Virus record (IMG/VR): IMGVR_UViG_3300037067_006298
Location: 1 to 64,000 of that record
Length of the DNA stretch: 64,000 bases
Source of the DNA: a virus
Taxonomy: Duplodnaviria > Caudoviricetes
Strand: one strand, 5' to 3'
A model generated the notes under the pieces. It worked only from the letters and a program-made list of their open reading frames with translations, made no database searches and had not been told where the DNA came from. This document shows positions 1 through 64,000 of the stretch, in pieces. The stretch's first letter is position 1; every line of letters starts with the position of its first letter. A program made the translations under genes and the position numbers.

Positions 1-109
1 TTCCAGAAGCTTTTTTATAAAACTCTTTAATTGCTTCTTCTTTATTTTCTGCCTGAACTGATATTGTTACTGTTCCGGCAAATGGCATTTGTACTGTATA
101 ATTTCTCAT
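1..109 (-). CDS. hypothetical protein, runs off the left window edge
   Basis: Manually translated MRNYTVQMPFAGTVTISVQAENKEEAIKEFYKKASG..., open to position 1; same strand as all neighbours. Confidence 0.5.
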   Translation of the reverse strand, partial: MRNYTVQMPFAGTVTISVQAENKEEAIKEFYKKASG

Positions 110-124
110 TGTGTAGTTATTTAA

Positions 125-352
125 TTACCAAATGGAATCTTCAATTTCCTTATTAGAGAATCCCATTTCTAATAATTCAGAATGTGTAATAAAATGATCT
201 TCTTCAATACAACCGCAATATTCACATTCTTTTTTAACTACCCAATTATCTCGTACATATTTCATAAAAGGATAGAAACTGATAGTTTTCCATTTGTGTT
301 CACCCCGATAATTTATACCGAGAAATTTCTTTGGATTTTTTGTACAACTCAT
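125..352 (-). CDS. hypothetical protein with CxxC
   Basis: 75 aa ORF in minus-strand gene run; CEYCGC. Confidence 0.6.
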   Translation of the reverse strand: MSCTKNPKKFLGINYRGEHKWKTISFYPFMKYVRDNWVVKKECEYCGCIEEDHFITHSELLEMGFSNKEIEDSIW

Positions 353-494
353 ATTTTTGTTATTTAATTACTGTTATTACTCAATTTTGTTCGATATAAG
401 CCGTCCACGCCTGTTAAAGCCTTTAAAAAACCACTTTTTAACCAAGTACGCAACCTAACTACGGGAATACTTAAAAAATTTACCCCCGTGCACT

Positions 495-713
495 CTAATC
501 AATTTTTATGTGTTCATTGTGGTCAGATACTTGGTCTACTAACATCTGATAGTTTTTGACAGTTGCATGAAGTCTATCGATATAATTAAATACATCAGCA
601 TAATTCTGTGATTCCTCTGCCTCACTAAACATTAGCATTAATTCTCTTGGTGTTTTTAGTTTCATGTTCATATAATGAATTAGTGTTATTCTTTCGCTTC
701 TGTAAATTTTCAA
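495..713 (-). CDS. hypothetical protein
   Basis: 72 aa ORF in gene run. Confidence 0.55.
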   Translation of the reverse strand: MKIYRSERITLIHYMNMKLKTPRELMLMFSEAEESQNYADVFNYIDRLHATVKNYQMLVDQVSDHNEHIKID

Positions 714-785
714 ATCCTACCAGTGTTCATTACATTACTCAATTTTTATAGTCGGATAAAACCGCCTGAATCTTAGTATAATTTA

Positions 786-1295
786 TTATGCCAACAGGTT
801 TTGTTTTTTGAATAAAGCATACTGTATCTTCATTTCCTCAACCCTTTGATACCACAAATCAAATTGCCATGTAGGATGATTCGCTCGGTCGATACTCGTT
901 CCCTGATCTGCAACATGATGAAATTCTGGAAATACTATATCAATGTCCTTTGGATTCAACTTAAAGTATGTGTATTTTCCTTTAGGTAATACGTGTGCGA
1001 AACATGAGATCCACATCTCAGTATTATAGAAGCGATTCAACTTTTCTCCGGTGTATTTGCAGAATACCTCTCCTTTCTCGTTCTGTGCGTCCTGCCAGAG
1101 CCAATTGAATAGGTCTATCTGAGACTCGAATCCGAAGTCATAGTGGCTTATTCGTTCTCTTTTGGAGTGTACAGCGATTTTCTTGGGCTTCTTGTCGGTT
1201 CTCTTTCCCTGATGTGACTTACAATACCCGATCTTTGTATTCCTATCGGTTCCCCATACAGGTTGAACGCAATTATCAACTGCACAAGTTCTCAT
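786..1295 (-). CDS. NinG/HNH-like nuclease-family protein
   Basis: N-terminal C-x4-C...C-x2-H zinc motif; AHVLPKGKY..FKLNPKDIDIV..EFHH resembles the NinG/HNH core. Confidence 0.45.
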   Translation of the reverse strand: MRTCAVDNCVQPVWGTDRNTKIGYCKSHQGKRTDKKPKKIAVHSKRERISHYDFGFESQIDLFNWLWQDAQNEKGEVFCKYTGEKLNRFYNTEMWISCFAHVLPKGKYTYFKLNPKDIDIVFPEFHHVADQGTSIDRANHPTWQFDLWYQRVEEMKIQYALFKKQNLLA

Positions 1296-1483
1296 TTTAC
1301 GGAATTTTTATTTCTACTCCCAAAAAATATTGAATCTGCTAACTTTCTGGAAAAATCTCTCTGATAGCGTATTTTTAATTTATCATAATCATTCCCATCA
1401 AGAAGACAATCTATGTCTCTATATAAATCTATTACCTGACTCTTAAGATGCTCAATTCTTGTTTTTATTTTTTTCTTTTTCAT
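1292..1483 (-). CDS. hypothetical protein
   Basis: 63 aa; 4-nt overlaps with both neighbours. Confidence 0.6.
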   Translation of the reverse strand: MKKKKIKTRIEHLKSQVIDLYRDIDCLLDGNDYDKLKIRYQRDFSRKLADSIFFGSRNKNSVK

Positions 1484-1821
1484 ATTTCTTTTCTTAATGC
1501 GTACACGATCTCAGCAATCAAATTACCTGCTCCAAGAGCACCAAACACACCTATAAAGACACACCAGAAAGATGGATGATAAGTTATGACATACCATAAC
1601 TCCAATAGAAAAGTTATCCAGGGAGCAATACAAAACACGCAACAAAGGAACTTACTCAAGACACTTCCCGTCTCTATTGCGATTAGTTTGCTGTTATCTC
1701 GTTTCTCCAACCACTTGCACACGAAGGAGAAAATCATCCCCGGTCTTATTATCCTGGTCCAGAAGCAACTTATTGTGCCTCCTATCATCCCGAGTAGTGC
1801 CATAAAGAGTATATCTTTCAT
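1480..1821 (-). CDS. small membrane protein, DUF1360-like
   Basis: Hydrophobic helices with FLCCVFCIAPW (C-x2-C-x3-W) motif. Confidence 0.5.
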   Translation of the reverse strand: MKDILFMALLGMIGGTISCFWTRIIRPGMIFSFVCKWLEKRDNSKLIAIETGSVLSKFLCCVFCIAPWITFLLELWYVITYHPSFWCVFIGVFGALGAGNLIAEIVYALRKEI

Positions 1822-1884
1822 TTTTCTGTATAGATTAAGTTATTACTATTGTTTCTCAAAGGTCGCACTCTTAACTGACAAAAA

Positions 1885-1892
1885 CAAATATA
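1885..1892 (-). promoter_or_regulatory. Bacteroidota -7 promoter box TATATTTG
   Basis: TAnnTTTG on minus strand in AT-rich intergenic DNA ~65 nt upstream of the 1821 start; no clear -33 box. Confidence 0.4.
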
Positions 1893-1932
1893 TTATTATA
1901 TTTTTTTAATAAATATGTTTTATTTATGGCAT

Positions 1933-2004
1933 AAAAAAAGAGACAGTCACCATCTCGGTTATGTCTCCCTTTTATTTCTAACAGTAATGCAAGAAGTGTT
2001 ACTG
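1933..2004 (-). ncRNA. candidate ~70-nt small RNA (5' hairpin + intrinsic terminator)
   Basis: Starts just after promoter 2005-2035; CAGTAA/TTACTG hairpin; GAGACA...TGTCTC stem followed by T7. Confidence 0.35.
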
Positions 2005-2035
2005 CAAAGATACAAGTTAATTTTTATTCAGCAAT
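2005..2035 (-). promoter_or_regulatory. Bacteroidota sigma70-type promoter
   Basis: TTG-N19-TATCTTTG on minus strand. Confidence 0.5.
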
Positions 2036-3678
2036 TCATTTATGATTTTTACCGTGCCAAATTTTGCTATTGCTTCACGATCTGGGAACGCAGCAAGTAA
2101 TCCCATTGGACCCGCAATTTCAAGATATCTGGGATTATTGATAGGAGGTTTCACGGATGCCAACAAATTGAAAAGTGCTTTCATTGTCGCAAATTCCCTA
2201 CTATCTCCCTTGTCAAACTCAGGGATGGTTAATCCGTACTTGTTCCCTATCTCTGCCTTCGGGGTGTCTGCGGTAAGAATATCCTGATTCTTTGCGATAG
2301 GTGTTCCTGTTGATTTTTGTTGATCAAAATCCTTATTTAGAGGTATTTCTCCCTTTGTTGTATCTACTGGAGGCTCTGTGCTTACTGATGATTTGGCTGC
2401 GTCATCTTCTTTTTCCTTTATAGCCTTCAGATATGGAGCAACATGCTTGTCAAGTTCCTTGTTCTGATGAGCAAAAATTATTTCACGTAATTTTTTATTG
2501 GTGTTCTTTCCTCCAATCGTCTCGGCAGCTTCCATCATGTCCATATCTTCCATGACCATCTTTAGAAGTACAGGGGTGTCAATCTTCTCCATCTGTTCCA
2601 AGGTTAACTGTCCGGGGATTAATGTTTCCTGTAATGCCTGTTGTTCGCTCTGTGACTCTTTTGGTTTTGCAGCATTAATCTCATCCATGTTAGTAATGGC
2701 ATTGGTCTGTGAATCTCTGATTACCTTTACTCCATACATGGCTTCACTCGATGCCCTGATGGTTGTAAAAGAGGATTCATTACCTTGCTCTGTATGTGGT
2801 TTCATTGGAATTAGTTTCATCTCAGGATGATCTTTCATTAACCTTGCTACTGCATCATTATATCGAATAATAAAAGAATCACTATCTTCATTTTCAAGTT
2901 TTACAGGAAGGGTCATGCGTAGTTTTTCTAAATCTGTTTCTGTTAACACAATTACCGCCTCTGTGATGGTTGAACTTACTGCACCAAACTTATTGTCAGG
3001 GATTTTGTCTGCAACACGATCAGTCATCTTTGCTGACTTTTGTTTTGAGCCTCCCTGAATATTTATCTTTACTCCATCCTCTTTTTCAATGGTGGTATCT
3101 CCAAGTCCGGGTATCACATCAAAGTCACCCAACTCCTCAACGGTCTTCATTCCCTTCATTATGTCACCATAATAGTCGCCTGCATGGAATCCTACGTTTC
3201 TCCACATGATCATACGTTTGCCGTAACGCTGATAGATGTCCTTCGTAAATAACCCTGCTTTCTTCGCATCGAGTACTGAAAATTCAGAACGGAACTCACC
3301 AGGTAGTCCTTTTCTCTTGCTGATGATGATATGCTTATAGTTGTCATTAGGGTATTCTCCCTCGGTGATTTCTTCCCACTTATCAAGCACTCCACTACTG
3401 AAGATCACTGCCCTTGCTGCACTTCCCATAATGCCAATTCTCCCCTTTACAGGATAGATGTCGCTCAATGACTGCATCCATGTCAGTCCGAGTTTATTCC
3501 CTGCCTCGATACACATTATTGCTCCTACCGCATCTTGGGATTGTTTGAAATGCTCTGGACAGAAACCAGACTTGATAATCACCATGCCGACTTCTTTTAC
3601 CTTTTCAAGGCCGTCAGCATTCTCAATAAGCCGTTCAATAAATGACTGTTTTTCTCTTTTTACTAATTCGTTTTCCAT
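2017..3678 (-). CDS. RecT-like single-strand annealing protein with long C-terminal extension
   Basis: N-terminal ~190 aa (AGNKLGLTWMQSLSDIYPVKGR...FSVLDAKKAGLF...RMIMWR) resembles phage RecT-like recombinases; same module as YqaJ exonuclease. Confidence 0.6.
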   Translation of the reverse strand: MENELVKREKQSFIERLIENADGLEKVKEVGMVIIKSGFCPEHFKQSQDAVGAIMCIEAGNKLGLTWMQSLSDIYPVKGRIGIMGSAARAVIFSSGVLDKWEEITEGEYPNDNYKHIIISKRKGLPGEFRSEFSVLDAKKAGLFTKDIYQRYGKRMIMWRNVGFHAGDYYGDIMKGMKTVEELGDFDVIPGLGDTTIEKEDGVKINIQGGSKQKSAKMTDRVADKIPDNKFGAVSSTITEAVIVLTETDLEKLRMTLPVKLENEDSDSFIIRYNDAVARLMKDHPEMKLIPMKPHTEQGNESSFTTIRASSEAMYGVKVIRDSQTNAITNMDEINAAKPKESQSEQQALQETLIPGQLTLEQMEKIDTPVLLKMVMEDMDMMEAAETIGGKNTNKKLREIIFAHQNKELDKHVAPYLKAIKEKEDDAAKSSVSTEPPVDTTKGEIPLNKDFDQQKSTGTPIAKNQDILTADTPKAEIGNKYGLTIPEFDKGDSREFATMKALFNLLASVKPPINNPRYLEIAGPMGLLAAFPDREAIAKFGTVKIINELLNKN

Positions 3679-3694
3679 TGTCTGTAATTTTAAA

Positions 3695-4279
3695 TTATAG
3701 TTTGTAATTGTATTGTTGACTGTTACTTACCCACGATCTCCGTTGTGGTTCAATCCACTCTTTCCCAATAAATTCAAAAAATTTTTCTTCCGTATCAAAT
3801 ACTGGAGGCAATGTCGGGGCAATCTTATATTCCGGTTTTATTCTCCATGTGTTTCCTTTGTGGTCACACTCTCTTTTAAGCCTTAATCCATCTGTGGTTC
3901 CCGCATAGCCCCTTCTATTCCATTGCATTGCTAATCCATGAGAATACGCAGATGATCCTGTGACTATGGCAAGGATACGTCCATAATCCGCAATTGTTGT
4001 TATATGCAATTCGATCTGAATACCGGATTCGGGATATTTAAAGCGTTTTAAACGACTCCCGTTCATCACCATCCCTTTATATCCTTCAGGGAATGCTTTT
4101 GTCATAGAGAACTCATCATAAGCCACACAGACAATATCTATGTCACCTACGTAATCTACTTCTCTTCTTACTGAACCTGCAATGGCAATGCGAGAACAAT
4201 AGGGGAGAAGATATTTACTAAATCTCCATGCCACGCTACGGGCTACTGCCAAAGGAATCTTGTTCTCTGTTGTGCTCAT
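3695..4279 (-). CDS. polX: minimal DNA polymerase X family nucleotidyltransferase
   Basis: IAGSVRR..VGDIDIV motif, TGS, C-terminal TEEKFFEFIGKEWIEPQRR thumb; 194 aa. Confidence 0.75.
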   Translation of the reverse strand: MSTTENKIPLAVARSVAWRFSKYLLPYCSRIAIAGSVRREVDYVGDIDIVCVAYDEFSMTKAFPEGYKGMVMNGSRLKRFKYPESGIQIELHITTIADYGRILAIVTGSSAYSHGLAMQWNRRGYAGTTDGLRLKRECDHKGNTWRIKPEYKIAPTLPPVFDTEEKFFEFIGKEWIEPQRRSWVSNSQQYNYKL

Positions 4280-4608
4280 TTCAGTTCAAAGTTTTTGATT
4301 AACCATTGTAGTCCGGGTTTGATCCACTTATTCTTACTGCGAATAAGGATTTTATTTGCTTTCGGATAGAAGTCAATTACCCCAAATTGTCCATTATTGA
4401 TTACGATTTTATCTTTTAAATCAATAATAGTTACCATTGCCTTCTTTTCAAGTAACGGAAGATATTTCTCAATGAATCGCTCCATACGTTCCTCTCTCAT
4501 TATCTTATTCGCTACACCAAGATATTTGATATCGCTATCAATGCCTCCTGCTTCTATGCGAAGTTCCTCTGACTTTTTCATTTCTGCGGATTTAATCGTG
4601 GCATCCAA
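4276..4608 (-). CDS. hypothetical protein
   Basis: 110 aa; overlaps neighbours in gene run. Confidence 0.6.
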   Translation of the reverse strand: MDATIKSAEMKKSEELRIEAGGIDSDIKYLGVANKIMREERMERFIEKYLPLLEKKAMVTIIDLKDKIVINNGQFGVIDFYPKANKILIRSKNKWIKPGLQWLIKNFELK

Positions 4609-4988
4609 TTTTTATTATACTCCCAAGTGCGATTTAAAGCACCGTAGGCTCCTTTTCTGCTTTTTGAGTACATACACTTAATCAGACGTCCTTCTTTTGT
4701 CAGATCGCTTATAGAACGTCTTACAGAGGTAAAAAGCATCATGGATTCACTTATCTGATCGAAGACTTCATAAGGCGTGTAATTGTTATTCGGGTGTCCT
4801 TTGAAGAAATTAAGAACAATCTCTTTCTGCTTTACTGCCTTTTCCCGTGCCTGTGGAAGTTGTTCATCTGGCAAAGGAACGGTATTATGAAAAACAATCT
4901 CTCTATCTATTTCTTGATTCATCCGAAATAGATTGTCCATTTGTTCCTCATCCTGATCGTGGAATACAAGTTCTAATTCTCCTGACAT
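4578..4988 (-). CDS. hypothetical protein, possible winged-helix
   Basis: YTPYEV...SVRRSISDLTKEGRLIK resembles wHTH. Confidence 0.5.
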   Translation of the reverse strand: MSGELELVFHDQDEEQMDNLFRMNQEIDREIVFHNTVPLPDEQLPQAREKAVKQKEIVLNFFKGHPNNNYTPYEVFDQISESMMLFTSVRRSISDLTKEGRLIKCMYSKSRKGAYGALNRTWEYNKNWMPRLNPQK

Positions 4989-5269
4989 AATAATTTTTCT
5001 TTAGGTACAATTGAATAAATGGTATCTATTGAGATTACTATATTATTTAATCTCACTTCTTTAATATCGGTATAAAGTTCAAAATCACGAGAATTATAGG
5101 TTTCCTTTTCTTTTTCTGCCGATGTAATTATGGCTCCAAACGAGAGTCCTGCTATTAAAATAAGATAAGTGCCAAGAAGATGCCTGCCTTTTGGTTTTTC
5201 TTTATAAAATAGAAGGATTATACCAAAAACAACCAAAACTAACGCAACCAAGATCGCTAAAGTATTCAT
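4973..5269 (-). CDS. small membrane protein
   Basis: Two N-terminal hydrophobic helices. Confidence 0.6.
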   Translation of the reverse strand: MNTLAILVALVLVVFGIILLFYKEKPKGRHLLGTYLILIAGLSFGAIITSAEKEKETYNSRDFELYTDIKEVRLNNIVISIDTIYSIVPKEKLLCQEN

Positions 5270-5281
5270 TGTTTTATCCTC

Positions 5282-5581
5282 CTACCCTTTAATACAGTTT
5301 ATTCCAATGTTCTCTGCAAACCATCTTGGTTCTCCTTCTCCTTTTCCCCTGTTTCCTCCAAGTTGATATTGCACATTAACCCAATCACCCTCTTTTATCT
5401 CTTTTAAGCAATCCATCCTTGAATTACTGAAGGTAAAGGGTGTCTCTTGCCTTCTTTCTCCCAAAAATGTTTCAATTACCAATGTTCTCTTGGTGAATTT
5501 GTCTGAAATTTGTTTCGGAGGAGTTACTGTTACTACTCGTCCGTCAATGTCGTGATTATTGTTCTGTACGTTGTGTGCCAT
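5282..5581 (-). CDS. DUF3127 family OB-fold protein (SSB-like)
   Basis: GRV..V.P.KQISDKFTKR.LVIE...F.F...D.L..I.EGD.V.V...L.G...WF pattern typical of Bacteroidota DUF3127. Confidence 0.75.
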   Translation of the reverse strand: MAHNVQNNNHDIDGRVVTVTPPKQISDKFTKRTLVIETFLGERRQETPFTFSNSRMDCLKEIKEGDWVNVQYQLGGNRGKGEGEPRWFAENIGINCIKG

Positions 5582-5598
5582 GATTTTAGTTTTAGTGA

Positions 5599-6561
5599 TT
5601 ATTTTCTTAGAATATGAATTGCTTCATTGAGTTTTTCCTGAGCCTTATTGAATATCTCCGTTGCTTCTTTCGACTTTAATCCAGGCCATTCTACTTTTTC
5701 AAGTGATGTGGCATAGTTAAATAACTTTTCTTCGTCCGATACTTCAGATTTATTCCCTTTAACAACATCGCGCATGTTTTTCCCCAGAGCATTACTATAC
5801 GCAACGGCTCCTGAAAAAGATGAAGCAATACAAAGTTCGGGGATAACTGCACTTTTAAATTCTGAACAAATCTTATCCCATTGCTCTTGTGTCATATCTG
5901 CAATCTCATCCTCTGAGTAATGAATATCTCCTTTGACAAATTCTTTTCGTCCATTAGTAGATCGCATTGATACGGCTACTGCATACAGGATATTTGTTCT
6001 TTCTGTAAGACGGTTTAGCCTTGCAGTCTTATTAGCATCATCAATATCTCTTTGCATTTTTGCGAGTTTTCTTGTCTGTGCATCAGATATTGTTAACTGC
6101 CATTGAGTATCATCATAACTCATAATAATCTCATCAGTCATGGTGTCAAAATTACAGATGAAACCATCCAAACCTTTTACCTGTTCTTTTCTTCCCGGGA
6201 GTTTCAGCAACTTCTCTGCCCTGATCTTAATTGCCTCTTTCTCCGCATCAATGGAATCCTCCTGTTTTTTAAGGTACTGCTCAATCTCGCTGATCTGTGC
6301 CACGACCTCTTTCTCCTTAGCAATCCAATCCTTTTGAATTTTAACCGCATCCTCCCTGCCTTTCTTGCATATCTTCTCCGTGAGTGTCCGGTGATCCCTA
6401 CACACGATCCTTGCATCATGTACCTTCTTGTATCCCGCCTTATCCTCAATGCCATTAATTTTAAGAGGCAAGTAATCTGTTTTTAGTTTTGCAATAACAG
6501 CCTCCGTTACATTCTGTTTTGCAAGTTCTGTCGTGATAATGTTCTCTGCTTTATCTTTCAT
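5599..6561 (-). CDS. hypothetical coiled-coil protein
   Basis: 320 aa, helical, in recombination module. Confidence 0.65.
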   Translation of the reverse strand: MKDKAENIITTELAKQNVTEAVIAKLKTDYLPLKINGIEDKAGYKKVHDARIVCRDHRTLTEKICKKGREDAVKIQKDWIAKEKEVVAQISEIEQYLKKQEDSIDAEKEAIKIRAEKLLKLPGRKEQVKGLDGFICNFDTMTDEIIMSYDDTQWQLTISDAQTRKLAKMQRDIDDANKTARLNRLTERTNILYAVAVSMRSTNGRKEFVKGDIHYSEDEIADMTQEQWDKICSEFKSAVIPELCIASSFSGAVAYSNALGKNMRDVVKGNKSEVSDEEKLFNYATSLEKVEWPGLKSKEATEIFNKAQEKLNEAIHILRK

Positions 6562-6573
6562 GTTTATATGGAT

Positions 6574-6807
6574 TTATCTAATTTTCACATACCGATATTT
6601 ACCTTTTACATTTCTCCACATATATGAGCCAATTGCAGGAGATGTTAATAATTGATCGTATATTATTTTTGGAACATCCAAGTAATAATATAGACTACCA
6701 TTAATCATTTCAACTGCAAGAATGCCATACTCGGAACTAAATCCAATTGCAGCAACGTTACTGCTTTTGACTGGCACTGTCTGTACGCTGATTTCGTCTA
6801 TTTGCAT
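6574..6807 (-). CDS. KTSC domain protein
   Basis: VKSSNVAAIGF...LAVEMINGSLYYY.DVP..Y..L..S..IGSYM..NVKGKY. Confidence 0.9.
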   Translation of the reverse strand: MQIDEISVQTVPVKSSNVAAIGFSSEYGILAVEMINGSLYYYLDVPKIIYDQLLTSPAIGSYMWRNVKGKYRYVKIR

Positions 6808-6812
6808 ATTAT

Positions 6813-7325
6813 TTAGTTTAAATCAATTTGTTTTCCTTTATTCCATGCCTTATTGTCCCCAATTTCCTTACTGATAATCTTTGACGAATCAATTTTTGGA
6901 AATTTATCTTCATCGTGTTCATGTTCAAAAACATTCCCTAAATCTCTCTTGTCAACTAAGTCACCACACTTTGCACAGATGAAAAAATGTTCTCTATTTT
7001 TATCAAAATCAACAATCCATTTGGCTGCATCAGAATTAGGATAATGTTTAACTATTGCATCACATAATTCACAAATACAATCCTCAATATCCTTGTTTGA
7101 ACCTCTTGCGATCCAATCCTTTTCTAAAGGCGCATCTTCTCTTCTTATCTTACTTTCTTCTGATTCGCAAATAATTCCAGTCGGGTCGTTTATAAAATCA
7201 TCTATCCAAATCCGAGGATAAATATTATTTTGAAGAGACCAATTGTATCCATGATCATACATCCATTCGATTCTGCATGGAATCTCGCTTTCATAAATCT
7301 TTTTGAAAATAGTTTTGAATAACAT
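6813..7325 (-). CDS. hypothetical protein
   Basis: ORF track 6813-7400; downstream ATG (MLFKTIF) at 7325 avoids overlap with rusA; C-terminal CAKC..HEH. Confidence 0.55.
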   Translation of the reverse strand: MLFKTIFKKIYESEIPCRIEWMYDHGYNWSLQNNIYPRIWIDDFINDPTGIICESEESKIRREDAPLEKDWIARGSNKDIEDCICELCDAIVKHYPNSDAAKWIVDFDKNREHFFICAKCGDLVDKRDLGNVFEHEHDEDKFPKIDSSKIISKEIGDNKAWNKGKQIDLN

Positions 7326-7330
7326 GTTAT

Positions 7331-7762
7331 TTATAGTGTTTGAATTAAAATATAAGTTCTTGGTGACTCTGAATAAAGTTTCTCTGAGAGTAACCGGCAT
7401 ATCTGACAGTCATCTTTATAAAAAACATGATTCATAGAATCGGTTGCGAATTTTACGCAGTTATCCAAATCTTTGCGGGAAGTATGAAACTCTGGCGCAT
7501 TATCTTTCAATACATCTTTCTTCTTTCCTGATCCGTAATGTCCCTGTGGTCTGCCAAAATAAAAGATGATTGTAATTCCTATTGGCCCAAGCAAAGGTTC
7601 TTTCGGTGCTTTCTCTTGTATCACGGAAAGAAAGTCATTCTTCTTGTCCTTTGAAGGATCGTAAGTACCTTTGAAAGTTCCTCTACTGAAACTCCTGTGT
7701 CTCATCTGAGCACTTGGTTCACCTAATACTTGAAATTCTATCTGCATATCTTTATTTTTCAA
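7331..7762 (-). CDS. rusA: RusA family Holliday junction resolvase
   Basis: G.P....R.R, KDLDNCVK, DS....Y.DDCQI catalytic Asp motifs. Confidence 0.85.
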   Translation of the reverse strand: MKNKDMQIEFQVLGEPSAQMRHRSFSRGTFKGTYDPSKDKKNDFLSVIQEKAPKEPLLGPIGITIIFYFGRPQGHYGSGKKKDVLKDNAPEFHTSRKDLDNCVKFATDSMNHVFYKDDCQICRLLSEKLYSESPRTYILIQTL

Positions 7763-7973
7763 TTTTGGTTCCTATGATACGTACTTGCGAAGGTTCAAAC
7801 AACTCCAACTGACCAGTCTTTACGTTTTGGCAAATACATACCGTGTAGCTCACCCCTACTTCTCCAATTATGGTGTAGCACAACCCAAAATGAAGCAAGT
7901 AGTATTTGTCCTTTACCGTTACTGGTTCTTCTCCTTCTCTATCTATCCATGTGACTTCACAAAGGTCTTTCAT
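7752..7973 (-). CDS. hypothetical protein
   Basis: 73 aa, overlapping neighbours. Confidence 0.6.
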   Translation of the reverse strand: MKDLCEVTWIDREGEEPVTVKDKYYLLHFGLCYTIIGEVGVSYTVCICQNVKTGQLELFEPSQVRIIGTKIEK

Positions 7974-8233
7974 AATATTTTTATTTCGTATTCGAGTGTC
8001 GGGTCTTCTGCAACCATCTTTAACTTCTCGTAAAGGTCATTGTCAATGAGTTCTTTCACCAACATACCATGAAGAAATTCCGTCCCGTGCATCATCCTGG
8101 TCAAACTGCCTTCTCTCTCTTTATGAGGGAAATTAAGCCATCTTGCATAACTGATGGTTCGGTCAATTACTTCGACAATAACCTCTTTAAAGTGATTCCT
8201 TATTTGTTTGTCCGTTATCTGTATTGTCTCCAT
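7970..8233 (-). CDS. hypothetical protein
   Basis: 87 aa, overlapping neighbours. Confidence 0.55.
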   Translation of the reverse strand: METIQITDKQIRNHFKEVIVEVIDRTISYARWLNFPHKEREGSLTRMMHGTEFLHGMLVKELIDNDLYEKLKMVAEDPTLEYEIKIL

Positions 8234-8561
8234 CTGTTGCGTATCTGAAGTAATGTCCGTTTCTCATCCTTTTAAACTTCCCTGATAATGTACTGTATAT
8301 TGTTTTTCTTGGTATTTCCAGTTTGTTCGCTGCTTCTTCAATAGAATCAAAATCATCCAACTTCTTATCATCCCTGTCATAGTAATCAATCTTTCTTGCC
8401 GTTCCCTGTCTGTTCTTCTTATTTTCTTCTCTCTGATATTCCCATCCTGCTGTCCATACTCCCTGTAATATAAGTTGTGTCTGGTTACTATCTTCCTCTT
8501 TTATTATGTTCTTGAACCTTAATTCACGTAATGCACTATTTACTGTTTCGTCTTGATCCAT
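8187..8561 (-). CDS. NUMOD1-like HTH DNA-binding protein
   Basis: C-terminal IDYYD.D.K.L..FDSIEEAANKL.I.R.TI...L.GK.K...G..FRY. Confidence 0.55.
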   Translation of the reverse strand: MDQDETVNSALRELRFKNIIKEEDSNQTQLILQGVWTAGWEYQREENKKNRQGTARKIDYYDRDDKKLDDFDSIEEAANKLEIPRKTIYSTLSGKFKRMRNGHYFRYATDGDNTDNGQTNKESL

Positions 8562-8562
8562 G

Positions 8563-9669
8563 TTAATAACATTCGAGATCCAGTTTTTTAAACTCTGTCA
8601 GTAATTGGTCTTCGGTTGGTTTCTCTTTGATTTTATTTGAAGGAACCCGATTCTTTGAACCTTTCCTTTCACCCCATGAAAAACTACCAAGTCTCCCGAA
8701 ATCTATTGCCTCTGCTCCATTTAAGGTTAATGCCTTGATAAGAACATTAGCAATACCTGTGCGTTCATCGTCAATGAGATTCTTAACCCCAAGGAGAACC
8801 TTGTCTTTTTTACAAAGATTATAATACTCCATTGTACCTTCGATGGTTTCCCGTTCTTGTAAGTATTTTTTATTAAGAAACTCTTGATATGATTTTGTTT
8901 TATCAGGATCGGGTTCCAATTGCTGAATAATCGCATCTTGTTTTTCCACCTCGTTTATATTCCCTTGCCTCTCTGCTTCTTGTCGTTTTGCAAATGCCTC
9001 TTTCGCCGGCAATATTTTGTTATACCAAAATGCCTCTGTGATGTCAATAATCTTTTTACATAAACCATCGTCCCTTTGAATCTTCTCTACTCGTAGTTTA
9101 TTCCCATCCTCAAGTATCGCTATCTCTGCATAATCAGACTCAATGATTGCCATATATTGATGTATCTGCATTAGGTAATACACAGGCATCCCGTCTTCCC
9201 ATTTTAGAGCAACCCATTGATTCATGGTCTTGCATTCTAAAACTCCTTCTGTCTTTAATGGTTCGCCAGTAATAAGATTACGTCCTCCCTTTATATTCAT
9301 AACTCTATCAAGTGATGCAAATAACCACGGATACTTTGGATTGACGATATATCCATTTATGTTTCTGCATTCCCGAATGATCTTATTATCTTTGTAATTC
9401 TGAATATAACCATCTTTAGTTCCGTTCCAAAAAGTCCACATCTTTGCGATATTATCTTCATGTATCCTTCCCCAAAACATGGATTCATTATCTTCCTTAC
9501 GAGGCTCAATAGTACCGATTTTTTCATGAAAAATCCATATTGCAGAATCGTAGTCAGGATTAGGTAATAATAAATTCCCAACCTCCGATCCACCTATTCC
9601 ATTCTTACGGAAATCGTACCAATCTTTCGTTCCATAAGGTATGTATGTTATTATTAAATCACTTCTCAT
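8563..9669 (-). CDS. YqaJ/lambda-exonuclease family recombinase exonuclease
   Basis: W..FRK.GIGGSEVG, WGR.HED.IA, FASLDR, LECKT, Y..QI.QY motifs. Confidence 0.9.
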   Translation of the reverse strand: MRSDLIITYIPYGTKDWYDFRKNGIGGSEVGNLLLPNPDYDSAIWIFHEKIGTIEPRKEDNESMFWGRIHEDNIAKMWTFWNGTKDGYIQNYKDNKIIRECRNINGYIVNPKYPWLFASLDRVMNIKGGRNLITGEPLKTEGVLECKTMNQWVALKWEDGMPVYYLMQIHQYMAIIESDYAEIAILEDGNKLRVEKIQRDDGLCKKIIDITEAFWYNKILPAKEAFAKRQEAERQGNINEVEKQDAIIQQLEPDPDKTKSYQEFLNKKYLQERETIEGTMEYYNLCKKDKVLLGVKNLIDDERTGIANVLIKALTLNGAEAIDFGRLGSFSWGERKGSKNRVPSNKIKEKPTEDQLLTEFKKLDLECY

Positions 9670-9824
9670 GTGGTATGTGGTATGTTGTTTTCGGTTAACA
9701 CTTCGTTGGCATAGTCCCTGATCATTCTTACAAGTTTTATTCCGTCCCTATGCTCTACTGGAACAATCCATAAAACTAATCCAAGCAATCTCTCTGCTAA
9801 GTACATTCTAATTTCAGTAATCAT
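9666..9824 (-). CDS. hypothetical protein
   Basis: ORF track 9666-9935; ATG at 9824 (MITEIR) avoids overlap with upstream gene. Confidence 0.45.
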   Translation of the reverse strand: MITEIRMYLAERLLGLVLWIVPVEHRDGIKLVRMIRDYANEVLTENNIPHTT

Positions 9825-9834
9825 TGTTTCTATT

Positions 9835-10086
9835 TTATTCGATATAATGAACAATTTTAGAATATAGGTTTGCTGACATGCTTTGTACATATAAAGAAAT
9901 ATCGCTATTTTTAATTGGAAATTCATAGGAATCAATAACTAATTTTAGGGGCAATAGAATTAAACCATGATTGCCATTCACTTCCATTACATAGAGTTCG
10001 TCAGAAAGTTTACCTTTTATTAAGTCATCAAGAATTGTTATATCTGATGCAAAAGGGGATTTTGTTTTTAATCGTATCGTATTCAT
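9835..10086 (-). CDS. hypothetical protein
   Basis: 83 aa ORF in gene run. Confidence 0.55.
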   Translation of the reverse strand: MNTIRLKTKSPFASDITILDDLIKGKLSDELYVMEVNGNHGLILLPLKLVIDSYEFPIKNSDISLYVQSMSANLYSKIVHYIE

Positions 10087-10087
10087 A

Positions 10088-10519
10088 TCATTTCATATTT
10101 AATCCCTGTGGTGGTTTCATCCCGGGAAGATTCAGTGGCAATAATTCTTTGTAAATTTCACCGAAAATTTCGTTAAGCATATCTGCTTGGATACTCATCA
10201 TTTCGGGCTCCTGCCTTCCATCGTTACTGATGTCACGATACCACGTGTCATACCACTTGCTTAACTTGTTGGTTAAATTCTCGTGCTGGGTGACAAGTTT
10301 CATTCCTTCATCATAGAACGTCTTATACCACAAAAGCCATGCCTTGTAAGCATCGTATTTTGCCTGTCCTAATTTCTTTTTATCTTCACTCTCCCATTTG
10401 TAATCAGGATCGTTCATGATCTTCTCTGCCTTGGCGACCTTCTCTATTTGCGTGTCAAGAATTTTCTGCTTGAAGGATTCGAGTTTATTTGCGAAGTTAT
10501 AATTATTGATGTTGCTCAT
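10088..10519 (-). CDS. hypothetical protein
   Basis: 143 aa ORF in gene run. Confidence 0.65.
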   Translation of the reverse strand: MSNINNYNFANKLESFKQKILDTQIEKVAKAEKIMNDPDYKWESEDKKKLGQAKYDAYKAWLLWYKTFYDEGMKLVTQHENLTNKLSKWYDTWYRDISNDGRQEPEMMSIQADMLNEIFGEIYKELLPLNLPGMKPPQGLNMK

Positions 10520-10664
10520 GTTTATCTATTTTTTCAATTATTTCATAAAGGGCATACAGAATTGATGCAAGGGCACCACATATTACGGCTTCATAACCAA
10601 CTGTTTTCCACATAATGTAAAATCCTAAACCCATAATTACTGTTGCAATAATCTGTTTTTTCAT
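10503..10664 (-). CDS. 53-aa membrane protein (absent from ORF track)
   Basis: Manually translated MKKQIIATVIMGLGFYIMWKTVGYEAVICGALASILYALYEIIEKIDKHEQHQ; fills the gap between genes. Confidence 0.55.
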   Translation of the reverse strand: MKKQIIATVIMGLGFYIMWKTVGYEAVICGALASILYALYEIIEKIDKHEQHQ

Positions 10665-10674
10665 ATCTCAATTT

Positions 10675-11040
10675 TTAAATGTAACACGATGGGCAAATAT
10701 GCGGTTTCGGAAATGGCATATTGCTCTGAAAAGGCTTACCACAACTCTCACAATTCAGAGTGTACAGCGGTTCATCTTTCTCCTTTACGTAGAACAATTT
10801 GTACTCATTCGTAATATAGTGGTCAGCCCCGTCTATCACGATGACATTCGCACTCTTTCTGGGGAAGTTAACCCTATTACCGATCTTTACCGTATCACAC
10901 TCACTACCGACATCAATTACTGTTCCCCATTCCGGCAACATCTCAGTTGAGTTCTTTGGTATTACGAGTGTCCCTGATTGTGTTCTCTCAGGTAATACAT
11001 CCGGTTTAATCAATACTGCGCTGCCTAACATCTGCATCAC
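10675..11040 (-). CDS. groES: GroES-like co-chaperonin with C-terminal zinc ribbon
   Basis: LGSAVLIKP...ERTQSGTLVIP...GTVIDVG...VKIG.RV.F; tail CESC...CPSC. Confidence 0.75.
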   Translation of the reverse strand: MMQMLGSAVLIKPDVLPERTQSGTLVIPKNSTEMLPEWGTVIDVGSECDTVKIGNRVNFPRKSANVIVIDGADHYITNEYKLFYVKEKDEPLYTLNCESCGKPFQSNMPFPKPHICPSCYI

Positions 11041-11615
11041 TTTTTCCCTTTCTTTTGTTTTTCTTCGTGTGCAGCATCAATGTACTGTTCATTTTCAGCC
11101 ATAGCATTGAACAAATCCTCTTTCTCTGTTTCCGGGATGGATCTGATGAGGCAAAGTCTTAATTGTTTGTCAATCCACGTGTAGAAATAATAATTGCTGT
11201 TGTAAGCGATCCTGAACGTGTACTTCTCATCCAAATCCATCTCAGTAAGCCCTCTCTTTACCTTCTGGGCCAGTTCTTTTGTTTTAGCTATCTCAGCACT
11301 ATAATTTTCTTCAGCTTCCTTCAGCGCCTTCTTTGCACTATTAAATGCGATCTCTGCCTCTGACCATCTTCTTTCATATACCGGGACAATATCCTCGAGT
11401 AGTTTCTGGTATTCCTCTCTCATCTCTGTTTTTTCCTTCTGATCAAGGTGTCTGTTACAGGTCAATGCTACGTTTACGACAATCAGCTTGCTTCCAATAG
11501 CTTTTACCATTTCTTCGGGTGTCTCAAAACCCCCAAATGACTCGGGCAGGTTACTGCCATCATGTGCTACCTGAAATTCAATGTGTGCCGGGCGATAAAA
11601 TTCATCATTTTTCAT
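11037..11615 (-). CDS. hypothetical protein
   Basis: 192 aa with central coiled coil. Confidence 0.65.
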   Translation of the reverse strand: MKNDEFYRPAHIEFQVAHDGSNLPESFGGFETPEEMVKAIGSKLIVVNVALTCNRHLDQKEKTEMREEYQKLLEDIVPVYERRWSEAEIAFNSAKKALKEAEENYSAEIAKTKELAQKVKRGLTEMDLDEKYTFRIAYNSNYYFYTWIDKQLRLCLIRSIPETEKEDLFNAMAENEQYIDAAHEEKQKKGKK

Positions 11616-11652
11616 GTCAAATTGTTTTTATAGTTAATACTTAAAATAATTA

Positions 11653-13611
11653 TCAAAATGGAAGGGTGTCTTTGTTTGGTTCCATCCCAAATACTTCATC
11701 ATCTTCCTCCTTTGGTTTTGGATTTAGCTTGCCGGGAATCTCTTTTATTTCTGGGCGTTTCCATAATTCAAATCTTCCTCCATTGGCTCTATTTAACTTT
11801 AATTTTACAAATCCCTGCTTCCCTTCTTCCTCAAATCTGGTCTTCTCGTTATGCAATATGAATGGAGCATCATTGTCAATCTCGTATTTCTCATCATCTG
11901 TTGCATTTTCTGGTATTTCTGATGGATGTTTCTTTTTCAACATATATCTATGTCCGATAAGGCCAACATCTGCTTTCTCTTTCCAAGCCGAACTACCTTT
12001 AGCATCATATAGATTTGGCATCCTAAAATTGATTCCTATTTTCTCAATTTTTGTAGGATGAACAATTAATGTCCCGTGTAAATCATAATACCGATTAAAA
12101 TCAGCCACGTAATCCAATTGTTTACTAATGAATGTAGTTTCACTCATGCTTCTTGGTTGTTCGTGGTCTATTTTGTTCCAAGCATCAATTACATACCCAA
12201 AGATATTCTCTGTCTTTTTTAAATAAGAAAGATAACCATAAATTGATCTTAAGGTATTTACTTTATCAGAAGAGATGTCTTTATCCCATGCCTCGAAACT
12301 TTTTGGATCAGGAGATATAAAGAAAAAATGTTTTTCAATATACCATAATACTTTTTCCCTTAATACTTCATTCATGGAATTTTTAAATCCTCTCCTGAAC
12401 CATTGTCCTGTAATTACTTCAGCTATCTTTGCTCTCTCCCTACTTATAGGACTATTCTCGGGTGTGAATACTGCAAATTTTAAATCAAGTTCTGGATTGT
12501 TTTTTATGAGTTCAGTTATATACCATCGGACATAAGTGCTTTTGCCAGATCCCGGAAGACCAACAAAATATTCATTTCGGGTTGATTTTGTTGTGTATAA
12601 ATCATCAATTTCCTTGAATCCTATTTTTAATCCCGGTACATATCCGTCACTTGCGAGTAATTCTAATGCTTCCCTGTCGTCAGCAAGACGAATGATACCT
12701 TTAACCGGAAACGAACATAGGTTCTGATAGCACTCATCAACTCCCGTTTTGCCAAGTGCTTGAAGTTTCTTGTCCTCTTTATTGACTCCCTTATAAACCT
12801 CATTGATATCCTTATAACCTACCGGATATTGTATGTATTTGCATTTTTCCTTACCGAGTATGAGTGCAATATGATTACGCAACTTAATGCCTGGTGCATC
12901 TCCATCTGTTGAAAGAATAAACAATTCAACATCCGCTAATACACTCTGTACGTATTTATTAGTCAGATAATCAAATTCATGCTCAAATTTAGTTGCCTCA
13001 ACACTTGGAGCACCGGAAGGAACACTTATGATATTTTTGTATTCGCATTGTTCCCATGTAAGGGCATCCACGTGTCCCTCGGTAATCGTTACTACCTTTT
13101 TTTCTCCTTCGACAAAATTTAGTTTATCAATTCCCCAAGGCAGACTCATTGTACCATATTCTTTTTTGAGATTCCACCACTTAGGAGAGTCCTGTCCTTT
13201 TTTCCACCGAATATCAAGATATTTAACATCAACAAGAGTTTGACTCATATATGTAGGGAATCCGAGTATCGGCTTACCTGCCATTGTAAATTCGTAAACC
13301 CGATGACTTAATGGACGTTTTATATCAATACCACGACCATCCCAATATTCACGAACCTCCTTAGAGTATGTTTCTGCAATTTGCTTTGGCATACGGGACT
13401 TTTCTTGCACCTGAGCGAATCGCTCCATGCTTCCTAAATTGCCTTGAAAATTACAGTGATGGCATTTATACCATTGATTATCAGGCTCATTGTTGTACGT
13501 TAGGCATCTGACATCTTTGTGATGTTGACGTTTATCATTACACTGAGGACAGATAGTTGTACCCCTTACCTTGGTAGGGTCAATTTTAATATTCAGTTCA
13601 TCAAATGTCAT
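11653..13611 (-). CDS. primase-helicase (T7 gp4/Twinkle-like)
   Basis: N-terminal CPQC...CHHC zinc domain; TOPRIM ITEGHVD, SVPSGA, TDGDAPG, KDINE; Walker A GLPGSGKS; Walker B YVIDAW; HPTK. Confidence 0.9.
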   Translation of the reverse strand: MTFDELNIKIDPTKVRGTTICPQCNDKRQHHKDVRCLTYNNEPDNQWYKCHHCNFQGNLGSMERFAQVQEKSRMPKQIAETYSKEVREYWDGRGIDIKRPLSHRVYEFTMAGKPILGFPTYMSQTLVDVKYLDIRWKKGQDSPKWWNLKKEYGTMSLPWGIDKLNFVEGEKKVVTITEGHVDALTWEQCEYKNIISVPSGAPSVEATKFEHEFDYLTNKYVQSVLADVELFILSTDGDAPGIKLRNHIALILGKEKCKYIQYPVGYKDINEVYKGVNKEDKKLQALGKTGVDECYQNLCSFPVKGIIRLADDREALELLASDGYVPGLKIGFKEIDDLYTTKSTRNEYFVGLPGSGKSTYVRWYITELIKNNPELDLKFAVFTPENSPISRERAKIAEVITGQWFRRGFKNSMNEVLREKVLWYIEKHFFFISPDPKSFEAWDKDISSDKVNTLRSIYGYLSYLKKTENIFGYVIDAWNKIDHEQPRSMSETTFISKQLDYVADFNRYYDLHGTLIVHPTKIEKIGINFRMPNLYDAKGSSAWKEKADVGLIGHRYMLKKKHPSEIPENATDDEKYEIDNDAPFILHNEKTRFEEEGKQGFVKLKLNRANGGRFELWKRPEIKEIPGKLNPKPKEEDDEVFGMEPNKDTLPF

Positions 13612-13943
13612 TTGGTTCTTTCGCTAAAAGCATGAAAAAGAACTACTGATTCCCCTATATGTTTAGGATCTTCTAATATAGGATTAATGGTTTGGATAAT
13701 TAAAAAAGGAACATAATCTACTTTATTGACAACTATCCATGTTTCATCTTTTATTAAAATCCCATCATTAAGAAATATACCTTCTGGTTTATCTACGCTA
13801 ATTAAAGCCTCAAAATAATATTTAATAGGAGGAATGGGTTTGCTTCTTATTATGTATGTAAACTTTTGAAATTTTGAAAGCGGTTTCGTAGCAATCTTTT
13901 GATTAGTAGTCCACCATTTTAGAATATTAATTGTTAATGTCAT
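13608..13943 (-). CDS. hypothetical protein
   Basis: 111 aa; 4-nt overlaps on both sides. Confidence 0.55.
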   Translation of the reverse strand: MTLTINILKWWTTNQKIATKPLSKFQKFTYIIRSKPIPPIKYYFEALISVDKPEGIFLNDGILIKDETWIVVNKVDYVPFLIIQTINPILEDPKHIGESVVLFHAFSERTK

Positions 13944-14266
13944 GCTTTCAGAAATTTCTCTGCTTTCTCGTTACGTACAACGAACTTGGGCCCTTCGTTC
14001 AATTCGTCCCTGAAAGGGAAGCAGAAGTCCAGTTCTGTATTGTAGTCATCACCGGACAACGAAGGTCTTGTTTTGTTTGTGATACTGGATACCGCCAGTT
14101 GCGTTAATTGTGCAAATTGATTCACGGTAAACATATTATACCGCATCATTGCTTTGATTTTTTCAACGTCAAACCCTGTCCTTTTAGACAGTGATTCAAT
14201 GAGTTCCGGTTCCGTCTTTACGAACTTGCACTCGATTCCTTTTATAAGTCCAAATTTACCTTCCAT
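13940..14266 (-). CDS. putative HTH transcriptional regulator, first gene of early operon
   Basis: FTVNQFAQLTQLAVSSIT helix-turn-helix-like segment; directly downstream of promoter 14289-14320. Confidence 0.5.
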   Translation of the reverse strand: MEGKFGLIKGIECKFVKTEPELIESLSKRTGFDVEKIKAMMRYNMFTVNQFAQLTQLAVSSITNKTRPSLSGDDYNTELDFCFPFRDELNEGPKFVVRNEKAEKFLKA

Positions 14267-14288
14267 AATTGCAATTAAATTTATTTGT

Positions 14289-14320
14289 CAAATATATTAA
14301 CAAATATTATAACACACAAA
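14289..14320 (-). promoter_or_regulatory. Bacteroidota sigma70-type promoter overlapped by repeated operator-like boxes
   Basis: TTTG-N20-TATATTTG on minus strand; TTAACAAAT repeats at 14297 and 14326; palindrome ATTTGTCAAAT at 14283-14293. Confidence 0.65.
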
Positions 14321-14350
14321 TATTTTTAACAAATTTATTCGTTTAACTGA

Positions 14351-14380
14351 AAATAAAAAGAGCCTTATTGCTAAGACTCT
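14351..14380 (-). terminator. intrinsic terminator after lysis cassette
   Basis: AGAGTCTTA-GCAA-TAAGGCTCT stem-loop followed by TTTATTT. Confidence 0.75.
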
Positions 14381-14405
14381 CATTTTACGCATGGATGATG
14401 TGTTT

Positions 14406-15104
14406 TTACAAAACAAAGACTGCGAGTATAATTACCACGCTTGTAGATACTGCCGAAGTAAATCTCCAAAAGTTTTTTCGGTGTTTCTCCTTGTCTCTCT
14501 GTTTCTCTGTATCTTTTATGATCTTATCGTTGTCCTGATTGATCTTCTGACAGTCTGCAAGGTTTTCTTTCTGTAATCCTATTACCGTCTTTAATCCTGC
14601 TTCTATACTGTCTTTTTCAGTTAGATTTAACTTACAGGTGGCAAGTGCTTCTTTATATACAGGGATGATTTTCTCTGAACTTCTTGCAACAAGATAATCT
14701 GTATGAATGTATTTTATTTGTAATTCATTAAACAAGAATTTAAGTACTCCCGGGTAGTTATAAGCCATTTTCTGCAAGAACTGGTACGAACTGTCTGCCG
14801 TTATCCCGTTTAGTTGTGAAAGTGCCTCGTTTAAGTCCTGAGAGATGCCTGAGATTATCTTGTCCTTCTTGACAACTATCTTATCCAGACTATCCGATCT
14901 TCGCTCCTGTGCCTCTAATTTGCCCTCTGTGACCTTTATTTTGTCATCTCTCATGGCGACCTGTGTCTGTAAAGAAGTTTTGTCATATTTTAAGGTGGCA
15001 ACTTCCGCTTTGAATTTTTTGACTGCCTTCCCTCCGAATAATCCAAACAACCCGATTATTACAATCAATGCAATAATCAATCCGTTTTTTATTTTATCCT
15101 CCAT
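14406..15104 (-). CDS. membrane-anchored coiled-coil protein, spanin-like
   Basis: N-terminal TM, long coiled coil, C-terminal TM; follows holin-like gene. Confidence 0.45.
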   Translation of the reverse strand: MEDKIKNGLIIALIVIIGLFGLFGGKAVKKFKAEVATLKYDKTSLQTQVAMRDDKIKVTEGKLEAQERRSDSLDKIVVKKDKIISGISQDLNEALSQLNGITADSSYQFLQKMAYNYPGVLKFLFNELQIKYIHTDYLVARSSEKIIPVYKEALATCKLNLTEKDSIEAGLKTVIGLQKENLADCQKINQDNDKIIKDTEKQRDKEKHRKNFWRFTSAVSTSVVIILAVFVL

Positions 15105-15331
15105 GGCTGCGTTGTTTCTGCGGTAAATTTAGTTCCACCTTTGAATAATGTTATTAGCAATGTAGTAATAGCCATTGACCAAATAGTAAACTCAGGAGAG
15201 ACAGGTTGAATAGCAACAAAGAAGATATTCAATGCCGGGAGTGCCGTGTATAGCAAGTAATCTGCTATCATTTTCCATTTTTTGTTTGACGGTTTTTTTA
15301 GATTTGAAATTTTTAATGCTTCCATAATCAT
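15089..15331 (-). CDS. putative holin
   Basis: 80 aa, two TM helices, basic N-terminus, next to DUF5675. Confidence 0.55.
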   Translation of the reverse strand: MIMEALKISNLKKPSNKKWKMIADYLLYTALPALNIFFVAIQPVSPEFTIWSMAITTLLITLFKGGTKFTAETTQPWRIK

Positions 15332-15343
15332 AGTTTATTAAGT

Positions 15344-15841
15344 TTACGATAATTGCGGTAAATTTACGAATCGTGCTTTGATTGTATATCCATCTGCGAT
15401 CTTTTCTTCCACGACCTTACGTAGTTCTGCTTTCAATGACCCCTGTATGGTATCCATATCAATAATATTTGCAGCAACTATCACGCATCCTGCCGTATCT
15501 TTGTGTGTTTGTCCTCCGTGTGTAAGGCAAGTAGTCCATTTAAGAGGTGGAATAATAATGGTATCCTTATCTGATTCAGTATGAAAAATGATTGTTTTGC
15601 CATAATGAGCATCTTCATACAAAGAAACAAGGCATTCTAATCCTCCCGGCAATGCTGTCTCCCCATATACTTTAATATTTCCCGGGCGACAAGTATCCTC
15701 AAGAGTGTTTCCAAAATACTGTTTTATTGGTTGTGGCGGATTTGTAACCAAGATATTATCATAGAGGAAACTCATCCTTCCAAGTGAAGTCTGTGCGGTG
15801 TAATGATACCGTTCTATTAATATCAAGAAAATCTTTTCCAT
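15344..15841 (-). CDS. DUF5675 family protein (candidate endolysin)
   Basis: T.G........GNTLED...KVYGETALP.G; H-G-G-x4-D-T-A-G-C-V-I-V motif. Confidence 0.7.
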   Translation of the reverse strand: MEKIFLILIERYHYTAQTSLGRMSFLYDNILVTNPPQPIKQYFGNTLEDTCRPGNIKVYGETALPGGLECLVSLYEDAHYGKTIIFHTESDKDTIIIPPLKWTTCLTHGGQTHKDTAGCVIVAANIIDMDTIQGSLKAELRKVVEEKIADGYTIKARFVNLPQLS

Positions 15842-18800
15842 TATTGTTTGGTTTTACGAAATTCCCTGTCTGCGAGCATCCGTGCCCTGAGTGCTGCATC
15901 GTTAGCCATGTCCTGCAATCTACTGACTTCTTTTATCCCTGATGGGGTATCTACCTTTTCCCTGCGTGAGATACGTCCTCCCATTTCATCCATACCTTCC
16001 TGATTCAAGAGATCACGACTGTCAAGTATCCTAATGTATTCAGACCAGTAAATATTAGAATATGCTTTCTTTTCTTCATCAGTCAATGCCTTTCCTTGCC
16101 AGTATTTTGGGATCTCTGGTCTTTTAATTAAGTTATTCTTTTTGAGTAAAGAATATTCTTCAGGGTAATTTTTCTGAAGATCAATCCCGTCCAATACATT
16201 AAACCTTTGATTTTTTCCTGATTCAATGTTCATGTAATTATCCTGCAGGTATTGGTCATTCGGATACCATTTCTTATACACCTCGGTCAATCTTTCTATT
16301 TCCTGATATACGGGTATCTGTTCTTCAAGAGACTTGCCAATACTCTTGTCTCTTAACTTAACTGCTGCCTTATATATGCTTTCCTGTGCTTCTGGACTCA
16401 ATTCCTTGTCCTCTGCCTCTTTGATTGTTTTGTAGAATACACTCTGAGCGTCACCCATCTTTGTTGCTAATGATGCGTATTTACTTGTCAGGTAGTTAAG
16501 GTTTCGTTCAACATAATTCTTTATTTCCGGCTTATCGAACTGCTGAATCTTTATGACATTATTTATTATAGCATCAAACCATGTTCTCTTTCTTCCATAA
16601 TAATCGAGTTGCCCTGTGGCTCCTGCAATAACATCACGAGTTCCTTTGTAAAATGGCATTTGACTCCTGAGAGCATAATTGATTACATTCCATACTTTTA
16701 TTTCTGTTGGAGTGTTCGGGTCTGTAAATGCCGTTTTTTTAGGATCTGAAATTGACATTCCTCTGAAATCCTTATCTGCAATAACAGAACCAAGCCAACC
16801 CCATGTAGCATCTGCAAATGCTGGTAATGGGAACATCTTTCCTTCTTCTTTCTGCTGGAACTGGATTGGCATGAATTTACTCAATTCAGATAACTCCATT
16901 TCGCTATCCCCTCGATTATACAGATATAACGGTGAAAGATAACGAGCAACATTCACTTCTCGTTTCCCTACCTTAAAACTCAACGGGATATCTACAAATG
17001 GGATGCGTGGGACTCCCTTTCTCTGTTCTCTTATCATCTGTTCTTCTTCCGTCTCTCCTGATAATGCACTCGATAAATTACCAAGCATCTTAATCATCAT
17101 AACAGTACCTATCGTGGTAAGAGGAGTGGTTAACATATTATTCACCAGGATTCGTTGAAGGTCTGCTTGAAATTTAACAAAAGTTGGACCAAACAATGGA
17201 ATCTTTGATGCTATATCCCATGTCTTTCCTACCGTGGCATAGTTCTGGAAAGCATCATATCCACGCCTAATCGCTTGTTCGTGAGTCAATCCCTGTCTTC
17301 TATAAATCTGATATGCAGATATTTTTGCAAGATTATCAGCACCCACGTATGCTTTAGTCGCAAACTCATCAAATTTTCCAAATGCCCCCTGTTCTGGATT
17401 TAATATATCTAACGGCTTTAACTCTCCCGTCATTGCTACTGGCCCTATGTAACCTGCCTTTAATAGACTTTCATAAAGGGCAGGATTCCTTTTGGAGATA
17501 TTACGATTATCATACATTCCTTTTATAAACATAAATGGATTAATGCCATTTATTGTTGCAAAGAACACGTTACCTGTAATATTACCTGTTTGAACAAAAG
17601 GATTGTAAACCGTTCGGTATTTTTTATAGAACTGATTAAGTTTTGTTCGGTCAAGCATTTTAACTGCATCGTAAGTGGTATTCACCAATGCGTTCTGATA
17701 AAAGAATCCAGTAAAGTCTTCTACGATATGGTTTGCTACAACCTTATTTCTGAAAGGTCCCCACGCATACGATGATCCCATTCGCCTGAATCCTTTTGGA
17801 ATTTCTGCATTTTTAGGAAGTGTCAATACATATTCAGGATGATTAGTAATTACGGCATCCATATATTGCTTTATTGCCACATTCTGAATAGTCTGCATGA
17901 TTCGCTTGGCTACAATATAAGTTGGATCTTTTATTGCATGTTCTCGTCTCCATTCATCTGATTTTACAACATCCTTGCTTTCAGTATATTGTTCGGAAGT
18001 AATTTCTCCATTATCTCGTGCCTCTTTTAATGCTTCGATACTATCGTATTCATGTCCATTAATTTCAACAACCCCATTAAGTTCCTTCCTTGCCTTGTAG
18101 ATGTCTGCTGCTATCTTGCTTGTATATGAATCATTACCTCTCTCAGCAAATTCTCTTATTGCAGGATCAGAAAGTATGTCCATCTCAAACTTATCATACA
18201 TTCTGGCAATATAGTTTGAACTGCCTGTAACGTCCTTGAATTTTAGATAGGTTTTTGTAGGGATTAATCCATTCGCATAGGTTATCTCGTGCCCCCATGT
18301 CATCCATTCTTTTAAAGCAAAATAAAGATTTTTTTCTGCTAATCCTAAATCTCCATATGTCAATGGATTTTCTGTTGGTTTCGTTGCGAGTGTTGGATCG
18401 AGTACTGACCATACTCTTACGAGTGAATCCCAATCGCCTTTTACCATTGCTCTCCAACTATCTAACAAGTTACGAGCCTTGTATTTTCCGTATTCTCTTG
18501 CACCTGACATTTCGAGTTTCCCTATTTGTCCGGGGATTCCTGATCCGTGCATGTCTTTCTGTGTTCTTAATAATCCATTATAAAGATTAGTTAGAACTTT
18601 TGTTGACCACCTGAGTTCGTCAGATTGGCTTGTCACTCCTTTTTTTAATTGTTTTGCAATAGTATTTGCAAGTGCGGTTCTTACAGGATCAAGCACCTTC
18701 CATTGAGCCGTTCCTGCTTTACTCCAAAGATCAGGGAATAGTTTCATGTGTAATTCGCTATTCTTATCATCTATGTCCTTTTTGATCTGATCTTCTATGT

Positions 18801-21800
18801 CATTGGCTCCTCTATCAATACGATTAGTAATATCCTTTACATTATTTTCAGCATTATTTCTGAGTCCTTCTTCAAATTTCCCTACATCTTCACGTAACTG
18901 CTTCGACTCTTCAAATGTGATCTCTCCCTTGTCAAGAGCATCCAATACTTGATCTATCTCAGTGTATGTCTTGTCTTTGAACTTAATGCCTTGTGGTGTT
19001 GGTTCGGCTTTCTTTTCAGCGATAGGTGCTTCTATTACAGAAGGTGTCCCTGCCTTTACCTCTTTTGCATAATAGTATTCCTTCAGAAGTTTCTCCGATG
19101 CCTTGGCAATATCACCTCTTCCATCCATTAACTTCTTGCCACTCATGTCAAAGAACTGATAGACTCCTTTTTTTTGTACTACCTTGACCACGGGTTGCCC
19201 GTTTTTATTCTGCAACCAAAAGCCTTCCGGATTCTTTACTGCACTCCATCCGTATTTTGATACTGCATCATTGAGAACATTAGCCTCGGCGACTCTCTCT
19301 GCTCTTTTTTCAGCGACTCTTTTTTTTGCTTCTTCCGATGATATGGATTGTCTTCTTTGCAACTCATCATTTATAGAGGTGTATCTGTCGTGTTCTGTCT
19401 GAGTTAACGTACCAATACCTGAATTACTCCCAGTTAGCGGAGTATTGCTATTGATGATATTTTGTTCTCGTTCCTTAATTAGTTTACTGATAGCATCGCT
19501 TTCGGTATTCAATTCCACATCAGACATTTCGGCAATTGGTTTCCCCTTGACAGGTTCTTTAAATCCCAAAGTCTGTTGTTTCAAAATTTCTCCGATCTTG
19601 GATTCTCTCTCTTTATTGAGTGCATCAATCTCTTTCGTGAGTTGTGCCTGTCTTTCTTCAAAAGGTTTCCTTACTGCCTCCAATGACACGTTAAATCCCT
19701 GTTCTTCTCTCTTTATTATCTCATCCTTTTCGATAGGTGTCATGTCGCCGAATATCCCATTGCGTTCATTAGCCTTCTTTATTGCACGGTCAATCTGATT
19801 AGGGATGCTTTCAAGTTCTTTCTGCTTATCGACAATCTTAGTGTCGTATTCCTTGTCAATAACCTCTATTTGCCTTTGTTTAACAGGGTCGGTTGTTCTG
19901 ACAGGTTTTTCTTCACCTTTTGCAATAACTGGTTTTTGTACTGCTTCTGCGCTTCCTGGTAACTGATTTTCTTCTCCCTTGCTAATTGGAGGATTTGGTT
20001 CGTTGTTGACTGGTTTTTCATTAGATATAGGTTCGTTCTTTAATTCTTGTTCTTTTCTTGCTTTTATTTCAAGTTTCTTTTTTGCAGTCCATTCAGATAT
20101 TGCACGGACTTCATCAATCCCGGGCCACGATGTTGTTTCTCTATCAAACCATCCGGTGTTGATTTCTCCTTGTTCGTTAATTGCCACCTTGTCAAGGTGG
20201 TCAAATAGTTCTTGTTTGTTCTTATAAGTAACTCCTTCTACAACTAACTCTTTCGGAGTTCCTTCATCTTTTCCACGTGCTTCTTGGCCTTCAGGTAACT
20301 TATTGCTGCTGCCTCGATTGACTGCTTGCGCACCGGCTTCTTCGTCTGCCCATGCTTGTTCTGATTTAAGTCTGTCTTTGTACTCATCTTCAAAGTGTTT
20401 TTTATAGTCCTGTAACTCTGATTTATCAATTAATCCTGATTCAACTGCTTTGTCAAGTTGTTCTAATCCGAATCCTCCATTTTCTTCAACAAAAGCATTG
20501 AATTTTTTATCATTAATCTGAGTAGTTAGTTCTTTTGCGGGTATTTCTATTTCCGGTTGCGCTTCTCCCCTGAACTTCATTGCACCTGTCTTATACATAT
20601 CTCCAAGTGCATCAACTACTCTCTGGGTGTTCTGATTAGTCTTTCCTGCAAGCAAGTCATCTACTGCCTTATCTAATGCTTCCCCATATACCGGAATGTC
20701 TAATCCGTACAGGTGTTCTTTCGCTTTCAGTAAGGTTGCGGTAAACTTCTTTTGTTCTACATCGGGTATATCATCAAGTTTCTGGTATTCTCCTTTTGTC
20801 GCAGTTCTTTTTATATTCTTGCCATTGCTATTAATAATAGTCAAGTCAGTTCCTTCCATCTTCATCTGATGTCCTGATTCTGGAAGTAATCCCTGTATTT
20901 GGCGCATCACGGCTGCACGTTTCTTATTGTATGACTTTGGAATAGAATTATATTCATCCCTGAGATCGGCAAGTCTATCATTCAATCTGGCTTTCTTTGC
21001 TTCCGGTGTTTCTTTTGGTGCTTCTGTGGGTTTCCATTTAGAAAGCATCTCGTCCCTTTTTGCTGCAACCACTTCTTTCGTGCTACCTTCTGGTACTAAC
21101 ATCTGAGTTCTTGCACCATTTGGAGTTGTTACATCATAAGCATCCCATTTTTTACCCTCACCGTAATCCTGTGTCCCTGCGGGATTAATTCCAAGTTCCT
21201 TCCCTATTTCTTCAGGAGTTTGTGCTTTTACTTCTTCTTTTGGTGTAATTTCATTTTCTTTTTCCTTTGCTACTGATTCTGGTACTTTTAATTCTCCAAT
21301 ATTTAATGAAGTTGTACCCTTGTCTTTTACTTCATATTTTTCCAAAGGTGTACTAAAAATGTCTATACGTGCTTTCTTTGCCTCCTTAATCTGGTTCTCT
21401 AATGCTTCAATCTTTGCTGCTTTAACGTCTGGTTCAATGTCGGTTTTTTCATTCCAATAACCAAGTTCATTTTCCAGACTCTTTATGTTTTCAGAGATAG
21501 GTTGAGATTCGAGTATTCTCGGATCAACCATATTTACAGTATTGTTAATCTTATTTGTCCAAATCTTCTTTTCTCTGGCAGACAATGTCTGGTCTGAATT
21601 GATATTCTCGATAAATGCTTTTGGATTTTTAAGTATTTGATTTGTCGTGAAGGCAATATCAATGGTATTATCAACTATGTTTTTTTGCCACAATAACTTA
21701 TCCTTCTGTTCTCCCTCGTATTTCTTTGATTTCTCATAGAGTTCATTCGATTCCTTTCTTAATTTGAATGGATCAATTTTCTGTGAAGCAACCATGCGGA

Positions 21801-23334
21801 TATTATTATCTGTGGCAGTCATCCAGTTTAGCATTGCCTTTTTTTGCATACCTGCCTTAATCGCTTCGGGTGCTCCAAGTGCTGAAAATGCAAGTCCTTC
21901 CAGTAATCCTTGTTTTGCACTACCCCCCTGTGCTGCGGTTATCCCTCCAAATCCGAGTGAATTTGCAAGAACTTCTGCGGATTTTGATGTCCACATACCG
22001 GCACCAATACTTTTACTGATTTCTCCAATCTCTTTGGCCCAAACACCGAGTCCATTATAAACCATACCCTGTGCTGCTGTCTCTAAGCTGGTGGGTACTA
22101 TTTCTTTTAACTTCTTCCCTTGCTTTGCTTCTTCGATATAAGTCTTTGTTCCAAGATATGCAGGAAATTTAATCATGCCCTGCAACCCATATTTAGCGAG
22201 CAATGGGGCTTTCATTTCTGGCAGCATACTCATTCCTATCAGATCTGGAATAAACGCACCGGTGCTTTCCAATGCACGTCCCCATTCATTATTTGGAGTA
22301 CGTGTCTTTACTGCACTGTCAAGCCATTTGGCTGCACCTTCATATCCTTCTTTCATTATGGAAGACTGATTGCCGTACATGCCATTATCAATAGCGGAAG
22401 CAACTTGTTCCATGTATTTCTGAGTAGTTTCAGAATCGTATCCTTTTAATTTGGCACCAACTTTAACACCTGTCATTGCTGCCTCTTTCTTCATTTGCTC
22501 CGGGACTTCATTTAGGATATAACCAATATCCCGAATCATATTAGCAGTACCCTTATAAATTCCATTTATTACTGCCCCTGTATAAGATTCTCTGTACTGC
22601 GGTGTTGGTTTATAGAGTCCTGCATCTTCCAATTTCTTATCAAAGTCAATTTTCTCATCAACGTCAATAAGTCTATCGGTATTAACATCAGGTTTTAACC
22701 CAACAACATCAGGTGTGACTCCTCTTTTTTTCAAATAATCATCAACGGTAAAAAGATATGGTTCCCTAACATCAAGTTTTGCAAGGGTTTTATCAACTGG
22801 AGTTGTGGTTTCTTCCGGTTTCTTTTCCTTTATTTCTTTTAAGGAAGGGACTTCTTTTACCTCTTTTGGTTTCCCAATAGTTTCCGGTTCTCCCATTTGA
22901 CGTGGATTAATTCCGGTTTGTTCAGAAATATCTTCTACCTCTTTGCCCAAAGGGATACCCAATGCTTTAGAAACATCAGTCCAATGAGGATATTGAAGTG
23001 TCTCGGGATTATCTATCTGTTCTGGATTTGCTTCTTTGGAAGTATTGCTTTCCAGTTTCGGAATGTCACCTGCTACTTTTGAAAAAATGTCTCCAAGAAT
23101 TTTTGAACTCGGCAAACCATATTCTGAAACGTCTTTTTTTTTTAATCCAAGATCAGAGACAAAGGTTTCGTAATCCGGCATCTCATATTTATCTGCCACC
23201 AAAGCATCATAAAAGGTTTTTGATTTTGCGGGATCTTTTAATGTCTGTTCAAATGTAGCATAGTCAGGTACTCCATAATTGGACTTTACCAGACTCTCGT
23301 GAAATGCCTCTAATTTCGGATTGTTATTTTCCAT
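15841..23334 (-). CDS. giant internal virion/DNA ejection protein (2497 aa)
   Basis: Third of three genes after tail tip; N-terminal PDY.TF..L repeats; C-terminal region resembling large-polyvalent-protein domains; no DxDGD RNAP motif seen. Confidence 0.65.
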   Translation of the reverse strand: MENNNPKLEAFHESLVKSNYGVPDYATFEQTLKDPAKSKTFYDALVADKYEMPDYETFVSDLGLKKKDVSEYGLPSSKILGDIFSKVAGDIPKLESNTSKEANPEQIDNPETLQYPHWTDVSKALGIPLGKEVEDISEQTGINPRQMGEPETIGKPKEVKEVPSLKEIKEKKPEETTTPVDKTLAKLDVREPYLFTVDDYLKKRGVTPDVVGLKPDVNTDRLIDVDEKIDFDKKLEDAGLYKPTPQYRESYTGAVINGIYKGTANMIRDIGYILNEVPEQMKKEAAMTGVKVGAKLKGYDSETTQKYMEQVASAIDNGMYGNQSSIMKEGYEGAAKWLDSAVKTRTPNNEWGRALESTGAFIPDLIGMSMLPEMKAPLLAKYGLQGMIKFPAYLGTKTYIEEAKQGKKLKEIVPTSLETAAQGMVYNGLGVWAKEIGEISKSIGAGMWTSKSAEVLANSLGFGGITAAQGGSAKQGLLEGLAFSALGAPEAIKAGMQKKAMLNWMTATDNNIRMVASQKIDPFKLRKESNELYEKSKKYEGEQKDKLLWQKNIVDNTIDIAFTTNQILKNPKAFIENINSDQTLSAREKKIWTNKINNTVNMVDPRILESQPISENIKSLENELGYWNEKTDIEPDVKAAKIEALENQIKEAKKARIDIFSTPLEKYEVKDKGTTSLNIGELKVPESVAKEKENEITPKEEVKAQTPEEIGKELGINPAGTQDYGEGKKWDAYDVTTPNGARTQMLVPEGSTKEVVAAKRDEMLSKWKPTEAPKETPEAKKARLNDRLADLRDEYNSIPKSYNKKRAAVMRQIQGLLPESGHQMKMEGTDLTIINSNGKNIKRTATKGEYQKLDDIPDVEQKKFTATLLKAKEHLYGLDIPVYGEALDKAVDDLLAGKTNQNTQRVVDALGDMYKTGAMKFRGEAQPEIEIPAKELTTQINDKKFNAFVEENGGFGLEQLDKAVESGLIDKSELQDYKKHFEDEYKDRLKSEQAWADEEAGAQAVNRGSSNKLPEGQEARGKDEGTPKELVVEGVTYKNKQELFDHLDKVAINEQGEINTGWFDRETTSWPGIDEVRAISEWTAKKKLEIKARKEQELKNEPISNEKPVNNEPNPPISKGEENQLPGSAEAVQKPVIAKGEEKPVRTTDPVKQRQIEVIDKEYDTKIVDKQKELESIPNQIDRAIKKANERNGIFGDMTPIEKDEIIKREEQGFNVSLEAVRKPFEERQAQLTKEIDALNKERESKIGEILKQQTLGFKEPVKGKPIAEMSDVELNTESDAISKLIKEREQNIINSNTPLTGSNSGIGTLTQTEHDRYTSINDELQRRQSISSEEAKKRVAEKRAERVAEANVLNDAVSKYGWSAVKNPEGFWLQNKNGQPVVKVVQKKGVYQFFDMSGKKLMDGRGDIAKASEKLLKEYYYAKEVKAGTPSVIEAPIAEKKAEPTPQGIKFKDKTYTEIDQVLDALDKGEITFEESKQLREDVGKFEEGLRNNAENNVKDITNRIDRGANDIEDQIKKDIDDKNSELHMKLFPDLWSKAGTAQWKVLDPVRTALANTIAKQLKKGVTSQSDELRWSTKVLTNLYNGLLRTQKDMHGSGIPGQIGKLEMSGAREYGKYKARNLLDSWRAMVKGDWDSLVRVWSVLDPTLATKPTENPLTYGDLGLAEKNLYFALKEWMTWGHEITYANGLIPTKTYLKFKDVTGSSNYIARMYDKFEMDILSDPAIREFAERGNDSYTSKIAADIYKARKELNGVVEINGHEYDSIEALKEARDNGEITSEQYTESKDVVKSDEWRREHAIKDPTYIVAKRIMQTIQNVAIKQYMDAVITNHPEYVLTLPKNAEIPKGFRRMGSSYAWGPFRNKVVANHIVEDFTGFFYQNALVNTTYDAVKMLDRTKLNQFYKKYRTVYNPFVQTGNITGNVFFATINGINPFMFIKGMYDNRNISKRNPALYESLLKAGYIGPVAMTGELKPLDILNPEQGAFGKFDEFATKAYVGADNLAKISAYQIYRRQGLTHEQAIRRGYDAFQNYATVGKTWDIASKIPLFGPTFVKFQADLQRILVNNMLTTPLTTIGTVMMIKMLGNLSSALSGETEEEQMIREQRKGVPRIPFVDIPLSFKVGKREVNVARYLSPLYLYNRGDSEMELSELSKFMPIQFQQKEEGKMFPLPAFADATWGWLGSVIADKDFRGMSISDPKKTAFTDPNTPTEIKVWNVINYALRSQMPFYKGTRDVIAGATGQLDYYGRKRTWFDAIINNVIKIQQFDKPEIKNYVERNLNYLTSKYASLATKMGDAQSVFYKTIKEAEDKELSPEAQESIYKAAVKLRDKSIGKSLEEQIPVYQEIERLTEVYKKWYPNDQYLQDNYMNIESGKNQRFNVLDGIDLQKNYPEEYSLLKKNNLIKRPEIPKYWQGKALTDEEKKAYSNIYWSEYIRILDSRDLLNQEGMDEMGGRISRREKVDTPSGIKEVSRLQDMANDAALRARMLADREFRKTKQ

Positions 23335-23336
23335 CT

Positions 23337-24710
23337 CTATTTAGATTTTGGAATATATGGTTTTGTTGGTTTGCTCCAAAAGTTAGTCGGCAATGGAAGT
23401 TTCTTTGGAGTTACTGTTTCTTCTTTTGGCAGAATGTCTTTCAATGTCTTCATCTTCCCATCTACCTTTATTGGAAGTTTCTCTGCATCTGGTACATTTT
23501 TACGAGGAACTGCAAAGGTGGTGTTATTCTGTACCCATGGGTTCTGTGCTGCCTGTCCTGAACGGAAAATAAGCATATCTGTCTTAGGATCATAGAACCT
23601 CAGTTCAGCTTCAACGTCATCACCTCCTTTTATTTCATGCCATCCATCATCTCCCTTTGCAGGGTTAGGGTCTGAGTCATGTTGATAACCTCCTGCTGTT
23701 GGAACTTTAAACGTTTTGGTTGCAGTAAAGTCATATCTCTCGTTGTAATTTCTGCCTCCATAGATATTATCGTTCTTATGAAGTTCTCCCGGCGTGACTT
23801 TTGCCTGAGTACCAAGAAAGTTAAAGTTCAATCCTCCACCACCACCTGTTCCTTTTACTTTATCACTAAACTTTTGTGCCTGTTCAGGAAGTGAACTATC
23901 TATAAAGTATTCTTCAGGTGTTGCCATTGCAAGTGTTGAGTTTGGATCTTCTTTTTTGATACGTTCATGGTTTAAGGTAATTGATCTTTTTACAGATTCA
24001 TCGGCTTCCTGATACATCTGTTTAGCTGTTGCTCTTGCTTCGGCTATTTTCTCTGGAGTCCATACGGTTTCCTGTTTTTGCCTTGTAACTCCTGTTTCAT
24101 CAGTATAATCAACAGTTCGTGTATCGAGTACTGGCATCCTTTGTTTATTCTTTTGTACATACTCGTACATATCGGTCAACTTTGGTTTTTCTACAAGTAT
24201 CTTATTAAGATTAAGGTTCCGTGCTATTATCTCGTTATTATTTAACTCTTTTTGAATATTGTCCATGGTAGCACCAATCTCGAACTGTTCAGGATTTTGT
24301 TTAACCATTTGAGTAATTAAATCAATTGCCTCTTTATTTCTTCCCCAAGTATCAACTTTCTGTTTTAGTTTTGCATGTGCATCAGTAATGGCTTTAGACA
24401 TCATAACTTCATCAGATGTTCTTGGATTCATAAGATTCATACCTTTTCTACTCAGGTCTGAAAAGGTATTTAAAACCTTATCCTGATCTTCCATTATCTC
24501 CTTGAATCCTTTCTGATCCTCCCATCCTTTAAGGTCAACCATTAATTTATCCAATCCCTCGGCAGTATTCTTTTGGATTTGCTCTTGACGTTGTTTTTCC
24601 TGTTGGTATTTAGCAAGATTATGCCTTCTCGTGAACTCAATGGGATCATGTGATGATTCTCCAAGAAAGGGAGCTGCCTGAAAAGCTGGATCTATTGAAC
24701 CTTTTGCCAT
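23337..24710 (-). CDS. internal virion/ejection protein
   Basis: 457 aa helical protein between small and giant ejection-type genes. Confidence 0.55.
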   Translation of the reverse strand: MAKGSIDPAFQAAPFLGESSHDPIEFTRRHNLAKYQQEKQRQEQIQKNTAEGLDKLMVDLKGWEDQKGFKEIMEDQDKVLNTFSDLSRKGMNLMNPRTSDEVMMSKAITDAHAKLKQKVDTWGRNKEAIDLITQMVKQNPEQFEIGATMDNIQKELNNNEIIARNLNLNKILVEKPKLTDMYEYVQKNKQRMPVLDTRTVDYTDETGVTRQKQETVWTPEKIAEARATAKQMYQEADESVKRSITLNHERIKKEDPNSTLAMATPEEYFIDSSLPEQAQKFSDKVKGTGGGGGLNFNFLGTQAKVTPGELHKNDNIYGGRNYNERYDFTATKTFKVPTAGGYQHDSDPNPAKGDDGWHEIKGGDDVEAELRFYDPKTDMLIFRSGQAAQNPWVQNNTTFAVPRKNVPDAEKLPIKVDGKMKTLKDILPKEETVTPKKLPLPTNFWSKPTKPYIPKSK

Positions 24711-24785
24711 GGTATCTATTATTAAAAATCAGAATATCGCCATAATTCTTTTTTGACTTCTTCTATATTTATATTGATGTTATAA

Positions 24786-25502
24786 TTAATCACCTGTATC
24801 TCCTACTCCGGTACTTTTCCCTCTTACAGAATTTAATATTTTAGTTGCTTTAGCAATTTCTTCTGGCGTATATGTCGCAGCACCAACAGTTGATCCTCCG
24901 TTTAATAAAGAGGAATTAAAATCAGGAGAGATTAATTCTGCTGTCGATCCAAATGCGTTCTTTACTCCTGCAAATATATTCTGAGTCCCGGAATTTCTTA
25001 ACTGTGATGCCATTGCTGCTGCCTGTTGATACGGTTGTGCCTTATTGTAATCCCATACCCTGTTTTCTTCACCGGCTTTTACTCCAAGTGCGTTCATGTA
25101 TTCTCCCTTTGAACTTTGGACTTGCTGTGCGGTTAGTTTTGCCAAGTCTCCAAATGAGTTTTGTTCCCTTCCGACCATTTCTCCAAGTGCACCATAAGCC
25201 TCTGCGCCTGATCCGAGTTCTGATGCCTGTCTCAATCCTGCTGCGGTGGCTCCTTTGATCTCATTACGATACATTTCACCGCCAGGGATATCCTGATTAA
25301 GGGTTTGCCCATAGGCATAATTAGTAAGTTTGTTCACACTTGGAGCAATCTCTGCAACAGGTCTCTTGTATTGTTCTTCGAGTGCATTTGCCTTCTTTAA
25401 TTGAGATGCGCCCGTAATACCTTGATATATCGAGGGCACTAAATTAAGTACCTGAGAAATAATTGCTGCTGTCCCTAACATGGCTTTAAATATTACGTTC
25501 AC
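24786..25502 (-). CDS. Gly/Ala-rich internal virion/ejection protein
   Basis: Hydrophobic Gly/Ala N-terminus, Q/A-rich core; position directly after tail tip gene as in podoviruses. Confidence 0.6.
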   Translation of the reverse strand: MNVIFKAMLGTAAIISQVLNLVPSIYQGITGASQLKKANALEEQYKRPVAEIAPSVNKLTNYAYGQTLNQDIPGGEMYRNEIKGATAAGLRQASELGSGAEAYGALGEMVGREQNSFGDLAKLTAQQVQSSKGEYMNALGVKAGEENRVWDYNKAQPYQQAAAMASQLRNSGTQNIFAGVKNAFGSTAELISPDFNSSLLNGGSTVGAATYTPEEIAKATKILNSVRGKSTGVGDTGD

Positions 25503-28128
25503 TTAATGTTGAAAATATCACAACCGAATCAACTCTTACTTTTTCTGTGTGTTCATCAGTAGTAAGTTTTACAAAACAATATCTTCCTCTCATCTCTCGT
25601 CCATTTAACTTCTTACTTATTGTAGATGCAAATACACCTTTTGAGTTCTCGTCCCGCATTATCTTTCCATAATAAATTCCTTCCCTTCGATCAAATATAG
25701 GGATATTGGTTTCCATTATCTCATTAACTGCTGATGCTTCTTCTGGAATATAGGTAGATTTAGTAACGGATTCCAATAAGTGATCTGCGATAACGGCAAT
25801 GGCATTGAACACTTTATTTTTAGATGGTTCCATATTAGAAACAACTTCAAATTCTGCTTCGGTATCCGTTCCTGCCCACGATAAGAAATCCTGTCCTTCG
25901 TCTATGTTCATAATCCACAATTTCTGATTATACAAATGTGCGAAAAAATTCCCTAAGTGAAGGTAACTTTCCGTGATTTGATCTATCTCAGAAATATAAC
26001 GTCCTTTTTTCTCACTGAAAATGATACCCTTAACAGTACTTCCGATACGGAACGTGATCCATACTTCTTCAAAATCGTTATTTGCTCCAATATTCACAAC
26101 CAGAGATGAACGGCTACCGTCTGAATGAATCCATTTAGATAAGTCCTTGAACCATCTTGACATCTTATATTCTGCTCCCGATAGTGATATTTGCCCATTT
26201 GGAGCAGATCGGATAAATGCACCCTGTGAGTTATCCCAATAATACAGATTCCTCCCATTAACCGTGACACTATCTGGGTGTTGGCACCCATAATCTGTCT
26301 CCATAGGTCTTTGTTCTGCAAGGAACTTATCTGTGAGAGTGAATTGTTCTGTGCCATCAGGATTAAAGGTCTGTATCCGGTTAATGTAAATAGATGTCTC
26401 TTTATACATCTGGATAACCTTCAATGTGAATCCTACTTCCCTTAATCCTGTTATGTCTCCATTCTTCTTGGGAAGATCCATGAAGTCATCATAGGTGAAG
26501 TGTGCGATATTATTTGTCCGGGTTCCAGTTATAAGGAATCCACCATGTCTTATCCTTTCGTCAAGTACCGTCTGTCTCTGGCTCAAATCATCCAAGAACG
26601 GGAATCCTTGTGATGTGAGTTTATTGGAGATAATCTGATCTTTCCACCAATCACTCGGGAATATACTATCTGCCCAGAAAGGATAAATAATATTTGTTGA
26701 ATGCTTATAATTTAATCTTATTAATTTATAACAATCGTGTGCTGTATTATTAACTTCAGCAGGGGTAATTACAATTCCTTCGGCAGAAAAAGTTTGATCT
26801 ATATTCCCTTTATGATAACTATTTCCATTTGCATCTGTCGCAATATCAAATACCATTCCAGTACCATAAGGTGTTGTTATCCCTAATCCTTTTCGTGGAC
26901 GATAAACTTCAACTATTATATTTGTTGCACCCTCAAATATAGTAGGATGTTCTGCTGCCTGAACTATTAACCAATCTCCGCCCACTGCTTCTTCATCATA
27001 TTGCGTCCCCGTGGCTTCAATCTCGTAGTCATAAACGAAGTCGCTTCCGATAGCCTGTCCGTAACCGGTTCCTGCATCAATAGTCCCTACGAGTCTTAAA
27101 CGATCTCCTTCTTCCCATGAGTATGCGGGTACTTTCCATCTATTATTTTTGTTTTGAGTCCATTCAAACGTATCCGTGATATTTATAGAATACCGATTAT
27201 TTCCTAGTCCGTAAATATTATCTGCTCGTATTTGCATGAAATAGTCCATTGAGATATTTCCATAATAAACTATCTCATACGTTTCCGCCCATGATGGAGG
27301 TTTGTGAGATATCTTGAATTTAATAGCAACTCTTTCTTCTAATTTAGGACCACCTGATTCTGAATAGAAAGGGATATTGATGTTCATTAAATTTGTTTTC
27401 ATAACTGAACATTGTCTCCCTGCCCTATCCTTGTAAACAATGGCATATCCATGTGTAGCACCACATTTAAGATTATTAAAAGTTAAAGTGTATCCTTTTG
27501 GATATATAGATGCTTCATACACATAACCACTCATTGCCATATCTGGAAGAAAGAATAAAAAGATAGAATAATCTTGTTCAATTATTTGCTCCCACATATA
27601 GATTTGATTAGAAGGAGAACCTGCGACTACATCTATTCCTCCTCCTGTTAATGATGATTCTAGTCCTGCTTTTACATCAGTTAATGAATCCCCGATTCCT
27701 GGCACATAAGAACCAGAATACGATTCTCCTGCTGTGTTATTAATACTGACGTAATAAGTCGCTCCTTCATATATCTGATCGGGAATAACAAGTACTAATA
27801 CAACTTTTATAGTAGCATGGACACGTCCTCCACTCATAGGCACGAGCGTTCTTTCAGTCTCATAAGCATATAAAGCTAATCGTAATTGTGGATTAGTGCT
27901 CCCAATATCAATATATGTTATCTCACTGGATACCTGAATATCATCCACAACATCATAACCCTCGGTTATTTTTCCAAATACAAGTGCATTGCCTCCTACT
28001 AACTCCATCTGTCCTGCTATGATAGGGATATAAGTGAAGGGTTCTGCAACTATACTTGCATCTATTATCTCTTTTACCCTGTCATTGTAAAAGGATAAAT
28101 TATAATCCGAGTTATGACCTATTACCAT
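25486..28128 (-). CDS. tail tip (muzzle/stabilisation) protein, C-terminal part
   Basis: SFYND...PF.YIP..A..ME...N.LVFG...EGYD; YWDNSQG, LSG..YKMSRWF; C-terminal FNAI...REGIYYG.I.RD.NS...L.GREMRG. Confidence 0.7.
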   Translation of the reverse strand: MVIGHNSDYNLSFYNDRVKEIIDASIVAEPFTYIPIIAGQMELVGGNALVFGKITEGYDVVDDIQVSSEITYIDIGSTNPQLRLALYAYETERTLVPMSGGRVHATIKVVLVLVIPDQIYEGATYYVSINNTAGESYSGSYVPGIGDSLTDVKAGLESSLTGGGIDVVAGSPSNQIYMWEQIIEQDYSIFLFFLPDMAMSGYVYEASIYPKGYTLTFNNLKCGATHGYAIVYKDRAGRQCSVMKTNLMNINIPFYSESGGPKLEERVAIKFKISHKPPSWAETYEIVYYGNISMDYFMQIRADNIYGLGNNRYSINITDTFEWTQNKNNRWKVPAYSWEEGDRLRLVGTIDAGTGYGQAIGSDFVYDYEIEATGTQYDEEAVGGDWLIVQAAEHPTIFEGATNIIVEVYRPRKGLGITTPYGTGMVFDIATDANGNSYHKGNIDQTFSAEGIVITPAEVNNTAHDCYKLIRLNYKHSTNIIYPFWADSIFPSDWWKDQIISNKLTSQGFPFLDDLSQRQTVLDERIRHGGFLITGTRTNNIAHFTYDDFMDLPKKNGDITGLREVGFTLKVIQMYKETSIYINRIQTFNPDGTEQFTLTDKFLAEQRPMETDYGCQHPDSVTVNGRNLYYWDNSQGAFIRSAPNGQISLSGAEYKMSRWFKDLSKWIHSDGSRSSLVVNIGANNDFEEVWITFRIGSTVKGIIFSEKKGRYISEIDQITESYLHLGNFFAHLYNQKLWIMNIDEGQDFLSWAGTDTEAEFEVVSNMEPSKNKVFNAIAVIADHLLESVTKSTYIPEEASAVNEIMETNIPIFDRREGIYYGKIMRDENSKGVFASTISKKLNGREMRGRYCFVKLTTDEHTEKVRVDSVVIFSTLSERNI

Positions 28129-28137
28129 CTCGATAAA

Positions 28138-28554
28138 TTAACTTATATGAATAATACCAAGTGCGTTCCATTGGATTGTACTTGTTCCATTGGAAACTAT
28201 CTGGTTGGTCAAAAAGTCAATTTGTGCCCGTATTGGAGACGTTGCCGGATTTGTTGTGTCTTTATACAAGATACCATACCGGTAATTAAGGCTTGTGTTC
28301 GGGCCAATCACTTTATCTGTGGCATCAAGATAATAATTATTACCATCAGCCGTAGATGCTTTCCCTGCTATTGCGACACCTCCTGCGGTATATGCTCCCG
28401 ATGCTGCAACTTCGTTTGCGGAGACAGATGAGACATACTGTTGTGTCCCGGCATTAGGAACATGAGTACTGGTAAGTAACATGAGTTTCCATGTTTCTGC
28501 CACCCATACGTCAATAATCTCTTTTTTTACGAATTTAGGAATTAAACTTGCCAT
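28138..28554 (-). CDS. small fibre-associated structural protein
   Basis: KLMLLTS.H.P...Y......NEV..SG.YTAGG.A; family commonly preceding fibre genes. Confidence 0.55.
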   Translation of the reverse strand: MASLIPKFVKKEIIDVWVAETWKLMLLTSTHVPNAGTQQYVSSVSANEVAASGAYTAGGVAIAGKASTADGNNYYLDATDKVIGPNTSLNYRYGILYKDTTNPATSPIRAQIDFLTNQIVSNGTSTIQWNALGIIHIS

Positions 28555-28558
28555 AATT

Positions 28559-31027
28559 TTAAATATAAATAGTTGCTAAATCAATTACTACAATATCACC
28601 TGCCAATAAAGTAACATCAAGAACAATAGTCCCATTATAATAGTCATACATAGCAGATACACTACTTCTTCCCTGTACCACTCCATTTACTTTTGCTCTC
28701 CAATATAGTGTAAATGGGTTTGATCTTCCTGTTACCGGATCAAAATAAACAGACATATAAACATTTTTACTTCCACTCGTAGATGAGGCGTGTCCTATTG
28801 ACATTACTAATCCTGCGGGTTCAGTAGAATCCACTTCTACCGTACAATCAATAGCAGTCCCAACCGGAGGAGTACCTGTTGCCTGTTCTACAAAAACAGA
28901 AACAGTGTCTCCTAATGGGCCTAATCCTGCTACTACGGTTCCAAATGTAATTGCCTCTGACGGTTTTGCGCTTCCTGTATTTTCAGCAGTTGGGAATACA
29001 TACAAAGTATCTCCTGTATTAAAATACATCCCAACTACTAATTCGTATGTGCCTCTCATTATGGTTATCCATGACGGCTTCGATACAAGATACCCGTTAT
29101 AAGGTAAACAAGTGATTATTACATCTTGTTTTGATGAAAGTCCATATTCTGCTGCCGTCCATATCATGTGTACTAATGATGCTTCTATGCTCGATAGAAT
29201 AGTAACGGGCAGTAGTGCCGAAATGACTGTATTTACATAATCAGAAGCACTTTTTGAAATATCTTCAGTAGATAAATACACGTCAACGGTTTCTCCTGCG
29301 CTAATATTCCTGCCAAGAGATATGGTTTTTGTATTATTTGTGCTATTTACAACTGTAAAACTACCATACCCATACGGGAGCACTCCAATATTTGCCCTCC
29401 AAAACATAGTAAACGATATTCCAGAACCATAGTCAGAATTATCTACCCTGAATGAAAGATTAACGACATTACTTGCGCTCATTGCATTAGCCAAGGCATT
29501 AGATATTGTCATATCAGGGTCAACTACATCGGGGTCTTTCTGGAGGGTACAGGTTATTGCGACTGGTACAGGTTCTGTTGCTCCGGTTTGTTGTACAAGG
29601 ATAGAGGTACTATCTCCATAAGTATTTGACATTACAATATATCCCGTTCGAGCAACACCTACTACGGTGTTTTCTGTTGATGGAAACGCATAAATTATTT
29701 CTCCGTCAACCATTGTCATCCCGGCAGACATTACACTTCCCTCAGAACCTCCTCCGTTTCTTTCTATTGTAAGCCACGAAGGAAAAGATGTTAAGTATAA
29801 TGTTGTTGGAGCACAATCAATTGTAATTGATGATTTATTCGCATACCCATAGGCAGTGGCTCCCCAGTTCATTGCAGGAATGGATGAGACATAAGATAAT
29901 ACTACTGTTGGGAGAAGGGGTGTAATATTCATATTAACCACTGCACTACTTGGATTATTTACTGATATAACGGTCGGTGCGGGTAACGTCAAAGACATTG
30001 TGATATTTTCAGCATTGGTAGTTACTGATATTTCCTCTGCCCTCTCTTGTTCACTGAATTTGTCAATAGTCTCAATAAGATACCATTTTGAAGGATCGTC
30101 ACTGCTTCTACCAATGACTTCTATTGCTCTGACTTCTTCCCCCCCTGAGTTGACGGTTATCTTTAACTTATTATTGAGTGATATTTGCTCATTTGCAAGT
30201 CCTGTGGCAGTTTCTTCTTCTGCCTGTGGCACCGGAACAATACTTGCCGGGGAAAATGTGCTCTTTCTCCAATCCATGTAAACATACCGATATGCAACTT
30301 GAAATAATGTCTGCCTTAAATTATTTATCTTACGATTATCGTCTGATTGATATGTTACTATCGGAGGATGAGATGGGGGGGTTGGTTCAAAATAGAAATT
30401 CTTAACATTCATTGAATAATACGCATCTTCAATCAGGCATTTTAGGTCTAACCAATTTGCACCAGAATCACTTTTTGGCTCATTGCCATAATTAGAATGA
30501 ACAAGACTCTTATAGTATTTATTCCCATTAGAGACAATCTGGTCTACCCCATAACTTACTGTGGTACTCCATTCAACTGTTGTGGGATATTGACCATAAC
30601 CAATTTTAAGTGCAAATGATTTCTTTGCCCTCTCAATATCCATCTGGTAAATCGGATTCTTATTGTCTGTCCATATTAATCTTCCGTGTACTACTCGAGG
30701 ATTGTATATTTTGAAAAGAGGATCAAATCCGATGTTATTATTCTTGTCATAATAAACAACTGTCTGGACACGAGTGTCAATATTTATTTCAATTATCCAT
30801 GATGCCTGATAAAAGGTATCAATATAGAATACATAAAGATTCCTGTTTTCTGGATCAATACATTTCCCATTTAAAAGGATATTGGTGTATTTAGAATCTT
30901 CTTTAGAATTAATTACAGTTCCGTCAGAGATAAGCCTTACTGATCTCCAATGAGATTTTAATGCAACTGTCTTAGTGGCAACTGCACTGTTATAGGATAA
31001 GGATAATATTTTGGCTGTTGTACTCAT
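28559..31027 (-). CDS. tail tip protein middle part fused to two tandem BACON-like/Ig-like units
   Basis: LNGKCIDPENRNLYVF, LIWTDNKNP, PP..PP, LFQVAYRYVY.D...S.FSP, IEVIGR...WYLIETIDK; then repeated beta-rich units. Confidence 0.7.
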   Translation of the reverse strand: MSTTAKILSLSYNSAVATKTVALKSHWRSVRLISDGTVINSKEDSKYTNILLNGKCIDPENRNLYVFYIDTFYQASWIIEINIDTRVQTVVYYDKNNNIGFDPLFKIYNPRVVHGRLIWTDNKNPIYQMDIERAKKSFALKIGYGQYPTTVEWSTTVSYGVDQIVSNGNKYYKSLVHSNYGNEPKSDSGANWLDLKCLIEDAYYSMNVKNFYFEPTPPSHPPIVTYQSDDNRKINNLRQTLFQVAYRYVYMDWRKSTFSPASIVPVPQAEEETATGLANEQISLNNKLKITVNSGGEEVRAIEVIGRSSDDPSKWYLIETIDKFSEQERAEEISVTTNAENITMSLTLPAPTVISVNNPSSAVVNMNITPLLPTVVLSYVSSIPAMNWGATAYGYANKSSITIDCAPTTLYLTSFPSWLTIERNGGGSEGSVMSAGMTMVDGEIIYAFPSTENTVVGVARTGYIVMSNTYGDSTSILVQQTGATEPVPVAITCTLQKDPDVVDPDMTISNALANAMSASNVVNLSFRVDNSDYGSGISFTMFWRANIGVLPYGYGSFTVVNSTNNTKTISLGRNISAGETVDVYLSTEDISKSASDYVNTVISALLPVTILSSIEASLVHMIWTAAEYGLSSKQDVIITCLPYNGYLVSKPSWITIMRGTYELVVGMYFNTGDTLYVFPTAENTGSAKPSEAITFGTVVAGLGPLGDTVSVFVEQATGTPPVGTAIDCTVEVDSTEPAGLVMSIGHASSTSGSKNVYMSVYFDPVTGRSNPFTLYWRAKVNGVVQGRSSVSAMYDYYNGTIVLDVTLLAGDIVVIDLATIYI

Positions 31028-31030
31028 AAT

Positions 31031-32998
31031 TTAAGGGATATCACGCATACATCTTACTGCCCATCCCCATTTTTTATTCGCAGTATTAGTATTAAAATAA
31101 ATTTGATTATAATATGCAAATTTACCTAAAGCACTTATCGAACTACTTTCTGTTGCACTCCAATAATCTCCTTCATCGTTTATCTTTTGAAACACTCCAG
31201 TAGAATTTAGTCTCTGTCCCGAACCTAATAAACTAAAATTATATTCATCAGTTGCTCCTGTATTAGGTGTTGTCCAATGGGTTGTTCCCACCTCTTTTAA
31301 TTTACCACCTGCAACTGCACTACCCCCTAAAAATGTTATAAGTGTATCAAAATCTGTTTGGCTCGGTATTCTCCATCCCGCAGGTGCAAGTCCGTGAACG
31401 TTATCTACTGCATACCAATTATACAATGCTCCATAAGGTGTTTTGTTTACTATGTCATTATTATACCAACAGTATGCGCCAGTAACTACATAAATAGTAG
31501 ACTTTAAATCATAGGTAGGATATGTAGACCATACACCAGATACACTATGCCCCATCATACCTCCTGAATATACATCCCCGGTTTGAAAAGCGAGTGATAT
31601 ACAATTGTTTTGATCATGTGTAATAACGTCTTCGTATGACACGACAAAACAATACGTTCCCGCAGCAAGATCAATATTATTAAAAAGAAATATAGCCCCC
31701 GCTGATATATCACCCGGTGTTGCGATATTTAAAGAGTCTGCTATCTTTACTGAAGGGAGGTCTCCTACTGAAGTATAAATACTAAGTCTAATATTAAAGT
31801 TAGGGGAACCACCTAAAGACCCAGATAATTCGATACCGCTTACCGTGCTATTTCCTACTGTAAAACTCTGAGATATAGGGTTCTCAACCGGGGATGCCCA
31901 TGAACTTATATTACCGTTACTTGTAGAACTAATAACGAGATTACTCCCTGCATTAGTCCACTGGGTATTATCGGTTATATTTAATATTGGTGTTCCATCG
32001 GCATATTTAGTAGTCTTTAAATTCTCAACCAACCATTGTTGATTCCCGATGGTTACATAGGTATAAGCATTCCCATCCGCATCAACAACTCCATCAAGTG
32101 TTTTTATTGTTTGTATATTAGAATTATCTCCTGTCCCTACTTCATTATATCCTCTTACACGATAGTAGTAATTAGTAAATGGACTTAACCCAATAATGCT
32201 ATAAGTTAATACATTGCCTACATCAAGGTTATTATATCCTGCAACCAACGAAGTAAACAAGGCATCAGTAGCCACATCCAAATAATATCCAGTTGCGCCT
32301 CCTGCAATACTCCAGTTTGTTACAAATGTAGTTACGGTAATTTCACTTCCATTTAATGCTACAGGTGCTTCCGGCACTCCATCGTCCTGTAACCACAAAA
32401 GACAATTATTTCCAAGTAATTCAAATAACAAATCAAATTTACCTCCCGGGACTGCCGTAAACGCTGACAAGTCATCTGCTCCTGTATTAGGTGTTGTCCA
32501 TAACTCAGTACCGACATTCTTCATCTTCCCTCCTGCGATCATCACTCCACCAAGATATGTTAATAAGGTGTCAATATCTGCCTCTGTTGGTACTCTCCAT
32601 CCTGCCGGACAAAAGGTTGATGACATTATCTGATCATGCGTATATAGTCGTCCGTAAATAGGTGCGTTATCCTCGTCATCATCATAGACTTTTGAACCAG
32701 GATAATTAACATCATAGTTCTTTTTCATCCATGTCTGAGTCCCGATAACAATTTCATCATAGCCAGAATAGACAAATTGCCCTCCAATAGATGTACCATA
32801 ATATGTAATAGTTGAATCAGGTGAAATTAATATCCCTATCTCTCCTTGCAATGTTTCAAGTATCCCTTCCCCGTGTTGTTCGGAAGACCCTCCTGTACGA
32901 ATGTTCAATGCTCCAACATAGTCACCCTCAGGTAAATTTGCGGGGTTATCGTCTGAATTTAACCCACCAAAAAATCGTTTTTCTGATTTTATTTTCAT
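31031..32998 (-). CDS. tail tip protein N-terminus fused to FISUMP-FN3-FISUMP domains
   Basis: F.GGLNSDD....LPEGDY..ALNIR (aa 1-55); IGTQTWMKKN/YGRLY and IGNQQWLVENL/YGALYNWYAV...WAVRCMRD; FN3 W...GATGYYLDVA...GL.PFTNYYYRVR. Confidence 0.75.
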   Translation of the reverse strand: MKIKSEKRFFGGLNSDDNPANLPEGDYVGALNIRTGGSSEQHGEGILETLQGEIGILISPDSTITYYGTSIGGQFVYSGYDEIVIGTQTWMKKNYDVNYPGSKVYDDDEDNAPIYGRLYTHDQIMSSTFCPAGWRVPTEADIDTLLTYLGGVMIAGGKMKNVGTELWTTPNTGADDLSAFTAVPGGKFDLLFELLGNNCLLWLQDDGVPEAPVALNGSEITVTTFVTNWSIAGGATGYYLDVATDALFTSLVAGYNNLDVGNVLTYSIIGLSPFTNYYYRVRGYNEVGTGDNSNIQTIKTLDGVVDADGNAYTYVTIGNQQWLVENLKTTKYADGTPILNITDNTQWTNAGSNLVISSTSNGNISSWASPVENPISQSFTVGNSTVSGIELSGSLGGSPNFNIRLSIYTSVGDLPSVKIADSLNIATPGDISAGAIFLFNNIDLAAGTYCFVVSYEDVITHDQNNCISLAFQTGDVYSGGMMGHSVSGVWSTYPTYDLKSTIYVVTGAYCWYNNDIVNKTPYGALYNWYAVDNVHGLAPAGWRIPSQTDFDTLITFLGGSAVAGGKLKEVGTTHWTTPNTGATDEYNFSLLGSGQRLNSTGVFQKINDEGDYWSATESSSISALGKFAYYNQIYFNTNTANKKWGWAVRCMRDIP

Positions 32999-33780
32999 CT
33001 CTTGGGGGCCTGATGTGTCGTACTATAAAACATTTGAAGATATTCACTTGCTGTAAATGAATTACTAAACGATCTTAATGCCTCGATCTGTTGATCATAC
33101 TCTCTTTTAAGTCGTTCTTTTGCGTTATTTGATATACGTGGATCATTCTCGTCTCGTTGCCATAGAACGTATGCCCTGAGTGCAGCAACACACTCACGAG
33201 GTATCATGGATGATCCGTCTGTCTTTAATCCGGTTGAGATATATTCCATCACTATCTCAGATCGAGGGGAAGAACCAGAGAACACCAGTTGTCTGTTTTC
33301 TCTATCTACCCTGAAATAACAATCGTCAATGCCTCCGGGAAGGCCATACAGCCCTCCTACGAAAACACCATTCCGGTAATGATCACTGAAGAAGATGATG
33401 CTGGAAACCAAATCCGCTCCTATTGCTGCACCATAATAATTACCAATCAATTCCCCTGTGTCATCAAATGTTCTTGGAAACAATATGTTATCATTATGAG
33501 ATATGACTCTCAGTTGACCATTATAAGGATACCCTATTTTTATGTAATCAACAAAGTCGGATGGTAATTGAACTGTCTTCGCTGCGCTCATGTGTAAATA
33601 CACCACCTCGGAACCAACATCCAAGTGATACATGGCAAGGTCTTCCGAAAATCCTTCAATAGCTATCTGTACAAGCCTCTTATACTGAACAAGAGAATAG
33701 TCATTAAGTCTGTTTAGCACGGACATTATGACATAACGAATTGTTACTAAGCCACCTGTTTTCGGAGATATATTTGACAT
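32995..33780 (-). CDS. tail ring/tubular protein (paralog of 33802-34638)
   Basis: LP.DFVDYIKIGY motif; position between head genes and tail tip. Confidence 0.6.
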   Translation of the reverse strand: MSNISPKTGGLVTIRYVIMSVLNRLNDYSLVQYKRLVQIAIEGFSEDLAMYHLDVGSEVVYLHMSAAKTVQLPSDFVDYIKIGYPYNGQLRVISHNDNILFPRTFDDTGELIGNYYGAAIGADLVSSIIFFSDHYRNGVFVGGLYGLPGGIDDCYFRVDRENRQLVFSGSSPRSEIVMEYISTGLKTDGSSMIPRECVAALRAYVLWQRDENDPRISNNAKERLKREYDQQIEALRSFSNSFTASEYLQMFYSTTHQAPKR

Positions 33781-33801
33781 CTTATGAGGATATTAGTTTT
33801 C

Positions 33802-34638
33802 CTATGAGGTTTTCTTTGCGGACTGATGGCTTGTGGTATAAAGCATTTTCTTATACTCCTCCATTGCCAGTGCATTTTTGAAACTACGAAGCGATTCAAC
33901 GGCATCCTTGTATTCTGCTTTACGTCTTGTTCTTTCACTTTCCGGCACTTTCATGTCGTGTTCTACCATCTGCCACAAGATATATGCACGAAGGGGGATA
34001 ATAGTCTCTCTTGGCACCATAGAACTACCATCTGACTTCATCCCTGTTGAGATATACTCCAATACAATTTCTGATCTCGGTGTGTTTCCTGAAAATACTA
34101 TCTGCCTATTTTCCCTGTCAATGCGATAATAAGCCTGATCAACTCCTCCGGGTAATCCAAATAACCCTCCAATAAACTGTCCGTTACGAAAATGATCGCT
34201 AAAGAAAATTTGATTTGGATCTTCGGTGTCTGCCACGAATACTCCTCCGATTACTGCGCCATAAGTTGTATTCCCAATTGCAGTTCCGGTGTCTGCAACA
34301 AATATTCCTCCGATAGTACTCCCATAAAATGTTCTTGGTAACAGGATATTATCATTGCGTGTAATAAGCCTTATTTTCCCATCAAGAGGATAACCTACTT
34401 TAACAAAATCAATAAAGTCGGCAGGCAGCGGAACCGTCTTCGCTGCGCTCATGTGTAGATATACCACTTCAAGTCCTTCTTCGGAATGAAATAAACGAAG
34501 TTCCTCGATGCCTTCAATGGCAATTTCGACTAATCGCTTGTATTGTCTCATGGAATAGTCCTGCACCCTGTTTAAGACTTGCATTACTATATGTCTGATT
34601 GTTACCAGACCGCTTGTTTTCGGGTTCTCTACACTCAT
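33802..34638 (-). CDS. tail ring/tubular protein (paralog of 32995-33780)
   Basis: LPADFIDFVKVGY; strong similarity to the adjacent gene. Confidence 0.6.
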   Translation of the reverse strand: MSVENPKTSGLVTIRHIVMQVLNRVQDYSMRQYKRLVEIAIEGIEELRLFHSEEGLEVVYLHMSAAKTVPLPADFIDFVKVGYPLDGKIRLITRNDNILLPRTFYGSTIGGIFVADTGTAIGNTTYGAVIGGVFVADTEDPNQIFFSDHFRNGQFIGGLFGLPGGVDQAYYRIDRENRQIVFSGNTPRSEIVLEYISTGMKSDGSSMVPRETIIPLRAYILWQMVEHDMKVPESERTRRKAEYKDAVESLRSFKNALAMEEYKKMLYTTSHQSAKKTS

Positions 34639-34643
34639 GGTAA

Positions 34644-35300
34644 TTACGAATTAACTACATTACTTGGAAGGTTTGGTACAGGGATGCGTTTACCCATCAA
34701 ATCAATAACCTGCCTGATTATATCATCCTCCATTGCTGAAGGCATTGCTATCTCATCAAAGTCATCCAACTGATCAAGAGGAACTACCATCATAACATCC
34801 AATGCAGTGATCAAAGATGTTATCGGAAGTTTACTGAGTCTTAAAATTGTACTTGCCTCTCCTGCGCCTACATTTACGTTACTTCTCTGTACGTTGTACG
34901 TAGGTGTACTATCCATAGTATTAACATCCAATTCTGCAAATATCACGGCAGAAGTGTTTTCTACTGGCGCAAACACGTTTCCATTGTTATTGTGATCACA
35001 CACCTGTCTCACCCCCATGTTATTCGGAAGTTGAGACGGAGCAAATGGCAGTAGTGCATATCCGGTAGTCCCCGGAGCAACCTGTCCTGTTACTGCACAC
35101 TCATATATCTTACACCACGCATCCAATTGACTATAATCGCTGGATTTTAATCCATTTTGATAAGTGTCATATACCGCCCTGTTAAATACAGAGTTAAGAT
35201 GAACCTTTATAATCTCGGGATGATAGATGCCCCTTTGATCTCCGGCGGAATCACTTGCAAAGAAGTAAGCAACCGCATCTATGATGTTAATCTTTTTCAT
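34644..35300 (-). CDS. putative tail ring/adaptor protein
   Basis: 218 aa; position within ring gene series. Confidence 0.5.
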   Translation of the reverse strand: MKKINIIDAVAYFFASDSAGDQRGIYHPEIIKVHLNSVFNRAVYDTYQNGLKSSDYSQLDAWCKIYECAVTGQVAPGTTGYALLPFAPSQLPNNMGVRQVCDHNNNGNVFAPVENTSAVIFAELDVNTMDSTPTYNVQRSNVNVGAGEASTILRLSKLPITSLITALDVMMVVPLDQLDDFDEIAMPSAMEDDIIRQVIDLMGKRIPVPNLPSNVVNS

Positions 35301-35442
35301 TTCTTTTCTTTTTTATAATACGTTCTGGCAACTTTAATCCTCTTGATGAACTGTCAAATTCCTTAACTGTCCTATGTGAAATCTTCCCTTGTTTTTCAAG
35401 TATGTGAAATTTCTTACGTTGTGATTCGCTGACATAAGGCAT
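35287..35442 (-). CDS. 51-aa basic protein (absent from ORF track)
   Basis: Manually translated MPYVSESQRKKFHILEKQGKISHRTVKEFDSSSRGLKLPERIIKKKRNEKD; resembles the small phage family MP..S..QR...LPE. Confidence 0.65.
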   Translation of the reverse strand: MPYVSESQRKKFHILEKQGKISHRTVKEFDSSSRGLKLPERIIKKKRNEKD

Positions 35443-35444
35443 TT

Positions 35445-36143
35445 CTATCCCTCCTTTAACTTTGTTTCGGCATACTGTACCAATTCTGCTTCACGCAAAT
35501 TTACACCTATTAGACTTAATATCATCTTGGTCAATGTAAAATGTTCGTCTTTAGTCCATTCAAATTCAGTAGAAGTAGTGGGTGCATAAGTTATCCCCCC
35601 ATCCCATTCTGTATAAGAGAACACCGGCTCAATAGGAAATCTGTAATATGAAAAATCAACAGCAAGTATTGTTATTGGTCTTATGTGAATCCCATCATTA
35701 CGTATTACTGCAACCGGATTCATTGTTGTCGGTTGCTTGGTGTAGTTTCCTTCTCTTGCCGTGAATGCGGATTCTCTTAGTATCTCTACTATTCTGGGAA
35801 ATGAAGTTGCAATACTATTTATAGTTTTGGAGTAATTATAAGCCAATGAGTCTGCGTGTGCATAATTAGAAGGAAAAGGCAATACTCCATTTGTAACAGA
35901 CTGTGATAATAACAGTGTTTTAAATGCCTTCATGTCATCAACATTCTTCAATGATATATCGGCATATTCACTTGGGATAGGCTTCCCTGGTTGATATTCT
36001 TCGGGTAATCCGTACTTCTGTCGAAATAGGTCAATATTCACTACTTTGATAAGTTCATTGAACCGTACAGGAGTGATTATGTTACCCGAAAAGTCCTTAT
36101 TGACTATCAGCTCTATCAGATTATATATTTCACCTAAAGTCAT
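35445..36143 (-). CDS. putative portal-proximal tail ring (gatekeeper-like) protein
   Basis: IY..I..I.NKD.SG.I.P..FN...; Y.R.P..P.F.Y; FE W..D.H..L...IL..IGVNLRE. Confidence 0.6.
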   Translation of the reverse strand: MTLGEIYNLIELIVNKDFSGNIITPVRFNELIKVVNIDLFRQKYGLPEEYQPGKPIPSEYADISLKNVDDMKAFKTLLLSQSVTNGVLPFPSNYAHADSLAYNYSKTINSIATSFPRIVEILRESAFTAREGNYTKQPTTMNPVAVIRNDGIHIRPITILAVDFSYYRFPIEPVFSYTEWDGGITYAPTTSTEFEWTKDEHFTLTKMILSLIGVNLREAELVQYAETKLKEG

Positions 36144-36146
36144 CTC

Positions 36147-36419
36147 TTATTTTATTAATTTCATTGAATCTATTTTTACAGTATCAATCTGAACGGATTT
36201 GCATCCTCCACGTGTTATCGGTGAAATACCATGTTCTCTCATTTTCTTATAAAACTTTTGATGTTCTTTATTATCCTGATATTCCTTAAATTTATCATTA
36301 GTAATGATAGTCACTACCAAAATAACCAATACACCAAGAACGTATTTAAATATCTTCATAAGATTCTTCTCATTCATATCATTGTAATTTTCCCAACAAT
36401 ATCTTAACATTCCCATCAA
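36147..36419 (-). CDS. single-TM membrane protein
   Basis: KYVLGVLVILVVTII hydrophobic helix; start uncertain. Confidence 0.5.
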   Translation of the reverse strand: MMGMLRYCWENYNDMNEKNLMKIFKYVLGVLVILVVTIITNDKFKEYQDNKEHQKFYKKMREHGISPITRGGCKSVQIDTVKIDSMKLIK

Positions 36420-36765
36420 CTGATTCTATGAGTTTAACCATTTGTTTATTTGTTTCGGCAGATTCATCAGAATGCATTTTTAGTGCTTCCATAATTTTAT
36501 CATCCTGATCATCTACATACTTATACGTAGGTCTTATATTAAACTCATGGGATATACGTTCATCTTCCATCTTCTTTTGTTTCCCTTCTTCTTTTTCCAT
36601 GATTAATTTTTGTGTTAAAAGAAATATTATTATTGATACACATACTGATATTATTACTGGTTCCTGCTCTCCAAAAATTCTTTGTGTAAGAAAAAATACA
36701 ATTATTGCTATTGCAATTGAAATGATGAGTGTACACCAGATCGAGTTTAGGAATTTTTTAGGCAT
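36379..36765 (-). CDS. two-TM membrane protein with coiled-coil tail (holin-like)
   Basis: Two hydrophobic helices then charged helical C-terminus. Confidence 0.5.
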   Translation of the reverse strand: MPKKFLNSIWCTLIISIAIAIIVFFLTQRIFGEQEPVIISVCVSIIIFLLTQKLIMEKEEGKQKKMEDERISHEFNIRPTYKYVDDQDDKIMEALKMHSDESAETNKQMVKLIESVDGNVKILLGKLQ

Positions 36766-37147
36766 GACGTTTTTTTATTAAATATAAACAATAAAATAAA
36801 CTAAATATCAAAAGAAAAACCAACACTATACTCCATAAATCAATCCATATTTCTTTTGAAAATAAATAAATAGATGAGAAACAACTAATATGATATATTA
36901 TTTTAATTCCGAGATAAACTAATAACCCTCCAAAAAACCATTTTATAAAACCAGTTGCAAAAAGAAATATAACAGTACAAAGGGTTAGCGTGAGTCCCTC
37001 TTCGGAGATTGCCCACACTACACCCCATTGTTTTTCTGTCAATCCTAAATAGCCTTCGTGAGATAAATGATATAAACTGATCGCTATTGTAAATAACAAA
37101 CAACTTGAAACGGTCAATATCTCTATCAAATCAAACTTTCGTGCCAT
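36758..37147 (-). CDS. multi-pass membrane protein
   Basis: About four hydrophobic helices in 129 aa. Confidence 0.6.
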   Translation of the reverse strand: MARKFDLIEILTVSSCLLFTIAISLYHLSHEGYLGLTEKQWGVVWAISEEGLTLTLCTVIFLFATGFIKWFFGGLLVYLGIKIIYHISCFSSIYLFSKEIWIDLWSIVLVFLLIFSLFYCLYLIKKRHA

Positions 37148-37274
37148 ATTTCTTATTCCATACTGTTAATTTATGAACATAATGAACATACCTAAATGGA
37201 TATGTAATATTAGCAACCAAAATTTTTCCAGGAGGATCAGGCGGTTTTGGAGGTGGAGGAATAACCGGACTCAT
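37131..37274 (-). CDS. 47-aa proline-rich peptide (absent from ORF track)
   Basis: Manually translated MSPVIPPPPKPPDPPGKILVANITYPFRYVHYVHKLTVWNKKYGTKV; AAAATT before ATG like other genes. Confidence 0.45.
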   Translation of the reverse strand: MSPVIPPPPKPPDPPGKILVANITYPFRYVHYVHKLTVWNKKYGTKV

Positions 37275-37349
37275 AATTTTAAGTTTTAAGTTAATATTTC
37301 AAATCGTCACAAATATCAATAGTAAAGTGTATAGTGTTTTCATAATTAA

Positions 37350-39197
37350 TTATGTTAATGCAATTGTAGGTTCTGGTTCTGCACACTGTCTCTTGATAAA
37401 ATCGTCAAGATAATATGTGGTATATTTATTTGCTGCATTGCTTTCATTTGCATAAAATAATATTTCGTCCCACGTAACAGCCGGAGCAGAATTAGTGCAT
37501 AATGCAACTCCATCAATTTTAATTGTTGTACCAGTTGACAAAAATATAATTTCAACTTCATGCCATCCTGTTGTTACTGCAATTGTTGAATTTACCCATC
37601 CCCCATTAACATAATATCTCCAACTTGGACTCGTTATTATGGTGGCAGATACAGCAAGAACCCTTGTTAAAGCAAGTCTTATTTCTTCCATCATAAGGGT
37701 AGTTCCAGAAATAGTTAAACTTGTTATATATACCCAACATTTTATAGAATGTCTATTATCGTTAAATACTTTTGACATTGACGCAATCTTGGCTGTTCCT
37801 GTTTCTCCAGAATATAATTTGACACTATTTACACCGCTTCTTTTTTCCACAGTACTTAATGCAACTGTTGCATTCCCTGTAAGTGTTGTTTTCCAATTTA
37901 CTAAAGGAGATCCTGTATTATAAGTTAAATCGCTTGTTACAACTCTTGTATCCCAGTTTGCACCATTTTTATATGAAAAATAAATATAAAGCAATCCATT
38001 AAATAAAAACATTTTTGCACAAGCCCTTCCGTCTTGCATAATCCAAACCTCATCTGTTAGTTGAAATCCTGAAATAGGATTATTACTTTTTAAAGCATTT
38101 GTTGCCCAATCAGCCCCATAAACCCAACCCTCCGAAGATTCGATTAACATCCAATATTCACCATTAATAAATTGTACCGAAGGAGCAGCAAAATATAAAT
38201 GACCAAAATCAACATTGTTAAATACTTCAATCGCTGTTGCTGCTGCCAGTCCGTCAATGGTATCCGCAACCTTAACCCATATTTCACGAGTTGTTTTTAC
38301 AGGATAATTCCCACGATTCCAATAGAGATAATATTTTCCATCATTGGGATTTTTAAAAATTGACGAACCGTTGTTGTAATATCCCGCCTGTGCAGCAACG
38401 ACAGTAACTTCATCAGAAAAATTAATGCCATCAACAGAAGTTCTTTTCACGATATAAAAATCAGCTCCTGCATCTGCATAGTCCATATCATAAAATAATG
38501 TGAAAACGCCATTTTCATAAATGCAATTAGGCCATCGAGTAGATGCCATAATAGGATTGTCAGCATACTTTATCCAACCATCTGTCAATGAATTACTTCT
38601 TGCTAATCCTATTCCTTCATTCTGCGTACCGCAATAATACATCCAATATTTATAACCATCCAAATTAGCTTCAACCACACATGCTGTGTGTGTATCACCA
38701 GTTTCCCATGCTTCGGAAGCACTTAATACCTGAACTTCTGTTCCTAATTTTAAAAATGAGTTATTAAAATCAAATGAATCAAAGAACTCAAAAGTATTTC
38801 CTCCATCAGAATAAGCAGAAGTTATTTGTGAATTTCCATACCATAGATTTATAACTTTAATTGAATTTGCAGCAATCGAAGGAATTTTAACCCATATTAT
38901 ACTATCCCCAGAAGTGTTCCATGTTTCAATCCAATAATTAAGGAAATCATTTATGCCCACTCCTCCGGTATCCATAAAACGAATATCATAACCATTTGCA
39001 TTACATCTTGAATAATCAAAATTTGCAGTAGTCAAAGTAATTTTAACCTGATAATTAGTTAATGCTCCTCCTGAAGAATTATCAATAGTAATTATTGTAT
39101 TACGTGACTTCCAGTAACTCTTCCAAGAAGAGGAAGAAGCACCGATTCTTGGCTTTTTAAATCCAAATGGTTTTATGCCTATCTGTTGAACACCCAT
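37350..39197 (-). CDS. DUF2341 + glycoside-hydrolase-like beta-propeller + lectin-like virion protein
   Basis: NYQVKITL...FDYS......DIRF...YWIE.W.....IWVKIP.I (DUF2341); KYADNPI, WPNCIYENGVFTLFY, AAPSV..INGEYWM propeller repeats; beta-sandwich C-terminus. Confidence 0.65.
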   Translation of the reverse strand: MGVQQIGIKPFGFKKPRIGASSSSWKSYWKSRNTIITIDNSSGGALTNYQVKITLTTANFDYSRCNANGYDIRFMDTGGVGINDFLNYWIETWNTSGDSIIWVKIPSIAANSIKVINLWYGNSQITSAYSDGGNTFEFFDSFDFNNSFLKLGTEVQVLSASEAWETGDTHTACVVEANLDGYKYWMYYCGTQNEGIGLARSNSLTDGWIKYADNPIMASTRWPNCIYENGVFTLFYDMDYADAGADFYIVKRTSVDGINFSDEVTVVAAQAGYYNNGSSIFKNPNDGKYYLYWNRGNYPVKTTREIWVKVADTIDGLAAATAIEVFNNVDFGHLYFAAPSVQFINGEYWMLIESSEGWVYGADWATNALKSNNPISGFQLTDEVWIMQDGRACAKMFLFNGLLYIYFSYKNGANWDTRVVTSDLTYNTGSPLVNWKTTLTGNATVALSTVEKRSGVNSVKLYSGETGTAKIASMSKVFNDNRHSIKCWVYITSLTISGTTLMMEEIRLALTRVLAVSATIITSPSWRYYVNGGWVNSTIAVTTGWHEVEIIFLSTGTTIKIDGVALCTNSAPAVTWDEILFYANESNAANKYTTYYLDDFIKRQCAEPEPTIALT

Positions 39198-39209
39198 GGT
39201 TAATGAATT

Positions 39210-39536
39210 TTATTTCAGAAACCATACTTTAAACGTACACCCGGTAGTTGGCACTAACGTGGTAAATCTCCCTTCAAACGGGATATATTGAGGATATGTG
39301 TAGGCTAATTTATTTGCTGCCACATTTGTTGATGTTCCAGTCTTGCCTGCCCTGCCCATGGTTGTTTCTTCTTGCATGGCGGTAAATGTGCCTCCATTCT
39401 CATCCATGCTCATGAAAGCTGCAACTATTTTACCGGTGAAATCATGACTGGCTAAGGTAATTATATCCCAGACATCAGGAGTTCCGGCACCACCATTTCC
39501 AAGTGCCAGATCGTTTACTGTAGCGTTATATCCCAT
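39210..39536 (-). CDS. hypothetical structural protein
   Basis: 108 aa; located between capsid and tail genes. Confidence 0.55.
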   Translation of the reverse strand: MGYNATVNDLALGNGGAGTPDVWDIITLASHDFTGKIVAAFMSMDENGGTFTAMQEETTMGRAGKTGTSTNVAANKLAYTYPQYIPFEGRFTTLVPTTGCTFKVWFLK

Positions 39537-39582
39537 GACTTTAAATATTATATTACAAACGGACTAAATACGATAATTGATT

Positions 39583-39590
39583 CAAAGTTA
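39583..39590 (-). promoter_or_regulatory. -7 promoter box TAACTTTG
   Basis: Intergenic, downstream of terminator, 47 nt before start at 39536. Confidence 0.45.
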
Positions 39591-39602
39591 CAACTATTTG
39601 AC

Positions 39603-39637
39603 AAAAGAAAGCCCGGACTTCGTTAAAAAATCCGGGC
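39603..39637 (-). terminator. intrinsic terminator
   Basis: GCCCGGA...TCCGGGC stem followed by TTTCTTTT. Confidence 0.65.
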
Positions 39638-39677
39638 GACATGAAAAGAGTAAAACTACGCAACGAAAAATGGAATA

Positions 39678-40625
39678 CTATTCGTCTTCGTCTTTATCTA
39701 GTTTAGCTTCTTTTTTCTTCCCTGCGTTGGGGTTGTTTGTCAATAACACGGCTTGTACGTCTTCCCTAAATCCTTCATTCCCCTGATAATACTCATACAA
39801 GGCTTCATTAGGACTTTTAGTTACAGGTATCTTGCATACCTCGGTAATACCTTCTTTTGTCTTCCATATCCATCTTTTTACCTTCCCGGTGTTCTCGTAC
39901 ACGAGTAATCCAAGGTCCATGGTTTTTGTAATAGACACACGTGTTTTTATTTCTTCTTCGGCATTTACCATGCGGAAAAATTCATCTGGACCTGTTTTTG
40001 TTTCATTGATCTTGGTTTCAAGTTGCCATTGTACCTGAGCAAGTGTGTATTCGTCAATGCCGGGGATGAAATATGCTTTCGCAACTTCACGTAATTTGGC
40101 TTCTGGTAATCCGAAGTCCTCTCCGTAAAGCAATCCTTCAATTTTTGTCTGAAGTCTTTTCCTTGTTGCCCTCTTTTCTGCTTCTGTCACGAGGTCTTCA
40201 AACATAAACTTAGGTGTATTTGACTGCACAAGGTTCTTGTTCTCTTTGAGTTCTTCTTCGCTTATGAGACGATATTCAGACTTTCTCAAAAGGAAATAAA
40301 TGAGTTCAATGTCATTGCGTTTCAGCCACCTTGAACCAAAAAGCAGGAATTTCTTTGGGGTGTACTTCTTAATGTTCTTCTCATCAACCGTGACATTTTC
40401 TGCATACCTCCATACCTCTGTGCCGTTTGGGGTCTTAACAAGTGCTTTCAGATCAAAAGAAATTGATCTTGGTTGGTCTGGTTTACGGTTGTGTTTCAAC
40501 CTGCTTGGTACAATCCTACTTGGAGGATATGTTACCTTAACTGGAAATTTGCCATGAAAAAAGGCTTCAACAGCCTCGATTTCTTTTGCCGATAACTTAT
40601 ACGGCTCATCATTCTTGTATAACAT
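39678..40625 (-). CDS. conserved capsid-adjacent protein (possible cargo/structural)
   Basis: ORF track 39678-40772; ATG at 40625 (MLYKND) lies downstream of MCP stop and terminator. Confidence 0.6.
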   Translation of the reverse strand: MLYKNDEPYKLSAKEIEAVEAFFHGKFPVKVTYPPSRIVPSRLKHNRKPDQPRSISFDLKALVKTPNGTEVWRYAENVTVDEKNIKKYTPKKFLLFGSRWLKRNDIELIYFLLRKSEYRLISEEELKENKNLVQSNTPKFMFEDLVTEAEKRATRKRLQTKIEGLLYGEDFGLPEAKLREVAKAYFIPGIDEYTLAQVQWQLETKINETKTGPDEFFRMVNAEEEIKTRVSITKTMDLGLLVYENTGKVKRWIWKTKEGITEVCKIPVTKSPNEALYEYYQGNEGFREDVQAVLLTNNPNAGKKKEAKLDKDEDE

Positions 40626-40639
40626 AATTATTAAGATTA

Positions 40640-40667
40640 AAGAAGATAAGGGGAAGTTCCCTTCCCC
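40640..40667 (-). terminator. hairpin/terminator after major capsid gene
   Basis: GGGGAAG-GGAA-CTTCCCC (GNRA loop) then TTATCTTCTTT. Confidence 0.6.
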
Positions 40668-40686
40668 CTCCTCTGTGGTTACAATA

Positions 40687-42060
40687 CTATTTTGCTTCCA
40701 AAAGAACCATCTGGTTGCCTCCCCTGTGATGTGCTCCAAGATGTGTTCTCTGGTATGTGTTGCGATTATCAATATCGGTCACTTTCAGACCTTCTCCTGC
40801 GCCACCTACCTGCCAAACTTCCATTCTCCGTGAATACTTGCCAAGAGCACGATAGCGAACACCAATGCTATCAATCATCTTGCCGGATTTTGGATCTTTT
40901 CTCTGGTTGAGTGGAAGGAATACTCCCATCTTAGGTGCGGTAGAACCTGCAACTCCATCAGTCTGCGGGTTATTGAATCCACCCATTCTCTTGAACATAA
41001 ATGTTCTCTCTGATTTGGTCAGATAGGTGAAGTTCACTGATGCACTAAGAGCCTCGTTGGAGTGGAACAATGCCTCGTTTGTTGCCTGTTTTGCAAAATT
41101 GATATTAGTGTTTGCAAAATAAGTTTTGAGTGCATTCTCAATATCCTGATGGAGTGATATTCCTAACAGTCCGAGGATATTATTTCCTGCAAACTCTCTG
41201 TCAAGAGTATTTGCCATTTCGTCAAACTCATCAACGGTAAATGCTCCGTCAACACAAGCCTGTTCGTTCCCTATTCGTCTGATATAAGGAATAAGTCCTT
41301 CTGTGGTTTTGATAGGACGGCCTGTTATAGGGTCTGTTATGACGTTTGTTGACCGTTTTCCCCAAAGGAGAGCACCATCAATCTTCAGTGCCATACGGTA
41401 GTCAATTTCAAGTTGTCCCTTGTAATAATATGCAGGGAGTGACTGTCCTTCGCTGGTAATTGTTACCCATGACTGATTGACCATTTCTGATCCGGTAACA
41501 CCAATGGATTCCTTGATTATCTGTGCATCATTGTCGTATTCCCATGTGCCGGATAATGCACCGGTTGGCTGTCCTGATCCTTCCGAAAATGCACTTGTCC
41601 TTATTGCAAGAGTATCTCCTGCGGAAAGTGCGGGGAATTGGTCTGTTATCTCATTAAGTCTTACCGTTACAACTGGTGCTGCCGGAACTGTGACATCAAT
41701 ATCAATAACTGATCCCATAGCCTCATTTGAGAACTTCAAAATATCCCATTTCCTGAGATAGAAATTGTTGTTTGCATCAAGGTCAACGGTATCGAGTGTG
41801 AATATGATGTTTGCGCCAACTGCGGGTTGTGCTACGTTGGCCCTAACATGAACAACTTCGTGAATATTATTATCCTCAAAGTGTCCGTAAGTGTCGAGTG
41901 CTACCGGTTGTTCAAATCCCATTGATCTGAGTAACTGGAAGTAAGATGCGCCCTGATCTCCCCGTCTGCTAAACAGGGTGTTCAAAATCTCTGGCTTGTG
42001 AAGGTCAAAGTTTGAAATGATGTCTGAGGCATATATTTGAGCAATAGCTTCTGGTCCCAT
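40687..42060 (-). CDS. major capsid protein (crAss-like HK97 fold)
   Basis: 457 aa after portal and scaffold; Y.N..QIIKES...TG, E...L.G, T.GL..YI motifs. Confidence 0.8.
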   Translation of the reverse strand: MGPEAIAQIYASDIISNFDLHKPEILNTLFSRRGDQGASYFQLLRSMGFEQPVALDTYGHFEDNNIHEVVHVRANVAQPAVGANIIFTLDTVDLDANNNFYLRKWDILKFSNEAMGSVIDIDVTVPAAPVVTVRLNEITDQFPALSAGDTLAIRTSAFSEGSGQPTGALSGTWEYDNDAQIIKESIGVTGSEMVNQSWVTITSEGQSLPAYYYKGQLEIDYRMALKIDGALLWGKRSTNVITDPITGRPIKTTEGLIPYIRRIGNEQACVDGAFTVDEFDEMANTLDREFAGNNILGLLGISLHQDIENALKTYFANTNINFAKQATNEALFHSNEALSASVNFTYLTKSERTFMFKRMGGFNNPQTDGVAGSTAPKMGVFLPLNQRKDPKSGKMIDSIGVRYRALGKYSRRMEVWQVGGAGEGLKVTDIDNRNTYQRTHLGAHHRGGNQMVLLEAK

Positions 42061-42131
42061 GATTTTAGTTTTTTAAAAAATGAATACTATTTAAGAATAC
42101 ATTGCCTCTTGTAATTACTGTTTCAAAAAAA

Positions 42132-43352
42132 TTATCTTCCTGTTTCCAATTCGTATGCCTTCTTACGTTGCTCCTCTTCTGTTGATACTTTAGGTACAGC
42201 AGGTGGATTGTCGTTGTTCTTAGGCGATGGATTGTGGTAAAATTTCAGTAAATCATTTTCGATAATAGTTCTCGCACGTTCAAATATGGCGTGGTAGATT
42301 TCTGACCGATTTGAGTTCTGAATGTCATCGAACATTGCTTGTGCTACCATCCTGACGTTTGCTTCATTAACTTCCAATTGGTTGCTAACTACATAATCAA
42401 GAGCGTTTTTTAGCACGGCCTTCTTAGACTCCTCCGGTAATACGAAGTTGACAATAGGTTCTGTTCCTCCTTTTAAGGTTATCGGAATAGTTGAAAATTC
42501 CGCACCCATTTTTTCATTTACCGTTGTCCATGCAGTTTTTTGTTTTTCTTCAACCTCTGGTGTCCATTTGGACTGAGGTGAGGCATCTTCTTTTGGAATC
42601 TCTGGCATTTTGATCTTCTCTTTCAGAGTTCTTAACCTTTCTCTGGCCTTCGCTCCATCGGAACTTACACCAATAAGATTAGTGTCGTGGTCAAAAATGA
42701 GTTTATCCAACTCCTCCTGAGTAAGTTCTCCAGACTCTACCCTTTTGGGGTCAATAAGCGAGGAATCCACATTATACTTCTTCTCGAAGTATTTGCGTAC
42801 CTGTGGTTCCTTTCCTGCGAATGCCGGGTTCTCAATGATATGTTGCATGACCAACGCATCCATGTCACTCATGTTTGCTAAATCAGTGCTGTTAATCTTA
42901 TTGAAAACGATGGCGTCTTTAATACCTGTCTCACGTGCAAACTCATTAAACTTCGCAATGTCGTCACTTGCAAAGGCGTGTTTTGGTTTTTTCGCTAATG
43001 AATCTGTAAGTTCCTGAGTCTTCTGTCTCAGAGTCGTCAGTTCCTTAAATGCTTCAGGTATTGCTTTTTTGGCATCATCAACCGTCTTAAACTGATCACC
43101 GAATATCTCATTCAGTATGCCAGTGCGGATGGCCTCGATGTCGGGTACAATATCTTTTATGGGTTCTGTTTTGGAAGTATTTACAACGGGTTCGGTTTTA
43201 ACCGGTTCAGTCTTTCCTGTATCGGGTACAACCGGTTCCTCCGTTATCCCGTTTAGTTTATTGATTTGTGTTGCTATTGATGCTGTGTCCACACCCTCAA
43301 TTGACATGAGTGCGTCCATTTCTGAATCACCGCCTGCTTGTTTCTTTGCCAT
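42132..43352 (-). CDS. putative scaffolding protein
   Basis: Acidic, helical, low-complexity N-terminus; between portal and MCP. Confidence 0.6.
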   Translation of the reverse strand: MAKKQAGGDSEMDALMSIEGVDTASIATQINKLNGITEEPVVPDTGKTEPVKTEPVVNTSKTEPIKDIVPDIEAIRTGILNEIFGDQFKTVDDAKKAIPEAFKELTTLRQKTQELTDSLAKKPKHAFASDDIAKFNEFARETGIKDAIVFNKINSTDLANMSDMDALVMQHIIENPAFAGKEPQVRKYFEKKYNVDSSLIDPKRVESGELTQEELDKLIFDHDTNLIGVSSDGAKARERLRTLKEKIKMPEIPKEDASPQSKWTPEVEEKQKTAWTTVNEKMGAEFSTIPITLKGGTEPIVNFVLPEESKKAVLKNALDYVVSNQLEVNEANVRMVAQAMFDDIQNSNRSEIYHAIFERARTIIENDLLKFYHNPSPKNNDNPPAVPKVSTEEEQRKKAYELETGR

Positions 43353-43374
43353 AGTTAGTTGTTATTTGGTTTTA

Positions 43375-43382
43375 CAAATTTA
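43375..43382 (-). promoter_or_regulatory. -7 promoter box TAAATTTG
   Basis: In the 40-nt gap between portal and scaffold. Confidence 0.45.
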
Positions 43383-43392
43383 TGAAAATTCC

Positions 43393-45684
43393 TTATGCCG
43401 ATACCGGAACTTGATTTTTTGCCGTGTCCTGAACAATACTTAAACTGGATTGAAGACCAAGTTTTTCCATATCTCTTGAATGTTGAAGTTGGGCATATTT
43501 CTCATCAATAGCTTTTTTGGCTTCATATAGTTTGATTTGTTCGTCTGTTTTGACTTTTTCCTCGTTCTCTAATAATTGATTTTTGAGTTGAATTGCTTCT
43601 TGTTCTCGTTGTTTATCTAAGTTCATATTGGCTTCTTGTAGTTTTTGTTGCTTCTCTTTGTTCTTTTTTGTTTTATAATTCAAAAATGCTTCAGCATATT
43701 TTAAACTACCAGACTCCAAAAGTCTTTCTATCATCAAAAAGTCAGCCAACTCAATTCCAATTATTCCATCCCTGTCCGGTGACATTGCCTTTGTCGCTGC
43801 ATTAAGAATACTTACTTTCCTCTCTCTCGTGGGTTTCGCTTCATATTTGATGAAGTAATTCGCATCTACGGTATCTGCACCAACGCTTATGACCTGTACC
43901 CCGATATTGCCTATTACTGGCATATATCCTGTATAGGCTTCTTTGTCGTGTTTTATAAGCAATTGCAGTCTCAGGGATATATTCTTTGCAGTTTGTTCTT
44001 TTAAGGTTATATAAGCTCCATAAATTGAGCGTAAGGCATTATTTGTTGCTGCCATTGCGATTTCCGATCCTCCTACTGACTGTTCAGGATTTGGAGTTGT
44101 TGCATCCGCTATTTGATTTATACCCGTGAGGTCACGAATAGCATTGGTATTAAATTCAAATATCGTGATGAACTCTCCAAGTTGCGCTCCGATGCCTCCC
44201 TTTAACTCTTCGATTGGATTACGTCCACTCGGGGTGTTCATTACTCCCTTATGAGTAGTTGCCTTCCAAATCAAATTACCGGTCTGTCTCTGTATTTTCA
44301 GAATTTCAAGAGGTTCCATCTTGTTCTTCCCAAGAGTCATGTTCTGTAAAGAGGTAAATTCGATAGCGATTCCGGGAGGTGATGCCATTGCAATAGCATT
44401 TTGCAACTTACAATAAGTTAGGGCTATCTGATGTAGGTGAGATTCTGAAAGACTTACAAGCGATCTGTAAGGTAGTTTATAAAGATGATACGATAATTCC
44501 ACTTCTTTCTTACCCGGACGTGGCACGTCAAACTGTAATCCAAAATCGTACACGTGATCTGTGCCTACTATCCATTTGCATTTATAAACAACTTTGATAT
44601 CAAACTTCTCAGTCTTTTTCTTATCTGTGTTATGAACTTTTCCCCATTCCTCATCATAGGTTAATTCAGTTCCGTATTGCGTTGTGCGAGTAGTACGGTA
44701 ACGACTATCTATTGAAAACCACTCACTATCCATTACATCAACAAGGAATCCATCATAAGTGCCTGAATGAGTATCCGTGCTGTATGAGTAAGTACTCAAA
44801 TCAGGATTACCGTTCATCCCTTCGTATTCCTTTGCTAATGCGAGGAGTTCTTCTTCTTTTATTTCAGGATTGAATTTACGGAGATCAGAAATAAGTACCT
44901 GAATCAACTCTCCCGCATATTCCATGTTTTTGTGATCAACCGATTTTGAGTATTGCCCGACAAAAACTGCGGGGTCAACGTATCTTACTTTTACTTTTTT
45001 GGTGTACTGATCGGTATAGTCTTTTGTTGCTGCACAATTTATCACGCAAAGGTCTCTGATTATTTGTCTCTTTATCTCTTTCCATTCAGAGATATAAAAC
45101 GTGTAATCAAGCCCCTGTTCAATCTCAATTTCCTTTGCGAGTTTAAATCCTCCGGCTCCTTCGTATAGATTTAGTTCCTCCATACTTTCAGGAACATATT
45201 CTCCTGTGCGGTCGATGCCCATAGATTGATCTATGTAATTGAGGATTTCTTTGAACTTCATCCGGTACTGCATATCCAATTTTGCAGATTCTTTTTCTTC
45301 CGTACTCGAAGGGTCAACTGCTGTTGCTACTACCTGGTGATCGGTTTGTTCCAACATCCCCTCTACTACCCTTAAAAATTTTGGCATGACAGAGAATACA
45401 TCCCAGTTGATATTCATGTAACCTGTCATCTTTGCATTGGGGTCTGCTACTTCGAGTAGTATTTTCTGATATTGACGTGGATCTTGTTTTCCGTCTGCTA
45501 ATTCTCTTAATGAAGCAAATTCACTTACGGTAGAAAATGGTATTGCGCTTTTGCCTGTCTTCCATCTTGAATACATGGCTTCGCACCACTTCTTTCCCCA
45601 TTCTTCATTTTTCTCTTTTGGATTAATGTCATCCTTTGGAAACGGATAACCTCCTTTGGTGTATTTTTCGAGCGAAACTGGCAT
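43393..45684 (-). CDS. portal protein (crAss-like)
   Basis: 763 aa after terL; ELR.LA.G.Q...Y, PKF..V..G, V.YVDP, Y...TGIN. Confidence 0.8.
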   Translation of the reverse strand: MPVSLEKYTKGGYPFPKDDINPKEKNEEWGKKWCEAMYSRWKTGKSAIPFSTVSEFASLRELADGKQDPRQYQKILLEVADPNAKMTGYMNINWDVFSVMPKFLRVVEGMLEQTDHQVVATAVDPSSTEEKESAKLDMQYRMKFKEILNYIDQSMGIDRTGEYVPESMEELNLYEGAGGFKLAKEIEIEQGLDYTFYISEWKEIKRQIIRDLCVINCAATKDYTDQYTKKVKVRYVDPAVFVGQYSKSVDHKNMEYAGELIQVLISDLRKFNPEIKEEELLALAKEYEGMNGNPDLSTYSYSTDTHSGTYDGFLVDVMDSEWFSIDSRYRTTRTTQYGTELTYDEEWGKVHNTDKKKTEKFDIKVVYKCKWIVGTDHVYDFGLQFDVPRPGKKEVELSYHLYKLPYRSLVSLSESHLHQIALTYCKLQNAIAMASPPGIAIEFTSLQNMTLGKNKMEPLEILKIQRQTGNLIWKATTHKGVMNTPSGRNPIEELKGGIGAQLGEFITIFEFNTNAIRDLTGINQIADATTPNPEQSVGGSEIAMAATNNALRSIYGAYITLKEQTAKNISLRLQLLIKHDKEAYTGYMPVIGNIGVQVISVGADTVDANYFIKYEAKPTRERKVSILNAATKAMSPDRDGIIGIELADFLMIERLLESGSLKYAEAFLNYKTKKNKEKQQKLQEANMNLDKQREQEAIQLKNQLLENEEKVKTDEQIKLYEAKKAIDEKYAQLQHSRDMEKLGLQSSLSIVQDTAKNQVPVSA

Positions 45685-45702
45685 TTATCAAAAGATTTTC
45701 AA

Positions 45703-45710
45703 CAAAGTTA
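45703..45710 (-). promoter_or_regulatory. -7 promoter box TAACTTTG
   Basis: In the 38-nt gap between terL and portal. Confidence 0.45.
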
Positions 45711-45722
45711 ATGTTTTATCTC

Positions 45723-47945
45723 TTAACTATAAGTCCTTTTCTGAAAGAAGTTGTCAAGCACATATTCCTTCTCGTTCAATTCTTCTATCTCATCATAAAC
45801 TCCACGAGTCCCAAGTAATGCATATCCCCCTGCTGTGAATAAGTCATAATTAGTCATGTCTTCAGGACCATCAATATCCCTGCACTCTTCAAGAACTTCA
45901 ATATGAGTTTCAATATCCGCCTCGTTCTCAATCCATGTCATGTACTCAGTAAAAATGTCCTGTTTTACTTTGTTTGCAGTAGTCCCGGGAGTTTTGTTTA
46001 TCTCGAAAGTTTTAGGATCAATCTTAAAAAGTAGATATTCCGAATATCCTCTTTCTACAAAATAATCCCAAAGTAACGGAACGTCTATTTCAGGGAACAT
46101 CTTTACTCCATAATACACGCACATCATAAGCATATCTTCTGCATAGATATTTTTATCAAAAGTTCTCTGTGCATAGGTGCAGACAAATTTCCGTTTCATT
46201 GAAAAATCTCCGTCTCTGATTTTTCCTTTCCTTACAACGGCTCCTCCTCCTTTTGACTTTCTATTTCCCTCTGTGATATTGAATTTGAATGGGTCTCCTC
46301 CTGCTACTCCCCAATGCGTGTTTGCGGGTTCAATTAATCCATCATCATTCCTGATCCACTTATTAGATTCACTATCATTTAATTGTTGACTGAGACGAAA
46401 TTTGCCTTGCGGATTGGCAACAAAAATAACTTTGGAATCCCTGAGATTGTCTTTCCATGCAAAATTACCTACCGCAATATCCTGTCGTGCAAAAGTCAGA
46501 TTGTCAATATAGTTTTCAACTTTGTTCATATTGAACCCTGATGACTTTGATGCGGTTCTGAAACATTCTGCAAATCGGATAGGGTATAGTCTTATGTTTT
46601 CCGATAATTTCTCTTGGTCTAACTCATACCCTTTTCGTATGTTAAGCAAATACTCGTGTGCTCCTATTTTTCTTCCGATGTATTCCGCTTGCATTTTATT
46701 TGGTGTTCCCTTTATACTCATCCCGTACGGGTCAATGAATCCCTGTAATCCATCGTCTGCCGGAATAAATAAGTTTGCAAGGCCTGACTTAGTTTGTCCG
46801 TTCGGGTTTCGTTCATAATACTTACTCATGTTGCACTGGTCTTTAAATGCCTTCCCTCCTCCTTTTTCCATCTCTCCTACGGTGGAAGTCTTAATGGTGA
46901 ATCCGATTATATCACCTCCCATTACAAGGCATTCCTTGACTACTGCGTGTCGATCCCAACAAGAAAGTCCCTTTTTAAGTTTTCCCACCTCGTCATCATG
47001 ATGAAAATATAGTTTGTCACCATCATAAGCTGACGGGTCTGCCATTTCATAATTAATACCTGATTCAAGTCCCAAGTCTGACTTTGATAATGCTCCTTTT
47101 GAAGATAGTCTGGTCGCCGGAGGTGAAAATGAAAGTTCTGTTTTCGGAGACGTTGAACCCTCGTAACTTGGTTTAAAGAAGAAAGGCAATTTCTTCCATG
47201 GCGCAACAAGGTGTCTCAGGAAGCATTTACGAGCCTGAACATCATTCATAGACTGAATCCCTCCGAAAGCTCCCATCGTTCTGCTTATAATCTCGTAGTT
47301 GATACATTCAGCCTTGTACGTTGCTCCTTCCCTACGGTGTTTTGCATAATTGAACCCAAAGAATAGTCTTCTTCCGAAGTCAACCCATTCATATTTTCCG
47401 TCTTTGTCTCTTATGGCTTTCCCTTCTGCATCTACTCTTGGTGCCTTTGTTTCGGTGTATATTTTTCTGGCGAACAAAAAGAATCTTCGATCTCTGTCTC
47501 TGTATTTTGGTAATCCTACATCAATAAACCACCATCCGCAATAGAAGTAATGCCACCCGTCAATGTATGTTGGTACTCCATTATTGTAGAACCAATATCC
47601 CTGAAGCCTTCGTCTCCATTGTAGGTCAATAAACTCTATCTCTTCAGAATAAATATCCTTGTGTTCCTCCAATTGTTCCCATATCTCATCCAAAGTCTCG
47701 TGCTTTGATTGGAGTTCCTTTAATCTCTTTGGTAATTTAGGTGGGTGCCACATCTGTTCCTTTGCCGGAAGTCCAAAATTATCAATAAGATGAGGTTCTG
47801 GAGGCACTGGTAATTCAATCTCTATCGGGAACAAATCTTTATCATCGGTATTGACAAACACACTCTTCTCTGCATCCTGATATTGTGACAATATTTGAGG
47901 ATCAACTTCTTTATAATATCTCTTTAAGAGTGCAAGGTGGTTCAT
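45723..47945 (-). CDS. terL: terminase large subunit (crAss-like)
   Basis: FYNNGVPTYIDG.HYFY, K.RREGAT Walker A region, HHDDEVGK Walker B, GGDP nuclease, E.MLM..VYYG. Confidence 0.9.
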   Translation of the reverse strand: MNHLALLKRYYKEVDPQILSQYQDAEKSVFVNTDDKDLFPIEIELPVPPEPHLIDNFGLPAKEQMWHPPKLPKRLKELQSKHETLDEIWEQLEEHKDIYSEEIEFIDLQWRRRLQGYWFYNNGVPTYIDGWHYFYCGWWFIDVGLPKYRDRDRRFFLFARKIYTETKAPRVDAEGKAIRDKDGKYEWVDFGRRLFFGFNYAKHRREGATYKAECINYEIISRTMGAFGGIQSMNDVQARKCFLRHLVAPWKKLPFFFKPSYEGSTSPKTELSFSPPATRLSSKGALSKSDLGLESGINYEMADPSAYDGDKLYFHHDDEVGKLKKGLSCWDRHAVVKECLVMGGDIIGFTIKTSTVGEMEKGGGKAFKDQCNMSKYYERNPNGQTKSGLANLFIPADDGLQGFIDPYGMSIKGTPNKMQAEYIGRKIGAHEYLLNIRKGYELDQEKLSENIRLYPIRFAECFRTASKSSGFNMNKVENYIDNLTFARQDIAVGNFAWKDNLRDSKVIFVANPQGKFRLSQQLNDSESNKWIRNDDGLIEPANTHWGVAGGDPFKFNITEGNRKSKGGGAVVRKGKIRDGDFSMKRKFVCTYAQRTFDKNIYAEDMLMMCVYYGVKMFPEIDVPLLWDYFVERGYSEYLLFKIDPKTFEINKTPGTTANKVKQDIFTEYMTWIENEADIETHIEVLEECRDIDGPEDMTNYDLFTAGGYALLGTRGVYDEIEELNEKEYVLDNFFQKRTYS

Positions 47946-48787
47946 CTTGGAAATGTATTCTTAATTACTTGTTCATAATTAATCGAGAATAAACTTTGCA
48001 TTTTATGTTCTTCTATTGATAATTTGCTGATCCACCAATAAAACGCTTCATAAGGATCGTTAAAAAACTTACTTATGCTTTTTCCCGCATTAATATTCTT
48101 TTCAATGGAATTAACTGTTGTTGTTACAAATCGTGGAAACATTTTATATTCTCTCATCCTTTGAGGTTGTTGTCCTAAAGGACACCCGATACATCCAAGA
48201 CGATGAAATCCTTTATCATAAAAATCTGAATATGCAAGATTGTTCTTATGAATGTATGCCCATATATCTTTAGTCGTCCAGTGCATAATAGGATATACGT
48301 GAATCTTATCCTTTATCCTTGTGTCGCAAACTTCCGGTTCTTTAAGTGCTAATAACCGCCTCCCTCTCTTTGATATTTTTTTTGATGTTTTCCCTCTTTT
48401 AGCCCAACTTATTTCTTCTTCCCTTGACTCATCAATTCTTAATCCTTCGTAAGTTTTTGCGCCCTTACCGACATATTCTTTTAGATGTTGACAACAAAAT
48501 CTGTTCTGCCGTGTTGGTAGTCCATATTTTTCAATCAATTCCCAAAAAGAATAACGAGGTTGAATGATTTGTACATCAGGAAAATTATTTCTGATAAACG
48601 AAATATGCCCGGGAGGATCAATAGTTGTATTTTGATAACTATATGTAAAAGCAAGTCCCGTCTTTCTGGCTAATTCTTTTAAGACAACACTATCCTTACC
48701 TCCCGAAAACTGAACAATATTTTCACGTCTTGGGTCATAAAGACCAATCAGTATTTTGATACTCTGTTTTTCTAAATCTGTATTCAT
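47942..48787 (-). CDS. PAPS reductase family protein
   Basis: FSGGKDS PP-loop; RFCC..LK; GLR..ES; PI..W....IW.YI; R.GCIGCP. Confidence 0.85.
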   Translation of the reverse strand: MNTDLEKQSIKILIGLYDPRRENIVQFSGGKDSVVLKELARKTGLAFTYSYQNTTIDPPGHISFIRNNFPDVQIIQPRYSFWELIEKYGLPTRQNRFCCQHLKEYVGKGAKTYEGLRIDESREEEISWAKRGKTSKKISKRGRRLLALKEPEVCDTRIKDKIHVYPIMHWTTKDIWAYIHKNNLAYSDFYDKGFHRLGCIGCPLGQQPQRMREYKMFPRFVTTTVNSIEKNINAGKSISKFFNDPYEAFYWWISKLSIEEHKMQSLFSINYEQVIKNTFPR

Positions 48788-50100
48788 CTTCCTCGTAATG
48801 TGTATCCTTCCTCGTCATGGTGACAAGTAAGTGTTTTAATAAAATATCCTTTTCTACCTGTCTGCTTCATTTCTTCGGTAAGTCTTATCCAAAGGTCTGC
48901 ATCTCCCGGATTCGGTGTCCCTGTGGCCTCAAATACATCCCTATAACGTAATTTAGTGTCCGAATACTTCACGCAAGAACTTGATGCTATCATTCCTCCC
49001 GGAACCGGATAAAACTCTTCTACTTCGTTATTAAGTGGCTTATATGGCAAGTGGACAGTATTGTAACTTGATGCCGTGCAGACAAAAAATGGATTTTTTT
49101 CTTCAATAACCCGATTAATGAGTTCCAAATGATTGTTTCCCCATGAGTCATCGTGGTCTAAATGGCAGATATACTCAATACCATCTTTCAAAGCATGATC
49201 TATTCCTGTAATGAAAGCCGTCAATCCTCCGCTACACCACAACTTCATGTCTCCAAATTTATACTTCTCCCTTTCTACTGAATGTGGCAAGTTGATGCAC
49301 GTTACATTTGGGTATGGTGTTATTATTGTTTTCAGTTCCATGTCGTTATCATAATGATCTCCTATAACATAGACCTGAAAGTTCTTAAATGTCTGAGAAT
49401 GGATGCTTGCGAGTGCCCGTCTGAGGTATGCAGGAGTCTTCCCGTCTGGTCTCTGATAGGTTGCGATAACAACTCCTATCTTTGCTATGTTTTTTTTAAG
49501 AATGAAGCAATTACTTTCCGTAACAGTTAATGGAAATGCACCTATCTCATTTTTCATACACCCAATAACTTCATATCTATTGCCCATACATGAGACTATG
49601 CGATCAATTGCAGGTTTTACTTCGGGACTGAACTGACTATCCATGTAATCATCAAAAACAATATATCCTCCCGGTTTCACCATCCCTGAGTACATCTCAA
49701 AGTCCTGAGTTACATCAGTAAATGAGTGTCCTCCATCAATGAATAATATATCTATGCCTCCATGAATACTATTTCTTATCCTGTTGACTATATTTACGTC
49801 ATGTGAACTCCCCTGTATGTACTCAAACTTATTTCCGGGATAATTATGTCTTAAAACATTTGCGTATGCGATATTTGGGCTTATTGGAGTTCCTGTATCA
49901 ATGGAAAATACATTAGTCTTAGGTCTTTGAGTCATAAGACATGCGCTCGCTCCCGCATAACACCCGATTTCTACATAATTTATTTCACCTTCATACATAC
50001 TGGCAATGTCATAAAGAACATGAAAGTGATGATGAAATGTTTTTACGGTCTTGCTAATCTCTGCAAGTAGATCGAGTGACTTTTGAGAATGAATTATCAT
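48784..50100 (-). CDS. class I SAM methyltransferase (Methyltransf_24-like) fused to GT2 glycosyltransferase
   Basis: VEIGCYAGAS, ILFIDGGH, LVKPGG.IVFDDY-like; VIATYQR, L.SI..QT, HLDHDDSW. Confidence 0.8.
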   Translation of the reverse strand: MIIHSQKSLDLLAEISKTVKTFHHHFHVLYDIASMYEGEINYVEIGCYAGASACLMTQRPKTNVFSIDTGTPISPNIAYANVLRHNYPGNKFEYIQGSSHDVNIVNRIRNSIHGGIDILFIDGGHSFTDVTQDFEMYSGMVKPGGYIVFDDYMDSQFSPEVKPAIDRIVSCMGNRYEVIGCMKNEIGAFPLTVTESNCFILKKNIAKIGVVIATYQRPDGKTPAYLRRALASIHSQTFKNFQVYVIGDHYDNDMELKTIITPYPNVTCINLPHSVEREKYKFGDMKLWCSGGLTAFITGIDHALKDGIEYICHLDHDDSWGNNHLELINRVIEEKNPFFVCTASSYNTVHLPYKPLNNEVEEFYPVPGGMIASSSCVKYSDTKLRYRDVFEATGTPNPGDADLWIRLTEEMKQTGRKGYFIKTLTCHHDEEGYTLRGR

Positions 50101-50825
50101 ATAAATTGTAATATTGTTTGTGATTTAAAATTAGCAAATCTCTTTTCTTCTTTATCAAAATAAGATTTATCTATCTCAAAACCAATAAAGTTAATTTCTG
50201 ATTTATATGCAGCTATTCTATTAGAACCACTTCCCAGATGAGTATCAATAACCCACATCCCACTTTCCCCAAATTCTTTATACATCAAATCATAAATTAA
50301 TACAGGTTTTTGAGTTGGATGTATTCTTTTTTCATTGAGTTTTTTGTTTCCTTGTTGTATCATTGGTTCTTTTAAACTTTTGGCTTGCATCATTCCCGCC
50401 CAAAGAAGTGGTACTGTTATTTCATAATCAATAAAACTACAATAAGCAACTTCATATCTATTAAAACTTACTCCATCGGCGACTCCTTTGTCCCATCTAA
50501 TCCTTCCGTTTCCTAACCCTGTCCAATTTACAAATTCAACTCCAAAAATTATTTGATGTCTACTGATTCTTAAAAGTTCATCAAAGTATTCCTGTCCCGG
50601 GACTTCTTTATCCCAATCTTTTAATTCATAAGGTACTTTATTTCTATTTCCATTCAATCTTGTTCCATTCTTCTGCTTTACGGTTGTGTTCATTTCTTTT
50701 AAAAATGGCATGTTTGCAACATCTTTCCCATAAGGTATGTCACAAACAGCAATATCAAATTGTTTGTCTTTAAAAGAATATATTTTATTTCTATAATCTT
50801 CATTATAGACTATACTGGTTAACAT
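50097..50825 (-). CDS. DNA N6-adenine/N4-cytosine methyltransferase
   Basis: DIPY (DPPY-like), HPTQKPV, DTHLGSGS, GFEID. Confidence 0.85.
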   Translation of the reverse strand: MLTSIVYNEDYRNKIYSFKDKQFDIAVCDIPYGKDVANMPFLKEMNTTVKQKNGTRLNGNRNKVPYELKDWDKEVPGQEYFDELLRISRHQIIFGVEFVNWTGLGNGRIRWDKGVADGVSFNRYEVAYCSFIDYEITVPLLWAGMMQAKSLKEPMIQQGNKKLNEKRIHPTQKPVLIYDLMYKEFGESGMWVIDTHLGSGSNRIAAYKSEINFIGFEIDKSYFDKEEKRFANFKSQTILQFI

Positions 50826-51523
50826 ATTATTGTTTTGTAATTACAGGTTTTTGTTTGATTGAAAATATTGGGATTGTTTTTTCTAAACTCATAATACGGA
50901 TGCCCTTTCTGGTAGTAATCCCACGTCAGATGATATGCCTTTGCACCCTTTGTTTTTACCCATCTTAATCCCTTAGATGCACATGCCATACGAAAATCAT
51001 CATCTATTGAACGGGGTGCATTAAAGAGAATGTCAAGGTCTTTATTTTGAAGTGTCATCAAATGTGCTCCACTATCACACCAGATATAATCTTTGGTTAC
51101 TTGTTTTGCTCTCGGAATCCAATCGGAAGGTTTTGCAATATGATGTGGAAAATTGCTCATATTCAAATCTACCGTGCATACCCCTACTTCCGGGTGTTGA
51201 AGTATCTGCCAAATCTCCTGAAATGTATTTGCCGTATTATTTACAAGCAAGTCTGCATCAGTAAAAGTGATATAAGGATATTGTCTTATTAATGGTTGAA
51301 AGTCTCTCAGGAATATCTTAACTGCGTTATCCGCTATATTTTCCTCGAACTGAATATATCCTTTTAGTCTTTGTTGAATTAAAAATGCCTCTATCTGTGG
51401 ACTGTTTGGACTCTTGTTTTCAACAATGAAGTAATCCTTGTTGTCCATGTACATACTCTCGAAACACTTTGCAATATGTTCGTGGTTATTATAACACCAT
51501 AATATGCAAAGATGATTATTCAT
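50819..51523 (-). CDS. GT-A fold glycosyltransferase-like protein
   Basis: YNN.E.I.KC.ES, IVENKS, FTDADL (DxD), A.HL.W. Confidence 0.55.
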   Translation of the reverse strand: MNNHLCILWCYNNHEHIAKCFESMYMDNKDYFIVENKSPNSPQIEAFLIQQRLKGYIQFEENIADNAVKIFLRDFQPLIRQYPYITFTDADLLVNNTANTFQEIWQILQHPEVGVCTVDLNMSNFPHHIAKPSDWIPRAKQVTKDYIWCDSGAHLMTLQNKDLDILFNAPRSIDDDFRMACASKGLRWVKTKGAKAYHLTWDYYQKGHPYYEFRKNNPNIFNQTKTCNYKTIIC

Positions 51524-52158
51524 TTACGATGATAATTTGGCACGATAACCCTGTCTGTGTTGTTACACGTCAGAAGTTCATTGCTTCCAATATTCACGTC
51601 AACTGTTACTCCCGCATGCACGGCACTATCGTTTCCGATATTTATGTGAGGTACCACCGATGATCTTATGCCAAAGAAGTTCCGATCTCCTATTGTGCAA
51701 TGTCCGCATACGATTGTTGCGGATAATATATTATGATTTCCTACGGTGCAGTCATGCCCGATGTCGCACCAGGGAGTAAGGTAATTGAAGTCACCAAGTT
51801 TCACATTTGCCCCGATTAGCGACCATGCTCCTACAATGTTTCCCTCTCCCTTTATCTCTGACTGAACAATACAAGATGAATGGATGACATTTGGAAATTT
51901 GGCTCCCTTTGCCTTCATTATAGCAACTACCTTTTGCCGGAAGTCAATATGTGTCATCCCAAGAACAAATACATCATCTGGCCCCGGACGATAATTGTCG
52001 ATAGTTCCAAGTATGGGATACTTCTGAAGATTGTCGTACTGCTTGTAGTATTTCCCGATGTTCTCAGGATATTCCAAGAATCCCAAGATGCCTTCAGGAA
52101 ACAAACTCATTATTTCTGATACGGCACCACCTGTGCCAATTATGATTATATTATTCAT
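51520..52158 (-). CDS. NeuD/PglD-type sugar acetyltransferase
   Basis: IIIGTGGA N-terminus, F..VIH, hexapeptide repeats with IGHDC; start at 52158 (MNNIII). Confidence 0.85.
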   Translation of the reverse strand: MNNIIIIGTGGAVSEIMSLFPEGILGFLEYPENIGKYYKQYDNLQKYPILGTIDNYRPGPDDVFVLGMTHIDFRQKVVAIMKAKGAKFPNVIHSSCIVQSEIKGEGNIVGAWSLIGANVKLGDFNYLTPWCDIGHDCTVGNHNILSATIVCGHCTIGDRNFFGIRSSVVPHINIGNDSAVHAGVTVDVNIGSNELLTCNNTDRVIVPNYHRK

Positions 52159-52795
52159 GTTGTGTATAAATTTTGTGTTTACTGAGGTCGGGGTACGGTA
52201 ACTCGATGTCCGGCATTTGTTTTTTTGTACCATTAACGTTATAAAACTTCGCCATATTGAGAAGTCCAAGAGATGCAATCATTGGATTCATGTAAAAGTT
52301 ATAACCAATCATCTTAAAAGAATCCTGAACAAGATAACCGCACTCCTCTCTTCCTGAGAAACGAGCCTTTTTAAACCACACATAAGCATCATAATTATCA
52401 GTTAAAATACACCCTCCCTTCCCCAGATTCAAGTGCTTATAAGCTCCTGTGAATGAACAACACATATAGGTATCTGGTAAGTACATATCCCCTGTGAATC
52501 TGAGTGCGGAATCCCATACTTTGCTTCCAAGTAACGGATACGCTCCTTTCAAATATCCATCTACACTTCCTGTTGGTTTATAGAACTTTACATTTCCTCC
52601 TGCATGTATGATTTCGCACGGAATTGACGGATAGGTATAGCAAGGTATAACGATATCCTTCCCTTTGATGTTATCATACATCAACGCAAGGAATATAGCA
52701 TTGCTTTGATTATCTACCGTTACACAATATGGTGCTCCGGTGTATTTGCATATTTCCTCCTCAAAAGCCCTTGTTACTTCATGCACGTTGTTCAT
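52151..52795 (-). CDS. DegT/DnrJ/EryC1/StrS PLP aminotransferase (short form)
   Basis: FEE.I..YTGA.Y...V.N.SNAI.LAL, P..TY.S, SF...YKHL..G.GG.I.TD, GYN.YM. Confidence 0.8.
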   Translation of the reverse strand: MNNVHEVTRAFEEEICKYTGAPYCVTVDNQSNAIFLALMYDNIKGKDIVIPCYTYPSIPCEIIHAGGNVKFYKPTGSVDGYLKGAYPLLGSKVWDSALRFTGDMYLPDTYMCCSFTGAYKHLNLGKGGCILTDNYDAYVWFKKARFSGREECGYLVQDSFKMIGYNFYMNPMIASLGLLNMAKFYNVNGTKKQMPDIELPYPDLSKHKIYTQHE

Positions 52796-53015
52796 AGCAT
52801 TTCTTTATTTCGTTTTCGATTAACTTAAAACTTATCAAATTTCCTACTGCCTCGTCCGGGATTATTATGTCAAACTCCCTTTCCAGAAATACAATCATCT
52901 GTACGTGATGTATGGAATCCCAATTTGAGGTATTATCCATATTGGACTGATCGGTTATTTTCTCAATAGGCATCTCGAATACCCTTGCCATAACCTTTTT
53001 TATTCTCTCATTCAT
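52779..53015 (-). CDS. acyl carrier protein
   Basis: 78 aa acidic; WDSI.HV....LE.EF.I phosphopantetheine Ser motif. Confidence 0.9.
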   Translation of the reverse strand: MNERIKKVMARVFEMPIEKITDQSNMDNTSNWDSIHHVQMIVFLEREFDIIIPDEAVGNLISFKLIENEIKKCYEQRA

Positions 53016-53982
53016 AACGGAAGTATTTTGCTGCGTGTGGTTTGTAGTCGTTACTATTTATTGTGAATATACTTTTATCATCTGTAAAGTTAAATCCAAG
53101 TTTCGGATAAAAGTCTGCCACCTGTCCATTTTTTGATGTCGGGACATAAATACCTAAAACTAATGTATCTGATTTTCGTTTCTTGTAGTCTTTCATTATC
53201 TTGTCTATAAAGGCATATTCAATGCCTCTGCCAAGTATCCGACAACTTAACAAGAATATATCTATAACTCCATGATATATTGCACATACTCCTGTCAATC
53301 CATTATCTCCAAACTTATCCTTTACCGACAAGGTATATACATATCCAGACGCCATGAATCTCTTTATATTATCCTCATTACAACGATGGGATGTCAAGTT
53401 GAATTGATTTGTCTTTTGAGTAAGTTCCACAATACGTGGGATGTGTTTCGATTCATTGACCTCTATTTTGAGCACCATGTCAAGAGATGCAAGGTATTCA
53501 TTGATGTCCGTGAATTGTTCCTTTGCTTTCGCTCTCTGGTAGTTCTCCTTGTACTGTTGGGTCTTTGTGAAATTTCCTTTGAGGTCAAAATTATCCAAAA
53601 CAACTCTCGTTAACTCTTGGGGAGTGATTGTCATTACTTCCGGCAACTGTTTCTTTACAAGTTCCCTTTCAAATTCAGAATCATCTACAAATACTATCGC
53701 ATCCAACCCGACATTAAGTTCTTCTGCAATCTCTTTCAGATTCGATGCCTTGTCGTTCCAATTAATGCGTTTTACAGAGATATATTTCTCGGTCAATAAC
53801 TGATCTTTCATTGCCTCTATCACGTCTGTTTCATTGTTCTTGCTACACAATCCAATGATTACACCATGATTTGCAAAGAATATAATATCTTGCTGCAGGT
53901 CGGTGTCGTGTTTTATTTCTTCTTCTCCAACAATCCCTTTCCATAGGGTGTTATCGCAATCAAAGATTATTGCTTTTTTCAT
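53008..53982 (-). CDS. fkbH: FkbH-like HAD-IIIC glyceryl-ACP synthase
   Basis: DCDNTLW.G, CSKN, INWNDK..N, FVDDS..E, KTNQFNL, DKFGD.G, LSCR.LGRG.E. Confidence 0.92.
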   Translation of the reverse strand: MKKAIIFDCDNTLWKGIVGEEEIKHDTDLQQDIIFFANHGVIIGLCSKNNETDVIEAMKDQLLTEKYISVKRINWNDKASNLKEIAEELNVGLDAIVFVDDSEFERELVKKQLPEVMTITPQELTRVVLDNFDLKGNFTKTQQYKENYQRAKAKEQFTDINEYLASLDMVLKIEVNESKHIPRIVELTQKTNQFNLTSHRCNEDNIKRFMASGYVYTLSVKDKFGDNGLTGVCAIYHGVIDIFLLSCRILGRGIEYAFIDKIMKDYKKRKSDTLVLGIYVPTSKNGQVADFYPKLGFNFTDDKSIFTINSNDYKPHAAKYFRYE

Positions 53983-54359
53983 TCCTTACATTTTACTAAT
54001 GAAGTACTACTTAATACCATTACTCCGTGTTGATTATGTATGTTTATTCCAAGTTTTATCTGATTAAACTTTGGCATTTTATCCATTACTTGAGCCTCTA
54101 TGGTTAACTCATCGTTCACATAGACAGGACTCAAAAAAGACATATTCTGTCTTACCCAAATTGCTCCATCTCCCGGCAAATGCATTCCTATCATTGTAGA
54201 AATAAAAGATGCCACTAACATACCGTGAACAATAGCATTTTCTCCAAAGTGTATAGAATTAGTATCGCCTGTAATTGCTACAAATGTATAGACGTCAGAG
54301 GCGTATATAGCAACTTTTTTGGACATTTTTTGTCCAATTTTAATTTCTTCGTACTTCAT
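53979..54359 (-). CDS. MaoC family (hot-dog) dehydratase
   Basis: F..ITGD.N.IH...IVHGML..S.IS, F..PVY..D.L; start 54359 overlaps fabH stop (ATGA). Confidence 0.88.
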   Translation of the reverse strand: MKYEEIKIGQKMSKKVAIYASDVYTFVAITGDTNSIHFGENAIVHGMLVASFISTMIGMHLPGDGAIWVRQNMSFLSPVYVNDELTIEAQVMDKMPKFNQIKLGINIHNQHGVMVLSSTSLVKCKE

Positions 54360-55312
54360 AGCATCCTCCATAGATTTGCTCCAAAATTGAATCCTGCTCC
54401 AACACCTACAAGCATAAGTAAATCGCCTGACTTTATGAGTTTTTTATTTACAGCCTCATCAAGTGCTATTCCAATACTTGCTGCACCGGTGTTTCCTATC
54501 TCGTCAACATTGATGTATGACTTCTCTCGAGGTATTCTCATCTTGTCAAGGATATACTCATTAAGCACCTTGTTTGCCTGATGAAAGATAAAAAAATCAA
54601 TCTCACCAATGCTAAGATTTTCCTCTTTGAGAAGTTCTTTTATTGAATATGGCATATTGGTTACTGCCATCGTCCAAGTCTTGTGTCCTTCGTGTTCAAT
54701 TAGTCCTCCTTTTTTTAATCGGGTGTCCTCGTAATAGGTTGAATCGGTACAAAAGAATGAATTGATATGCCCAATGCCGTACGGTGTCCTTCCAAGCAAT
54801 ATCCCTGATGCTCCATCACTGAAAAATGGTGCCGAATATTTATCTGTCTTGTCAGTTAGTCTCGATAGTATCTCTACTCCGATGACAATGGCATATTTTA
54901 TCTTCTGGTTTCTTCGCATGGTATCTACTGCAATATCGGATGCAGTAATGAGTCCGGTGCATACTCCGTTTACATCTATTACTTCACAATGTTTTGGACC
55001 TCCTATTGCCTGATGTATCTTTGCAGACATTGGAGGAAACACATAATCCTGACTGAAAGAGGCAATCATAATGAGTCCTATTTCTTTCGGGTCTATGTGT
55101 GGAAATCCGTCTTTGAGTAATAACTTCTTTGCCACGATAGTTGCCATAGAAGATGCCGTCTCTCCCTCTGATACATAATACCTGCGTTTTATGCCAAGTT
55201 TTGACATTATCCATTCCTCTGTCATTCCGGGAACATTCTGACATACTTCCTTATTGGTGTTGATGTTGTTGGGCAAATAACTTGCCGTTTTGATTATTCC
55301 TATTCCGTTCAT
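54356..55312 (-). CDS. fabH: 3-oxoacyl-ACP synthase III (FabH-like)
   Basis: Cys-His-Asn triad: GVCTG, HQAN, GNTGAAS; LGI..R; GAG. Confidence 0.92.
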   Translation of the reverse strand: MNGIGIIKTASYLPNNINTNKEVCQNVPGMTEEWIMSKLGIKRRYYVSEGETASSMATIVAKKLLLKDGFPHIDPKEIGLIMIASFSQDYVFPPMSAKIHQAIGGPKHCEVIDVNGVCTGLITASDIAVDTMRRNQKIKYAIVIGVEILSRLTDKTDKYSAPFFSDGASGILLGRTPYGIGHINSFFCTDSTYYEDTRLKKGGLIEHEGHKTWTMAVTNMPYSIKELLKEENLSIGEIDFFIFHQANKVLNEYILDKMRIPREKSYINVDEIGNTGAASIGIALDEAVNKKLIKSGDLLMLVGVGAGFNFGANLWRML

Positions 55313-55316
55313 ATTA

Positions 55317-55826
55317 TTATTTTAAAAGTTCAATATTCTCATAAATATTACCAATAACAAACGGAGAATAAAATTTTTGAATATCCGAATCAAAACATCT
55401 CGATAAAAGTCCCCATCTATTAAATTTATTTTTACAATAAAATGCCCCGTCCTCAAAATAAACAGTCATCGGGCCATTTTCCTTAGACATTGCGATTAAA
55501 ATATCCCCTTCGTATATTTCTTTGCCATTCTTGTCTTTCAACCCTGTAAATTCAACTACTTCGTATTCGTCTGAATAATTAAGAGACCTTGTTGCTAAAT
55601 CATCAATTGGAAGTAATCCAATTATTTGACCGTCAATAGTAAAAAATACACATTTGCCTTGAATGCGATTACATTCTTTACCGTCTTCGGAAAATTCAAA
55701 TTTGTTATCAAAAAACTGGTTAGGTTTTCCATTAGTGTAAACTCCTTTCTGCCAATCATACGGATATACTTTTAAGAAAGCTCCAGTTTCTTTATGCCAT
55801 AATTTAAACCTATGTTCTCGTTTCAT
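55317..55826 (-). CDS. YopX family protein
   Basis: FTGLKDKNGKEIYEGDIL, VIGNIYEN.ELL. Confidence 0.85.
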   Translation of the reverse strand: MKREHRFKLWHKETGAFLKVYPYDWQKGVYTNGKPNQFFDNKFEFSEDGKECNRIQGKCVFFTIDGQIIGLLPIDDLATRSLNYSDEYEVVEFTGLKDKNGKEIYEGDILIAMSKENGPMTVYFEDGAFYCKNKFNRWGLLSRCFDSDIQKFYSPFVIGNIYENIELLK

Positions 55827-56527
55827 TTATGAAGTCCTCCAAGATAAATTGTTTGCGAAGTAATATAACCTGATTTTTCTGAGCAAAAGAAGTCAATGAC
55901 ATTAGTTATGTCGTCAATGGTTGCTTTGCGTGGTATTGGGAATGTCTTAACTAACGCATCCACCGTCTCCGGCTTGTGTTGTGCAAGCATATCCGTATCA
56001 ATAGCCGATATTGCAAGGGTGTTACAAGTTATGTTCTGACGTGCATACTCTTTTGCAAGGATATTTGTCATAGTTTTCAGTCCGGCTTTGCAAGCTGCAT
56101 ACACACTGTCTCCCATTGCCTCGCACACATCCGCAATTGAACCGATGTTTATTATTCTGCCATAAGGGATGTCGTACATGAGTTTTGATGCCTCCCTGCA
56201 CACCAAAAACGGTGCGAGTAAATCCACCATTATCATTTGATATGCATCAAATCCAGGCATTTTCTGTGAGAATCTGGAAGACATAATGGCTGCATTGTTG
56301 ATACAAATATCAATTTCTGAGGTAAGTGCTTTTATCTCAGAAAATACTTTTTCTATTTCTATTGGCATTGATAAATTAACTGCATAATGACGATAATTTA
56401 TGTCATCCTGAACTTCACTTCCACTTATGCCTATTACTTTTGCATTATGGGCAAGGAAATGTTCTGCAATACTTCTTCCAACACCTCTACTTGTTCCTGT
56501 TATTAAAACTGTTTTTTCGTTGTACAT
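55823..56527 (-). CDS. SDR oxidoreductase (FabG-like)
   Basis: TGTSRGVG, NNAA, IINIGS, YAACK (YxxxK), YITSQ.I...GG. Confidence 0.9.
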   Translation of the reverse strand: MYNEKTVLITGTSRGVGRSIAEHFLAHNAKVIGISGSEVQDDINYRHYAVNLSMPIEIEKVFSEIKALTSEIDICINNAAIMSSRFSQKMPGFDAYQMIMVDLLAPFLVCREASKLMYDIPYGRIINIGSIADVCEAMGDSVYAACKAGLKTMTNILAKEYARQNITCNTLAISAIDTDMLAQHKPETVDALVKTFPIPRKATIDDITNVIDFFCSEKSGYITSQTIYLGGLHK

Positions 56528-56529
56528 AA

Positions 56530-56739
56530 TTATTGATTTAGAATATTTGGGAACACTGAAATTAATTCACCTATTCTCGGATGGTTTTCAGGATACATCC
56601 ATCCTTTCGGTAGTGGATTTTTTGCCCTGAACTCCCATTTGTTTTTTTCTTTTACAAGTTCTGTAATAACTGATAAAAAAACTTCTTCCCTTTTTGTCTT
56701 TGCTTTCATGTCATTTGTATTTAATGGGAAATATTGCAT
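56530..56739 (-). CDS. hypothetical protein
   Basis: Short ORF filling gap; start uncertain. Confidence 0.4.
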   Translation of the reverse strand: MQYFPLNTNDMKAKTKREEVFLSVITELVKEKNKWEFRAKNPLPKGWMYPENHPRIGELISVFPNILNQ

Positions 56740-57331
56740 CTCCCGGCTCCACGTGAGGTGCTGAATAAAAATTTGGTTTGCCCATATATATCCATTGTTC
56801 TGCTAAAAAACGATTAGTATGATTGAGTTCACTTATTGGAGGACATCTATTGATATACTCCCTTCGGAACCACCAGAAATTACCAGAGAAATGATTTGGG
56901 GACTTCAGATAACCAATGGAGGACACATCATAACCATTCTCTACCCTATCTCTATGTTCCTGATAGCGATTTATCAGTTGCTCATTCATCATTGATCTCC
57001 AATGATTTATAGGTACTTCAAATGGTCTGGTTACTGCTTTGGTGTGGAAATATAATCCTACATACTGTGAGTCATCTGCCTCGATTAGCCTGAGTGTAGG
57101 AAACTCGTAGTCCTCTGGTCTGTTTGAGTAATATTTGATTTTTAACTTCGGGTACACGTTAACAAAATACTTTTCAAGAAAGGCTTTCTGGTCTGGCGCA
57201 CCAATGCACCCAATGTTTATTTCCTCACATTCGTCATAAAGTCCTGACGTAAGTAATATGCGCATTTGATCTGTAATTACCGTGTACCAATGCGATACCA
57301 TCCAAATATGCCAAAACACTTTTGCTGTCAT
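56711..57331 (-). CDS. glycosyltransferase-like viral protein
   Basis: FWHI, YEFPTL, LYFHTK, W...M, HFSGNFWW....YI, R..AEQWI pattern seen in viral glycosylation islands. Confidence 0.5.
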   Translation of the reverse strand: MTAKVFWHIWMVSHWYTVITDQMRILLTSGLYDECEEINIGCIGAPDQKAFLEKYFVNVYPKLKIKYYSNRPEDYEFPTLRLIEADDSQYVGLYFHTKAVTRPFEVPINHWRSMMNEQLINRYQEHRDRVENGYDVSSIGYLKSPNHFSGNFWWFRREYINRCPPISELNHTNRFLAEQWIYMGKPNFYSAPHVEPGDAIFPIKYK

Positions 57332-57966
57332 TTGTTTTCTTCTTTAAATGCTGGTTCTCCGTTCTGTGCCCTCTTTGCAAAGTCCTCCGGTCTGAGTGCA
57401 ATTCTTTCGTCCTCCAAGCAACGAAGCATTTCGTCTTTCAGATAGGGATTTGAGTCTTGGTTGAGCATTTCCAAAAGATTCTCTTCCAAATTATCCCTTA
57501 GTTCTGCAAGTTTAGAAATGCTTTTTGTTTCTCCTGACTGTATTTCGAGCATGAGATTGCAATAGGCAGTCTCAATACTGATTTGATATGCGTACTTGTA
57601 CGACCTATGGAGCATAACATATTGGCAAATCTTCTGATTAACCACCTTATTTTTCCCCTTTAGAAAATCTTCAACTACCGGTTCAAACACTCCTCCTCCT
57701 TCTACTTTGAAATCACAATCGTGTGCTACTTCAATTTTCCTCTTTAGTACATCAGAATATTTTCTGCGATATGGAGAATGAGCATCATACATACATAACA
57801 CGTATTGCATCACCTTGGTATTGTCAAGACTTTCTCCCGGATTTGCTCTGAACTCTTTTATTTTTCCAAGGTCCTTGTAGAATTTAAGAATATCCGTACC
57901 GTCTGGTACTTTTGTCGGATCGAATCTCATTTGAGAATACTCCTTCGGATGGAACTGCCCTTTCAT
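57328..57966 (-). CDS. conserved hypothetical, possible small terminase-like protein
   Basis: Y...MYD..SPY motif; start 57966 overlaps upstream stop (ATGA); function inferred from position only. Confidence 0.4.
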   Translation of the reverse strand: MKGQFHPKEYSQMRFDPTKVPDGTDILKFYKDLGKIKEFRANPGESLDNTKVMQYVLCMYDAHSPYRRKYSDVLKRKIEVAHDCDFKVEGGGVFEPVVEDFLKGKNKVVNQKICQYVMLHRSYKYAYQISIETAYCNLMLEIQSGETKSISKLAELRDNLEENLLEMLNQDSNPYLKDEMLRCLEDERIALRPEDFAKRAQNGEPAFKEENK

Positions 57967-58550
57967 AATATCCAATTTATATACGGTTTGCCTTCGTAAT
58001 TTCTGTCCCATACAAACCATGCAAACGGAATCATACCTCCGTTCTTGTGAGTGCCTGCATGTATCCCAAAATTTACACGCTTACTGAATTGATAAACGCA
58101 TTTCAGGGGAAATTTCTTATCCTGAAACATCTCATATCTCTTTGCTCCTTCAAGGAAGGCGGTTTTCAGAAACATTGCTATTTTAATCTGAGAATATTGT
58201 TTTGCTTGAAAAACAAATTCCAATGCAAGGTCGAATGGAGGATTTGTTATTATGTTATCCACGGCAGGGAATGGTGCCGAAAATACTGAGTTATCATTTA
58301 AGAAATCTATATCCGGAACACCGTATCCATAGTTGTTAAGGTCCGAACTTTTGACATCATATCCTTGTTCAATAAGAACTTTTGATATATCTCCCATGCC
58401 ACAGGCAGGTTCCCATACACTCCCCTCAAATTTTTCATGTAGCAATAATGCTTTTGTTGCACTTGGAGGTGTCGGATAAAAATCTGCCTTGGATCTTCCA
58501 AGCCGACTATTATCGCCTGCTATCTTTCTAGCTGTATCTACTGAACTCAT
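57963..58550 (-). CDS. adenine-type DNA methyltransferase-like protein
   Basis: DFYPTP, WEPACGMG.IS, SSDL, ITNPPF, AWFVW. Confidence 0.8.
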   Translation of the reverse strand: MSSVDTARKIAGDNSRLGRSKADFYPTPPSATKALLLHEKFEGSVWEPACGMGDISKVLIEQGYDVKSSDLNNYGYGVPDIDFLNDNSVFSAPFPAVDNIITNPPFDLALEFVFQAKQYSQIKIAMFLKTAFLEGAKRYEMFQDKKFPLKCVYQFSKRVNFGIHAGTHKNGGMIPFAWFVWDRNYEGKPYINWIL

Positions 58551-59248
58551 ATTTTGGCAAGTAAATTGCGTCTCTGAACTCTGAATAACTTCACCCCGTT
58601 GTTGATCTTCTGATGCATATCGTATTGCAAAGGAATATCATGGGTCTTTCTGATGACCACTACATCACCCACCGCTACATCAACACCCCTGTCGCTCTGA
58701 AATTCATCAACATAAGCTCTATTGGGTGTTCCAAGGTATTTTATCTTGCCGTACGTCACCTGATTGCTGATCTTCCGTCCCAGAACTACTAACTCCATTC
58801 CAAGTGCCTTCATTCGTTCTCTCTCACGTGTTATTGCGGGATCTTCAACCGGCTCAATCAGGCAAAATCCATTTACAGGTATCACTTGCTCTCCACGTAC
58901 TATTGCATACACGTTGTCATAACTCACGAAGATATACTTGTCCTCACCTTCCAGAATATACCTTTTGTTCCGTGGATTAAGTGCGTTGATAACGGATAAA
59001 TAATACAAGATTACTTTGTCGTGCATCCTAAGTTCCATGTCGCATAACCACGGCATGTCAAGGTTTGGCTTACCAGAATATTTCAAGTGCGAAGGCAATC
59101 CCCATATCTCCCCTGTTACAACTGCGTTCTTCTCTGCTTCAAAAGTATTATCCAAATAAAGTTCACAACCGTTCTTCAATTTTATTGAGGTATTGTCGGG
59201 ATCAAGTTTGATAAAGACAAAATTATTTAAACAGACTTTTGGTTTCAT
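58547..59248 (-). CDS. tandem GroES-like protein
   Basis: Two repeats: NNFVFIK...G.I...P...D.V and NGFCLIEP...GKIKY.G...V.VGDVV. Confidence 0.6.
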   Translation of the reverse strand: MKPKVCLNNFVFIKLDPDNTSIKLKNGCELYLDNTFEAEKNAVVTGEIWGLPSHLKYSGKPNLDMPWLCDMELRMHDKVILYYLSVINALNPRNKRYILEGEDKYIFVSYDNVYAIVRGEQVIPVNGFCLIEPVEDPAITRERERMKALGMELVVLGRKISNQVTYGKIKYLGTPNRAYVDEFQSDRGVDVAVGDVVVIRKTHDIPLQYDMHQKINNGVKLFRVQRRNLLAKI

Positions 59249-59607
59249 TGCTTGACCTCCTTCTTTTTATCTGCCATTTCCTGATAGTTTTTATTTTTAA
59301 GGCAGATAAGTTTTCCATTAATCTCCTCAAACCGAATATATCCTTTCTTTTCCAATACACGGTATCTTTCTGCCGTTGCTCTCTTGTCGGCACGACTACT
59401 AAATTTCCATGCAGGATATTCAATGGTCTTTTCTACATTGATGCGTTGTCCATGATAATGGATTACCATGTAATTATCAAAAACCTGTTCTCCTTTTGTT
59501 CTTATGGGTTCTGCTTTCGGTGGTTTGGAAACTGGTTTCGTCCACAACCACAACTTAATCCATGCAAGGATATTCCGAATTGCCGTTAAAACTTTTTCTT
59601 TTGTCAT
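59245..59607 (-). CDS. hypothetical protein
   Basis: 120 aa; first gene of late run. Confidence 0.6.
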   Translation of the reverse strand: MTKEKVLTAIRNILAWIKLWLWTKPVSKPPKAEPIRTKGEQVFDNYMVIHYHGQRINVEKTIEYPAWKFSSRADKRATAERYRVLEKKGYIRFEEINGKLICLKNKNYQEMADKKKEVKQ

Positions 59608-59637
59608 AGTCTGTCAAAATTAATTCTTAAAATTCAA

Positions 59638-59720
59638 AATAGCAAGCCCCAGGTAACACGTGCCCGGGGCGAACTAACTATGAAAAACAAGAAAACAGTT
59701 ACCTGATCGGCGGTCAGGCG
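59638..59720 (-). ncRNA. candidate small RNA or regulatory leader
   Basis: After -7 box TACCTTTG (59724-59731): hairpin CCTGA/TCAGG, single-stranded TTTTTCATAGTTAGTT, GC hairpin GCCCCGGG/CCTGGGGC then TTGCTATTTT. Confidence 0.45.
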
Positions 59721-59761
59721 ATTCAAAGGTAATCTATTTTTGTTTCTTATTTTCACAATAT

Positions 59762-60208
59762 TCAATTTGATGAGTTTCTGTATCTGAATTTAGTAAAGTG
59801 AATAACTGCCATTGGTTCTTTGGGATAATTTTTAAACCAATCAATAAAATCTTCAATTGATAAACCATCATTCTCTGCAATTTCTTTTGTTTTCACATCA
59901 GAATCAATATCATCAATGAACCAACCAAGCGGAGTTAATTCAATTTTTTGAATACCAACTTCATCTTTTAAGCAGGCAAATATTTCTCGTTGCTTACTTC
60001 TGTATGGCTTGTCTTCCCATTCTCTTAGGGATAATTTTGCAATTCCTTTATTCACTTCATCAATCCGTTTTTCCCATAGAGCATAATTTGCTCGAATAGT
60101 ATGTTTCTTTTCATCCGTACAAAGATGTTCAATAAACTTAGTTTCTCTTCCTTTTTTGGGGTGAGTTGCCGGGAATACTTTAGAAACAATTATCACGTAT
60201 GTTTTCAT
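59762..60208 (-). CDS. conserved Bacteroidota-phage hypothetical protein
   Basis: S..FP..HP..G..T, KKHTIR.NY..W, W...PYRS.Q, A.NDGLS..DF..WF. Confidence 0.65.
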   Translation of the reverse strand: MKTYVIIVSKVFPATHPKKGRETKFIEHLCTDEKKHTIRANYALWEKRIDEVNKGIAKLSLREWEDKPYRSKQREIFACLKDEVGIQKIELTPLGWFIDDIDSDVKTKEIAENDGLSIEDFIDWFKNYPKEPMAVIHFTKFRYRNSSN

Positions 60209-60230
60209 GTTTTAAAAGTTAGGTTGGTTA

Positions 60231-60554
60231 TTATCCAAATACACTATCTTCGTTGTTTTGTTTTAATGCCAATTTATTTTTATCCATAAAATCTCTCACG
60301 TCCCATATTGCAATAGGTTGAATCTGCAACGATCTTGCCCAGTGTCTTGCCACCTCTTCTGTTACTGGATTTATTGCATATACCGCACCGTGTCCAAGCA
60401 GTCTTGTAAATGGAGGGTTTTTGTCGGTTTCAGGAACATCTACCCTTAGCATGTTTGTTCCTGCAATATTTTGTTCACTACATCTTCCGGCAATTTGACT
60501 GTGCCCAAATAATTCTACTATTGCCCATGATTCAAATTTTTCTGGTGTTTCCAT
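60231..60554 (-). CDS. conserved phage hypothetical protein
   Basis: WAIVELFGH..IAG..SE...G...LRVDVP...FT......AVY.I.P. Confidence 0.7.
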   Translation of the reverse strand: METPEKFESWAIVELFGHSQIAGRCSEQNIAGTNMLRVDVPETDKNPPFTRLLGHGAVYAINPVTEEVARHWARSLQIQPIAIWDVRDFMDKNKLALKQNNEDSVFG

Positions 60555-60569
60555 TTTATAAATTTTAGG

Positions 60570-60980
60570 TTAGTTATTATCTTCCTCTGAATATTTGTCA
60601 AGAAAACTTAAATCTTCTTCGTTCTTGGGAACGTTTGCAAAATCTATATCATGATAACCTTTTGGATTTTCTTCCTGAATTGGGATGTCAGATACTCCAT
60701 CCGGTCTCATGTATGATATAAAATCACTTATTTGAGGTGGGTATTTATTGGTATCTATGATATGATTGATCGTTTTTTCAAATTCTAAATCAGAAAACTT
60801 GTAAAACAACAATCTTTCGAGAAGTATATCATAAAAACCCTCAGATAGCATTGGATATACTATTTTTATTCTCGCAACATTAACGATAGTTCTTTCAGGT
60901 GTTAATATTGAAGTGTTTAGAGATAACTCTTGTGAGTCCTTCTTGACTAATTCCTGTTTGTTTCCTTTTTGAGTTTCCAT
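60570..60980 (-). CDS. initiator-associated protein (helicase-loader/inhibitor-like position)
   Basis: Immediately downstream of initiator; YPPQISDF C-terminal motif. Confidence 0.4.
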   Translation of the reverse strand: METQKGNKQELVKKDSQELSLNTSILTPERTIVNVARIKIVYPMLSEGFYDILLERLLFYKFSDLEFEKTINHIIDTNKYPPQISDFISYMRPDGVSDIPIQEENPKGYHDIDFANVPKNEEDLSFLDKYSEEDNN

Positions 60981-61737
60981 TTTTGAAATATGTTTTAAGT
61001 TCGTTATATTTATTTGCGATTAAAGATAGGCTCATGTTTTCTCTTTTCCACTTATCATCAATATTCACACAGGCATTAAAAATAATTCTTAGATCGTTTA
61101 TTGTTTTTTCTTCATCTGAATCAGGTGAATTTACTTTGTACTCTTTAAGAATCATTCCTGTAAATTCTCTTTCCCTTTCCCTGTTTAATATTTTATAATC
61201 TCCATATTCCTGAACAAAGGTTTCAATTATCTGATCTAAAAAATCTGAATTTTCCCCCATGGATTTAATTCTTTCTTCTTCTTCATTCTTGTTATTCTTA
61301 TCATTCTTGTTATTATCAGGGGGGGGATGGTTTTCGATTGGTTGCTCAATGGTTTCTTCTATGGTTTCTTCTGTGGTTGCTTCGTAGTTTTTTGGGTTCT
61401 GATAGTAATCATATTTACAGATAGTTATCATAACACCTCCAAGTTGCTTCACTGTGGTTATTCGTTTGGTGTCTCGTAAGAATTTCATAGCACTCTTCGT
61501 AGCATTTTCGTTGTAAGTCTCTTTTCTCCATCCTACAAACCACTTAGTTCCTTCTCTTATATCCTCATAAGATCGAAACAATTGCCCTCTTTTAATTACA
61601 TGTCCGTTATACTTATTCTCTTTTGAATTTGCCTCCCTAAGTAGGTATGCCCAAATTTCCCTTATACACGGAGAAGCAACAGATATGTCACTTTCCTGAA
61701 TGATGCGGGGTTGTAATATGTATCCTCCCTTAATCAT
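60895..61737 (-). CDS. phage replication initiator (lambda O/DnaD-like replisome organiser)
   Basis: GYI...R.I, IW.YLL..AN, IKRGQ...S...I, ITI.KYD.YQ, low-complexity linker; start 61737 (MIKGG). Confidence 0.75.
   Translation of the reverse strand: MIKGGYILQPRIIQESDISVASPCIREIWAYLLREANSKENKYNGHVIKRGQLFRSYEDIREGTKWFVGWRKETYNENATKSAMKFLRDTKRITTVKQLGGVMITICKYDYYQNPKNYEATTEETIEETIEQPIENHPPPDNNKNDKNNKNEEEERIKSMGENSDFLDQIIETFVQEYGDYKILNREREREFTGMILKEYKVNSPDSDEEKTINDLRIIFNACVNIDDKWKRENMSLSLIANKYNELKTYFKNGNSKRKQTGISQEGLTRVISKHFNINT
61270..61390. repeat. iteron-like array and AT-rich tract within initiator gene (putative ori)
   Basis: TGGTT cores at 61328, 61339, 61350, 61362, 61374 (11-12 bp period), including ATGGTTTCTTCT twice; adjacent TTCTTGTTATT repeats. 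Confidence 0.5.
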
Positions 61738-61862
61738 TGTATGTTTACAAATAAAAGCCCCTTGACAAAACAAAAAAACAGGTAGGATCTTGCGAGGGAA
61801 CCTTTCCTGTTTATCGTCTGCCAAGGGGCAGTATCTACATTAAAATATAAATTCTTATTCAT
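61734..61862 (-). CDS. 42-aa leader peptide coupled to the initiator (absent from ORF track)
   Basis: MNKNLYFNVDTAPWQTINRKGSLARSYLFFCFVKGLLFVNIQ; TGA overlaps initiator ATG (ATGA); preceded by GAGG. Confidence 0.5.
   Translation of the reverse strand: MNKNLYFNVDTAPWQTINRKGSLARSYLFFCFVKGLLFVNIQ
61750..61829 (-). terminator. large hairpin/attenuator in initiator leader
   Basis: GCCCCTTGGCAGA/TTTGTCAAGGGGC outer stem, AAACAGG/CCTGTTT inner stem, then TTTTATTT. Confidence 0.6.
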
Positions 61863-61883
61863 TTCCTCGCTTTTAATACAGAA

Positions 61884-61914
61884 CAAATGTATAACTCTTT
61901 TTGAATAAATCAAA
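61884..61914 (-). promoter_or_regulatory. consensus Bacteroidota promoter for initiator operon
   Basis: TTTG-N19-TACATTTG. Confidence 0.7.
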
Positions 61915-61927
61915 TTTTATTTTTTAA

Positions 61928-62336
61928 ATAAAAAGAAGCAGTCGATGGTTAATAATTACTTGAATCGTGCAAAAAACGTATCAATGGTCTTTCCTTCGTG
62001 CATGACGTAACAATCTGCACAGGGTAATATCCATAAAAGTTGCTTCGGCGTGTCACTTTCCCCGTAAATAAATACCCTTGACATTGAATATGTCTGTGTA
62101 CTATTTGGGGTTTCTGGCAAGTCGCTGGAACCTATTACGGCATCGTTTGGTGTTAACGCAAACTTAGATTGATGATCACTACTTTCAGTTTCTTTGTGTT
62201 GGATTCTTTCACCATAAAATAGGTGCGTTTCGTGTTGACCGTCAATATCGGTCGTGATTACTTTTAATGTTAACATGATTTCTAATTTTTAAGTTTCTAC
62301 TAATACTGTTTCTATTTTCTGACTGCTTCTTATTAT
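61928..62336. repeat. 16-bp inverted repeat flanking one gene
   Basis: ATAAAAAGAAGCAGTC (61928-61943) vs GACTGCTTCTTATTAT (62321-62336), 15/16 complementary. Confidence 0.6.
61956..62276 (-). CDS. hypothetical protein
   Basis: 106 aa ORF between the inverted repeats. Confidence 0.6.
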   Translation of the reverse strand: MLTLKVITTDIDGQHETHLFYGERIQHKETESSDHQSKFALTPNDAVIGSSDLPETPNSTQTYSMSRVFIYGESDTPKQLLWILPCADCYVMHEGKTIDTFFARFK

Positions 62337-63199
62337 ATTTTATTTTTCATACAGAACTCGTCTATCCGATTAAAAAGTTCGATATCTTCATCGTGTAGTC
62401 TCATCCGAACACGAGCCATATTGCCCCTATCCGTCTTTGTTGTGCCCCAATAATGGGTGTATTTTCGCTTGAAATTCTGTCCTGCTTTTATCGCATCACG
62501 GTTAATAACCTTGACCTCTGATCTTAGATTATGCGCCTTAATAAGTGATGCAGCGAAGTATTGTTCGTGGAATAAGTTCTGGTGTATTATGACTGACCCG
62601 TACTTCTTAAAGAACAACTTTTGGTTCTCCGGTGCGAAGATATACTCCTCACTACACCTCCTCCACTCCTGAAAGAACTCCAAGTCATGCCCTCCACAGA
62701 TGCCACAGTTATATGCGAAGTCATGTATCGGATTATCAACAATAATTTGTGGTTTTACGGGTGCTTTATCGAAGCACGGACGGAGTAGGTTGTAGTAATG
62801 ATACCCGACTTTATCCATCGGCTCCCAGCTCTGGAAGCACAACCGGGCTTTAAGTATCTTCGGAGCGAGTGCATCCCAAAGAAACACGTCATTGTCAATA
62901 TGTACAAACGGTTCTTTTTGTTCACAGTAAGCGAGTAGTTTCCCGTATGCCCAAAAGAACCGGGACACGGATTTCATCTCGTTTAGCTTATTGGAATAAC
63001 TTGTAATTGGAAGTCCAAGAGGTTTGATCACATCAACACCCCAATCAGAAGAAATAAACTGCACCTCCTTAAAGTGTCGGGAGGCGCAGAGTATTGAGAG
63101 TGCAGTGGTAAAAAGAAAATCACTGTATTTGTTGAACCCACATCTATTGCCGAAGTCTTCATCTGGGTTAAAATATGAGAGAACTGCTTTCTTTATCAT
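62333..63199 (-). CDS. DUF6734-like, putative GT-A fold transferase
   Basis: W..GKL.AY..Q.EPFVHIDNDVFLW (DxD), NCGI.GG.D, EQY, YTH..G. Confidence 0.6.
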   Translation of the reverse strand: MIKKAVLSYFNPDEDFGNRCGFNKYSDFLFTTALSILCASRHFKEVQFISSDWGVDVIKPLGLPITSYSNKLNEMKSVSRFFWAYGKLLAYCEQKEPFVHIDNDVFLWDALAPKILKARLCFQSWEPMDKVGYHYYNLLRPCFDKAPVKPQIIVDNPIHDFAYNCGICGGHDLEFFQEWRRCSEEYIFAPENQKLFFKKYGSVIIHQNLFHEQYFAASLIKAHNLRSEVKVINRDAIKAGQNFKRKYTHYWGTTKTDRGNMARVRMRLHDEDIELFNRIDEFCMKNKI

Positions 63200-63220
63200 A
63201 GTTGCGATGGATTTATTTAA

Positions 63221-63448
63221 CTAAACCCACCCATGTCCAATTGCATCCCCATAAGAGGTGTAGTCGGTTGTTCCGGTACATAATATGGACTTGGCTGCTG
63301 CAAACCTCCAATTCCATTCACTGAGACTACAAGTGGTTACGCACTCGTGAATATTGTGCCATTGGTCTCCCTCTTTCGGCCCAGATGTAGCATTTTCTAC
63401 ATTTACTCGAGCGTTGAGTTTGATCCTGGCCTTTACATTTGTTGCCAT
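63221..63448 (-). CDS. 75-aa Cys/Thr/Ser-containing peptide
   Basis: First ORF after consensus promoter; A-rich start context. Confidence 0.55.
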   Translation of the reverse strand: MATNVKARIKLNARVNVENATSGPKEGDQWHNIHECVTTCSLSEWNWRFAAAKSILCTGTTDYTSYGDAIGHGWV

Positions 63449-63489
63449 GATAAAAAATTTAAGTTAAAGAACTATGATTATTACAAAGG

Positions 63490-63521
63490 CAAAGTTATGA
63501 AATGCTTTTCGATAAAGCAAA
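63490..63521 (-). promoter_or_regulatory. consensus Bacteroidota promoter
   Basis: TTTG-N20-TAACTTTG. Confidence 0.7.
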
Positions 63522-63534
63522 AGCATAATAAATG

Positions 63535-64000
63535 TCATGTATGTAAAATATTTCCATATTGTTCTGCTAAAGCGGCAGCTATGCCTGGATATGTTTTAGA
63601 TCTTAGTTTTCGCCTATCAGGAGAGGGAGGCATTTTCCAGACACGATGTTCTCTGCCTTCAACTATATTAGTCGGTTTTAATAAAGGTAGTCCACAAAGC
63701 CAAAGCCATGTTTCTTTTGTTTCTCCGTGTCCGAATTGCCAAGGTTGAATAACCTGGGATTTTTTACCGATATATCTTTGCATTATTGTTTTTGGTTGTT
63801 CAAGACAAACCATTTCACAAACATAACAAGCCTCCTGCCAGGCATCCTTGCAAAGTTGAATACCATCTATCCTTAATTGACTATTCCAATACCAGCGATT
63901 ACCGCAAATGGCAGTATAGGTACATGGCGGATGGAGTATAATTAAGTCCCATTCTTTCAATCGTACTGCTCTGAAAAAATCCATTTTAAGATGCCATTCA
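63535..64000 (-). CDS. DNA cytosine-C5 methyltransferase-like protein, 5' end outside window
   Basis: WDLIILHPPCT (catalytic PC), QP.QFGH...K.T.LWL..LP, RS.TY.GIA.A.A.Q; frame open to the edge. Confidence 0.75.
   Translation of the reverse strand, partial: EWHLKMDFFRAVRLKEWDLIILHPPCTYTAICGNRWYWNSQLRIDGIQLCKDAWQEACYVCEMVCLEQPKTIMQRYIGKKSQVIQPWQFGHGETKETWLWLCGLPLLKPTNIVEGREHRVWKMPPSPDRRKLRSKTYPGIAAALAEQYGNILHT

What the first reader, a model, noticed from the sequence alone, without database searches (positions are those of the whole stretch)
25486..32998. Tail-tip (muzzle) protein split into three ORFs with adhesin cassettes at the break points
Seen: motifs I recall as one continuous crAss-like muzzle/stabilisation protein are spread over three ORFs. 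Piece 1 is aa 1-55 of 31031-32998 (GGLNSDD...ALNIR...ETLQG). Piece 2 is about 30880-30040 (LNGKCIDPENRNLYVF...WYLIETIDK). Piece 3 is 25486-28128, which starts mid-domain (SFYND...EGYD). Pieces 1 and 2 run in-frame into unrelated cargo (~1.8 kb and ~1.5 kb), and a separate 138-aa gene precedes piece 3. Joining gives a natural-looking WYLIETIDKFSEQERAE-MVIGHNSDYNLSFYND. Piece 3 has an atypical start context (TTTATCGAG-ATG, G at -3, versus AATT/AATC-ATG for many genes). Inference: either a propeller assembled from three polypeptides that display swappable receptor-binding arms at the tail tip, or RNA/DNA-level skipping that gives alternative tip isoforms.
Basis: partly seen in the sequence, partly recalled or inferred. 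Interest (0 to 1): 0.85.

Follow-up and report, generated by a model that had tools for sequence, protein, structure and literature searches.

The report
Three-piece phage tail-tip muzzle gene
In this complete 77-kb crAss-like phage genome the large tail-tip "muzzle" protein, one gene in related phages, is encoded as three neighbouring genes, and the first two pieces end in swappable sugar-binding-type arms, so the tail tip probably also serves as the host-recognition platform.

Summary
Against an unsplit 1196-aa relative (P0131) the three ORFs align in order. P0001 aa 1-51 matches 1-51 (E 2e-11). P0002 aa 54-326 matches 71-338 (E 2e-45). P0004 aa 3-879 matches 344-1195 (E 1e-163). These are the only muzzle-like sequences in a complete genome with direct terminal repeats.

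The unsplit relatives belong to the PhicrAss001 gp44 muzzle superfamily (hhalign probability 96.5%; 17 of 23 hit Pfam crAss_MUZ_C). All 42 sampled piece-3 proteins that start at the second break form one clade (SH-aLRT 100) nested among unsplit forms. All seven relatives with known layout keep both breaks, ATG starts and 138-150-aa middle gene. The anchors are conserved. The cargo varies (Fib_succ_major, FN3, Lcl_C, BACON).

Best reading, about 85%: the three polypeptides assemble non-covalently into one muzzle that displays two sets of exchangeable adhesin arms. A complex model supports docking of piece 1 (0.80 against a best control of 0.01), but this may be recall of solved gp44.

I found no support for RNA- or DNA-level skipping. 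The "atypical start" claim fails.

This scan had already noted two-piece split muzzles in other genomes. A split nozzle was published in 2026 for phage A1002. I therefore rate this a new variant of a known kind.

The parts
32786..32998 (-). Piece 1 anchor: P0001 aa 1-71. It is homologous to the extreme N-terminus of unsplit muzzle proteins (inferred ring-joining segment plus the first strand of blade 1). Its ATG overlaps the stop of the upstream ring-like gene (ATGA).
   Evidence: BLASTP 1-51 = P0131 1-51, E 2e-11. hhalign 1-71 = unsplit 2-75, prob 97.6%. hhalign 1-37 = PhicrAss001 gp44 1-37, E 1.4e-3, prob only 17.7%. In the complex model residues 1-60 touch P0004 652-875 and P0002 66-90.
31031..32785 (-). 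Cargo 1: P0001 aa 72-655, in frame behind the anchor. It holds Fib_succ_major (about 80-200), FN3 (211-295), and a second Fib_succ_major (to 652) that is interrupted by an extra domain (about 337-506).
   Evidence: Pfam PF09603 E 9e-49 in 3 stretches; fn3 E 7e-5, below its cut-off. In relatives only the first Fib_succ_major is kept; the rest is replaced by Lcl_C, FN3, other Fib_succ_major domains or unassigned sequence. Contigs from two other metagenome runs carry a variant lacking 31482-31988, an in-frame 507 nt.
30908..31027 (-). N-terminal extension of piece 2: P0002 aa 1-40. It is conserved within the split clade and has no counterpart in unsplit relatives.
   Evidence: hhalign of piece 2 with the unsplit profile starts at aa 41. 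The extension is conserved in alignments A2 and A4. It is retained as an internal linker in the fused variant L029.
30044..30907 (-). Piece 2 core: P0002 aa 41-328. By position it corresponds to propeller blades 1-2, a small CBM5/12-like insert, and the IG1 domain of the muzzle.
   Evidence: hhalign prob 100%, E 2.7e-66 to unsplit 60-337. phrog_14478 positions 167-282. Elemo muzzle 44-153 and 172-283. Domain names are inferred from the gp44 description in PMC10172136.
28559..30043 (-). Cargo 2: P0002 aa 329-822, two repeated modules, each a BACON-like domain followed by a further domain.
   Evidence: P0002 itself has no Pfam hit. The 61%-identical L001 orthologue hits BACON PF13004 (E 1.2e-6, 28.8 bits, cut-off 25) at the aligned position. 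All Atlas structural neighbours are BACON proteins, but TM is only 0.24-0.35. Relatives carry FN3 arrays or short tails instead.
28138..28554 (-). P0003: a 138-aa conserved small protein between pieces 2 and 3. It is not part of the muzzle sequence. It is probably a small virion/tail accessory subunit.
   Evidence: No match to unsplit muzzle proteins. phrog_644, E 7e-16. Present in all 8 split loci examined. Absent from the sequence held around unsplit genes in L026, L030, L031, L032 and the elemo, Panino, cr113_1 and crAss001 loci. Homologues in actinophages sit just upstream of 'minor tail protein' genes. Fold resembles phage tail parts at Z 5.5-6.8, including GP4 fibre I 8jou_a at Z 6.2; all are below the level that excludes a common arrangement.
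25486..28128 (-). Piece 3: P0004, 880 aa. By position it corresponds to the rest of blade 3, IG2 plus the large distal domain, blades 4-7 and the C-terminal MUZ_C domain.
   Evidence: BLASTP 3-879 = P0131 344-1195, E 1e-163. Elemo muzzle 288-452, 678-796 and 1095-1335. Pfam crAss_MUZ_C E 5e-5, 24.1 bits, below the cut-off of 27. Via the unsplit profile it matches gp44 1051-1368, prob 96.5%. The ATG start is conserved in all relatives.
32995..33780 (-). Upstream neighbour: 261-aa virion structural protein, paralogous to the next gene upstream (33802-34638). It occupies the position that the ring protein gp43 holds before gp44 in PhicrAss001.
   Evidence: phrog_13977 for both genes. Synteny with crAss001 gp43-gp44 and with the unsplit relatives L030 and L032.

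Best explanation
The muzzle (nozzle-type tail-tip gatekeeper) of this phage lineage underwent gene fission at two surface-exposed domain junctions. It is now made from three separately translated polypeptides that reassemble non-covalently into the usual muzzle subunit, presumably six of each per virion.

Piece 1 contributes only the N-terminal ~55-70 residues, which pack against the C-terminal part of piece 3. It then continues into a lectin-like arm (Fib_succ_major / FN3). Piece 2 contributes blades 1-2 and IG1 and continues from the end of IG1 into a BACON-type arm. Piece 3 is the body.

Because the arms hang from short conserved anchors at gene ends, they can be exchanged by recombination without touching the essential body. 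The muzzle therefore also serves as a modular receptor-binding platform. The 138-aa gene came in with the second break and is probably an extra small tail-tip subunit.

Shown: colinear homology, a single origin, long-term conservation, variable cargo, and no other muzzle gene in the genome. Inferred: physical assembly, stoichiometry, the adhesin function of the arms, and the role of P0003.
For: 1. Colinear, non-overlapping homology of the three ORFs to single unsplit proteins. These are the only such sequences in a complete 76.7-kb genome with direct terminal repeats.
2. The unsplit relatives are bona fide muzzle-family proteins. Their profile matches PhicrAss001 gp44 1051-1368 at prob 96.5%, E 9e-10. 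Of 23, 17 hit crAss_MUZ_C and 1 hits crAss_MUZ. The elemo protein hits crAss_MUZ_C at 1.2e-18.
3. The gene order ring-like genes, muzzle, two genes, giant protein is the same as in crAss001 and in the unsplit relatives.
4. The 42 sampled piece-3 proteins that begin at break 2 form one clade (SH-aLRT 100) nested among unsplit forms, so one change suffices. Three-piece genomes lie from the base to the crown of that clade. Identity within the clade is 47-76%, so the layout has persisted through long divergence.
5. In all seven relatives with known layout every piece starts with ATG. Stops are mostly TAA, and spacers run from -8 to +18 nt. The relative reading frames differ between genomes, which excludes a conserved readthrough or frameshift.
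6. Anchors are conserved (mean column identity 64% and 72%), whereas cargo is replaced wholesale and varies within populations.
7. A natural variant (L029) has genes 1 and 2 fused, with cargo 1 as an internal insert. It sits deep inside the clade. This shows that the C-terminus of arm 1 and the N-terminus of piece 2 can be joined in one chain.
8. The complex model of P0001 1-80 with P0002 1-345 and P0004 500-880 scores 0.80, against 0.01 for the best of 3 controls. That mark was reached by 58 of 80 solved complexes and by 2 of 110 mismatched pairs. The runs agree in at least 75% of their contacts, and partner pLDDT is at least 63.
9. There is a published precedent for a nozzle split into complementing proteins, one of which carries the fibre dock: phage A1002 (PMC13730344).
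Against: There is no direct evidence that the proteins are made or are in virions. The phage is uncultured, and no RNA run is listed.

The complex pass may reflect the model's memory of the solved single-chain gp44. It scored only piece 1, and my own shallow alignments were used.

Sequence similarity to gp44 itself is demonstrable only for the C-terminal third, and weakly for the first 37 residues. I could not obtain a fold model of piece 3 because the structure machine failed. The domain names at the break points therefore rest on positional inference from the paper.

The adhesin role of the arms is inferred from domain families only.
Confidence: 0.85

Rival explanations
1. RNA- or DNA-level skipping (intron splicing, ribosomal bypass, programmed deletion) removes the cargo and the 138-aa gene, giving a conventional one-piece muzzle, perhaps alongside arm-bearing isoforms.
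For: The joins would be seamless at the protein level. In this genome P0001/P0002 and P0003/P0004 happen to share a frame.
Against: No Rfam family, group I or II introns included, reaches even E 0.1 in 24500-34000. No direct repeats flank the cargo. Shared frames are not conserved in relatives. The cargo is long, in frame and made of recognised, evolving protein domains. Every piece keeps its own ATG. The one natural fusion keeps the cargo. Contigs from four metagenome runs show no joint at 32830/30880 or 30040/28128; this is weak evidence, because contigs drop rare forms.
Confidence: 0.03
2. Only piece 3 still works as a truncated muzzle. The anchor segments of genes 1 and 2 are relics, and those genes now act as independent fibres attached elsewhere.
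For: Pieces 1 and 2 are dominated by fibre-like domains. Piece 3 holds most of the protein, including the gate-bearing propeller blades and the distal domain.
Against: The anchors are the most conserved parts of genes 1 and 2, across 47-76% identity relatives. Piece 3 alone would lack the N-terminal segment and two of the seven blades, leaving an open propeller. The complex model places piece 1 against piece 3 with high confidence, and this depends on piece 3: replacing chain 3 gives 0.01.
Confidence: 0.07
3. The split is an assembly, sequencing or gene-calling artefact, or the result of stop-codon reassignment.
For: Some crAss-like phages are known to recode TAG or TGA (PMC12386605).
Against: The same four-gene layout appears in at least 8 independent IMG/VR and JGI contigs from different samples, and the sequence appears in contigs from four studies. 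The stops in this genome are TAA, and reading through them would still include the cargo.
Confidence: 0.01

Closest known systems
PhicrAss001 gp44 muzzle protein (Bayfield et al. 2023, PMC10172136; Pfam crAss_MUZ PF25731 and crAss_MUZ_C PF25729)
   Same: Same genomic position, after the ring-protein genes and before the cargo and giant-protein genes. Homologous C-terminal propeller/MUZ_C region (via the profile of unsplit relatives, prob 96.5%). Similar first ~37 residues, though this match is weak (prob 17.7%). The paper notes length variation from insertions, which fits the variable region seen in piece 3.
   Different: gp44 is one 1371-aa chain. Here the same colinear sequence is divided among three genes. 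Two of them are extended by about 580 and about 490 residues of lectin/BACON-type domains, and a 138-aa gene is intercalated. Direct sequence similarity to gp44 is weak. The distal 'crass fold' could not be checked structurally.
Unsplit ~1200-aa muzzle proteins of the sister lineage (e.g. P0131, P0130, P0139; environmental metagenomes), and the 1493-aa structural protein of Flavobacterium phage vB_FspP_elemo
   Same: 31-49% identical over all three pieces, in the same order. Same flanking genes.
   Different: One gene. No arms at the two junctions, although P0137 has an insertion of up to about 215 aa at the first junction. No P0003-like gene in the sequence held around them.
Split nozzle of Pseudomonas podophage A1002 (gp39 nozzle-rope plus gp42 nozzle-base; PMC13730344, 2026)
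   Same: One ancestral nozzle is partitioned into polypeptides that complement a single beta-propeller/platform. One piece carries an extension that serves host attachment. Small ~140-aa gp80-like fibre subunits are associated.
   Different: A1002 has two pieces, not three. The phage group is different, and no sequence homology was tested. In A1002 the extension is a rope that docks separate fibre dimers; here the extensions are themselves folded lectin-like domains. The resemblance of P0003 to gp80-type subunits is only Z 6.2.
Two-piece split crAss-type muzzles noted earlier in this scan on other genomes (e1-5247103, e1-5354345, e1-3261543)
   Same: The same idea: the muzzle gene is cut at a display loop, with adhesin-type domains ending the first piece.
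   Different: Those have two pieces. This lineage has two breaks and three pieces plus an intercalated small gene. They are unchecked AI notes and I did not use them as evidence.

Membership tests
crAss-type muzzle protein (gp44-like; PF25731/PF25729) | C-terminal propeller blades plus MUZ_C domain homologous to gp44 | tested here: met
   P0004 alone: crAss_MUZ_C E 5e-5, 24.1 bits, just under the cut-off of 27. P0004 3-879 matches unsplit P0131 344-1195 at E 1e-163. The unsplit profile matches gp44 1051-1368 at prob 96.5%, E 9e-10. Of 23 unsplit relatives, 17 hit PF25729.
crAss-type muzzle protein (gp44-like; PF25731/PF25729) | N-terminal ring-joining segment at residue 1 | tested here: inconclusive
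   P0001 1-37 against gp44 1-37: hhalign E 1.4e-3 but probability only 17.7%. Homology to the N-terminus of unsplit relatives is strong (E 2e-11; prob 97.6%). Its role in ring joining is inferred.
crAss-type muzzle protein (gp44-like; PF25731/PF25729) | IG2 plus the large distal 'crass fold' domain | tested here: inconclusive
   P0004 6-144 and 217-334 align to the elemo muzzle at 288-452 and 678-796 (E 1e-5 and 2e-4). There is no direct match to gp44 in this region. The structure prediction of P0004 failed three ways (and later), so no fold comparison was made.
crAss-type muzzle protein (gp44-like; PF25731/PF25729) | All domains on one polypeptide | tested here: not met
   Three ORFs with their own ATG and stop codons, conserved in the clade. 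The system is homologous to the family in sum, but no single gene is a full member.
crAss-type muzzle protein (gp44-like; PF25731/PF25729) | Gene position between ring-protein genes and cargo/giant virion protein genes | tested here: met
   The homology of the 2497-aa protein to crAss RNA polymerase subunits was not shown.
Split nozzle (A1002 gp39/gp42 type) | Nozzle domains divided among separately encoded proteins that complement one another | tested here: met
   Met by homology to unsplit proteins. Also by the complex model: 0.80 against 0.01 for the best control; the mark was reached by 58 of 80 solved complexes and 2 of 110 mismatched pairs. Physical assembly was not observed.
Split nozzle (A1002 gp39/gp42 type) | Sequence or structural homology to A1002 gp39/gp42 | not tested
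The break points differ by description.
GP4 gp80-type fibre subunit (PF23140), for P0003 | Sequence membership or a clear fold match | tested here: inconclusive
   No Pfam hit even at E 10. Atlas feature lead 0.87, with only 23% of cluster members carrying PF23140. Foldseek 8jou_a: TM 0.42, E 1.7. VIA Z 6.2, rmsd 3.8 over 103 residues, tied with the Bxb1 tail-tip, KP1 baseplate and A511 gp105 chains. Model pLDDT is only 65.
Self-splicing intron, or another excision element around the cargo | Recognisable intron RNA structure, or flanking repeats at the junctions | tested here: not met
   No Rfam match better than E 0.19, and none to an intron family. No direct or inverted repeats at the junctions. 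An undescribed element cannot be excluded.

The most novel reading that the evidence does not exclude
The muzzle of this clade is a three-protein machine, or four-protein if P0003 is counted, whose essential gatekeeper subunit has been opened at two loops. Twelve exchangeable adhesin arms per virion (six lectin-type, six BACON-type) then grow directly out of the DNA-ejection gate. Receptor binding by an arm would be mechanically coupled to gate opening through the very strands that complete the propeller. P0003, acquired with the second break, would be a gp80-like subunit that decorates or locks this junction.
Probability: 0.25. Interest if true: 0.75.

Novelty: new variant of a known kind. 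Interest (0 to 1): 0.6.

Why it matters
The receptor-binding apparatus of crAss-like phages is poorly understood. For PhicrAss001 the muzzle was proposed to contact the cell surface and to gate ejection.

A whole environmental clade makes this protein from three genes, with swappable carbohydrate-binding-type arms at the two breaks. This gives a natural map of where the muzzle tolerates insertion and fission. It also gives a testable model in which host recognition sits on the gate itself. The clade has at least 85 protein clusters at 90% identity and about 30 at 50%.

The clade is also a clean example of protein evolution. Fission arose once, was kept through long divergence, and was re-fused once with the insert retained. 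It offers a practical rule for annotating 'missing' or 'truncated' muzzle genes in metagenomic phages.

Tried and rejected
- tblastn of P0004 and P0002 against 50,697 phage records at E 1e-5 found no match. Only short weak hits appeared at E up to 1; these led to the elemo, Panino, Cellulophaga and cr113_1 muzzle genes.
- phmmer of each piece against PDB sequences found no muzzle hit. The HMM of unsplit relatives against PDB did not find gp44, only a chitin-binding-domain-like stretch.
- Profiles of piece 2 and piece 3 against gp44 directly were not significant. A deeper profile of unsplit relatives was needed.
- The search for related loci with P0131 in viral contigs found nothing.
- P0003 against the 135-aa gene downstream of the elemo muzzle showed no similarity.
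- Sequencing runs: no RNA holder is listed.
- Read laying on contigs from four landfill and groundwater runs showed no joint that fuses the pieces. One low-support joint (30898 to 32470, side 25, intervening letters unknown) probably comes from a related phage with a different cassette.
- Structure prediction of P0004 (full length, and aa 1-520) failed: the job was interrupted twice, then the machine did not answer. Piece 3 therefore has no fold comparison.
- The readthrough/frameshift idea was rejected because relative frames vary among relatives.
- The second-muzzle-gene idea was rejected.
- The 'atypical start context' claim was rejected.
Full report
**What is there.** Four tightly packed genes lie on the - strand.
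- P0001, 31031-32998, 655 aa.
- P0002, 28559-31027, 822 aa.
- P0003, 28138-28554, 138 aa.
- P0004, 25486-28128, 880 aa.

The P0001 ATG overlaps the stop of the upstream gene (ATGA). The next three starts follow the preceding TAA by 3, 4 and 9 nt. The window belongs to a complete 76,666-bp virus record with direct terminal repeats. Portal and large terminase lie at 43393-47945. Two paralogous ring-like structural genes sit just upstream of P0001. Downstream of P0004 come genes of 238 aa, 457 aa and a giant 2497 aa. This is the order around gp44 in PhicrAss001.

First hints came from PHROGs. P0002 212-327 and P0004 536-777 hit the same 1474-position family at positions 167-282 and 966-1213. P0004 also hit Pfam crAss_MUZ_C just under its cut-off. 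Weak tblastn hits led to the 1493-aa structural protein of Flavobacterium phage elemo. That protein is a solid crAss_MUZ_C member (1.2e-18), and all pieces align to it in order.

The decisive result came from an exhaustive profile search with the piece-2 N-terminus. The best ~30 representatives match from their residue 1 and have very different lengths (398-1219 aa); these are the split form. The next tier is ~1190-1250-aa proteins that match from about residue 60-75; these are the unsplit form. BLASTP against 11 of the unsplit proteins gives, for P0131 (1196 aa):
- P0001 1-51 = 1-51 (49% identity, E 2e-11);
- P0002 54-326 = 71-338 (E 1.7e-45);
- P0004 3-879 = 344-1195 (E 1e-163);
- P0003 has no match.

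Profile-profile comparisons agree. Searching the phage's own genome with P0131 finds exactly these three places and no other.

**It is a muzzle.** The profile of 23 unsplit relatives aligns to PhicrAss001 gp44 1051-1368 with probability 96.5%. Of these relatives, 17 hit crAss_MUZ_C and one hits crAss_MUZ. The first 37 residues of piece 1 align to the first 37 of gp44, but only weakly (E 1.4e-3, probability 17.7%).

Bayfield et al. (PMC10172136) describe gp44 as follows: a ring-joining domain; a seven-bladed propeller; IG1 (163-292) between blades 2 and 3; and IG2 plus the 'crass fold' (318-1021) inserted into blade 3. By position, break 1 then lies between the N-terminal segment and blade 1, and break 2 lies directly after IG1. 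This mapping is inference. I could not get a structural model of piece 3 because the prediction service failed repeatedly.

**Fine structure of the breaks.** Break 2 is clean: about 5 residues of the unsplit protein lie between the end of the piece-2 core and residue 3 of piece 3. At break 1, unsplit positions 60-75 are matched both by P0001 56-71 and by P0002 41-57, so a short stretch seems to be present on both sides. P0002 residues 1-40 have no unsplit counterpart but are conserved within the clade.

**It is conserved design, not accident.** Seven distinct relatives from IMG/VR (49-76% identical in piece 3) have the same four genes in the same order. Every piece starts with ATG. Stops are TAA in 18 of 21 cases. 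Spacers run from -8 to +18 nt. The relative frames of neighbouring genes differ between genomes, so a conserved readthrough or frameshift product is excluded.

In a tree of the piece-3 region, the 42 sampled proteins that begin at break 2 form one clade (SH-aLRT 100) nested among unsplit forms, and one change explains the distribution. Genomes known to have three pieces lie from the base to the crown of that clade.

One genome (L029) has genes 1 and 2 fused into an 861-aa protein. In it the lectin-type cargo sits as an internal insert, and the piece-2 N-terminal extension serves as a linker. L029 lies deep inside the clade, so this is most simply a secondary re-fusion. In the window the two genes are in one frame, separated only by TAA ATT. 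An unsplit relative (P0137) carries extra sequence, up to about 215 aa, at the same first junction, which marks it as an insertion hot spot.

**The cargo.**
- P0001 72-655 holds Fib_succ_major, FN3, and a second Fib_succ_major interrupted by an extra domain. In relatives only the first Fib_succ_major is constant. The rest is Lcl_C, FN3, further Fib_succ_major or unassigned sequence.
- P0002 329-822 has no Pfam hit of its own. Its 61%-identical orthologue in L001 hits BACON above the cut-off at the aligned position. All Atlas structural neighbours are BACON proteins, at low TM. Relatives carry FN3 arrays or short tails instead.
- Contigs from other landfill and groundwater samples carry an in-frame 507-nt shorter cargo 1 and replaced segments.

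'Adhesin cassettes' is therefore a fair description of the domain types and their turnover. Binding itself is inferred.

**P0003.** This protein is not part of the muzzle sequence. It is present in all eight split loci. It is absent from the sequence held around unsplit muzzle genes of the sister group and from the elemo, Panino, cr113_1 and crAss001 loci. Its family (phrog_644) occurs in unrelated actinophages and Caulobacter phages, in actinophages directly upstream of 'minor tail protein' genes.

A medium-confidence model (pLDDT 65) resembles small phage tail parts at Z 5.5-6.8. These include the GP4 fibre I subunit (8jou_a, Z 6.2), a Bxb1 tail-tip chain and A511 gp105. The Atlas gave the same lead. 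All these scores are below the level that excludes a common arrangement. I read P0003 as a small tail accessory subunit that arrived with the break-2 cassette. This is a hypothesis.

**Mechanism.** The best reading is non-covalent reassembly of three separately translated chains. A three-chain model was run with P0001 1-80 as the partner in question, plus P0002 1-345 and P0004 500-880. It scored 0.80, against 0.01 for the best of three controls. That mark was reached by 58 of 80 solved complexes and by 2 of 110 mismatched pairs. The runs agree in at least 75% of their contacts, and partner pLDDT is at least 63. Piece 1 residues 1-60 touch P0004 652-875 and P0002 66-90, and replacing piece 3 abolishes the score.

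Because single-chain gp44 is solved, this pass may show likeness and not binding. A published parallel exists: phage A1002 splits its nozzle into two complementing proteins, one of which carries the fibre dock (PMC13730344).

**Rivals.** Skipping at the RNA or DNA level finds no support:
- no intron-like RNA family;
- no flanking repeats;
- no joined contigs (weak evidence);
- the natural fusion retains the cargo.

A relic scenario is contradicted because the anchors are the best-conserved parts of genes 1 and 2. An artefact is excluded by many independent contigs.

**Novelty.** I found no paper describing a split crAss-type muzzle. This scan has, however, already noted two-piece split muzzles on other genomes (unchecked AI notes), and the A1002 split nozzle is published. 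The three-piece layout is new in three respects:
- it has two arm types;
- it has an intercalated small gene;
- it has a documented secondary re-fusion.

I therefore rate it a new variant of a known kind.

Noticed in passing
window 30452-30574 (P0002 aa ~152-192): A small CBM5/12-like (chitin-binding-domain-like) motif lies between the blade 1-2 region and IG1. Pfam CBM_5_12 gives E 0.18. The profile of unsplit relatives hits the chitinase A1 binding domain 1ed7_A at E 0.008. Several profile-search hits carry many tandem copies of this stretch.
   Followed up: partly
window 31482-31988: Contigs from two other metagenome runs (X3, X4) skip exactly 507 nt (169 codons, in frame) of cargo 1, and depth there drops to near zero in those runs. 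The L001 orthologue lacks the same domain.
   Followed up: partly
window 26719-27986 (P0004 aa ~48-470): This variable stretch of piece 3 has lower contig depth in X3 and X4, and a replaced 484-nt segment in X1 (27465-27950). P0145 lacks the part corresponding to P0004 aa 68-219. This fits the insertion-prone IG2/distal domain described for gp44.
   Followed up: partly
L001:4775-5587 (also L003; truncated in L002): A 270-aa ORF beginning with a GIY...YIG-like motif sits between the ring-like gene and gene 1 in three related contigs but not in the window. It is a likely homing endonuclease insertion. No family search was run.
   Followed up: no
L024 (Maribacter phage Panino) 8521-11361 and 11472-12434: The weak match of the piece-3 C-terminal half spans two annotated CDSs (946 aa and 320 aa). 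The Panino muzzle may therefore be split at a different, more C-terminal place.
   Followed up: no
window 31028-31033 and 28129-28140: P0001/P0002 and P0003/P0004 are each in the same frame, separated only by TAA plus 3 or 9 nt. A single base change would fuse them, as has happened for genes 1 and 2 in L029.
   Followed up: yes
window 37350-39197: A 615-aa protein with a DUF2341 domain (E 6e-17) lies in the structural block. It may be a further fibre or adhesin.
   Followed up: no
whole window: The genome is a complete 76.7-kb record with direct terminal repeats. Near-identical sequence occurs in landfill and groundwater metagenomes from four studies. The host is unknown; the BACON and Fib_succ_major domains hint at Bacteroidota or Fibrobacterota.
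   Followed up: partly

Follow-up and report, generated by a model that had tools for sequence, protein, structure and literature searches.

A variable gene island beside the terminase of a crAss-like phage encodes a predicted amino-sugar glycosylation pathway

What would a set of sugar-modifying genes do beside the packaging genes of a phage, and where would their product go? The window analyzed here (the whole 64,000-nucleotide stretch) belongs to the complete, 77 kb genome of a podophage-like (crAss-like) phage whose host probably belongs to the Flavobacteriia. A preliminary description of positions 48784-52795 named a DegT aminotransferase, a NeuD/PglD-type acyltransferase, a GT-A-like gene and a methyltransferase-GT2 fusion, and read them, together with the ACP/FkbH block upstream, as completing a candidate glycosylation system. 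All four genes are present on the minus strand with overlapping stop and start codons, and they lie in the distal half of a 9.4 kb glycan island between orf230 and the large terminase gene, TerL (Table 1). From position 59607 to TerL there is no intergenic gap, stops and starts overlap, and the start of TerL overlaps the preceding gene by 4 nt. The named genes are real and not chance open reading frames: related phages carry homologues of 53-94% identity, arranged in matching order.

Table 1. Features of the glycan island and its borders
Feature	Coordinates	Strand	Evidence or remark
Large terminase (TerL)	45723..47945	-	phrog_6681, E 2.5e-73; right border of island
PAPS-reductase-like gene	47942..48787	-	PF01507, 76 bits; phrog_424
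CmcI/rhamnosyl-O-methyltransferase-like + GT2 fusion	48784..50100	-	PF13578, PF04989, PF00535
N6/N4 DNA methyltransferase	50097..50825	-	phrog_23224, E 1.2e-41; PF01555
Orphan protein, 234 aa, probable GT-A glycosyltransferase	50819..51523	-	Language-model neighbors and DxD
NeuD/PglD/PerB-type left-handed beta-helix (LbH) N-acyltransferase	51520..52158	-	TIGR03570, E 2.4e-31
Mini-DegT (sDegT), predicted PLP sugar aminotransferase core, 214 aa	52151..52795	-	PF01041
Acyl carrier protein (ACP)	52779..53015	-	NCBIfam ACP models, E 4e-9, below cut-off; DS motif
FkbH-domain HAD-IIIC protein, candidate glyceryl-ACP loader	53008..53982	-	TIGR01686
MaoC-type dehydratase	53979..54371	-	PF01575, 47.8 bits
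FabH-type ketoacyl-ACP synthase III	54356..55312	-	NF006829, 236 bits
YopX-family gene	55317..55826	-	PF09643, 60 bits
FabG-like short-chain dehydrogenase (ketoreductase), acyl line	55823..56527	-	adh_short_C2, 124 bits
orf69, small ORF	56530..56739	-	
orf206, DUF8361-type GT-A glycosyltransferase-like	56711..57331	-	Conserved first gene, almost every island
orf230	57328..58020	-	Conserved backbone gene; left border of island
Second DNA-methyltransferase-like gene	57963-58550		In or beside island

Across 78 related phage loci, the interval from orf230 to TerL is either empty or filled with one of at least 10 distinct glycan cassettes, and at this one shared site the relatives' islands range from 0 to 8.6 kb. 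In 13 island-free relatives orf230, which has no Pfam or PHROG match, adjoins TerL directly (5-51 bp). The glycosyltransferases described below were not found in the island-free complete genomes, in a search whose positive control matched 5 of 5. No convincing transmembrane segment was detected in the 139 island proteins scanned, and the island is an accessory, swappable block of soluble enzymes adjoining the terminase gene. The small orf69 has no family match, forms a single-member cluster, and was not found by tblastn of the related loci.

The aminotransferase, sDegT, falls in the DegT/DnrJ/EryC1 family (61.5 bits vs a Pfam cut-off of 19.8) but has 214 residues instead of the usual ~370. Because its best 120 homologues are equally short (206-223 aa, 62-89% identity), it represents a conserved short family and not a truncated gene. 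Asp95 and the motif SFTGxxK120 are invariant across 30 sDegT sequences. The AlphaFold2 model (pLDDT 91.9) has its best Foldseek matches to perosamine synthase, WlaRG, PseC and QdtB (TMq 0.60-0.66); compared with 8vr3, approximately 25 N-terminal, 47 internal and approximately 125 C-terminal residues are missing, and sDegT lacks the C-terminal domain present in every characterized family member. In at least 55 protein clusters sDegT is fused to GT4 and an FkbM methyltransferase.

The acyltransferase is assigned by TIGR03570 to the NeuD/PglB/VioB-type hexapeptide family, its best PDB matches are PerB, LpxA, PglD and VioB, and its HDC motif aligns with PerB. The listed reading frame (51520-52278) opens at TTG; the true start is likely the ATG at 52158, since the resulting 212 aa product matches homologues of 209-212 aa. 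Upstream lies a putative acyl line consisting of the ACP, FkbH-domain, MaoC, FabH and FabG-like genes. The FkbH-domain protein scores 239.7 bits against a TIGR01686 cut-off of 146.65, the Cys, His and Asn motifs of the FabH-type protein align with 2ebd, ACP homologues come after FkbH in L028, L029, L032, L092 and L094, and FabG-like homologues are found in L028 and L029. Wherever the acyl line occurs in the loci compared, an amino-sugar N-acyltransferase accompanies it.

Three candidate glycosyltransferases accompany these enzymes. The gene previously noted as GT-like, orf206, has a GT-A fold (AlphaFold2 pLDDT 94.5) that aligns with the C-terminal GT-A domain of heparosan synthase 2 (8viw, VIA Z 14.0), with Foldseek matches to GtrB, DPMS and RmlT. 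Its BFVD matches (TMq 0.72-0.80) include giant-virus glycosyltransferases and a 638-aa entry, its ESM Atlas neighbors are DUF8361 (89-93% viral), and proteins of 500-2000 aa combine its domain with GT1, GT2 and MT24 domains. For the 234-aa orphan, profile tests of the GT-A-like assignment were negative, with no Pfam, NCBIfam or PHROG match, but 18 of its 30 language-model (Atlas) neighbors carry PF00535 (GT2) and its D89xD91 (DxD) motif is invariant. The family comprises 37 proteins, all without Pfam domains, and adjoins a GT2 gene in L007, L028, L029 and L013; from these features the orphan is a probable GT-A glycosyltransferase. The fusion protein contains a methyltransferase domain (residues 43-152; Methyltransf_24, PF13578, 59.8 bits, and PF04989, 36 bits) followed by a GT2 domain from residue 210 (PF00535, 34.6 bits), and in L010 and L007 the two domains are separate neighboring genes.

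The analysis supports the original reading of these genes as a module for tailoring and transferring an amino sugar together with the ACP/FkbH block, and we consider the following enzymology probable. In the cytoplasm, late in infection, sDegT would aminate a host NDP-4-keto-6-deoxyhexose, and the NeuD/PglD-type transferase would acylate the new amine with a short hydroxy-acyl group made on the phage ACP by FkbH, MaoC, FabG and FabH. Sugars would then be transferred by three soluble GT-A-type enzymes, namely orf206, the GT2 half of the fusion and the 234-aa orphan, and the CmcI-like half of the fusion may O-methylate a sugar. Thus the O-methyl part of the product proposed earlier is plausible, while the O-acetyl part is not supported, no O-acetyltransferase being present. 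The pathway is also not self-contained: a 4,6-dehydratase was looked for in this genome and not found, and the keto-sugar substrate is therefore assumed to be supplied by the host. The sequences show the gene identities, the conserved catalytic motifs, the predicted folds, the variability of the island and its lack of membrane or lipid-carrier parts; the substrate, the acyl group, the sequence of reactions and, most of all, the acceptor are inferred.

An N-acyl amino-sugar product is suggested because islands of relatives join a dehydratase, sDegT and an N-acyltransferase, and because of a precedent in F. psychrophilum (wfpC-G/pglEF; PMC6519341). Some cassettes place a 4,6-dehydratase beside sDegT and an N-acyltransferase, whether or not the ACP block is present. 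The L032 island has MaoC, FkbH, ACP, GNAT, an FdtA ketoisomerase, a dehydratase, sDegT and GT2 genes. L014, L015 and L026 combine orf206 and five GT2 genes with a Polysacc_synt_2 dehydratase, sDegT and an LbH N-acyltransferase that scores 166 bits to PDB 3vbi. The 3vbi series is presumably the AntD-type N-acyltransferase of anthrose. These three islands hold the exact trio of C. jejuni PglF/PglE/PglD (diNAcBac), in which dehydratase, aminotransferase and LbH N-acyltransferase act in turn; the window differs from it in having no dehydratase and another LbH subfamily, and all three phage enzymes are shortened.

By analogy, the closest characterized chemistry would be that of the F. psychrophilum ACP-dependent N-acyl-bacillosamine O-antigen and Mimivirus 2-O-methyl-viosamine. 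The F. psychrophilum O-polysaccharide locus, found in the phage's probable host class, contains pglF, pglE, wfpC (KAS), wfpD (ACP), wfpE (KAS), wfpF (KR) and wfpG (PglD homologue), with predicted functions leading to UDP-D-Qui2NAc4N(3,5-dihydroxyhexanoyl); the PglD homologue is predicted to transfer an ACP-borne acyl group to UDP-Qui2NAc4N (PMC6519341). In both systems a dedicated ACP, ketosynthase and ketoreductase are found alongside a sugar aminotransferase and an acyltransferase of the PglD type, and in both an ACP-borne hydroxy-acyl group would be attached at the 4-amino position of a 6-deoxy sugar. The bacterial locus, however, is chromosomal, Wzx/Wzy-type and lipid-linked, and it encodes a 4,6-dehydratase as well as a PglE of full length. 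In the phage the aminotransferase is only 214 aa long, FkbH and MaoC are additional, and the dehydratase and membrane components are missing. Mimivirus likewise uses a viral aminotransferase and a PglB/PglD-like N-acetyltransferase (R141/L136/N-L142) for a 4-amino-4,6-dideoxyhexose, with the N-acetyltransferase fused to a glycosyltransferase in a pathway leading to UDP-Vio4NAc (PMC9614988). That eukaryotic giant virus differs in its full-length aminotransferase (structure solved), its own dehydratase, and its use of acetyl-CoA instead of an ACP-borne acyl group.

Two genes inside the island, the DNA methyltransferase (overlooked among the four named genes) and the PAPS-reductase-like gene, are missing from L013, L028 and L029. 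Both are exact gene-sized insertions relative to the nearest relative (blastn indels 50103-50818 and 47949-48781) and are therefore placed outside the glycan pathway. The YopX-family gene, missing from the otherwise collinear L028 and L029 islands, is probably also an insertion outside the pathway, judging by gene order. DNA genes in or beside the island (two methyltransferase-like genes, plus the PAPS reductase) could suggest that the glycan hypermodifies DNA bases and blocks restriction, as glycans of two or more sugars can be assembled on DNA by phage glycosyltransferases (bioRxiv 10.1101/2023.12.21.572611; PMC13326640). In L009 and L010, moreover, the sDegT module lies among replication genes, between gp32-like and RecA-like genes, and not among structural genes. 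We regard DNA as a very improbable target because a search of the genome found no thymidylate-synthase-type hydroxymethylase, hydroxylase or C5-methyltransferase, and because in the virion DNA of the cultured Flavobacterium phage vB_FspM_immuto, which has an sDegT-PglD pair inside a five-glycosyltransferase cluster, LC-UV-MS/MS found dA, dC and dT in canonical form and fdPreQ1 in place of dG as the sole change, with no glycosylated base (PMC10516641). A TET/JBP search of the genome gave no match, and neither did its control. The gene-sized indels also weigh against DNA, as the methyltransferase and PAPS reductase are missing from other full islands.

Of the three targets that the preliminary description left open, we favor a virion protein over the host envelope, with DNA last. 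Remodeling of the envelope would have the phage NDP-N-acyl-amino sugar and soluble glycosyltransferases act on undecaprenyl-linked O-antigen, capsule or O-glycan intermediates, and the altered glycan on infected cells and debris would exclude superinfection or keep progeny off debris. The island chemistry is that of Bacteroidota O-antigens (PMC6519341), its hypervariability parallels O-antigen diversity, and cytoplasmic glycosyltransferases without transmembrane segments can use lipid-linked acceptors. However, among the 139 island proteins there is no membrane protein of any kind, nor an initiating phosphoglycosyl transferase, a flippase, a polymerase or a ligase, the genes sit in a late packaging/head operon and not among early genes, and the conserved lead family, orf206, is overwhelmingly viral. 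The serotype-converting phages known so far are temperate and rely on Gtr or Oac proteins of the membrane. We consider envelope remodeling unlikely, if the strongest competitor to the virion.

The search for a virion acceptor found none and bears on this question as well. Relatives with and without an island have capsid proteins of equal length, with no extension, and none of the virion ORFs has a Ser/Thr-rich tract. This is compatible with the envelope and also with a product off the virion. Such a product could be a glycoconjugate that is free or lipid-like, or a glycan attached to a cytoplasmic protein of the host or a non-structural one of the phage, perhaps to disable a defense protein. 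The island is dispensable, and FkbH, FabH and ACP chemistry occurs in small-molecule pathways too. Yet at least three glycosyltransferases plus sugar tailoring, cassette-swapped at a fixed site next to the head genes, resemble surface-glycan loci and not metabolite clusters, and the acyl line is consistently tied to the N-acyltransferase; an off-virion product is thus rather improbable, more so than an envelope glycan.

A virion protein is our tentative first choice, held with a little less than even confidence, because the island proteins are soluble and their genes continue into the terminase gene with no gap between them. We know of no amino-sugar tailoring or acyl line reported in mycobacteriophage glycosylation. 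In virion glycosylation as reported by Freeman et al. 2023 (cited in PMC12619734 and PMC12582341), mycobacteriophages have soluble glycosyltransferases near structural genes and glycans on capsid and tail that vary between relatives; their hosts are actinobacterial and the acceptors are the C-termini of capsid and tail tube proteins, with no matching extension here. In Mimivirus, R141/L136/L142 lead to 2-O-methyl-Vio4NAc, an O-methylated sugar, on the fibril polysaccharide, a demonstrated target, whereas for the phage island a particle target is proposed; PBCV-1 A064R (GT-GT-methyltransferase) finishes the capsid N-glycan and, like the fusion here, joins a viral methyltransferase to glycosyltransferase domains, although in another domain order and a eukaryotic host system (PMC9614988). 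The orf206 fold also matches viral multidomain glycosyltransferases (TMq up to 0.80). The flagellin islands of Enterobacteriaceae and Aeromonas are similarly hypervariable, with soluble glycosyltransferases, DegT aminotransferases, methyltransferases and ACP/FabG-type genes, and, in the cytoplasm, glycosylate a structural protein that self-assembles (PMC4875605, PMC7874193), but they are bacterial and use Maf or FlmG-type transferases, often with nonulosonic acids, none of these families being found here. The likeliest acceptor would be a structural protein made by the phage itself, which would give particles with a strain-variable glycan coat.

The virus record is complete, with 76,666 bp and direct terminal repeats, and the genes of the window (bases 1-64000) are nearly all on the minus strand. 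The island of accessory glycan genes lies immediately upstream of TerL (the large terminase), the portal gene and the capsid gene, and all abut gap-free: adjoining island genes overlap by 4-17 nt or have a few bases between them, and the non-coding gap from 59607 to TerL is zero. Scans for sigma-70 promoters and terminators, and counts of the Bacteroidota -7 motif, gave no excess over chance. The four genes named for 48784-52795 in a preliminary description (aminotransferase, acyltransferase, GT-A-like gene and methyltransferase-GT2 fusion) are real, and the list was incomplete, having overlooked the DNA methyltransferase at 50097-50825. The host is probably one of the Flavobacteriia, since podophages infecting Flavobacterium, Cellulophaga, Tenacibaculum and Maribacter provide the closest cultured relatives of the TerL sequence (28-32% identity). 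A megablast search with 9 kb against 50,697 phage records returned no match.

Genes of the glycan island and the adjoining packaging and head genes
Feature	Coordinates	Strand	Remarks
orf230	57328-58020	-	backbone gene
orf206	56711-57331	-	GT-A fold
orf69	56530-56739	-	
FabG-like SDR	55823-56527	-	
YopX	55317-55826	-	
FabH	54356-55312	-	Cys, His, Asn motifs retained
MaoC	53979-54371	-	
FkbH	53008-53982	-	TIGR01686, 240 bits
ACP	52779-53015	-	
Short DegT (sDegT)	52151-52795	-	PF01041, 61.5 bits
NeuD/PglD-type acyltransferase	51520-52158	-	TIGR03570, E 2.4e-31
Orphan 234-aa gene	50819-51523	-	invariant DxD
DNA methyltransferase, N6/N4	50097-50825	-	
Methyltransferase-GT2 fusion	48784-50100	-	CmcI/rhamnosyl-O-methyltransferase-like domain + PF00535
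PAPS reductase	47942-48787	-	
Large terminase TerL	45723-47945	-	phrog_6681, E 2.5e-73
Portal	43393-45684		phrog_6547
Capsid-type structural protein	40687-42060		phrog_13704

A terminase-based search yielded 78 related loci. In 13 of these orf230 abuts TerL within 5-51 bp, and the remaining loci hold 3.1-8.6 kb of genes between the two; the island of the window, at 9.4 kb, is the largest. Clustering and Pfam scans distinguished at least 10 different gene sets, which include many GT2 genes, GT10-, GT11-, GT17-, GT25- and GT92-like genes, sugar C-methyltransferase, FkbM and MT24 methyltransferases, a RmlD-like reductase, a B12-radical-SAM enzyme and homing endonucleases. An orf206 homologue is the first gene in nearly every island, and the full FabG-FabH-MaoC-FkbH-ACP-sDegT-NeuD-GT-MT/GT2 set occurs only in the related loci L028/L043 and L029 (53-84% identity). 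Genes of the orf206 family or GT2 were matched in five of five island-bearing genomes and in none of three complete island-free genomes, and the island is thus dispensable.

GIY-YIG/NUMOD3 homing endonucleases were found at two left island borders, between the orf230 and orf206 homologues (L072:1296-2201, L078:4706-5461), and an HNH endonuclease inside a third island (L044:6511-7143); such enzymes may drive cassette exchange. In another related locus, L039, an orf206-type gene (at about 1365) lies upstream of an orf120 (4375)-orf233-orf230 block whose orf230 abuts TerL, so glycan genes can occupy a second site away from the terminase. The L060 record, a complete relative, has an orf206-family copy (G007:C1:50266-50826) interrupted by one TGA and one TAA, which is a decaying paralogue within an island.

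The aminotransferase belongs to PF01041 (DegT/DnrJ/EryC1/StrS; gathering threshold 19.8), as first described, and is far from an ordinary member. Characterised DegT-family proteins are fold-type-I enzymes about 360-440 aa long, built of two domains, of which the small one is C-terminal; sDegT is 214 aa long, lacks this architecture and consists of the large domain only. In a PDB sequence search, residues 6-58 aligned with 32-85 of 8vr3 and residues 89-184 with 163-249, leaving sDegT without about 25 N-terminal, 47 internal and 125 C-terminal residues of that protein. The pyridine-nitrogen Asp95 and the PLP Schiff-base Lys (K120) align with the same motifs of 8vr3, and D95 and the S114-F-T-G-x-x-K120 motif (SFTGxxK) are invariant in 30 of 30 aligned family members. 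The AlphaFold2 model (pLDDT 91.9) matches sugar aminotransferases only (perosamine synthase, WlaRG, PseC and QdtB) with TMq of 0.60-0.66, and TMt of 0.33-0.40 against the full-length enzymes.

A search of 5.8 billion proteins returned 5,586 matches to sDegT, the best 120 of which are all 206-223 aa long with 62-89% identity. We considered a truncated pseudogene and ruled it out, since family members hardly vary in length and are strongly conserved. The domain also forms the C-terminus of GT4-FkbM methyltransferase-sDegT proteins of about 866 aa (at least 55 clusters), which ties it to glycan assembly, and in the islands of relatives it adjoins a 4,6-dehydratase, FdtA isomerase and N-acyltransferases. 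From this genomic context, transamination of an NDP-keto-sugar is its putative reaction. Fused mini-DegT database matches are P0308-P0362 and P0102, and one copy stands behind a DUF4406 (nucleoside deoxyribosyltransferase-like) domain. As a very large family pared to about 210 residues, these proteins would be smaller than all other members of the DegT group and are worth biochemistry whatever the target of the glycan.

The match of the acyltransferase to TIGR03570 covers model positions 2-197 of 202 and scores 108.9 bits, below the curated cut-off of 160.8. The protein has a GTGG start motif, as in a nucleotide-binding-like N-terminal domain, and the hexapeptide repeats of a left-handed beta-helix, its best solved relatives are PerB, LpxA, PglD and VioB, and its HDC motif, of which we take the His to be the catalytic base, aligns with that of PerB (4ea7). 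PerB, PglD and VioB N-acylate NDP-4-amino-4,6-dideoxy sugars. No O-acetyltransferase family was detected, and the O-acetyl group proposed in the preliminary description was rejected. The subfamily of the acyltransferase (F13) is confined to islands with the ACP block, and ACP-free islands use another left-handed beta-helix (LbH) type, a restriction that is suggestive only as a pointer to the acyl donor (acetyl-CoA or acyl-ACP). FkbH-DH-KR loading modules serve as a model for the chemistry of the ACP line and, by that analogy, its product could be a lactyl, glyceryl or C4-C5 hydroxy-acyl group. A search for bacterial sources of the FkbH block did not find one and returned only three distant loci at 33-42% identity (Omnitrophota, Saccharibacteria and an unclassified MAG). 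In the literature searched, there was no report of a phage-encoded ACP, FabH, FabG, MaoC and FkbH line feeding a sugar N-acyltransferase.

The remainder of the glycan chemistry first proposed is supported, its N-acyl amino-sugar part by islands of relatives in which a 4,6-dehydratase (in one case with FdtA), sDegT and an N-acyltransferase occur together. Three loci (L014, L015 and L026) share the order orf206, 260-aa Polysacc_synt_2 4,6-dehydratase, sDegT, hexapeptide transferase and GT2 genes, which is the PglF/PglE/PglD order; their hexapeptide transferase scores 166 bits to PDB 3vbi, which we take to be AntD, the N-acyltransferase of anthrose. A further island (L032) encodes a methyltransferase, MaoC, FkbH, ACP, GNAT, FdtA 3,4-ketoisomerase, 4,6-dehydratase, sDegT and GT2 proteins, and in a siphovirus (L007) sDegT, LbH, the 234-aa GT, GT2 and MT24 run directly after the tail genes. 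Elsewhere among phages, the gene after sDegT encodes WbqC, a sulfotransferase or GT2. Cassette partners include a B12-binding radical-SAM protein, and a sulfotransferase and WbqC directly after sDegT (L042:6452-7555, L011:6984-7829, L008:5451-6113, L012:9418-10185).

Neither PF02719 nor any extended SDR was found in the 76,666-bp genome, which hence has no 4,6-dehydratase, and the keto-sugar would have to come from the host. Such a supply is plausible because the products of RmlB, Gmd and PglF are common. The best characterised parallel is the O-antigen pathway of F. psychrophilum, in which the proposed product of pglE and pglF, acting with WfpG (a PglD homologue), two ketosynthases, an ACP and a ketoreductase, is UDP-Qui2NAc4N(3,5-dihydroxyhexanoyl) (PMC6519341). 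An aminotransferase, PglD homologue, dedicated ACP, ketosynthase and ketoreductase are all present in the locus of the window. Unlike that pathway, the phage lacks a PglF-type 4,6-dehydratase, which islands of its relatives do have, and its island lacks lipid-linked assembly (initiating transferase, flippase and polymerase).

For sugar transfer, the C-terminal half of the fusion protein matches PF00535 with 34.6 bits (threshold 23.3), and other phages carry its two domains as separate adjacent genes. The GT-A-like call made earlier for 50819-51523 gains from an invariant DxD and from language-model (Atlas) neighbours that carry GT2, and is unproven: the 37 proteins of its orphan family carry no Pfam domain, the gene had no match in Pfam or in a profile search of PDB sequences, and hhalign did not tie it to GT2 (probability below 1%). 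We therefore regard it as a probable GT. The GT-like gene noted at 56711-57331 is borne out by a confident structure model of orf206 (pLDDT 94.5) with a GT-A fold. The model fits best to Pasteurella heparosan synthase 2, in its C-terminal domain (Z 14.0, rmsd 2.8 Å, 165 residues), and next to KfiA, ArnC, GtrB and DPMS. Sugar nucleotidyltransferases have the same fold and are also among the matches, so the fold alone is no proof of transferase activity, and a clear DxD was not seen in orf206.

The orf206 family comprises 2,393 representative clusters and is frequently present as one to four domains within proteins of 500-2000 aa that have GT1, GT2 and Methyltransf_24 domains as well. In the Atlas it neighbours DUF8361 clusters, 89-93% viral in content, and predicted viral structures (BFVD) match it with TMq of 0.72-0.80, including Klosneuvirus and Harvfovirus glycosyltransferases. 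Modelled BFVD matches of 638 aa and 445 aa suggest a tie to chlorovirus A064R, which we treat as a lead only. This GT-A family, common to phages and giant viruses, is likewise worth biochemistry irrespective of target.

Alignment of the window with its nearest relative, L013 (TerL with 96% protein identity), gives three blocks, and what they leave out are two gene-sized indels: 50103-50818, which is the DNA methyltransferase, and 47949-48781, which is the PAPS reductase. Both genes were considered as pathway members and rejected: these exact indels mark them as passengers, and both are absent, together with YopX, from the L028 and L029 islands. At each insertion the stop and start codons overlap, which keeps the operon translationally chained. 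YopX lies between the FabG-like gene and FabH; the collinear L028 and L029 islands lack it and instead have a class-I methyltransferase (L028:4269-5141) between FabH and MaoC. Beyond the island, an ORF at 57963-58550 (195 aa) overlaps the orf230 start by 58 nt, matches only positions 200-378 of 458 in phrog_799 (DNA methyltransferase, E 9e-57) and had no homologue by tblastn in any related locus; it is possibly a short or partial second methyltransferase of the backbone.

As the target of the glycan, virion proteins are the favoured candidates. Among 139 island proteins there was no convincing transmembrane segment, and no initiating transferase, flippase, polymerase or ligase was found in the island; the island genes are chained to packaging and head genes, and the lead GT family (orf206) is essentially viral. 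Together these features fit cytoplasmic glycosylation of a phage-made protein. That the island remodels the host envelope, for which such membrane and lipid-carrier parts are missing, is less probable. The GTs of the phage adjoin its structural module, as in virion glycosylation of the mycobacteriophage type; mycobacteriophage capsid and tail proteins are glycosylated according to work cited in PMC12619734. Comparable viral cases are known: Mimivirus fibrils bear 2-O-methyl-Vio4NAc made by R141, L136 and L142, and the chlorovirus capsid glycan is finished by the GT-GT-MT protein A064R (PMC9614988). In bacterial flagellin islands, too, DegT genes stand together with methyltransferase and ACP/FabG genes (PMC4875605). 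Candidate acceptors are the capsid protein, the products of 39210-39536 and 37350-39197, and the tail-tip pieces at 25486-32998. It counts against a virion target that the search for an acceptor found none: the capsid protein aligns over residues 1-455 with the same length in island-bearing and island-free relatives, and no virion ORF has a Ser/Thr-rich tract, the only such tract (14/30) being in a small plus-strand ORF outside the window.

A glycan placed on phage DNA, based on 5hmC, 5hmU or 5hoC, is a weak alternative. The genome has no thymidylate-synthase-like enzyme (PF00303) and no C5-methyltransferase (PF00145), a search for PF12851 (TET/JBP) was empty, with a control that was likewise silent, and the adjacent DNA-modification genes are unrelated insertions. 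In the cultured Flavobacterium phage vB_FspM_immuto, which carries a homologous module, LC-UV-MS/MS found canonical dA, dC and dT, and only fdPreQ1 in place of dG (PMC10516641), which is indirect evidence. The sDegT-PglD pair of that phage lies inside a five-GT cluster (MW353176, genes 89-101).

Glycosylation of virion proteins could be part of a wider arrangement, which we put forward tentatively: a virion "serotype locus" of Flavobacteriia podophages, in which a cassette site beside the terminase holds phage-only enzymes for variable particle glycans, here with an acyl amino sugar, and endonucleases aid exchange. The DUF8361 GT-A, the 210-aa mini-DegT and the orphan GT would be phage-only families that act in the cytoplasm and build O-antigen-like glycans, differing between strains, straight onto particle proteins. 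The glycan of this phage would include an amino sugar with a short hydroxy-acyl chain made on the phage-encoded ACP, resembling the N-acyl-bacillosamine of the O-antigens of its hosts, and homing endonucleases at island borders would help to exchange cassettes. To our knowledge, phage-particle glycans have been shown only for mycobacteriophages and, among other viruses, for giant viruses, and no paper in the literature searched links Crassvirales to glycosylation. If the island coats virions, an environmental Bacteroidota phage lineage would have an exchangeable glycan locus much like the O-antigen loci of bacteria. This would matter for the recognition of hosts, for the stability and grazing of particles, for evasion of antibodies and for the definition of phage "strains".

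Follow-up and report, generated by a model that had tools for sequence, protein, structure and literature searches.

A complete crAss-like phage genome of 76,666 bp (77 kb), bounded by direct terminal repeats, carries a five-gene cassette encoding a short-chain dehydrogenase (SDR), a KAS III (FabH) enzyme, a MaoC dehydratase, an FkbH protein and an acyl carrier protein (ACP) on the minus strand (52779-56527, counted within the 64,000-nucleotide window that we analyzed), all with intact catalytic residues. Judged from protein families and gene context, the cassette probably serves to build an FkbH-primed short hydroxy-acyl group on its ACP, which would then be N-transferred to an NDP-4-amino sugar for use by soluble phage glycosyltransferases.

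Cassette layout and constituent enzymes

An earlier note, made from the DNA alone, had described five genes with intact catalytic motifs in this interval, and all five were recovered there, with the motifs visible in their translations. The overlapping joins that it reported are likewise present: FabH and MaoC share 16 nt, MaoC and FkbH 4 nt, and FkbH and ACP 8 nt. Missing from its text was a 169-aa gene of the YopX family (55317-55826, minus strand; PF09643, 60.1 bits; TIGR01671, 44.4 bits; phrog_98), which splits the SDR from FabH, overlapping the former by 4 nt and leaving a gap of 4 nt to the latter. This gene, which does not occur at this position in the related phages L003, L004, L008 and L115, is a phage insertion and no pathway enzyme. 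When the profile searches proposed in the note were carried out, FkbH (TIGR01686), MaoC (PF01575) and both KAS III Pfam domains came out over their cut-offs.

The FkbH-type HAD-IIIC loader (324 aa; 53008-53982, minus strand), a predicted glyceryl-ACP synthase, scores 239.7 bits on TIGR01686 (cut-off 146.65), and 240 bits when the whole genome was searched. The residues of its HAD DxDNT motif (D8, D10, N11 and T12) and its S246-C247-R248 are invariant across four phage sequences, and its HAD half matches BF1531 of B. fragilis (PDB 3slr). Bacterial homologues measure 584-588 aa and possess an N-terminal extension of ~215 aa that the phage proteins lack. The latter share only 37-46% identity with the bacterial forms and constitute a clade with support of 100, sister to Chitinophagales/Bacteroidia within a clade made up solely of Bacteroidota.

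Directly after FkbH, in every phage and bacterial locus compared, lies the dedicated ACP (78 aa; 52779-53015, minus strand), whose gene in this phage overlaps the DegT-type gene that follows. Here the PP-binding profile (PF00550) gave 19.8 bits, under its cut-off of 20.8. NCBIfam ACP models reach an E-value of 4e-09, all of them under their own cut-offs. Across 7 phage and bacterial homologues, the phosphopantetheine attachment site W32-D33-S34 does not vary, and the protein is a diverged ACP.

The stand-alone MaoC (hotdog) dehydratase (130 aa; 53979-54371, minus strand) scores 47.8 bits on PF01575 against a cut-off of 27, with Asp36, Asn38 and His41 of the GDxNxxH motif invariant. It adjoins FkbH in phages and in many bacterial loci, and is unfused in phages, whereas the bacterial orthologues are MaoC::SDR fusions. 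Since many bacteria encode MaoC(-SDR)-FkbH-ACP without FabH, MaoC is tied to FkbH chemistry.

The KAS III (FabH-type) enzyme (318 aa; 54356-55312, minus strand) exceeds the cut-offs of both KAS III Pfam domains (ACP_syn_III_C, PF08541, 99 bits; ACP_syn_III, PF08545, 51.1 bits). Its triad of Cys, His (HQAN) and Asn (GNTGAAS) can be read from the translation and from a full-length alignment with PDB 2ebd, and the protein aligns over its full length with the FabH of Aquifex (7e-45) and of E. coli (7e-43). It falls under the NCBIfam cut-offs (NF006829, 236.1 versus 249; TIGR00747, 208.5 versus 292.1) and is a specialized paralogue rather than an enzyme of fatty-acid synthesis. The note had suggested that FabH might act as the acyltransferase; we consider a condensing enzyme more likely, because the protein is closest to genuine KAS III enzymes and a dedicated N-acyltransferase accompanies it in every case.

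The FabG-like SDR (234 aa; 55823-56527, minus strand), a predicted ketoreductase, matches adh_short (117.5 bits) and adh_short_C2 (124.4 bits) and bears the TGxxxGxG, NNAA and YxxxK motifs. FabG proteins are its closest solved structures (E 1e-33), it attains 153 bits on the FabG model TIGR01830 (cut-off 297.75), and it shares ~50% identity with the free-standing SDR encoded in bacterial cassettes. That the ACP, FabH, SDR and the NeuD-type enzyme described below all score under the curated NCBIfam cut-offs of their named families counts against the pathway proposed here; these four proteins are diverged specialists.

Phage context and conservation

The gene for the terminase large subunit (TerL; 45723-47945, minus strand; phrog_6681, E 2.5e-73), with distant relatives in Flavobacterium, Cellulophaga and Maribacter phages, marks the downstream boundary of the island in which the cassette lies. 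One unbroken string of genes with overlapping junctions, running from 57331 down to 45723, links this island to TerL, and the portal gene is encoded on the same strand. A survey of co-occurrence in phage databases, as the note had recommended, recovered the same cassette at the same place in no fewer than five distinct genomes of related phages that were sampled independently (L003, L004/L005, L008, L115 and L117-119). A single DUF8361 cluster occurs in 44 collection blocks, and contigs of 50-200 kb are found in 28 of these. Among the related phages, the cassette proteins are 42-84% identical in amino-acid sequence with gene order kept, and the cassette is under purifying selection (pN 0.11-0.41 versus pS 0.58-0.94, with pS saturated). 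Because the same set recurs in the same order in related phages under constraint, the arrangement exceeds chance. In close relatives, a SAM methyltransferase gene separates FabH from MaoC; its absence from this phage counts against our main reading.

The closest non-viral homologues of the cassette are bacterial, as would be expected if the DNA were a bacterial island or a chimeric assembly. That explanation is effectively refuted by the complete record with its terminal repeats, the GC content that stays even throughout, the phage genes on the same strand on both sides (with TerL and portal downstream), the recurrence of the insertion site, the identical junctions in independent ENA, JGI and NCBI assemblies, and the separate clade formed by the phage FkbH proteins at their low identity to bacterial ones. 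The attribution to a phage in the earlier note therefore stands.

A glycan island around the cassette

In phages, an aminotransferase and a dedicated N-acyltransferase always adjoin the cassette. Downstream of the ACP in this phage are the DegT-type gene, a NeuD/PglD/VioB-type N-acyltransferase and then glycosyltransferases; in L003 and L120, a GNAT and FdtA come right after the ACP, with L003 adding a 4,6-dehydratase and L120 a full-length DegT. This synteny, together with that of the bacterial locus L036 considered below, backs the amino-sugar destination that the note had proposed for the acyl group.

The DegT-type protein is a putative miniaturized sugar aminotransferase (214 aa; 52151-52795, minus strand) and the predicted maker of the amine acceptor. 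It scores 61.5 bits on PF01041 (cut-off 19.8), and its PLP lysine, K120, is invariant. The AF2 model (pLDDT 93.5) has a confidently DegT-like fold (TM 0.60-0.67 over the query), and the top fold matches listed are sugar-nucleotide PLP enzymes, mostly aminotransferases (ArnB, PseC, perosamine synthase). Counting against this role, the protein falls ~150 residues short of the canonical enzyme (~360-400 aa), an internal segment being absent along with most of the C-terminal domain. The miniature form is the sole aminotransferase in L003, where it stands beside FdtA and the 4,6-dehydratase; in L120, the full-length DegT replaces it.

The predicted left-handed beta-helix N-acyltransferase (212 aa; 51520-52158, minus strand) starts at an ATG at 52158, and its relatives begin at the equivalent ATG. 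It scores 108 bits on TIGR03570 (NeuD/PglB/VioB; cut-off 160.8) and also matches Hexapep. Its closest solved structures are PerB, PglD and VioB, which are 4-amino-sugar N-acetyltransferases, and the acyl-ACP-dependent LpxA was matched as well, making it a candidate acyl-ACP:amino-sugar transferase. The usual donor of NeuD/PglD-type enzymes is acyl-CoA, which counts against an acyl-ACP donor.

Three further proteins supply the putative glycosyltransferases. A conserved 234-aa protein (50819-51523, minus strand) is weakly GT-A/GT2-like, matching Glycos_transf_2 only at E 0.054; it is 59-71% identical to proteins at the same position in L004, L008 and L115, with a faint GT2 counterpart in L120. 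A 438-aa protein (48784-50100, minus strand) fuses a CmcI/rhamnosyl-O-methyltransferase-like domain to a GT2 (Methyltransf_24, 59.8 bits; RMNT_CmcI, 36 bits; Glycos_transf_2, 34.6 bits), and in relatives this fusion sits immediately before TerL. The upstream edge of the island is formed by a 206-aa DUF8361 protein (56711-57331, minus strand; homologues with PF27674/DUF8361), whose AF2 model (pLDDT 94.8) adopts a GT-A nucleotide-sugar-transferase fold matching GtrB, DPMS, ArnC, RmlT and TarI/IspD (TM 0.5-0.6); two DUF8361 copies are found in the alternative island of L116. As many as five or six glycosyltransferases occur in related phages. Scanning for promoters and terminators gave no useful information.

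Proposed pathway

Each step of the pathway is assigned from the protein family of its enzyme. The phage ACP would be phosphopantetheinylated by the host, after which FkbH would load a C3 unit from the glycolytic intermediate 1,3-bisphosphoglycerate to give glyceryl-S-ACP. MaoC may dehydrate this glyceryl unit towards a pyruvoyl- or lactoyl-type unit, and the KAS III and FabG-like reductase could add one malonyl and reduce the beta-keto group, yielding a short C3-C5 hydroxy-acyl-ACP; candidate acyl groups are thus a C3 glyceroyl or lactoyl or a C5 extended chain. Meanwhile, the miniature DegT would aminate a host-supplied NDP-4-keto-6-deoxy sugar, and the beta-helix enzyme would move the ACP-borne acyl onto the sugar amine. 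The acylated sugar would finally be used by the soluble GT-A enzymes of the phage, namely the DUF8361 protein, the 234-aa protein and the methyltransferase-GT2 fusion. No PPTase, 4,6-dehydratase or nucleotidyltransferase was found in the phage; therefore, such inputs must be host-supplied.

Alternative explanations

The same chemistry might instead serve the host surface, with the acylated NDP-sugar or the phage glycosyltransferases feeding a host Und-P-linked O-antigen or capsule and remodeling the infected cell, for instance to exclude other phages or to stop progeny sticking to debris. The Bacteroidota-locus origin of the cassette, the surface-polysaccharide-type character of L036, the resemblance of DUF8361 to GT-A domains of the GtrB/ArnC/DPMS type and the reliance of the phage on host sugar precursors all agree with this, and GT2 enzymes commonly act on lipid-linked intermediates. 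We nevertheless regard it as unlikely: no membrane helices are predicted in the island enzymes, leaving them without a membrane anchor, and no gene in the genome encodes a large multi-pass membrane protein matching the size of a flippase, polymerase, GT-C or priming transferase. Moreover, the genes share one overlapping string with TerL and portal, and the five or six glycosyltransferases of some relatives suffice for a whole glycan, beyond a single decoration. Much less plausible is a role in hypermodifying phage DNA, by adding a sugar or an acyl group, against restriction. The island is interspersed with DNA methyltransferase genes (50097-50825 and 57963-58550) and a PAPS-reductase-like gene (47942-48787), and it adjoins the packaging genes; however, 50097-50825 and the PAPS-reductase-like gene lack counterparts in L004/L005, L008, L117 and L120, and 57963-58550 is unmatched in the relatives compared, although L115 has a different N6_N4 methylase in that region. 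The genome has no thymidylate-synthase-type hydroxymethylase, the sugar O-methyltransferases and many GT2 genes of the relatives are typical of oligosaccharide assembly, and the annotated bacterial counterpart L036 sits among sugar-pathway genes.

Two small-molecule or lipid readings fare slightly worse again. Tetronate pathways are typified by the combination of FkbH, a dedicated ACP and a FabH-like enzyme, and together these three could make a free tetronate- or butenolide-type molecule from glyceryl-ACP and a beta-ketoacyl thioester, acting as a signal or antibiotic in infection. The annotated neighbors, which are sugar and phage genes, include no PKS/FAS supply and no tetronate tailoring or accessory gene; FabH most resembles housekeeping KAS III; and the cassette is always joined to an aminotransferase, an N-acyltransferase and glycosyltransferases in phages, as it is in the bacterial L036, all of which renders this explanation improbable. 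Lower still do we place a lipid auxiliary metabolic module boosting or redirecting host type II fatty-acid synthesis through FabH, FabG, the dehydratase and the ACP. FabH and the SDR are indeed closest to FabH and FabG structures, and PHROGs counts FabG-like genes among the auxiliary metabolic ones, but all the enzymes fall under housekeeping equivalog cut-offs, FabD, FabF, FabI and FabZ are absent, the cassette is linked to sugar genes, and we know of no role for FkbH in fatty-acid synthesis.

Relation to bacterial and viral systems

The note had placed such cassettes in bacterial surface-sugar loci, and bacterial homologues indeed keep the order SDR-FabH-MaoC-FkbH-ACP. L036, a Chitinophaga MAG and the one bacterial locus annotated, has its cassette beside FdtA, DegT, a GNAT N-acyltransferase and GT2, and the phage cassette was taken from Bacteroidota surface-sugar loci. 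The nearest counterpart is an uncharacterized bacterial cassette, SDR-MBL-FabH-MaoC::SDR-FkbH-ACP-AMP-ligase, of polysaccharide or flagellin sugar loci, whose genes are orthologues of those in the phage, likewise ordered and sharing 37-56% identity. Compared with it, the phage version is streamlined, with a truncated FkbH, an unfused MaoC and one ACP only, and resides in a virus. Counting against our main reading, neither a second SDR (fused to MaoC in bacteria) nor an MBL-fold gene or AMP-ligase is present in the phage, whose product may therefore differ from the bacterial one.

Glyceryl loading by FkbH and an ACP is known from methoxymalonyl and tetronate pathways, and trans-AT polyketide synthases such as bryostatin BryA employ an FkbH-DH-KR-ACP loading logic. 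Like the latter, the phage has an FkbH loader and a dedicated ACP, after which dehydration and reduction of the glyceryl unit are predicted. Unlike them, it has free-standing type II-like proteins and no PKS, uses a MaoC hotdog in place of a PKS DH domain, and has a product proposed for a sugar rather than a polyketide. Flagellar glycans of C. jejuni include glyceroyl-type acyl groups. In Campylobacter jejuni NCTC 11168, the FkbH-domain gene cj1302 belongs to the flagellin glycosylation locus, a likeness to the phage cassette in tying such a gene to flagellar glycans (PMC7099621). In Flavobacterium psychrophilum, wfpC-wfpG form a predicted O-polysaccharide acyl module with an O-antigen-specific ACP and KAS and ketoacyl-ACP reductase genes, and a PglD homologue is predicted to put 3,5-dihydroxyhexanoyl, taken from this ACP, on a 4-amino-4,6-dideoxy sugar that a PglE-type aminotransferase produces (PMC6519341). 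That module shares with the phage a dedicated ACP, a KAS, a reductase, a PglD-type beta-helix acyltransferase and the host phylum, but is chromosomal and feeds a Wzy-dependent O-antigen, with no FkbH or MaoC named in the passage describing it; it is likewise predicted only, not reconstituted (PMC6519341).

In the literature searched, such a pathway is described for no phage and enzymatically characterized in no bacterium, and an ACP-dependent acyl branch appears in none of the virus glycosylation systems. Giant viruses encode amino-sugar pathways. Capsid glycans are reported for the mycobacteriophages Che8 and Rita (Freeman et al. 2023, as cited in PMC11256854). Virus-encoded glycosylation resembles the predicted system of our phage in having soluble glycosyltransferases and methyltransferases near structural genes, without export machinery; in this phage group, virion glycosylation is a prediction from the genes. 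Within the larger, hypervariable glycan island that lies upstream of TerL, the cassette accounts for just the acyl branch. For the sugar that it is proposed to acylate, we tentatively favor a cytoplasmic acceptor, most likely virion proteins, because the genome lacks a large multi-pass membrane protein and the island shares its gene string with TerL and portal; a host glycan is a possible acceptor as well.

Genomic setting of the acyl cassette

The five genes for the FabG-like SDR, FabH, MaoC, FkbH and ACP (52779-56527, minus strand) lie on phage DNA. The source virus record, of which the window covers bases 1-64000, is 76,666 bp long, bears direct terminal repeats and is rated complete. The glycan genes between DUF8361 and TerL, hereafter the island, are flanked on both sides by phage genes on the same strand; GC across the island is even (0.35-0.38), and TerL is a distant relative of the terminases of Flavobacterium, Cellulophaga, Maribacter and Tenacibaculum phages. 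Together these features uphold the phage origin that the earlier note had assumed, as opposed to a bacterial island or a mis-assembly. A megablast search with 50000-57000 matched none of the cultured and deposited phages.

Almost all genes in the window, including every gene described here, are on the minus strand. At the high-coordinate end, a DNA methyltransferase gene (57963-58550) and an unknown gene (57328-58020) precede the DUF8361 gene (56711-57331). Below the cassette come a 214-aa DegT-type protein, hereafter the miniature DegT (52151-52795), a beta-helix acyltransferase of the NeuD/PglD/VioB type (51520-52158), a conserved, weakly GT-A-like protein (50819-51523), a second DNA methyltransferase (50097-50825), a CmcI-like methyltransferase fused to GT2 (48784-50100) and a PAPS-reductase-like gene (47942-48787), followed by TerL (45723-47945) and the portal (43393-45684). 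From 57331 to TerL each gene overlaps or adjoins the next, except at a single gap of 183 nt (56528-56710). This gap holds a 69-codon ORF (56530-56739), which also extends over the end of the DUF8361 gene and has no counterpart there in the related IMG/VR contig L004. Scans for sigma-70 promoters, terminators and the Bacteroidota -7 box showed no enrichment over shuffled sequences, so the operon limits are drawn from gene packing only. PADLOC returned no defence-system match for ten island proteins.

Neither of the two DNA methyltransferase genes nor the PAPS-reductase-like gene, all of them interleaved with the island here, could be matched to a homologue in those relatives that were compared; the island of L115, a related NCBI contig, carries a different N6_N4 methylase. 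The gene for a 233-aa protein (58547-59248) was set aside as an island member, as an atlas feature search made without alignment placed it nearest to viral clusters in which 35-55% of members have a Cpn10/GroES domain; this viral Cpn10-like assignment is kept as a lead only.

Cassette enzymes

Domain scores and catalytic motifs confirmed the five enzymes listed in the earlier note, which had omitted the YopX gene (55317-55826) that splits the SDR from FabH. The FkbH assignment (53008-53982) is unambiguous at the sequence level, with a TIGR01686 score of 239.7 bits against a cut-off of 146.65 and invariant DxDNT and S-C-R motifs. MaoC (53979-54371) scores over its Pfam cut-off, and its hydratase-2 motif residues Asp, Asn and His are retained. 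In FabH (54356-55312), which aligns end to end with solved FabH enzymes, the two KAS III domains and the Cys-His-Asn triad are present. The SDR (55823-56527) shows the classical motifs, with FabG as its nearest solved structures. The ACP (52779-53015) is diverged and falls just below the Pfam cut-off, with a W-D-S site that is invariant across phage and bacterial homologues; its gene is always directly preceded by FkbH. A role of FabH as the N-acyltransferase is disfavoured because the protein is KAS III-like and every variant has a dedicated N-acyltransferase, either the beta-helix enzyme or a GNAT.

Related phages and the variable glycan island

The gene set and order between DUF8361 and TerL are common to the IMG/VR contigs L003, L004/L005 and L008, and the same genes in the same order recur in the NCBI metagenome contig L115 (76,487 bp) and in three ENA contigs of ~72 kb (L117-L119). 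The collection has 44 blocks in which one DUF8361 cluster of such phages is recorded, and in 28 of these the contigs are 50-200 kb long. Identities in the cassette region range from 42 to 84% across the related phages, with synonymous sites saturated (pS 0.58-0.94) against a pN of 0.11-0.41, and dN/dS is at most 0.27 where dS was computable. Per-gene identities are mosaic: MaoC is 82% identical to that of L004 and 42-43% to those of L003, L008 and L115; for FabH and the beta-helix enzyme, identity is 82-84% with L008 and 53-62% with L004. This mosaicism suggests module exchange, or recombination between phage cassettes at gene borders. Relatives also encode a class I SAM methyltransferase of 290-303 aa between FabH and MaoC (L004:6755-7627) that is missing here, so methylation of the acyl product may differ among close relatives; the YopX gene of this phage, between SDR and FabH, occupies another position.

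The complement of methyltransferase, GT2, TOD1/MUCI70, FdtA, 4,6-dehydratase and GNAT genes between DUF8361 and TerL varies among the related phages, marking a hypervariable island (L116:10630-17880; L003:9182-16848; L120:1251-13174). The acyl cassette is absent from L116, which carries several methyltransferases, a miniature DegT, GT2, a TOD1/MUCI70-type protein and a second DUF8361. In L003 the ACP is followed by a GNAT, FdtA, a Polysacc_synt_2 4,6-dehydratase and a miniature DegT, and then by five GT2-type genes and a methyltransferase; in L120 it is followed by a GNAT, a full-length DegT, FdtA and GT2 genes. Just beyond DUF8361, L120 encodes an 837-aa polysaccharide-deacetylase-domain protein. 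This JGI contig measures 152,182 bp, close to double 76 kb, and might represent a phage of this group assembled as a concatemer instead of a larger genome. DUF8361 (PF27674) itself is conserved across the phage group, and its predicted fold (pLDDT 94.8) can be assigned confidently to the GT-A nucleotide-sugar transferases, with matches to GtrB, DPMS, ArnC and TarI.

A family of miniature DegT-type PLP enzymes

The miniature DegT retains an invariant PLP lysine, and the structures matched by its AF2 model (pLDDT 93.5) are sugar-nucleotide PLP enzymes, for the most part aminotransferases. L003 has no other aminotransferase, and a full-length DegT takes its place in L120; on these grounds, together with the confident fold, the protein is probably active. 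A homologue search limited to 117-375 aa recovered 5,586 family members, of which the best 120 measure 206-223 aa except for one 323-aa fusion, share 62-89% identity and lie mostly on phage-sized contigs. Members amid sugar genes are also found in a 250-kb phage-like contig (L122), as well as in a cultured Flavobacterium phage, immuto (NC_055915, gp172), which pairs the miniature DegT with a beta-helix enzyme and in which the search of phage records matched no FkbH.

Bacterial counterparts and origin of the cassette

Among the 80 bacterial and archaeal loci with FkbH homologues that we compared, eight (L036, L038, L084, L092, L035, L090, L095 and L106) share the order SDR-FabH-MaoC-FkbH-ACP at 34-56% identity, with no MaoC match detected in L035. 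The Chitinophaga MAG locus L036 opens with FdtA, a small ORF, an SDR, an MBL-fold protein, FabH and a MaoC::SDR fusion, continues with a 584-aa FkbH bearing an N-terminal extension, and then encodes ACP, an AMP-ligase, a GNAT, DegT and GT2; by gene content it is a predicted pathway for a 3-amino-3,6-dideoxyhexose bearing a special N-acyl group. Many other bacteria have MaoC(-SDR)-FkbH-ACP without FabH, which associates MaoC with FkbH and lets FabH and the FabG-like SDR appear as an extra, chain-extending step.

In a FastTree phylogeny with SH-like support values, the six distinct phage FkbH sequences formed one clade (support 100), sister (94) to Chitinophagales/Bacteroidia cassettes inside a clade comprising only Bacteroidota and phage sequences (96). 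This topology fits a single capture from the host phylum.

Distribution among viruses

A survey of 50,697 phage records matched FkbH only in two unannotated faecal 'Bacteriophage sp.' records, and PHROGs holds no family for FkbH, MaoC or FabH. The co-occurrence survey of IMG/VR found FkbH at 30 loci, and the full five-gene set only in this lineage. Thirteen of these loci outside the lineage also have an adjacent ACP. FkbH with adjacent ACP, sometimes with DegT, is seen on the unrelated viral contigs L002, L009, L011, L013, L014, L019, L021, L028, L029, L031, L033 and L034; the 75-kb human-faecal phage record MT835480 is one such unrelated contig. Three giant-virus MAG contigs (L015, L024 and L032) carry FkbH, with ACP not detected. 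FabH was found on none of the unrelated viral FkbH contigs, giant-virus MAGs included, and the full five-gene set was absent from them.

Bacterial surface sugars bearing glyceroyl, lactoyl and hydroxy-acyl amides are chemically well known. Searches of the literature on FkbH/ACP/FabH in phages, crAss-like phages and O-antigen loci found no description of a phage FkbH/ACP pathway, nor any published enzymology for an FkbH/ACP route to these amides. Virus-encoded glycan synthesis is already known, and this phage would add an ACP-dependent acyl branch to it.

Proposed pathway and acceptor

Each chemical step of the mechanism proposed here is drawn from knowledge of the enzyme families. FkbH would put a glyceryl unit onto the ACP and MaoC would dehydrate it, after which KAS III and the FabG-like reductase, whose closest relatives are genuine fatty-acid enzymes, may add one malonyl unit and reduce the product. 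The NeuD/PglD/VioB-type enzyme, whose nearest solved relatives N-acetylate 4-amino sugars, would pass the acyl group on to the amine supplied by the miniature DegT. A published parallel to this last step comes from Flavobacterium psychrophilum, for which PMC6519341 predicts that a PglD homologue takes a 3,5-dihydroxyhexanoyl group from an O-antigen-specific ACP, the acyl-ACP being the predicted product of KAS and KR genes. Searches of the phage's own genome found no PPTase, NDP-sugar 4,6-dehydratase or nucleotidyltransferase; the host must therefore supply holo-ACP formation, malonyl units and the NDP-keto sugar.

As to what receives the sugar, no membrane helices were predicted in the island enzymes, and the genome lacks any large multi-pass membrane protein the size of a flippase, polymerase, GT-C enzyme or priming transferase. 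These absences, and the continuity of the island with TerL in one gene string, favour a cytoplasmic acceptor such as virion proteins, for which mycobacteriophage capsid glycosylation offers a precedent (PMC11256854, citing Freeman et al. 2023). It is possible that the phage products feed a host lipid-linked pathway. Modification of DNA by the island, which the interleaved DNA methyltransferases might bring to mind, is unlikely, because most relatives lack these genes and the PAPS-reductase-like gene (with a different N6_N4 methylase in L115), the own-genome search found no hydroxymethylase of the thymidylate-synthase type, and the many glycosyltransferases and sugar methyltransferases of the relatives point to oligosaccharide assembly. 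Taking up the virion as acceptor, we tentatively propose, as a possibility we consider rather doubtful, that in crAss-like phages of environmental Bacteroidota the virion is coated with a variable, serotype-like glycan which the phage itself encodes and which contains an amino sugar that bears an undescribed FkbH-primed, KAS III-extended polyhydroxy-acyl group.

Implications

Phages carry whole predicted acyl-sugar pathways, beyond glycosyltransferases, in a hypervariable island that forms one gene string with the packaging genes. The stripped-down phage set of enzymes, carrier, aminotransferase and transferase is a convenient minimal system for reconstitution, and the miniature DegT family, with its thousands of metagenomic homologues, would merit structural study as a minimised PLP enzyme. 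Should the virion prove to be the acceptor, a phage group widespread in the environment would bear a variable glycan coat, which would affect how hosts are recognised, how stable the particles are and how immune systems or lectins recognise them. Under the doubtful proposal above, the island upstream of TerL could be regarded as a virus's equivalent of an O-antigen locus that diversifies as modules are swapped.
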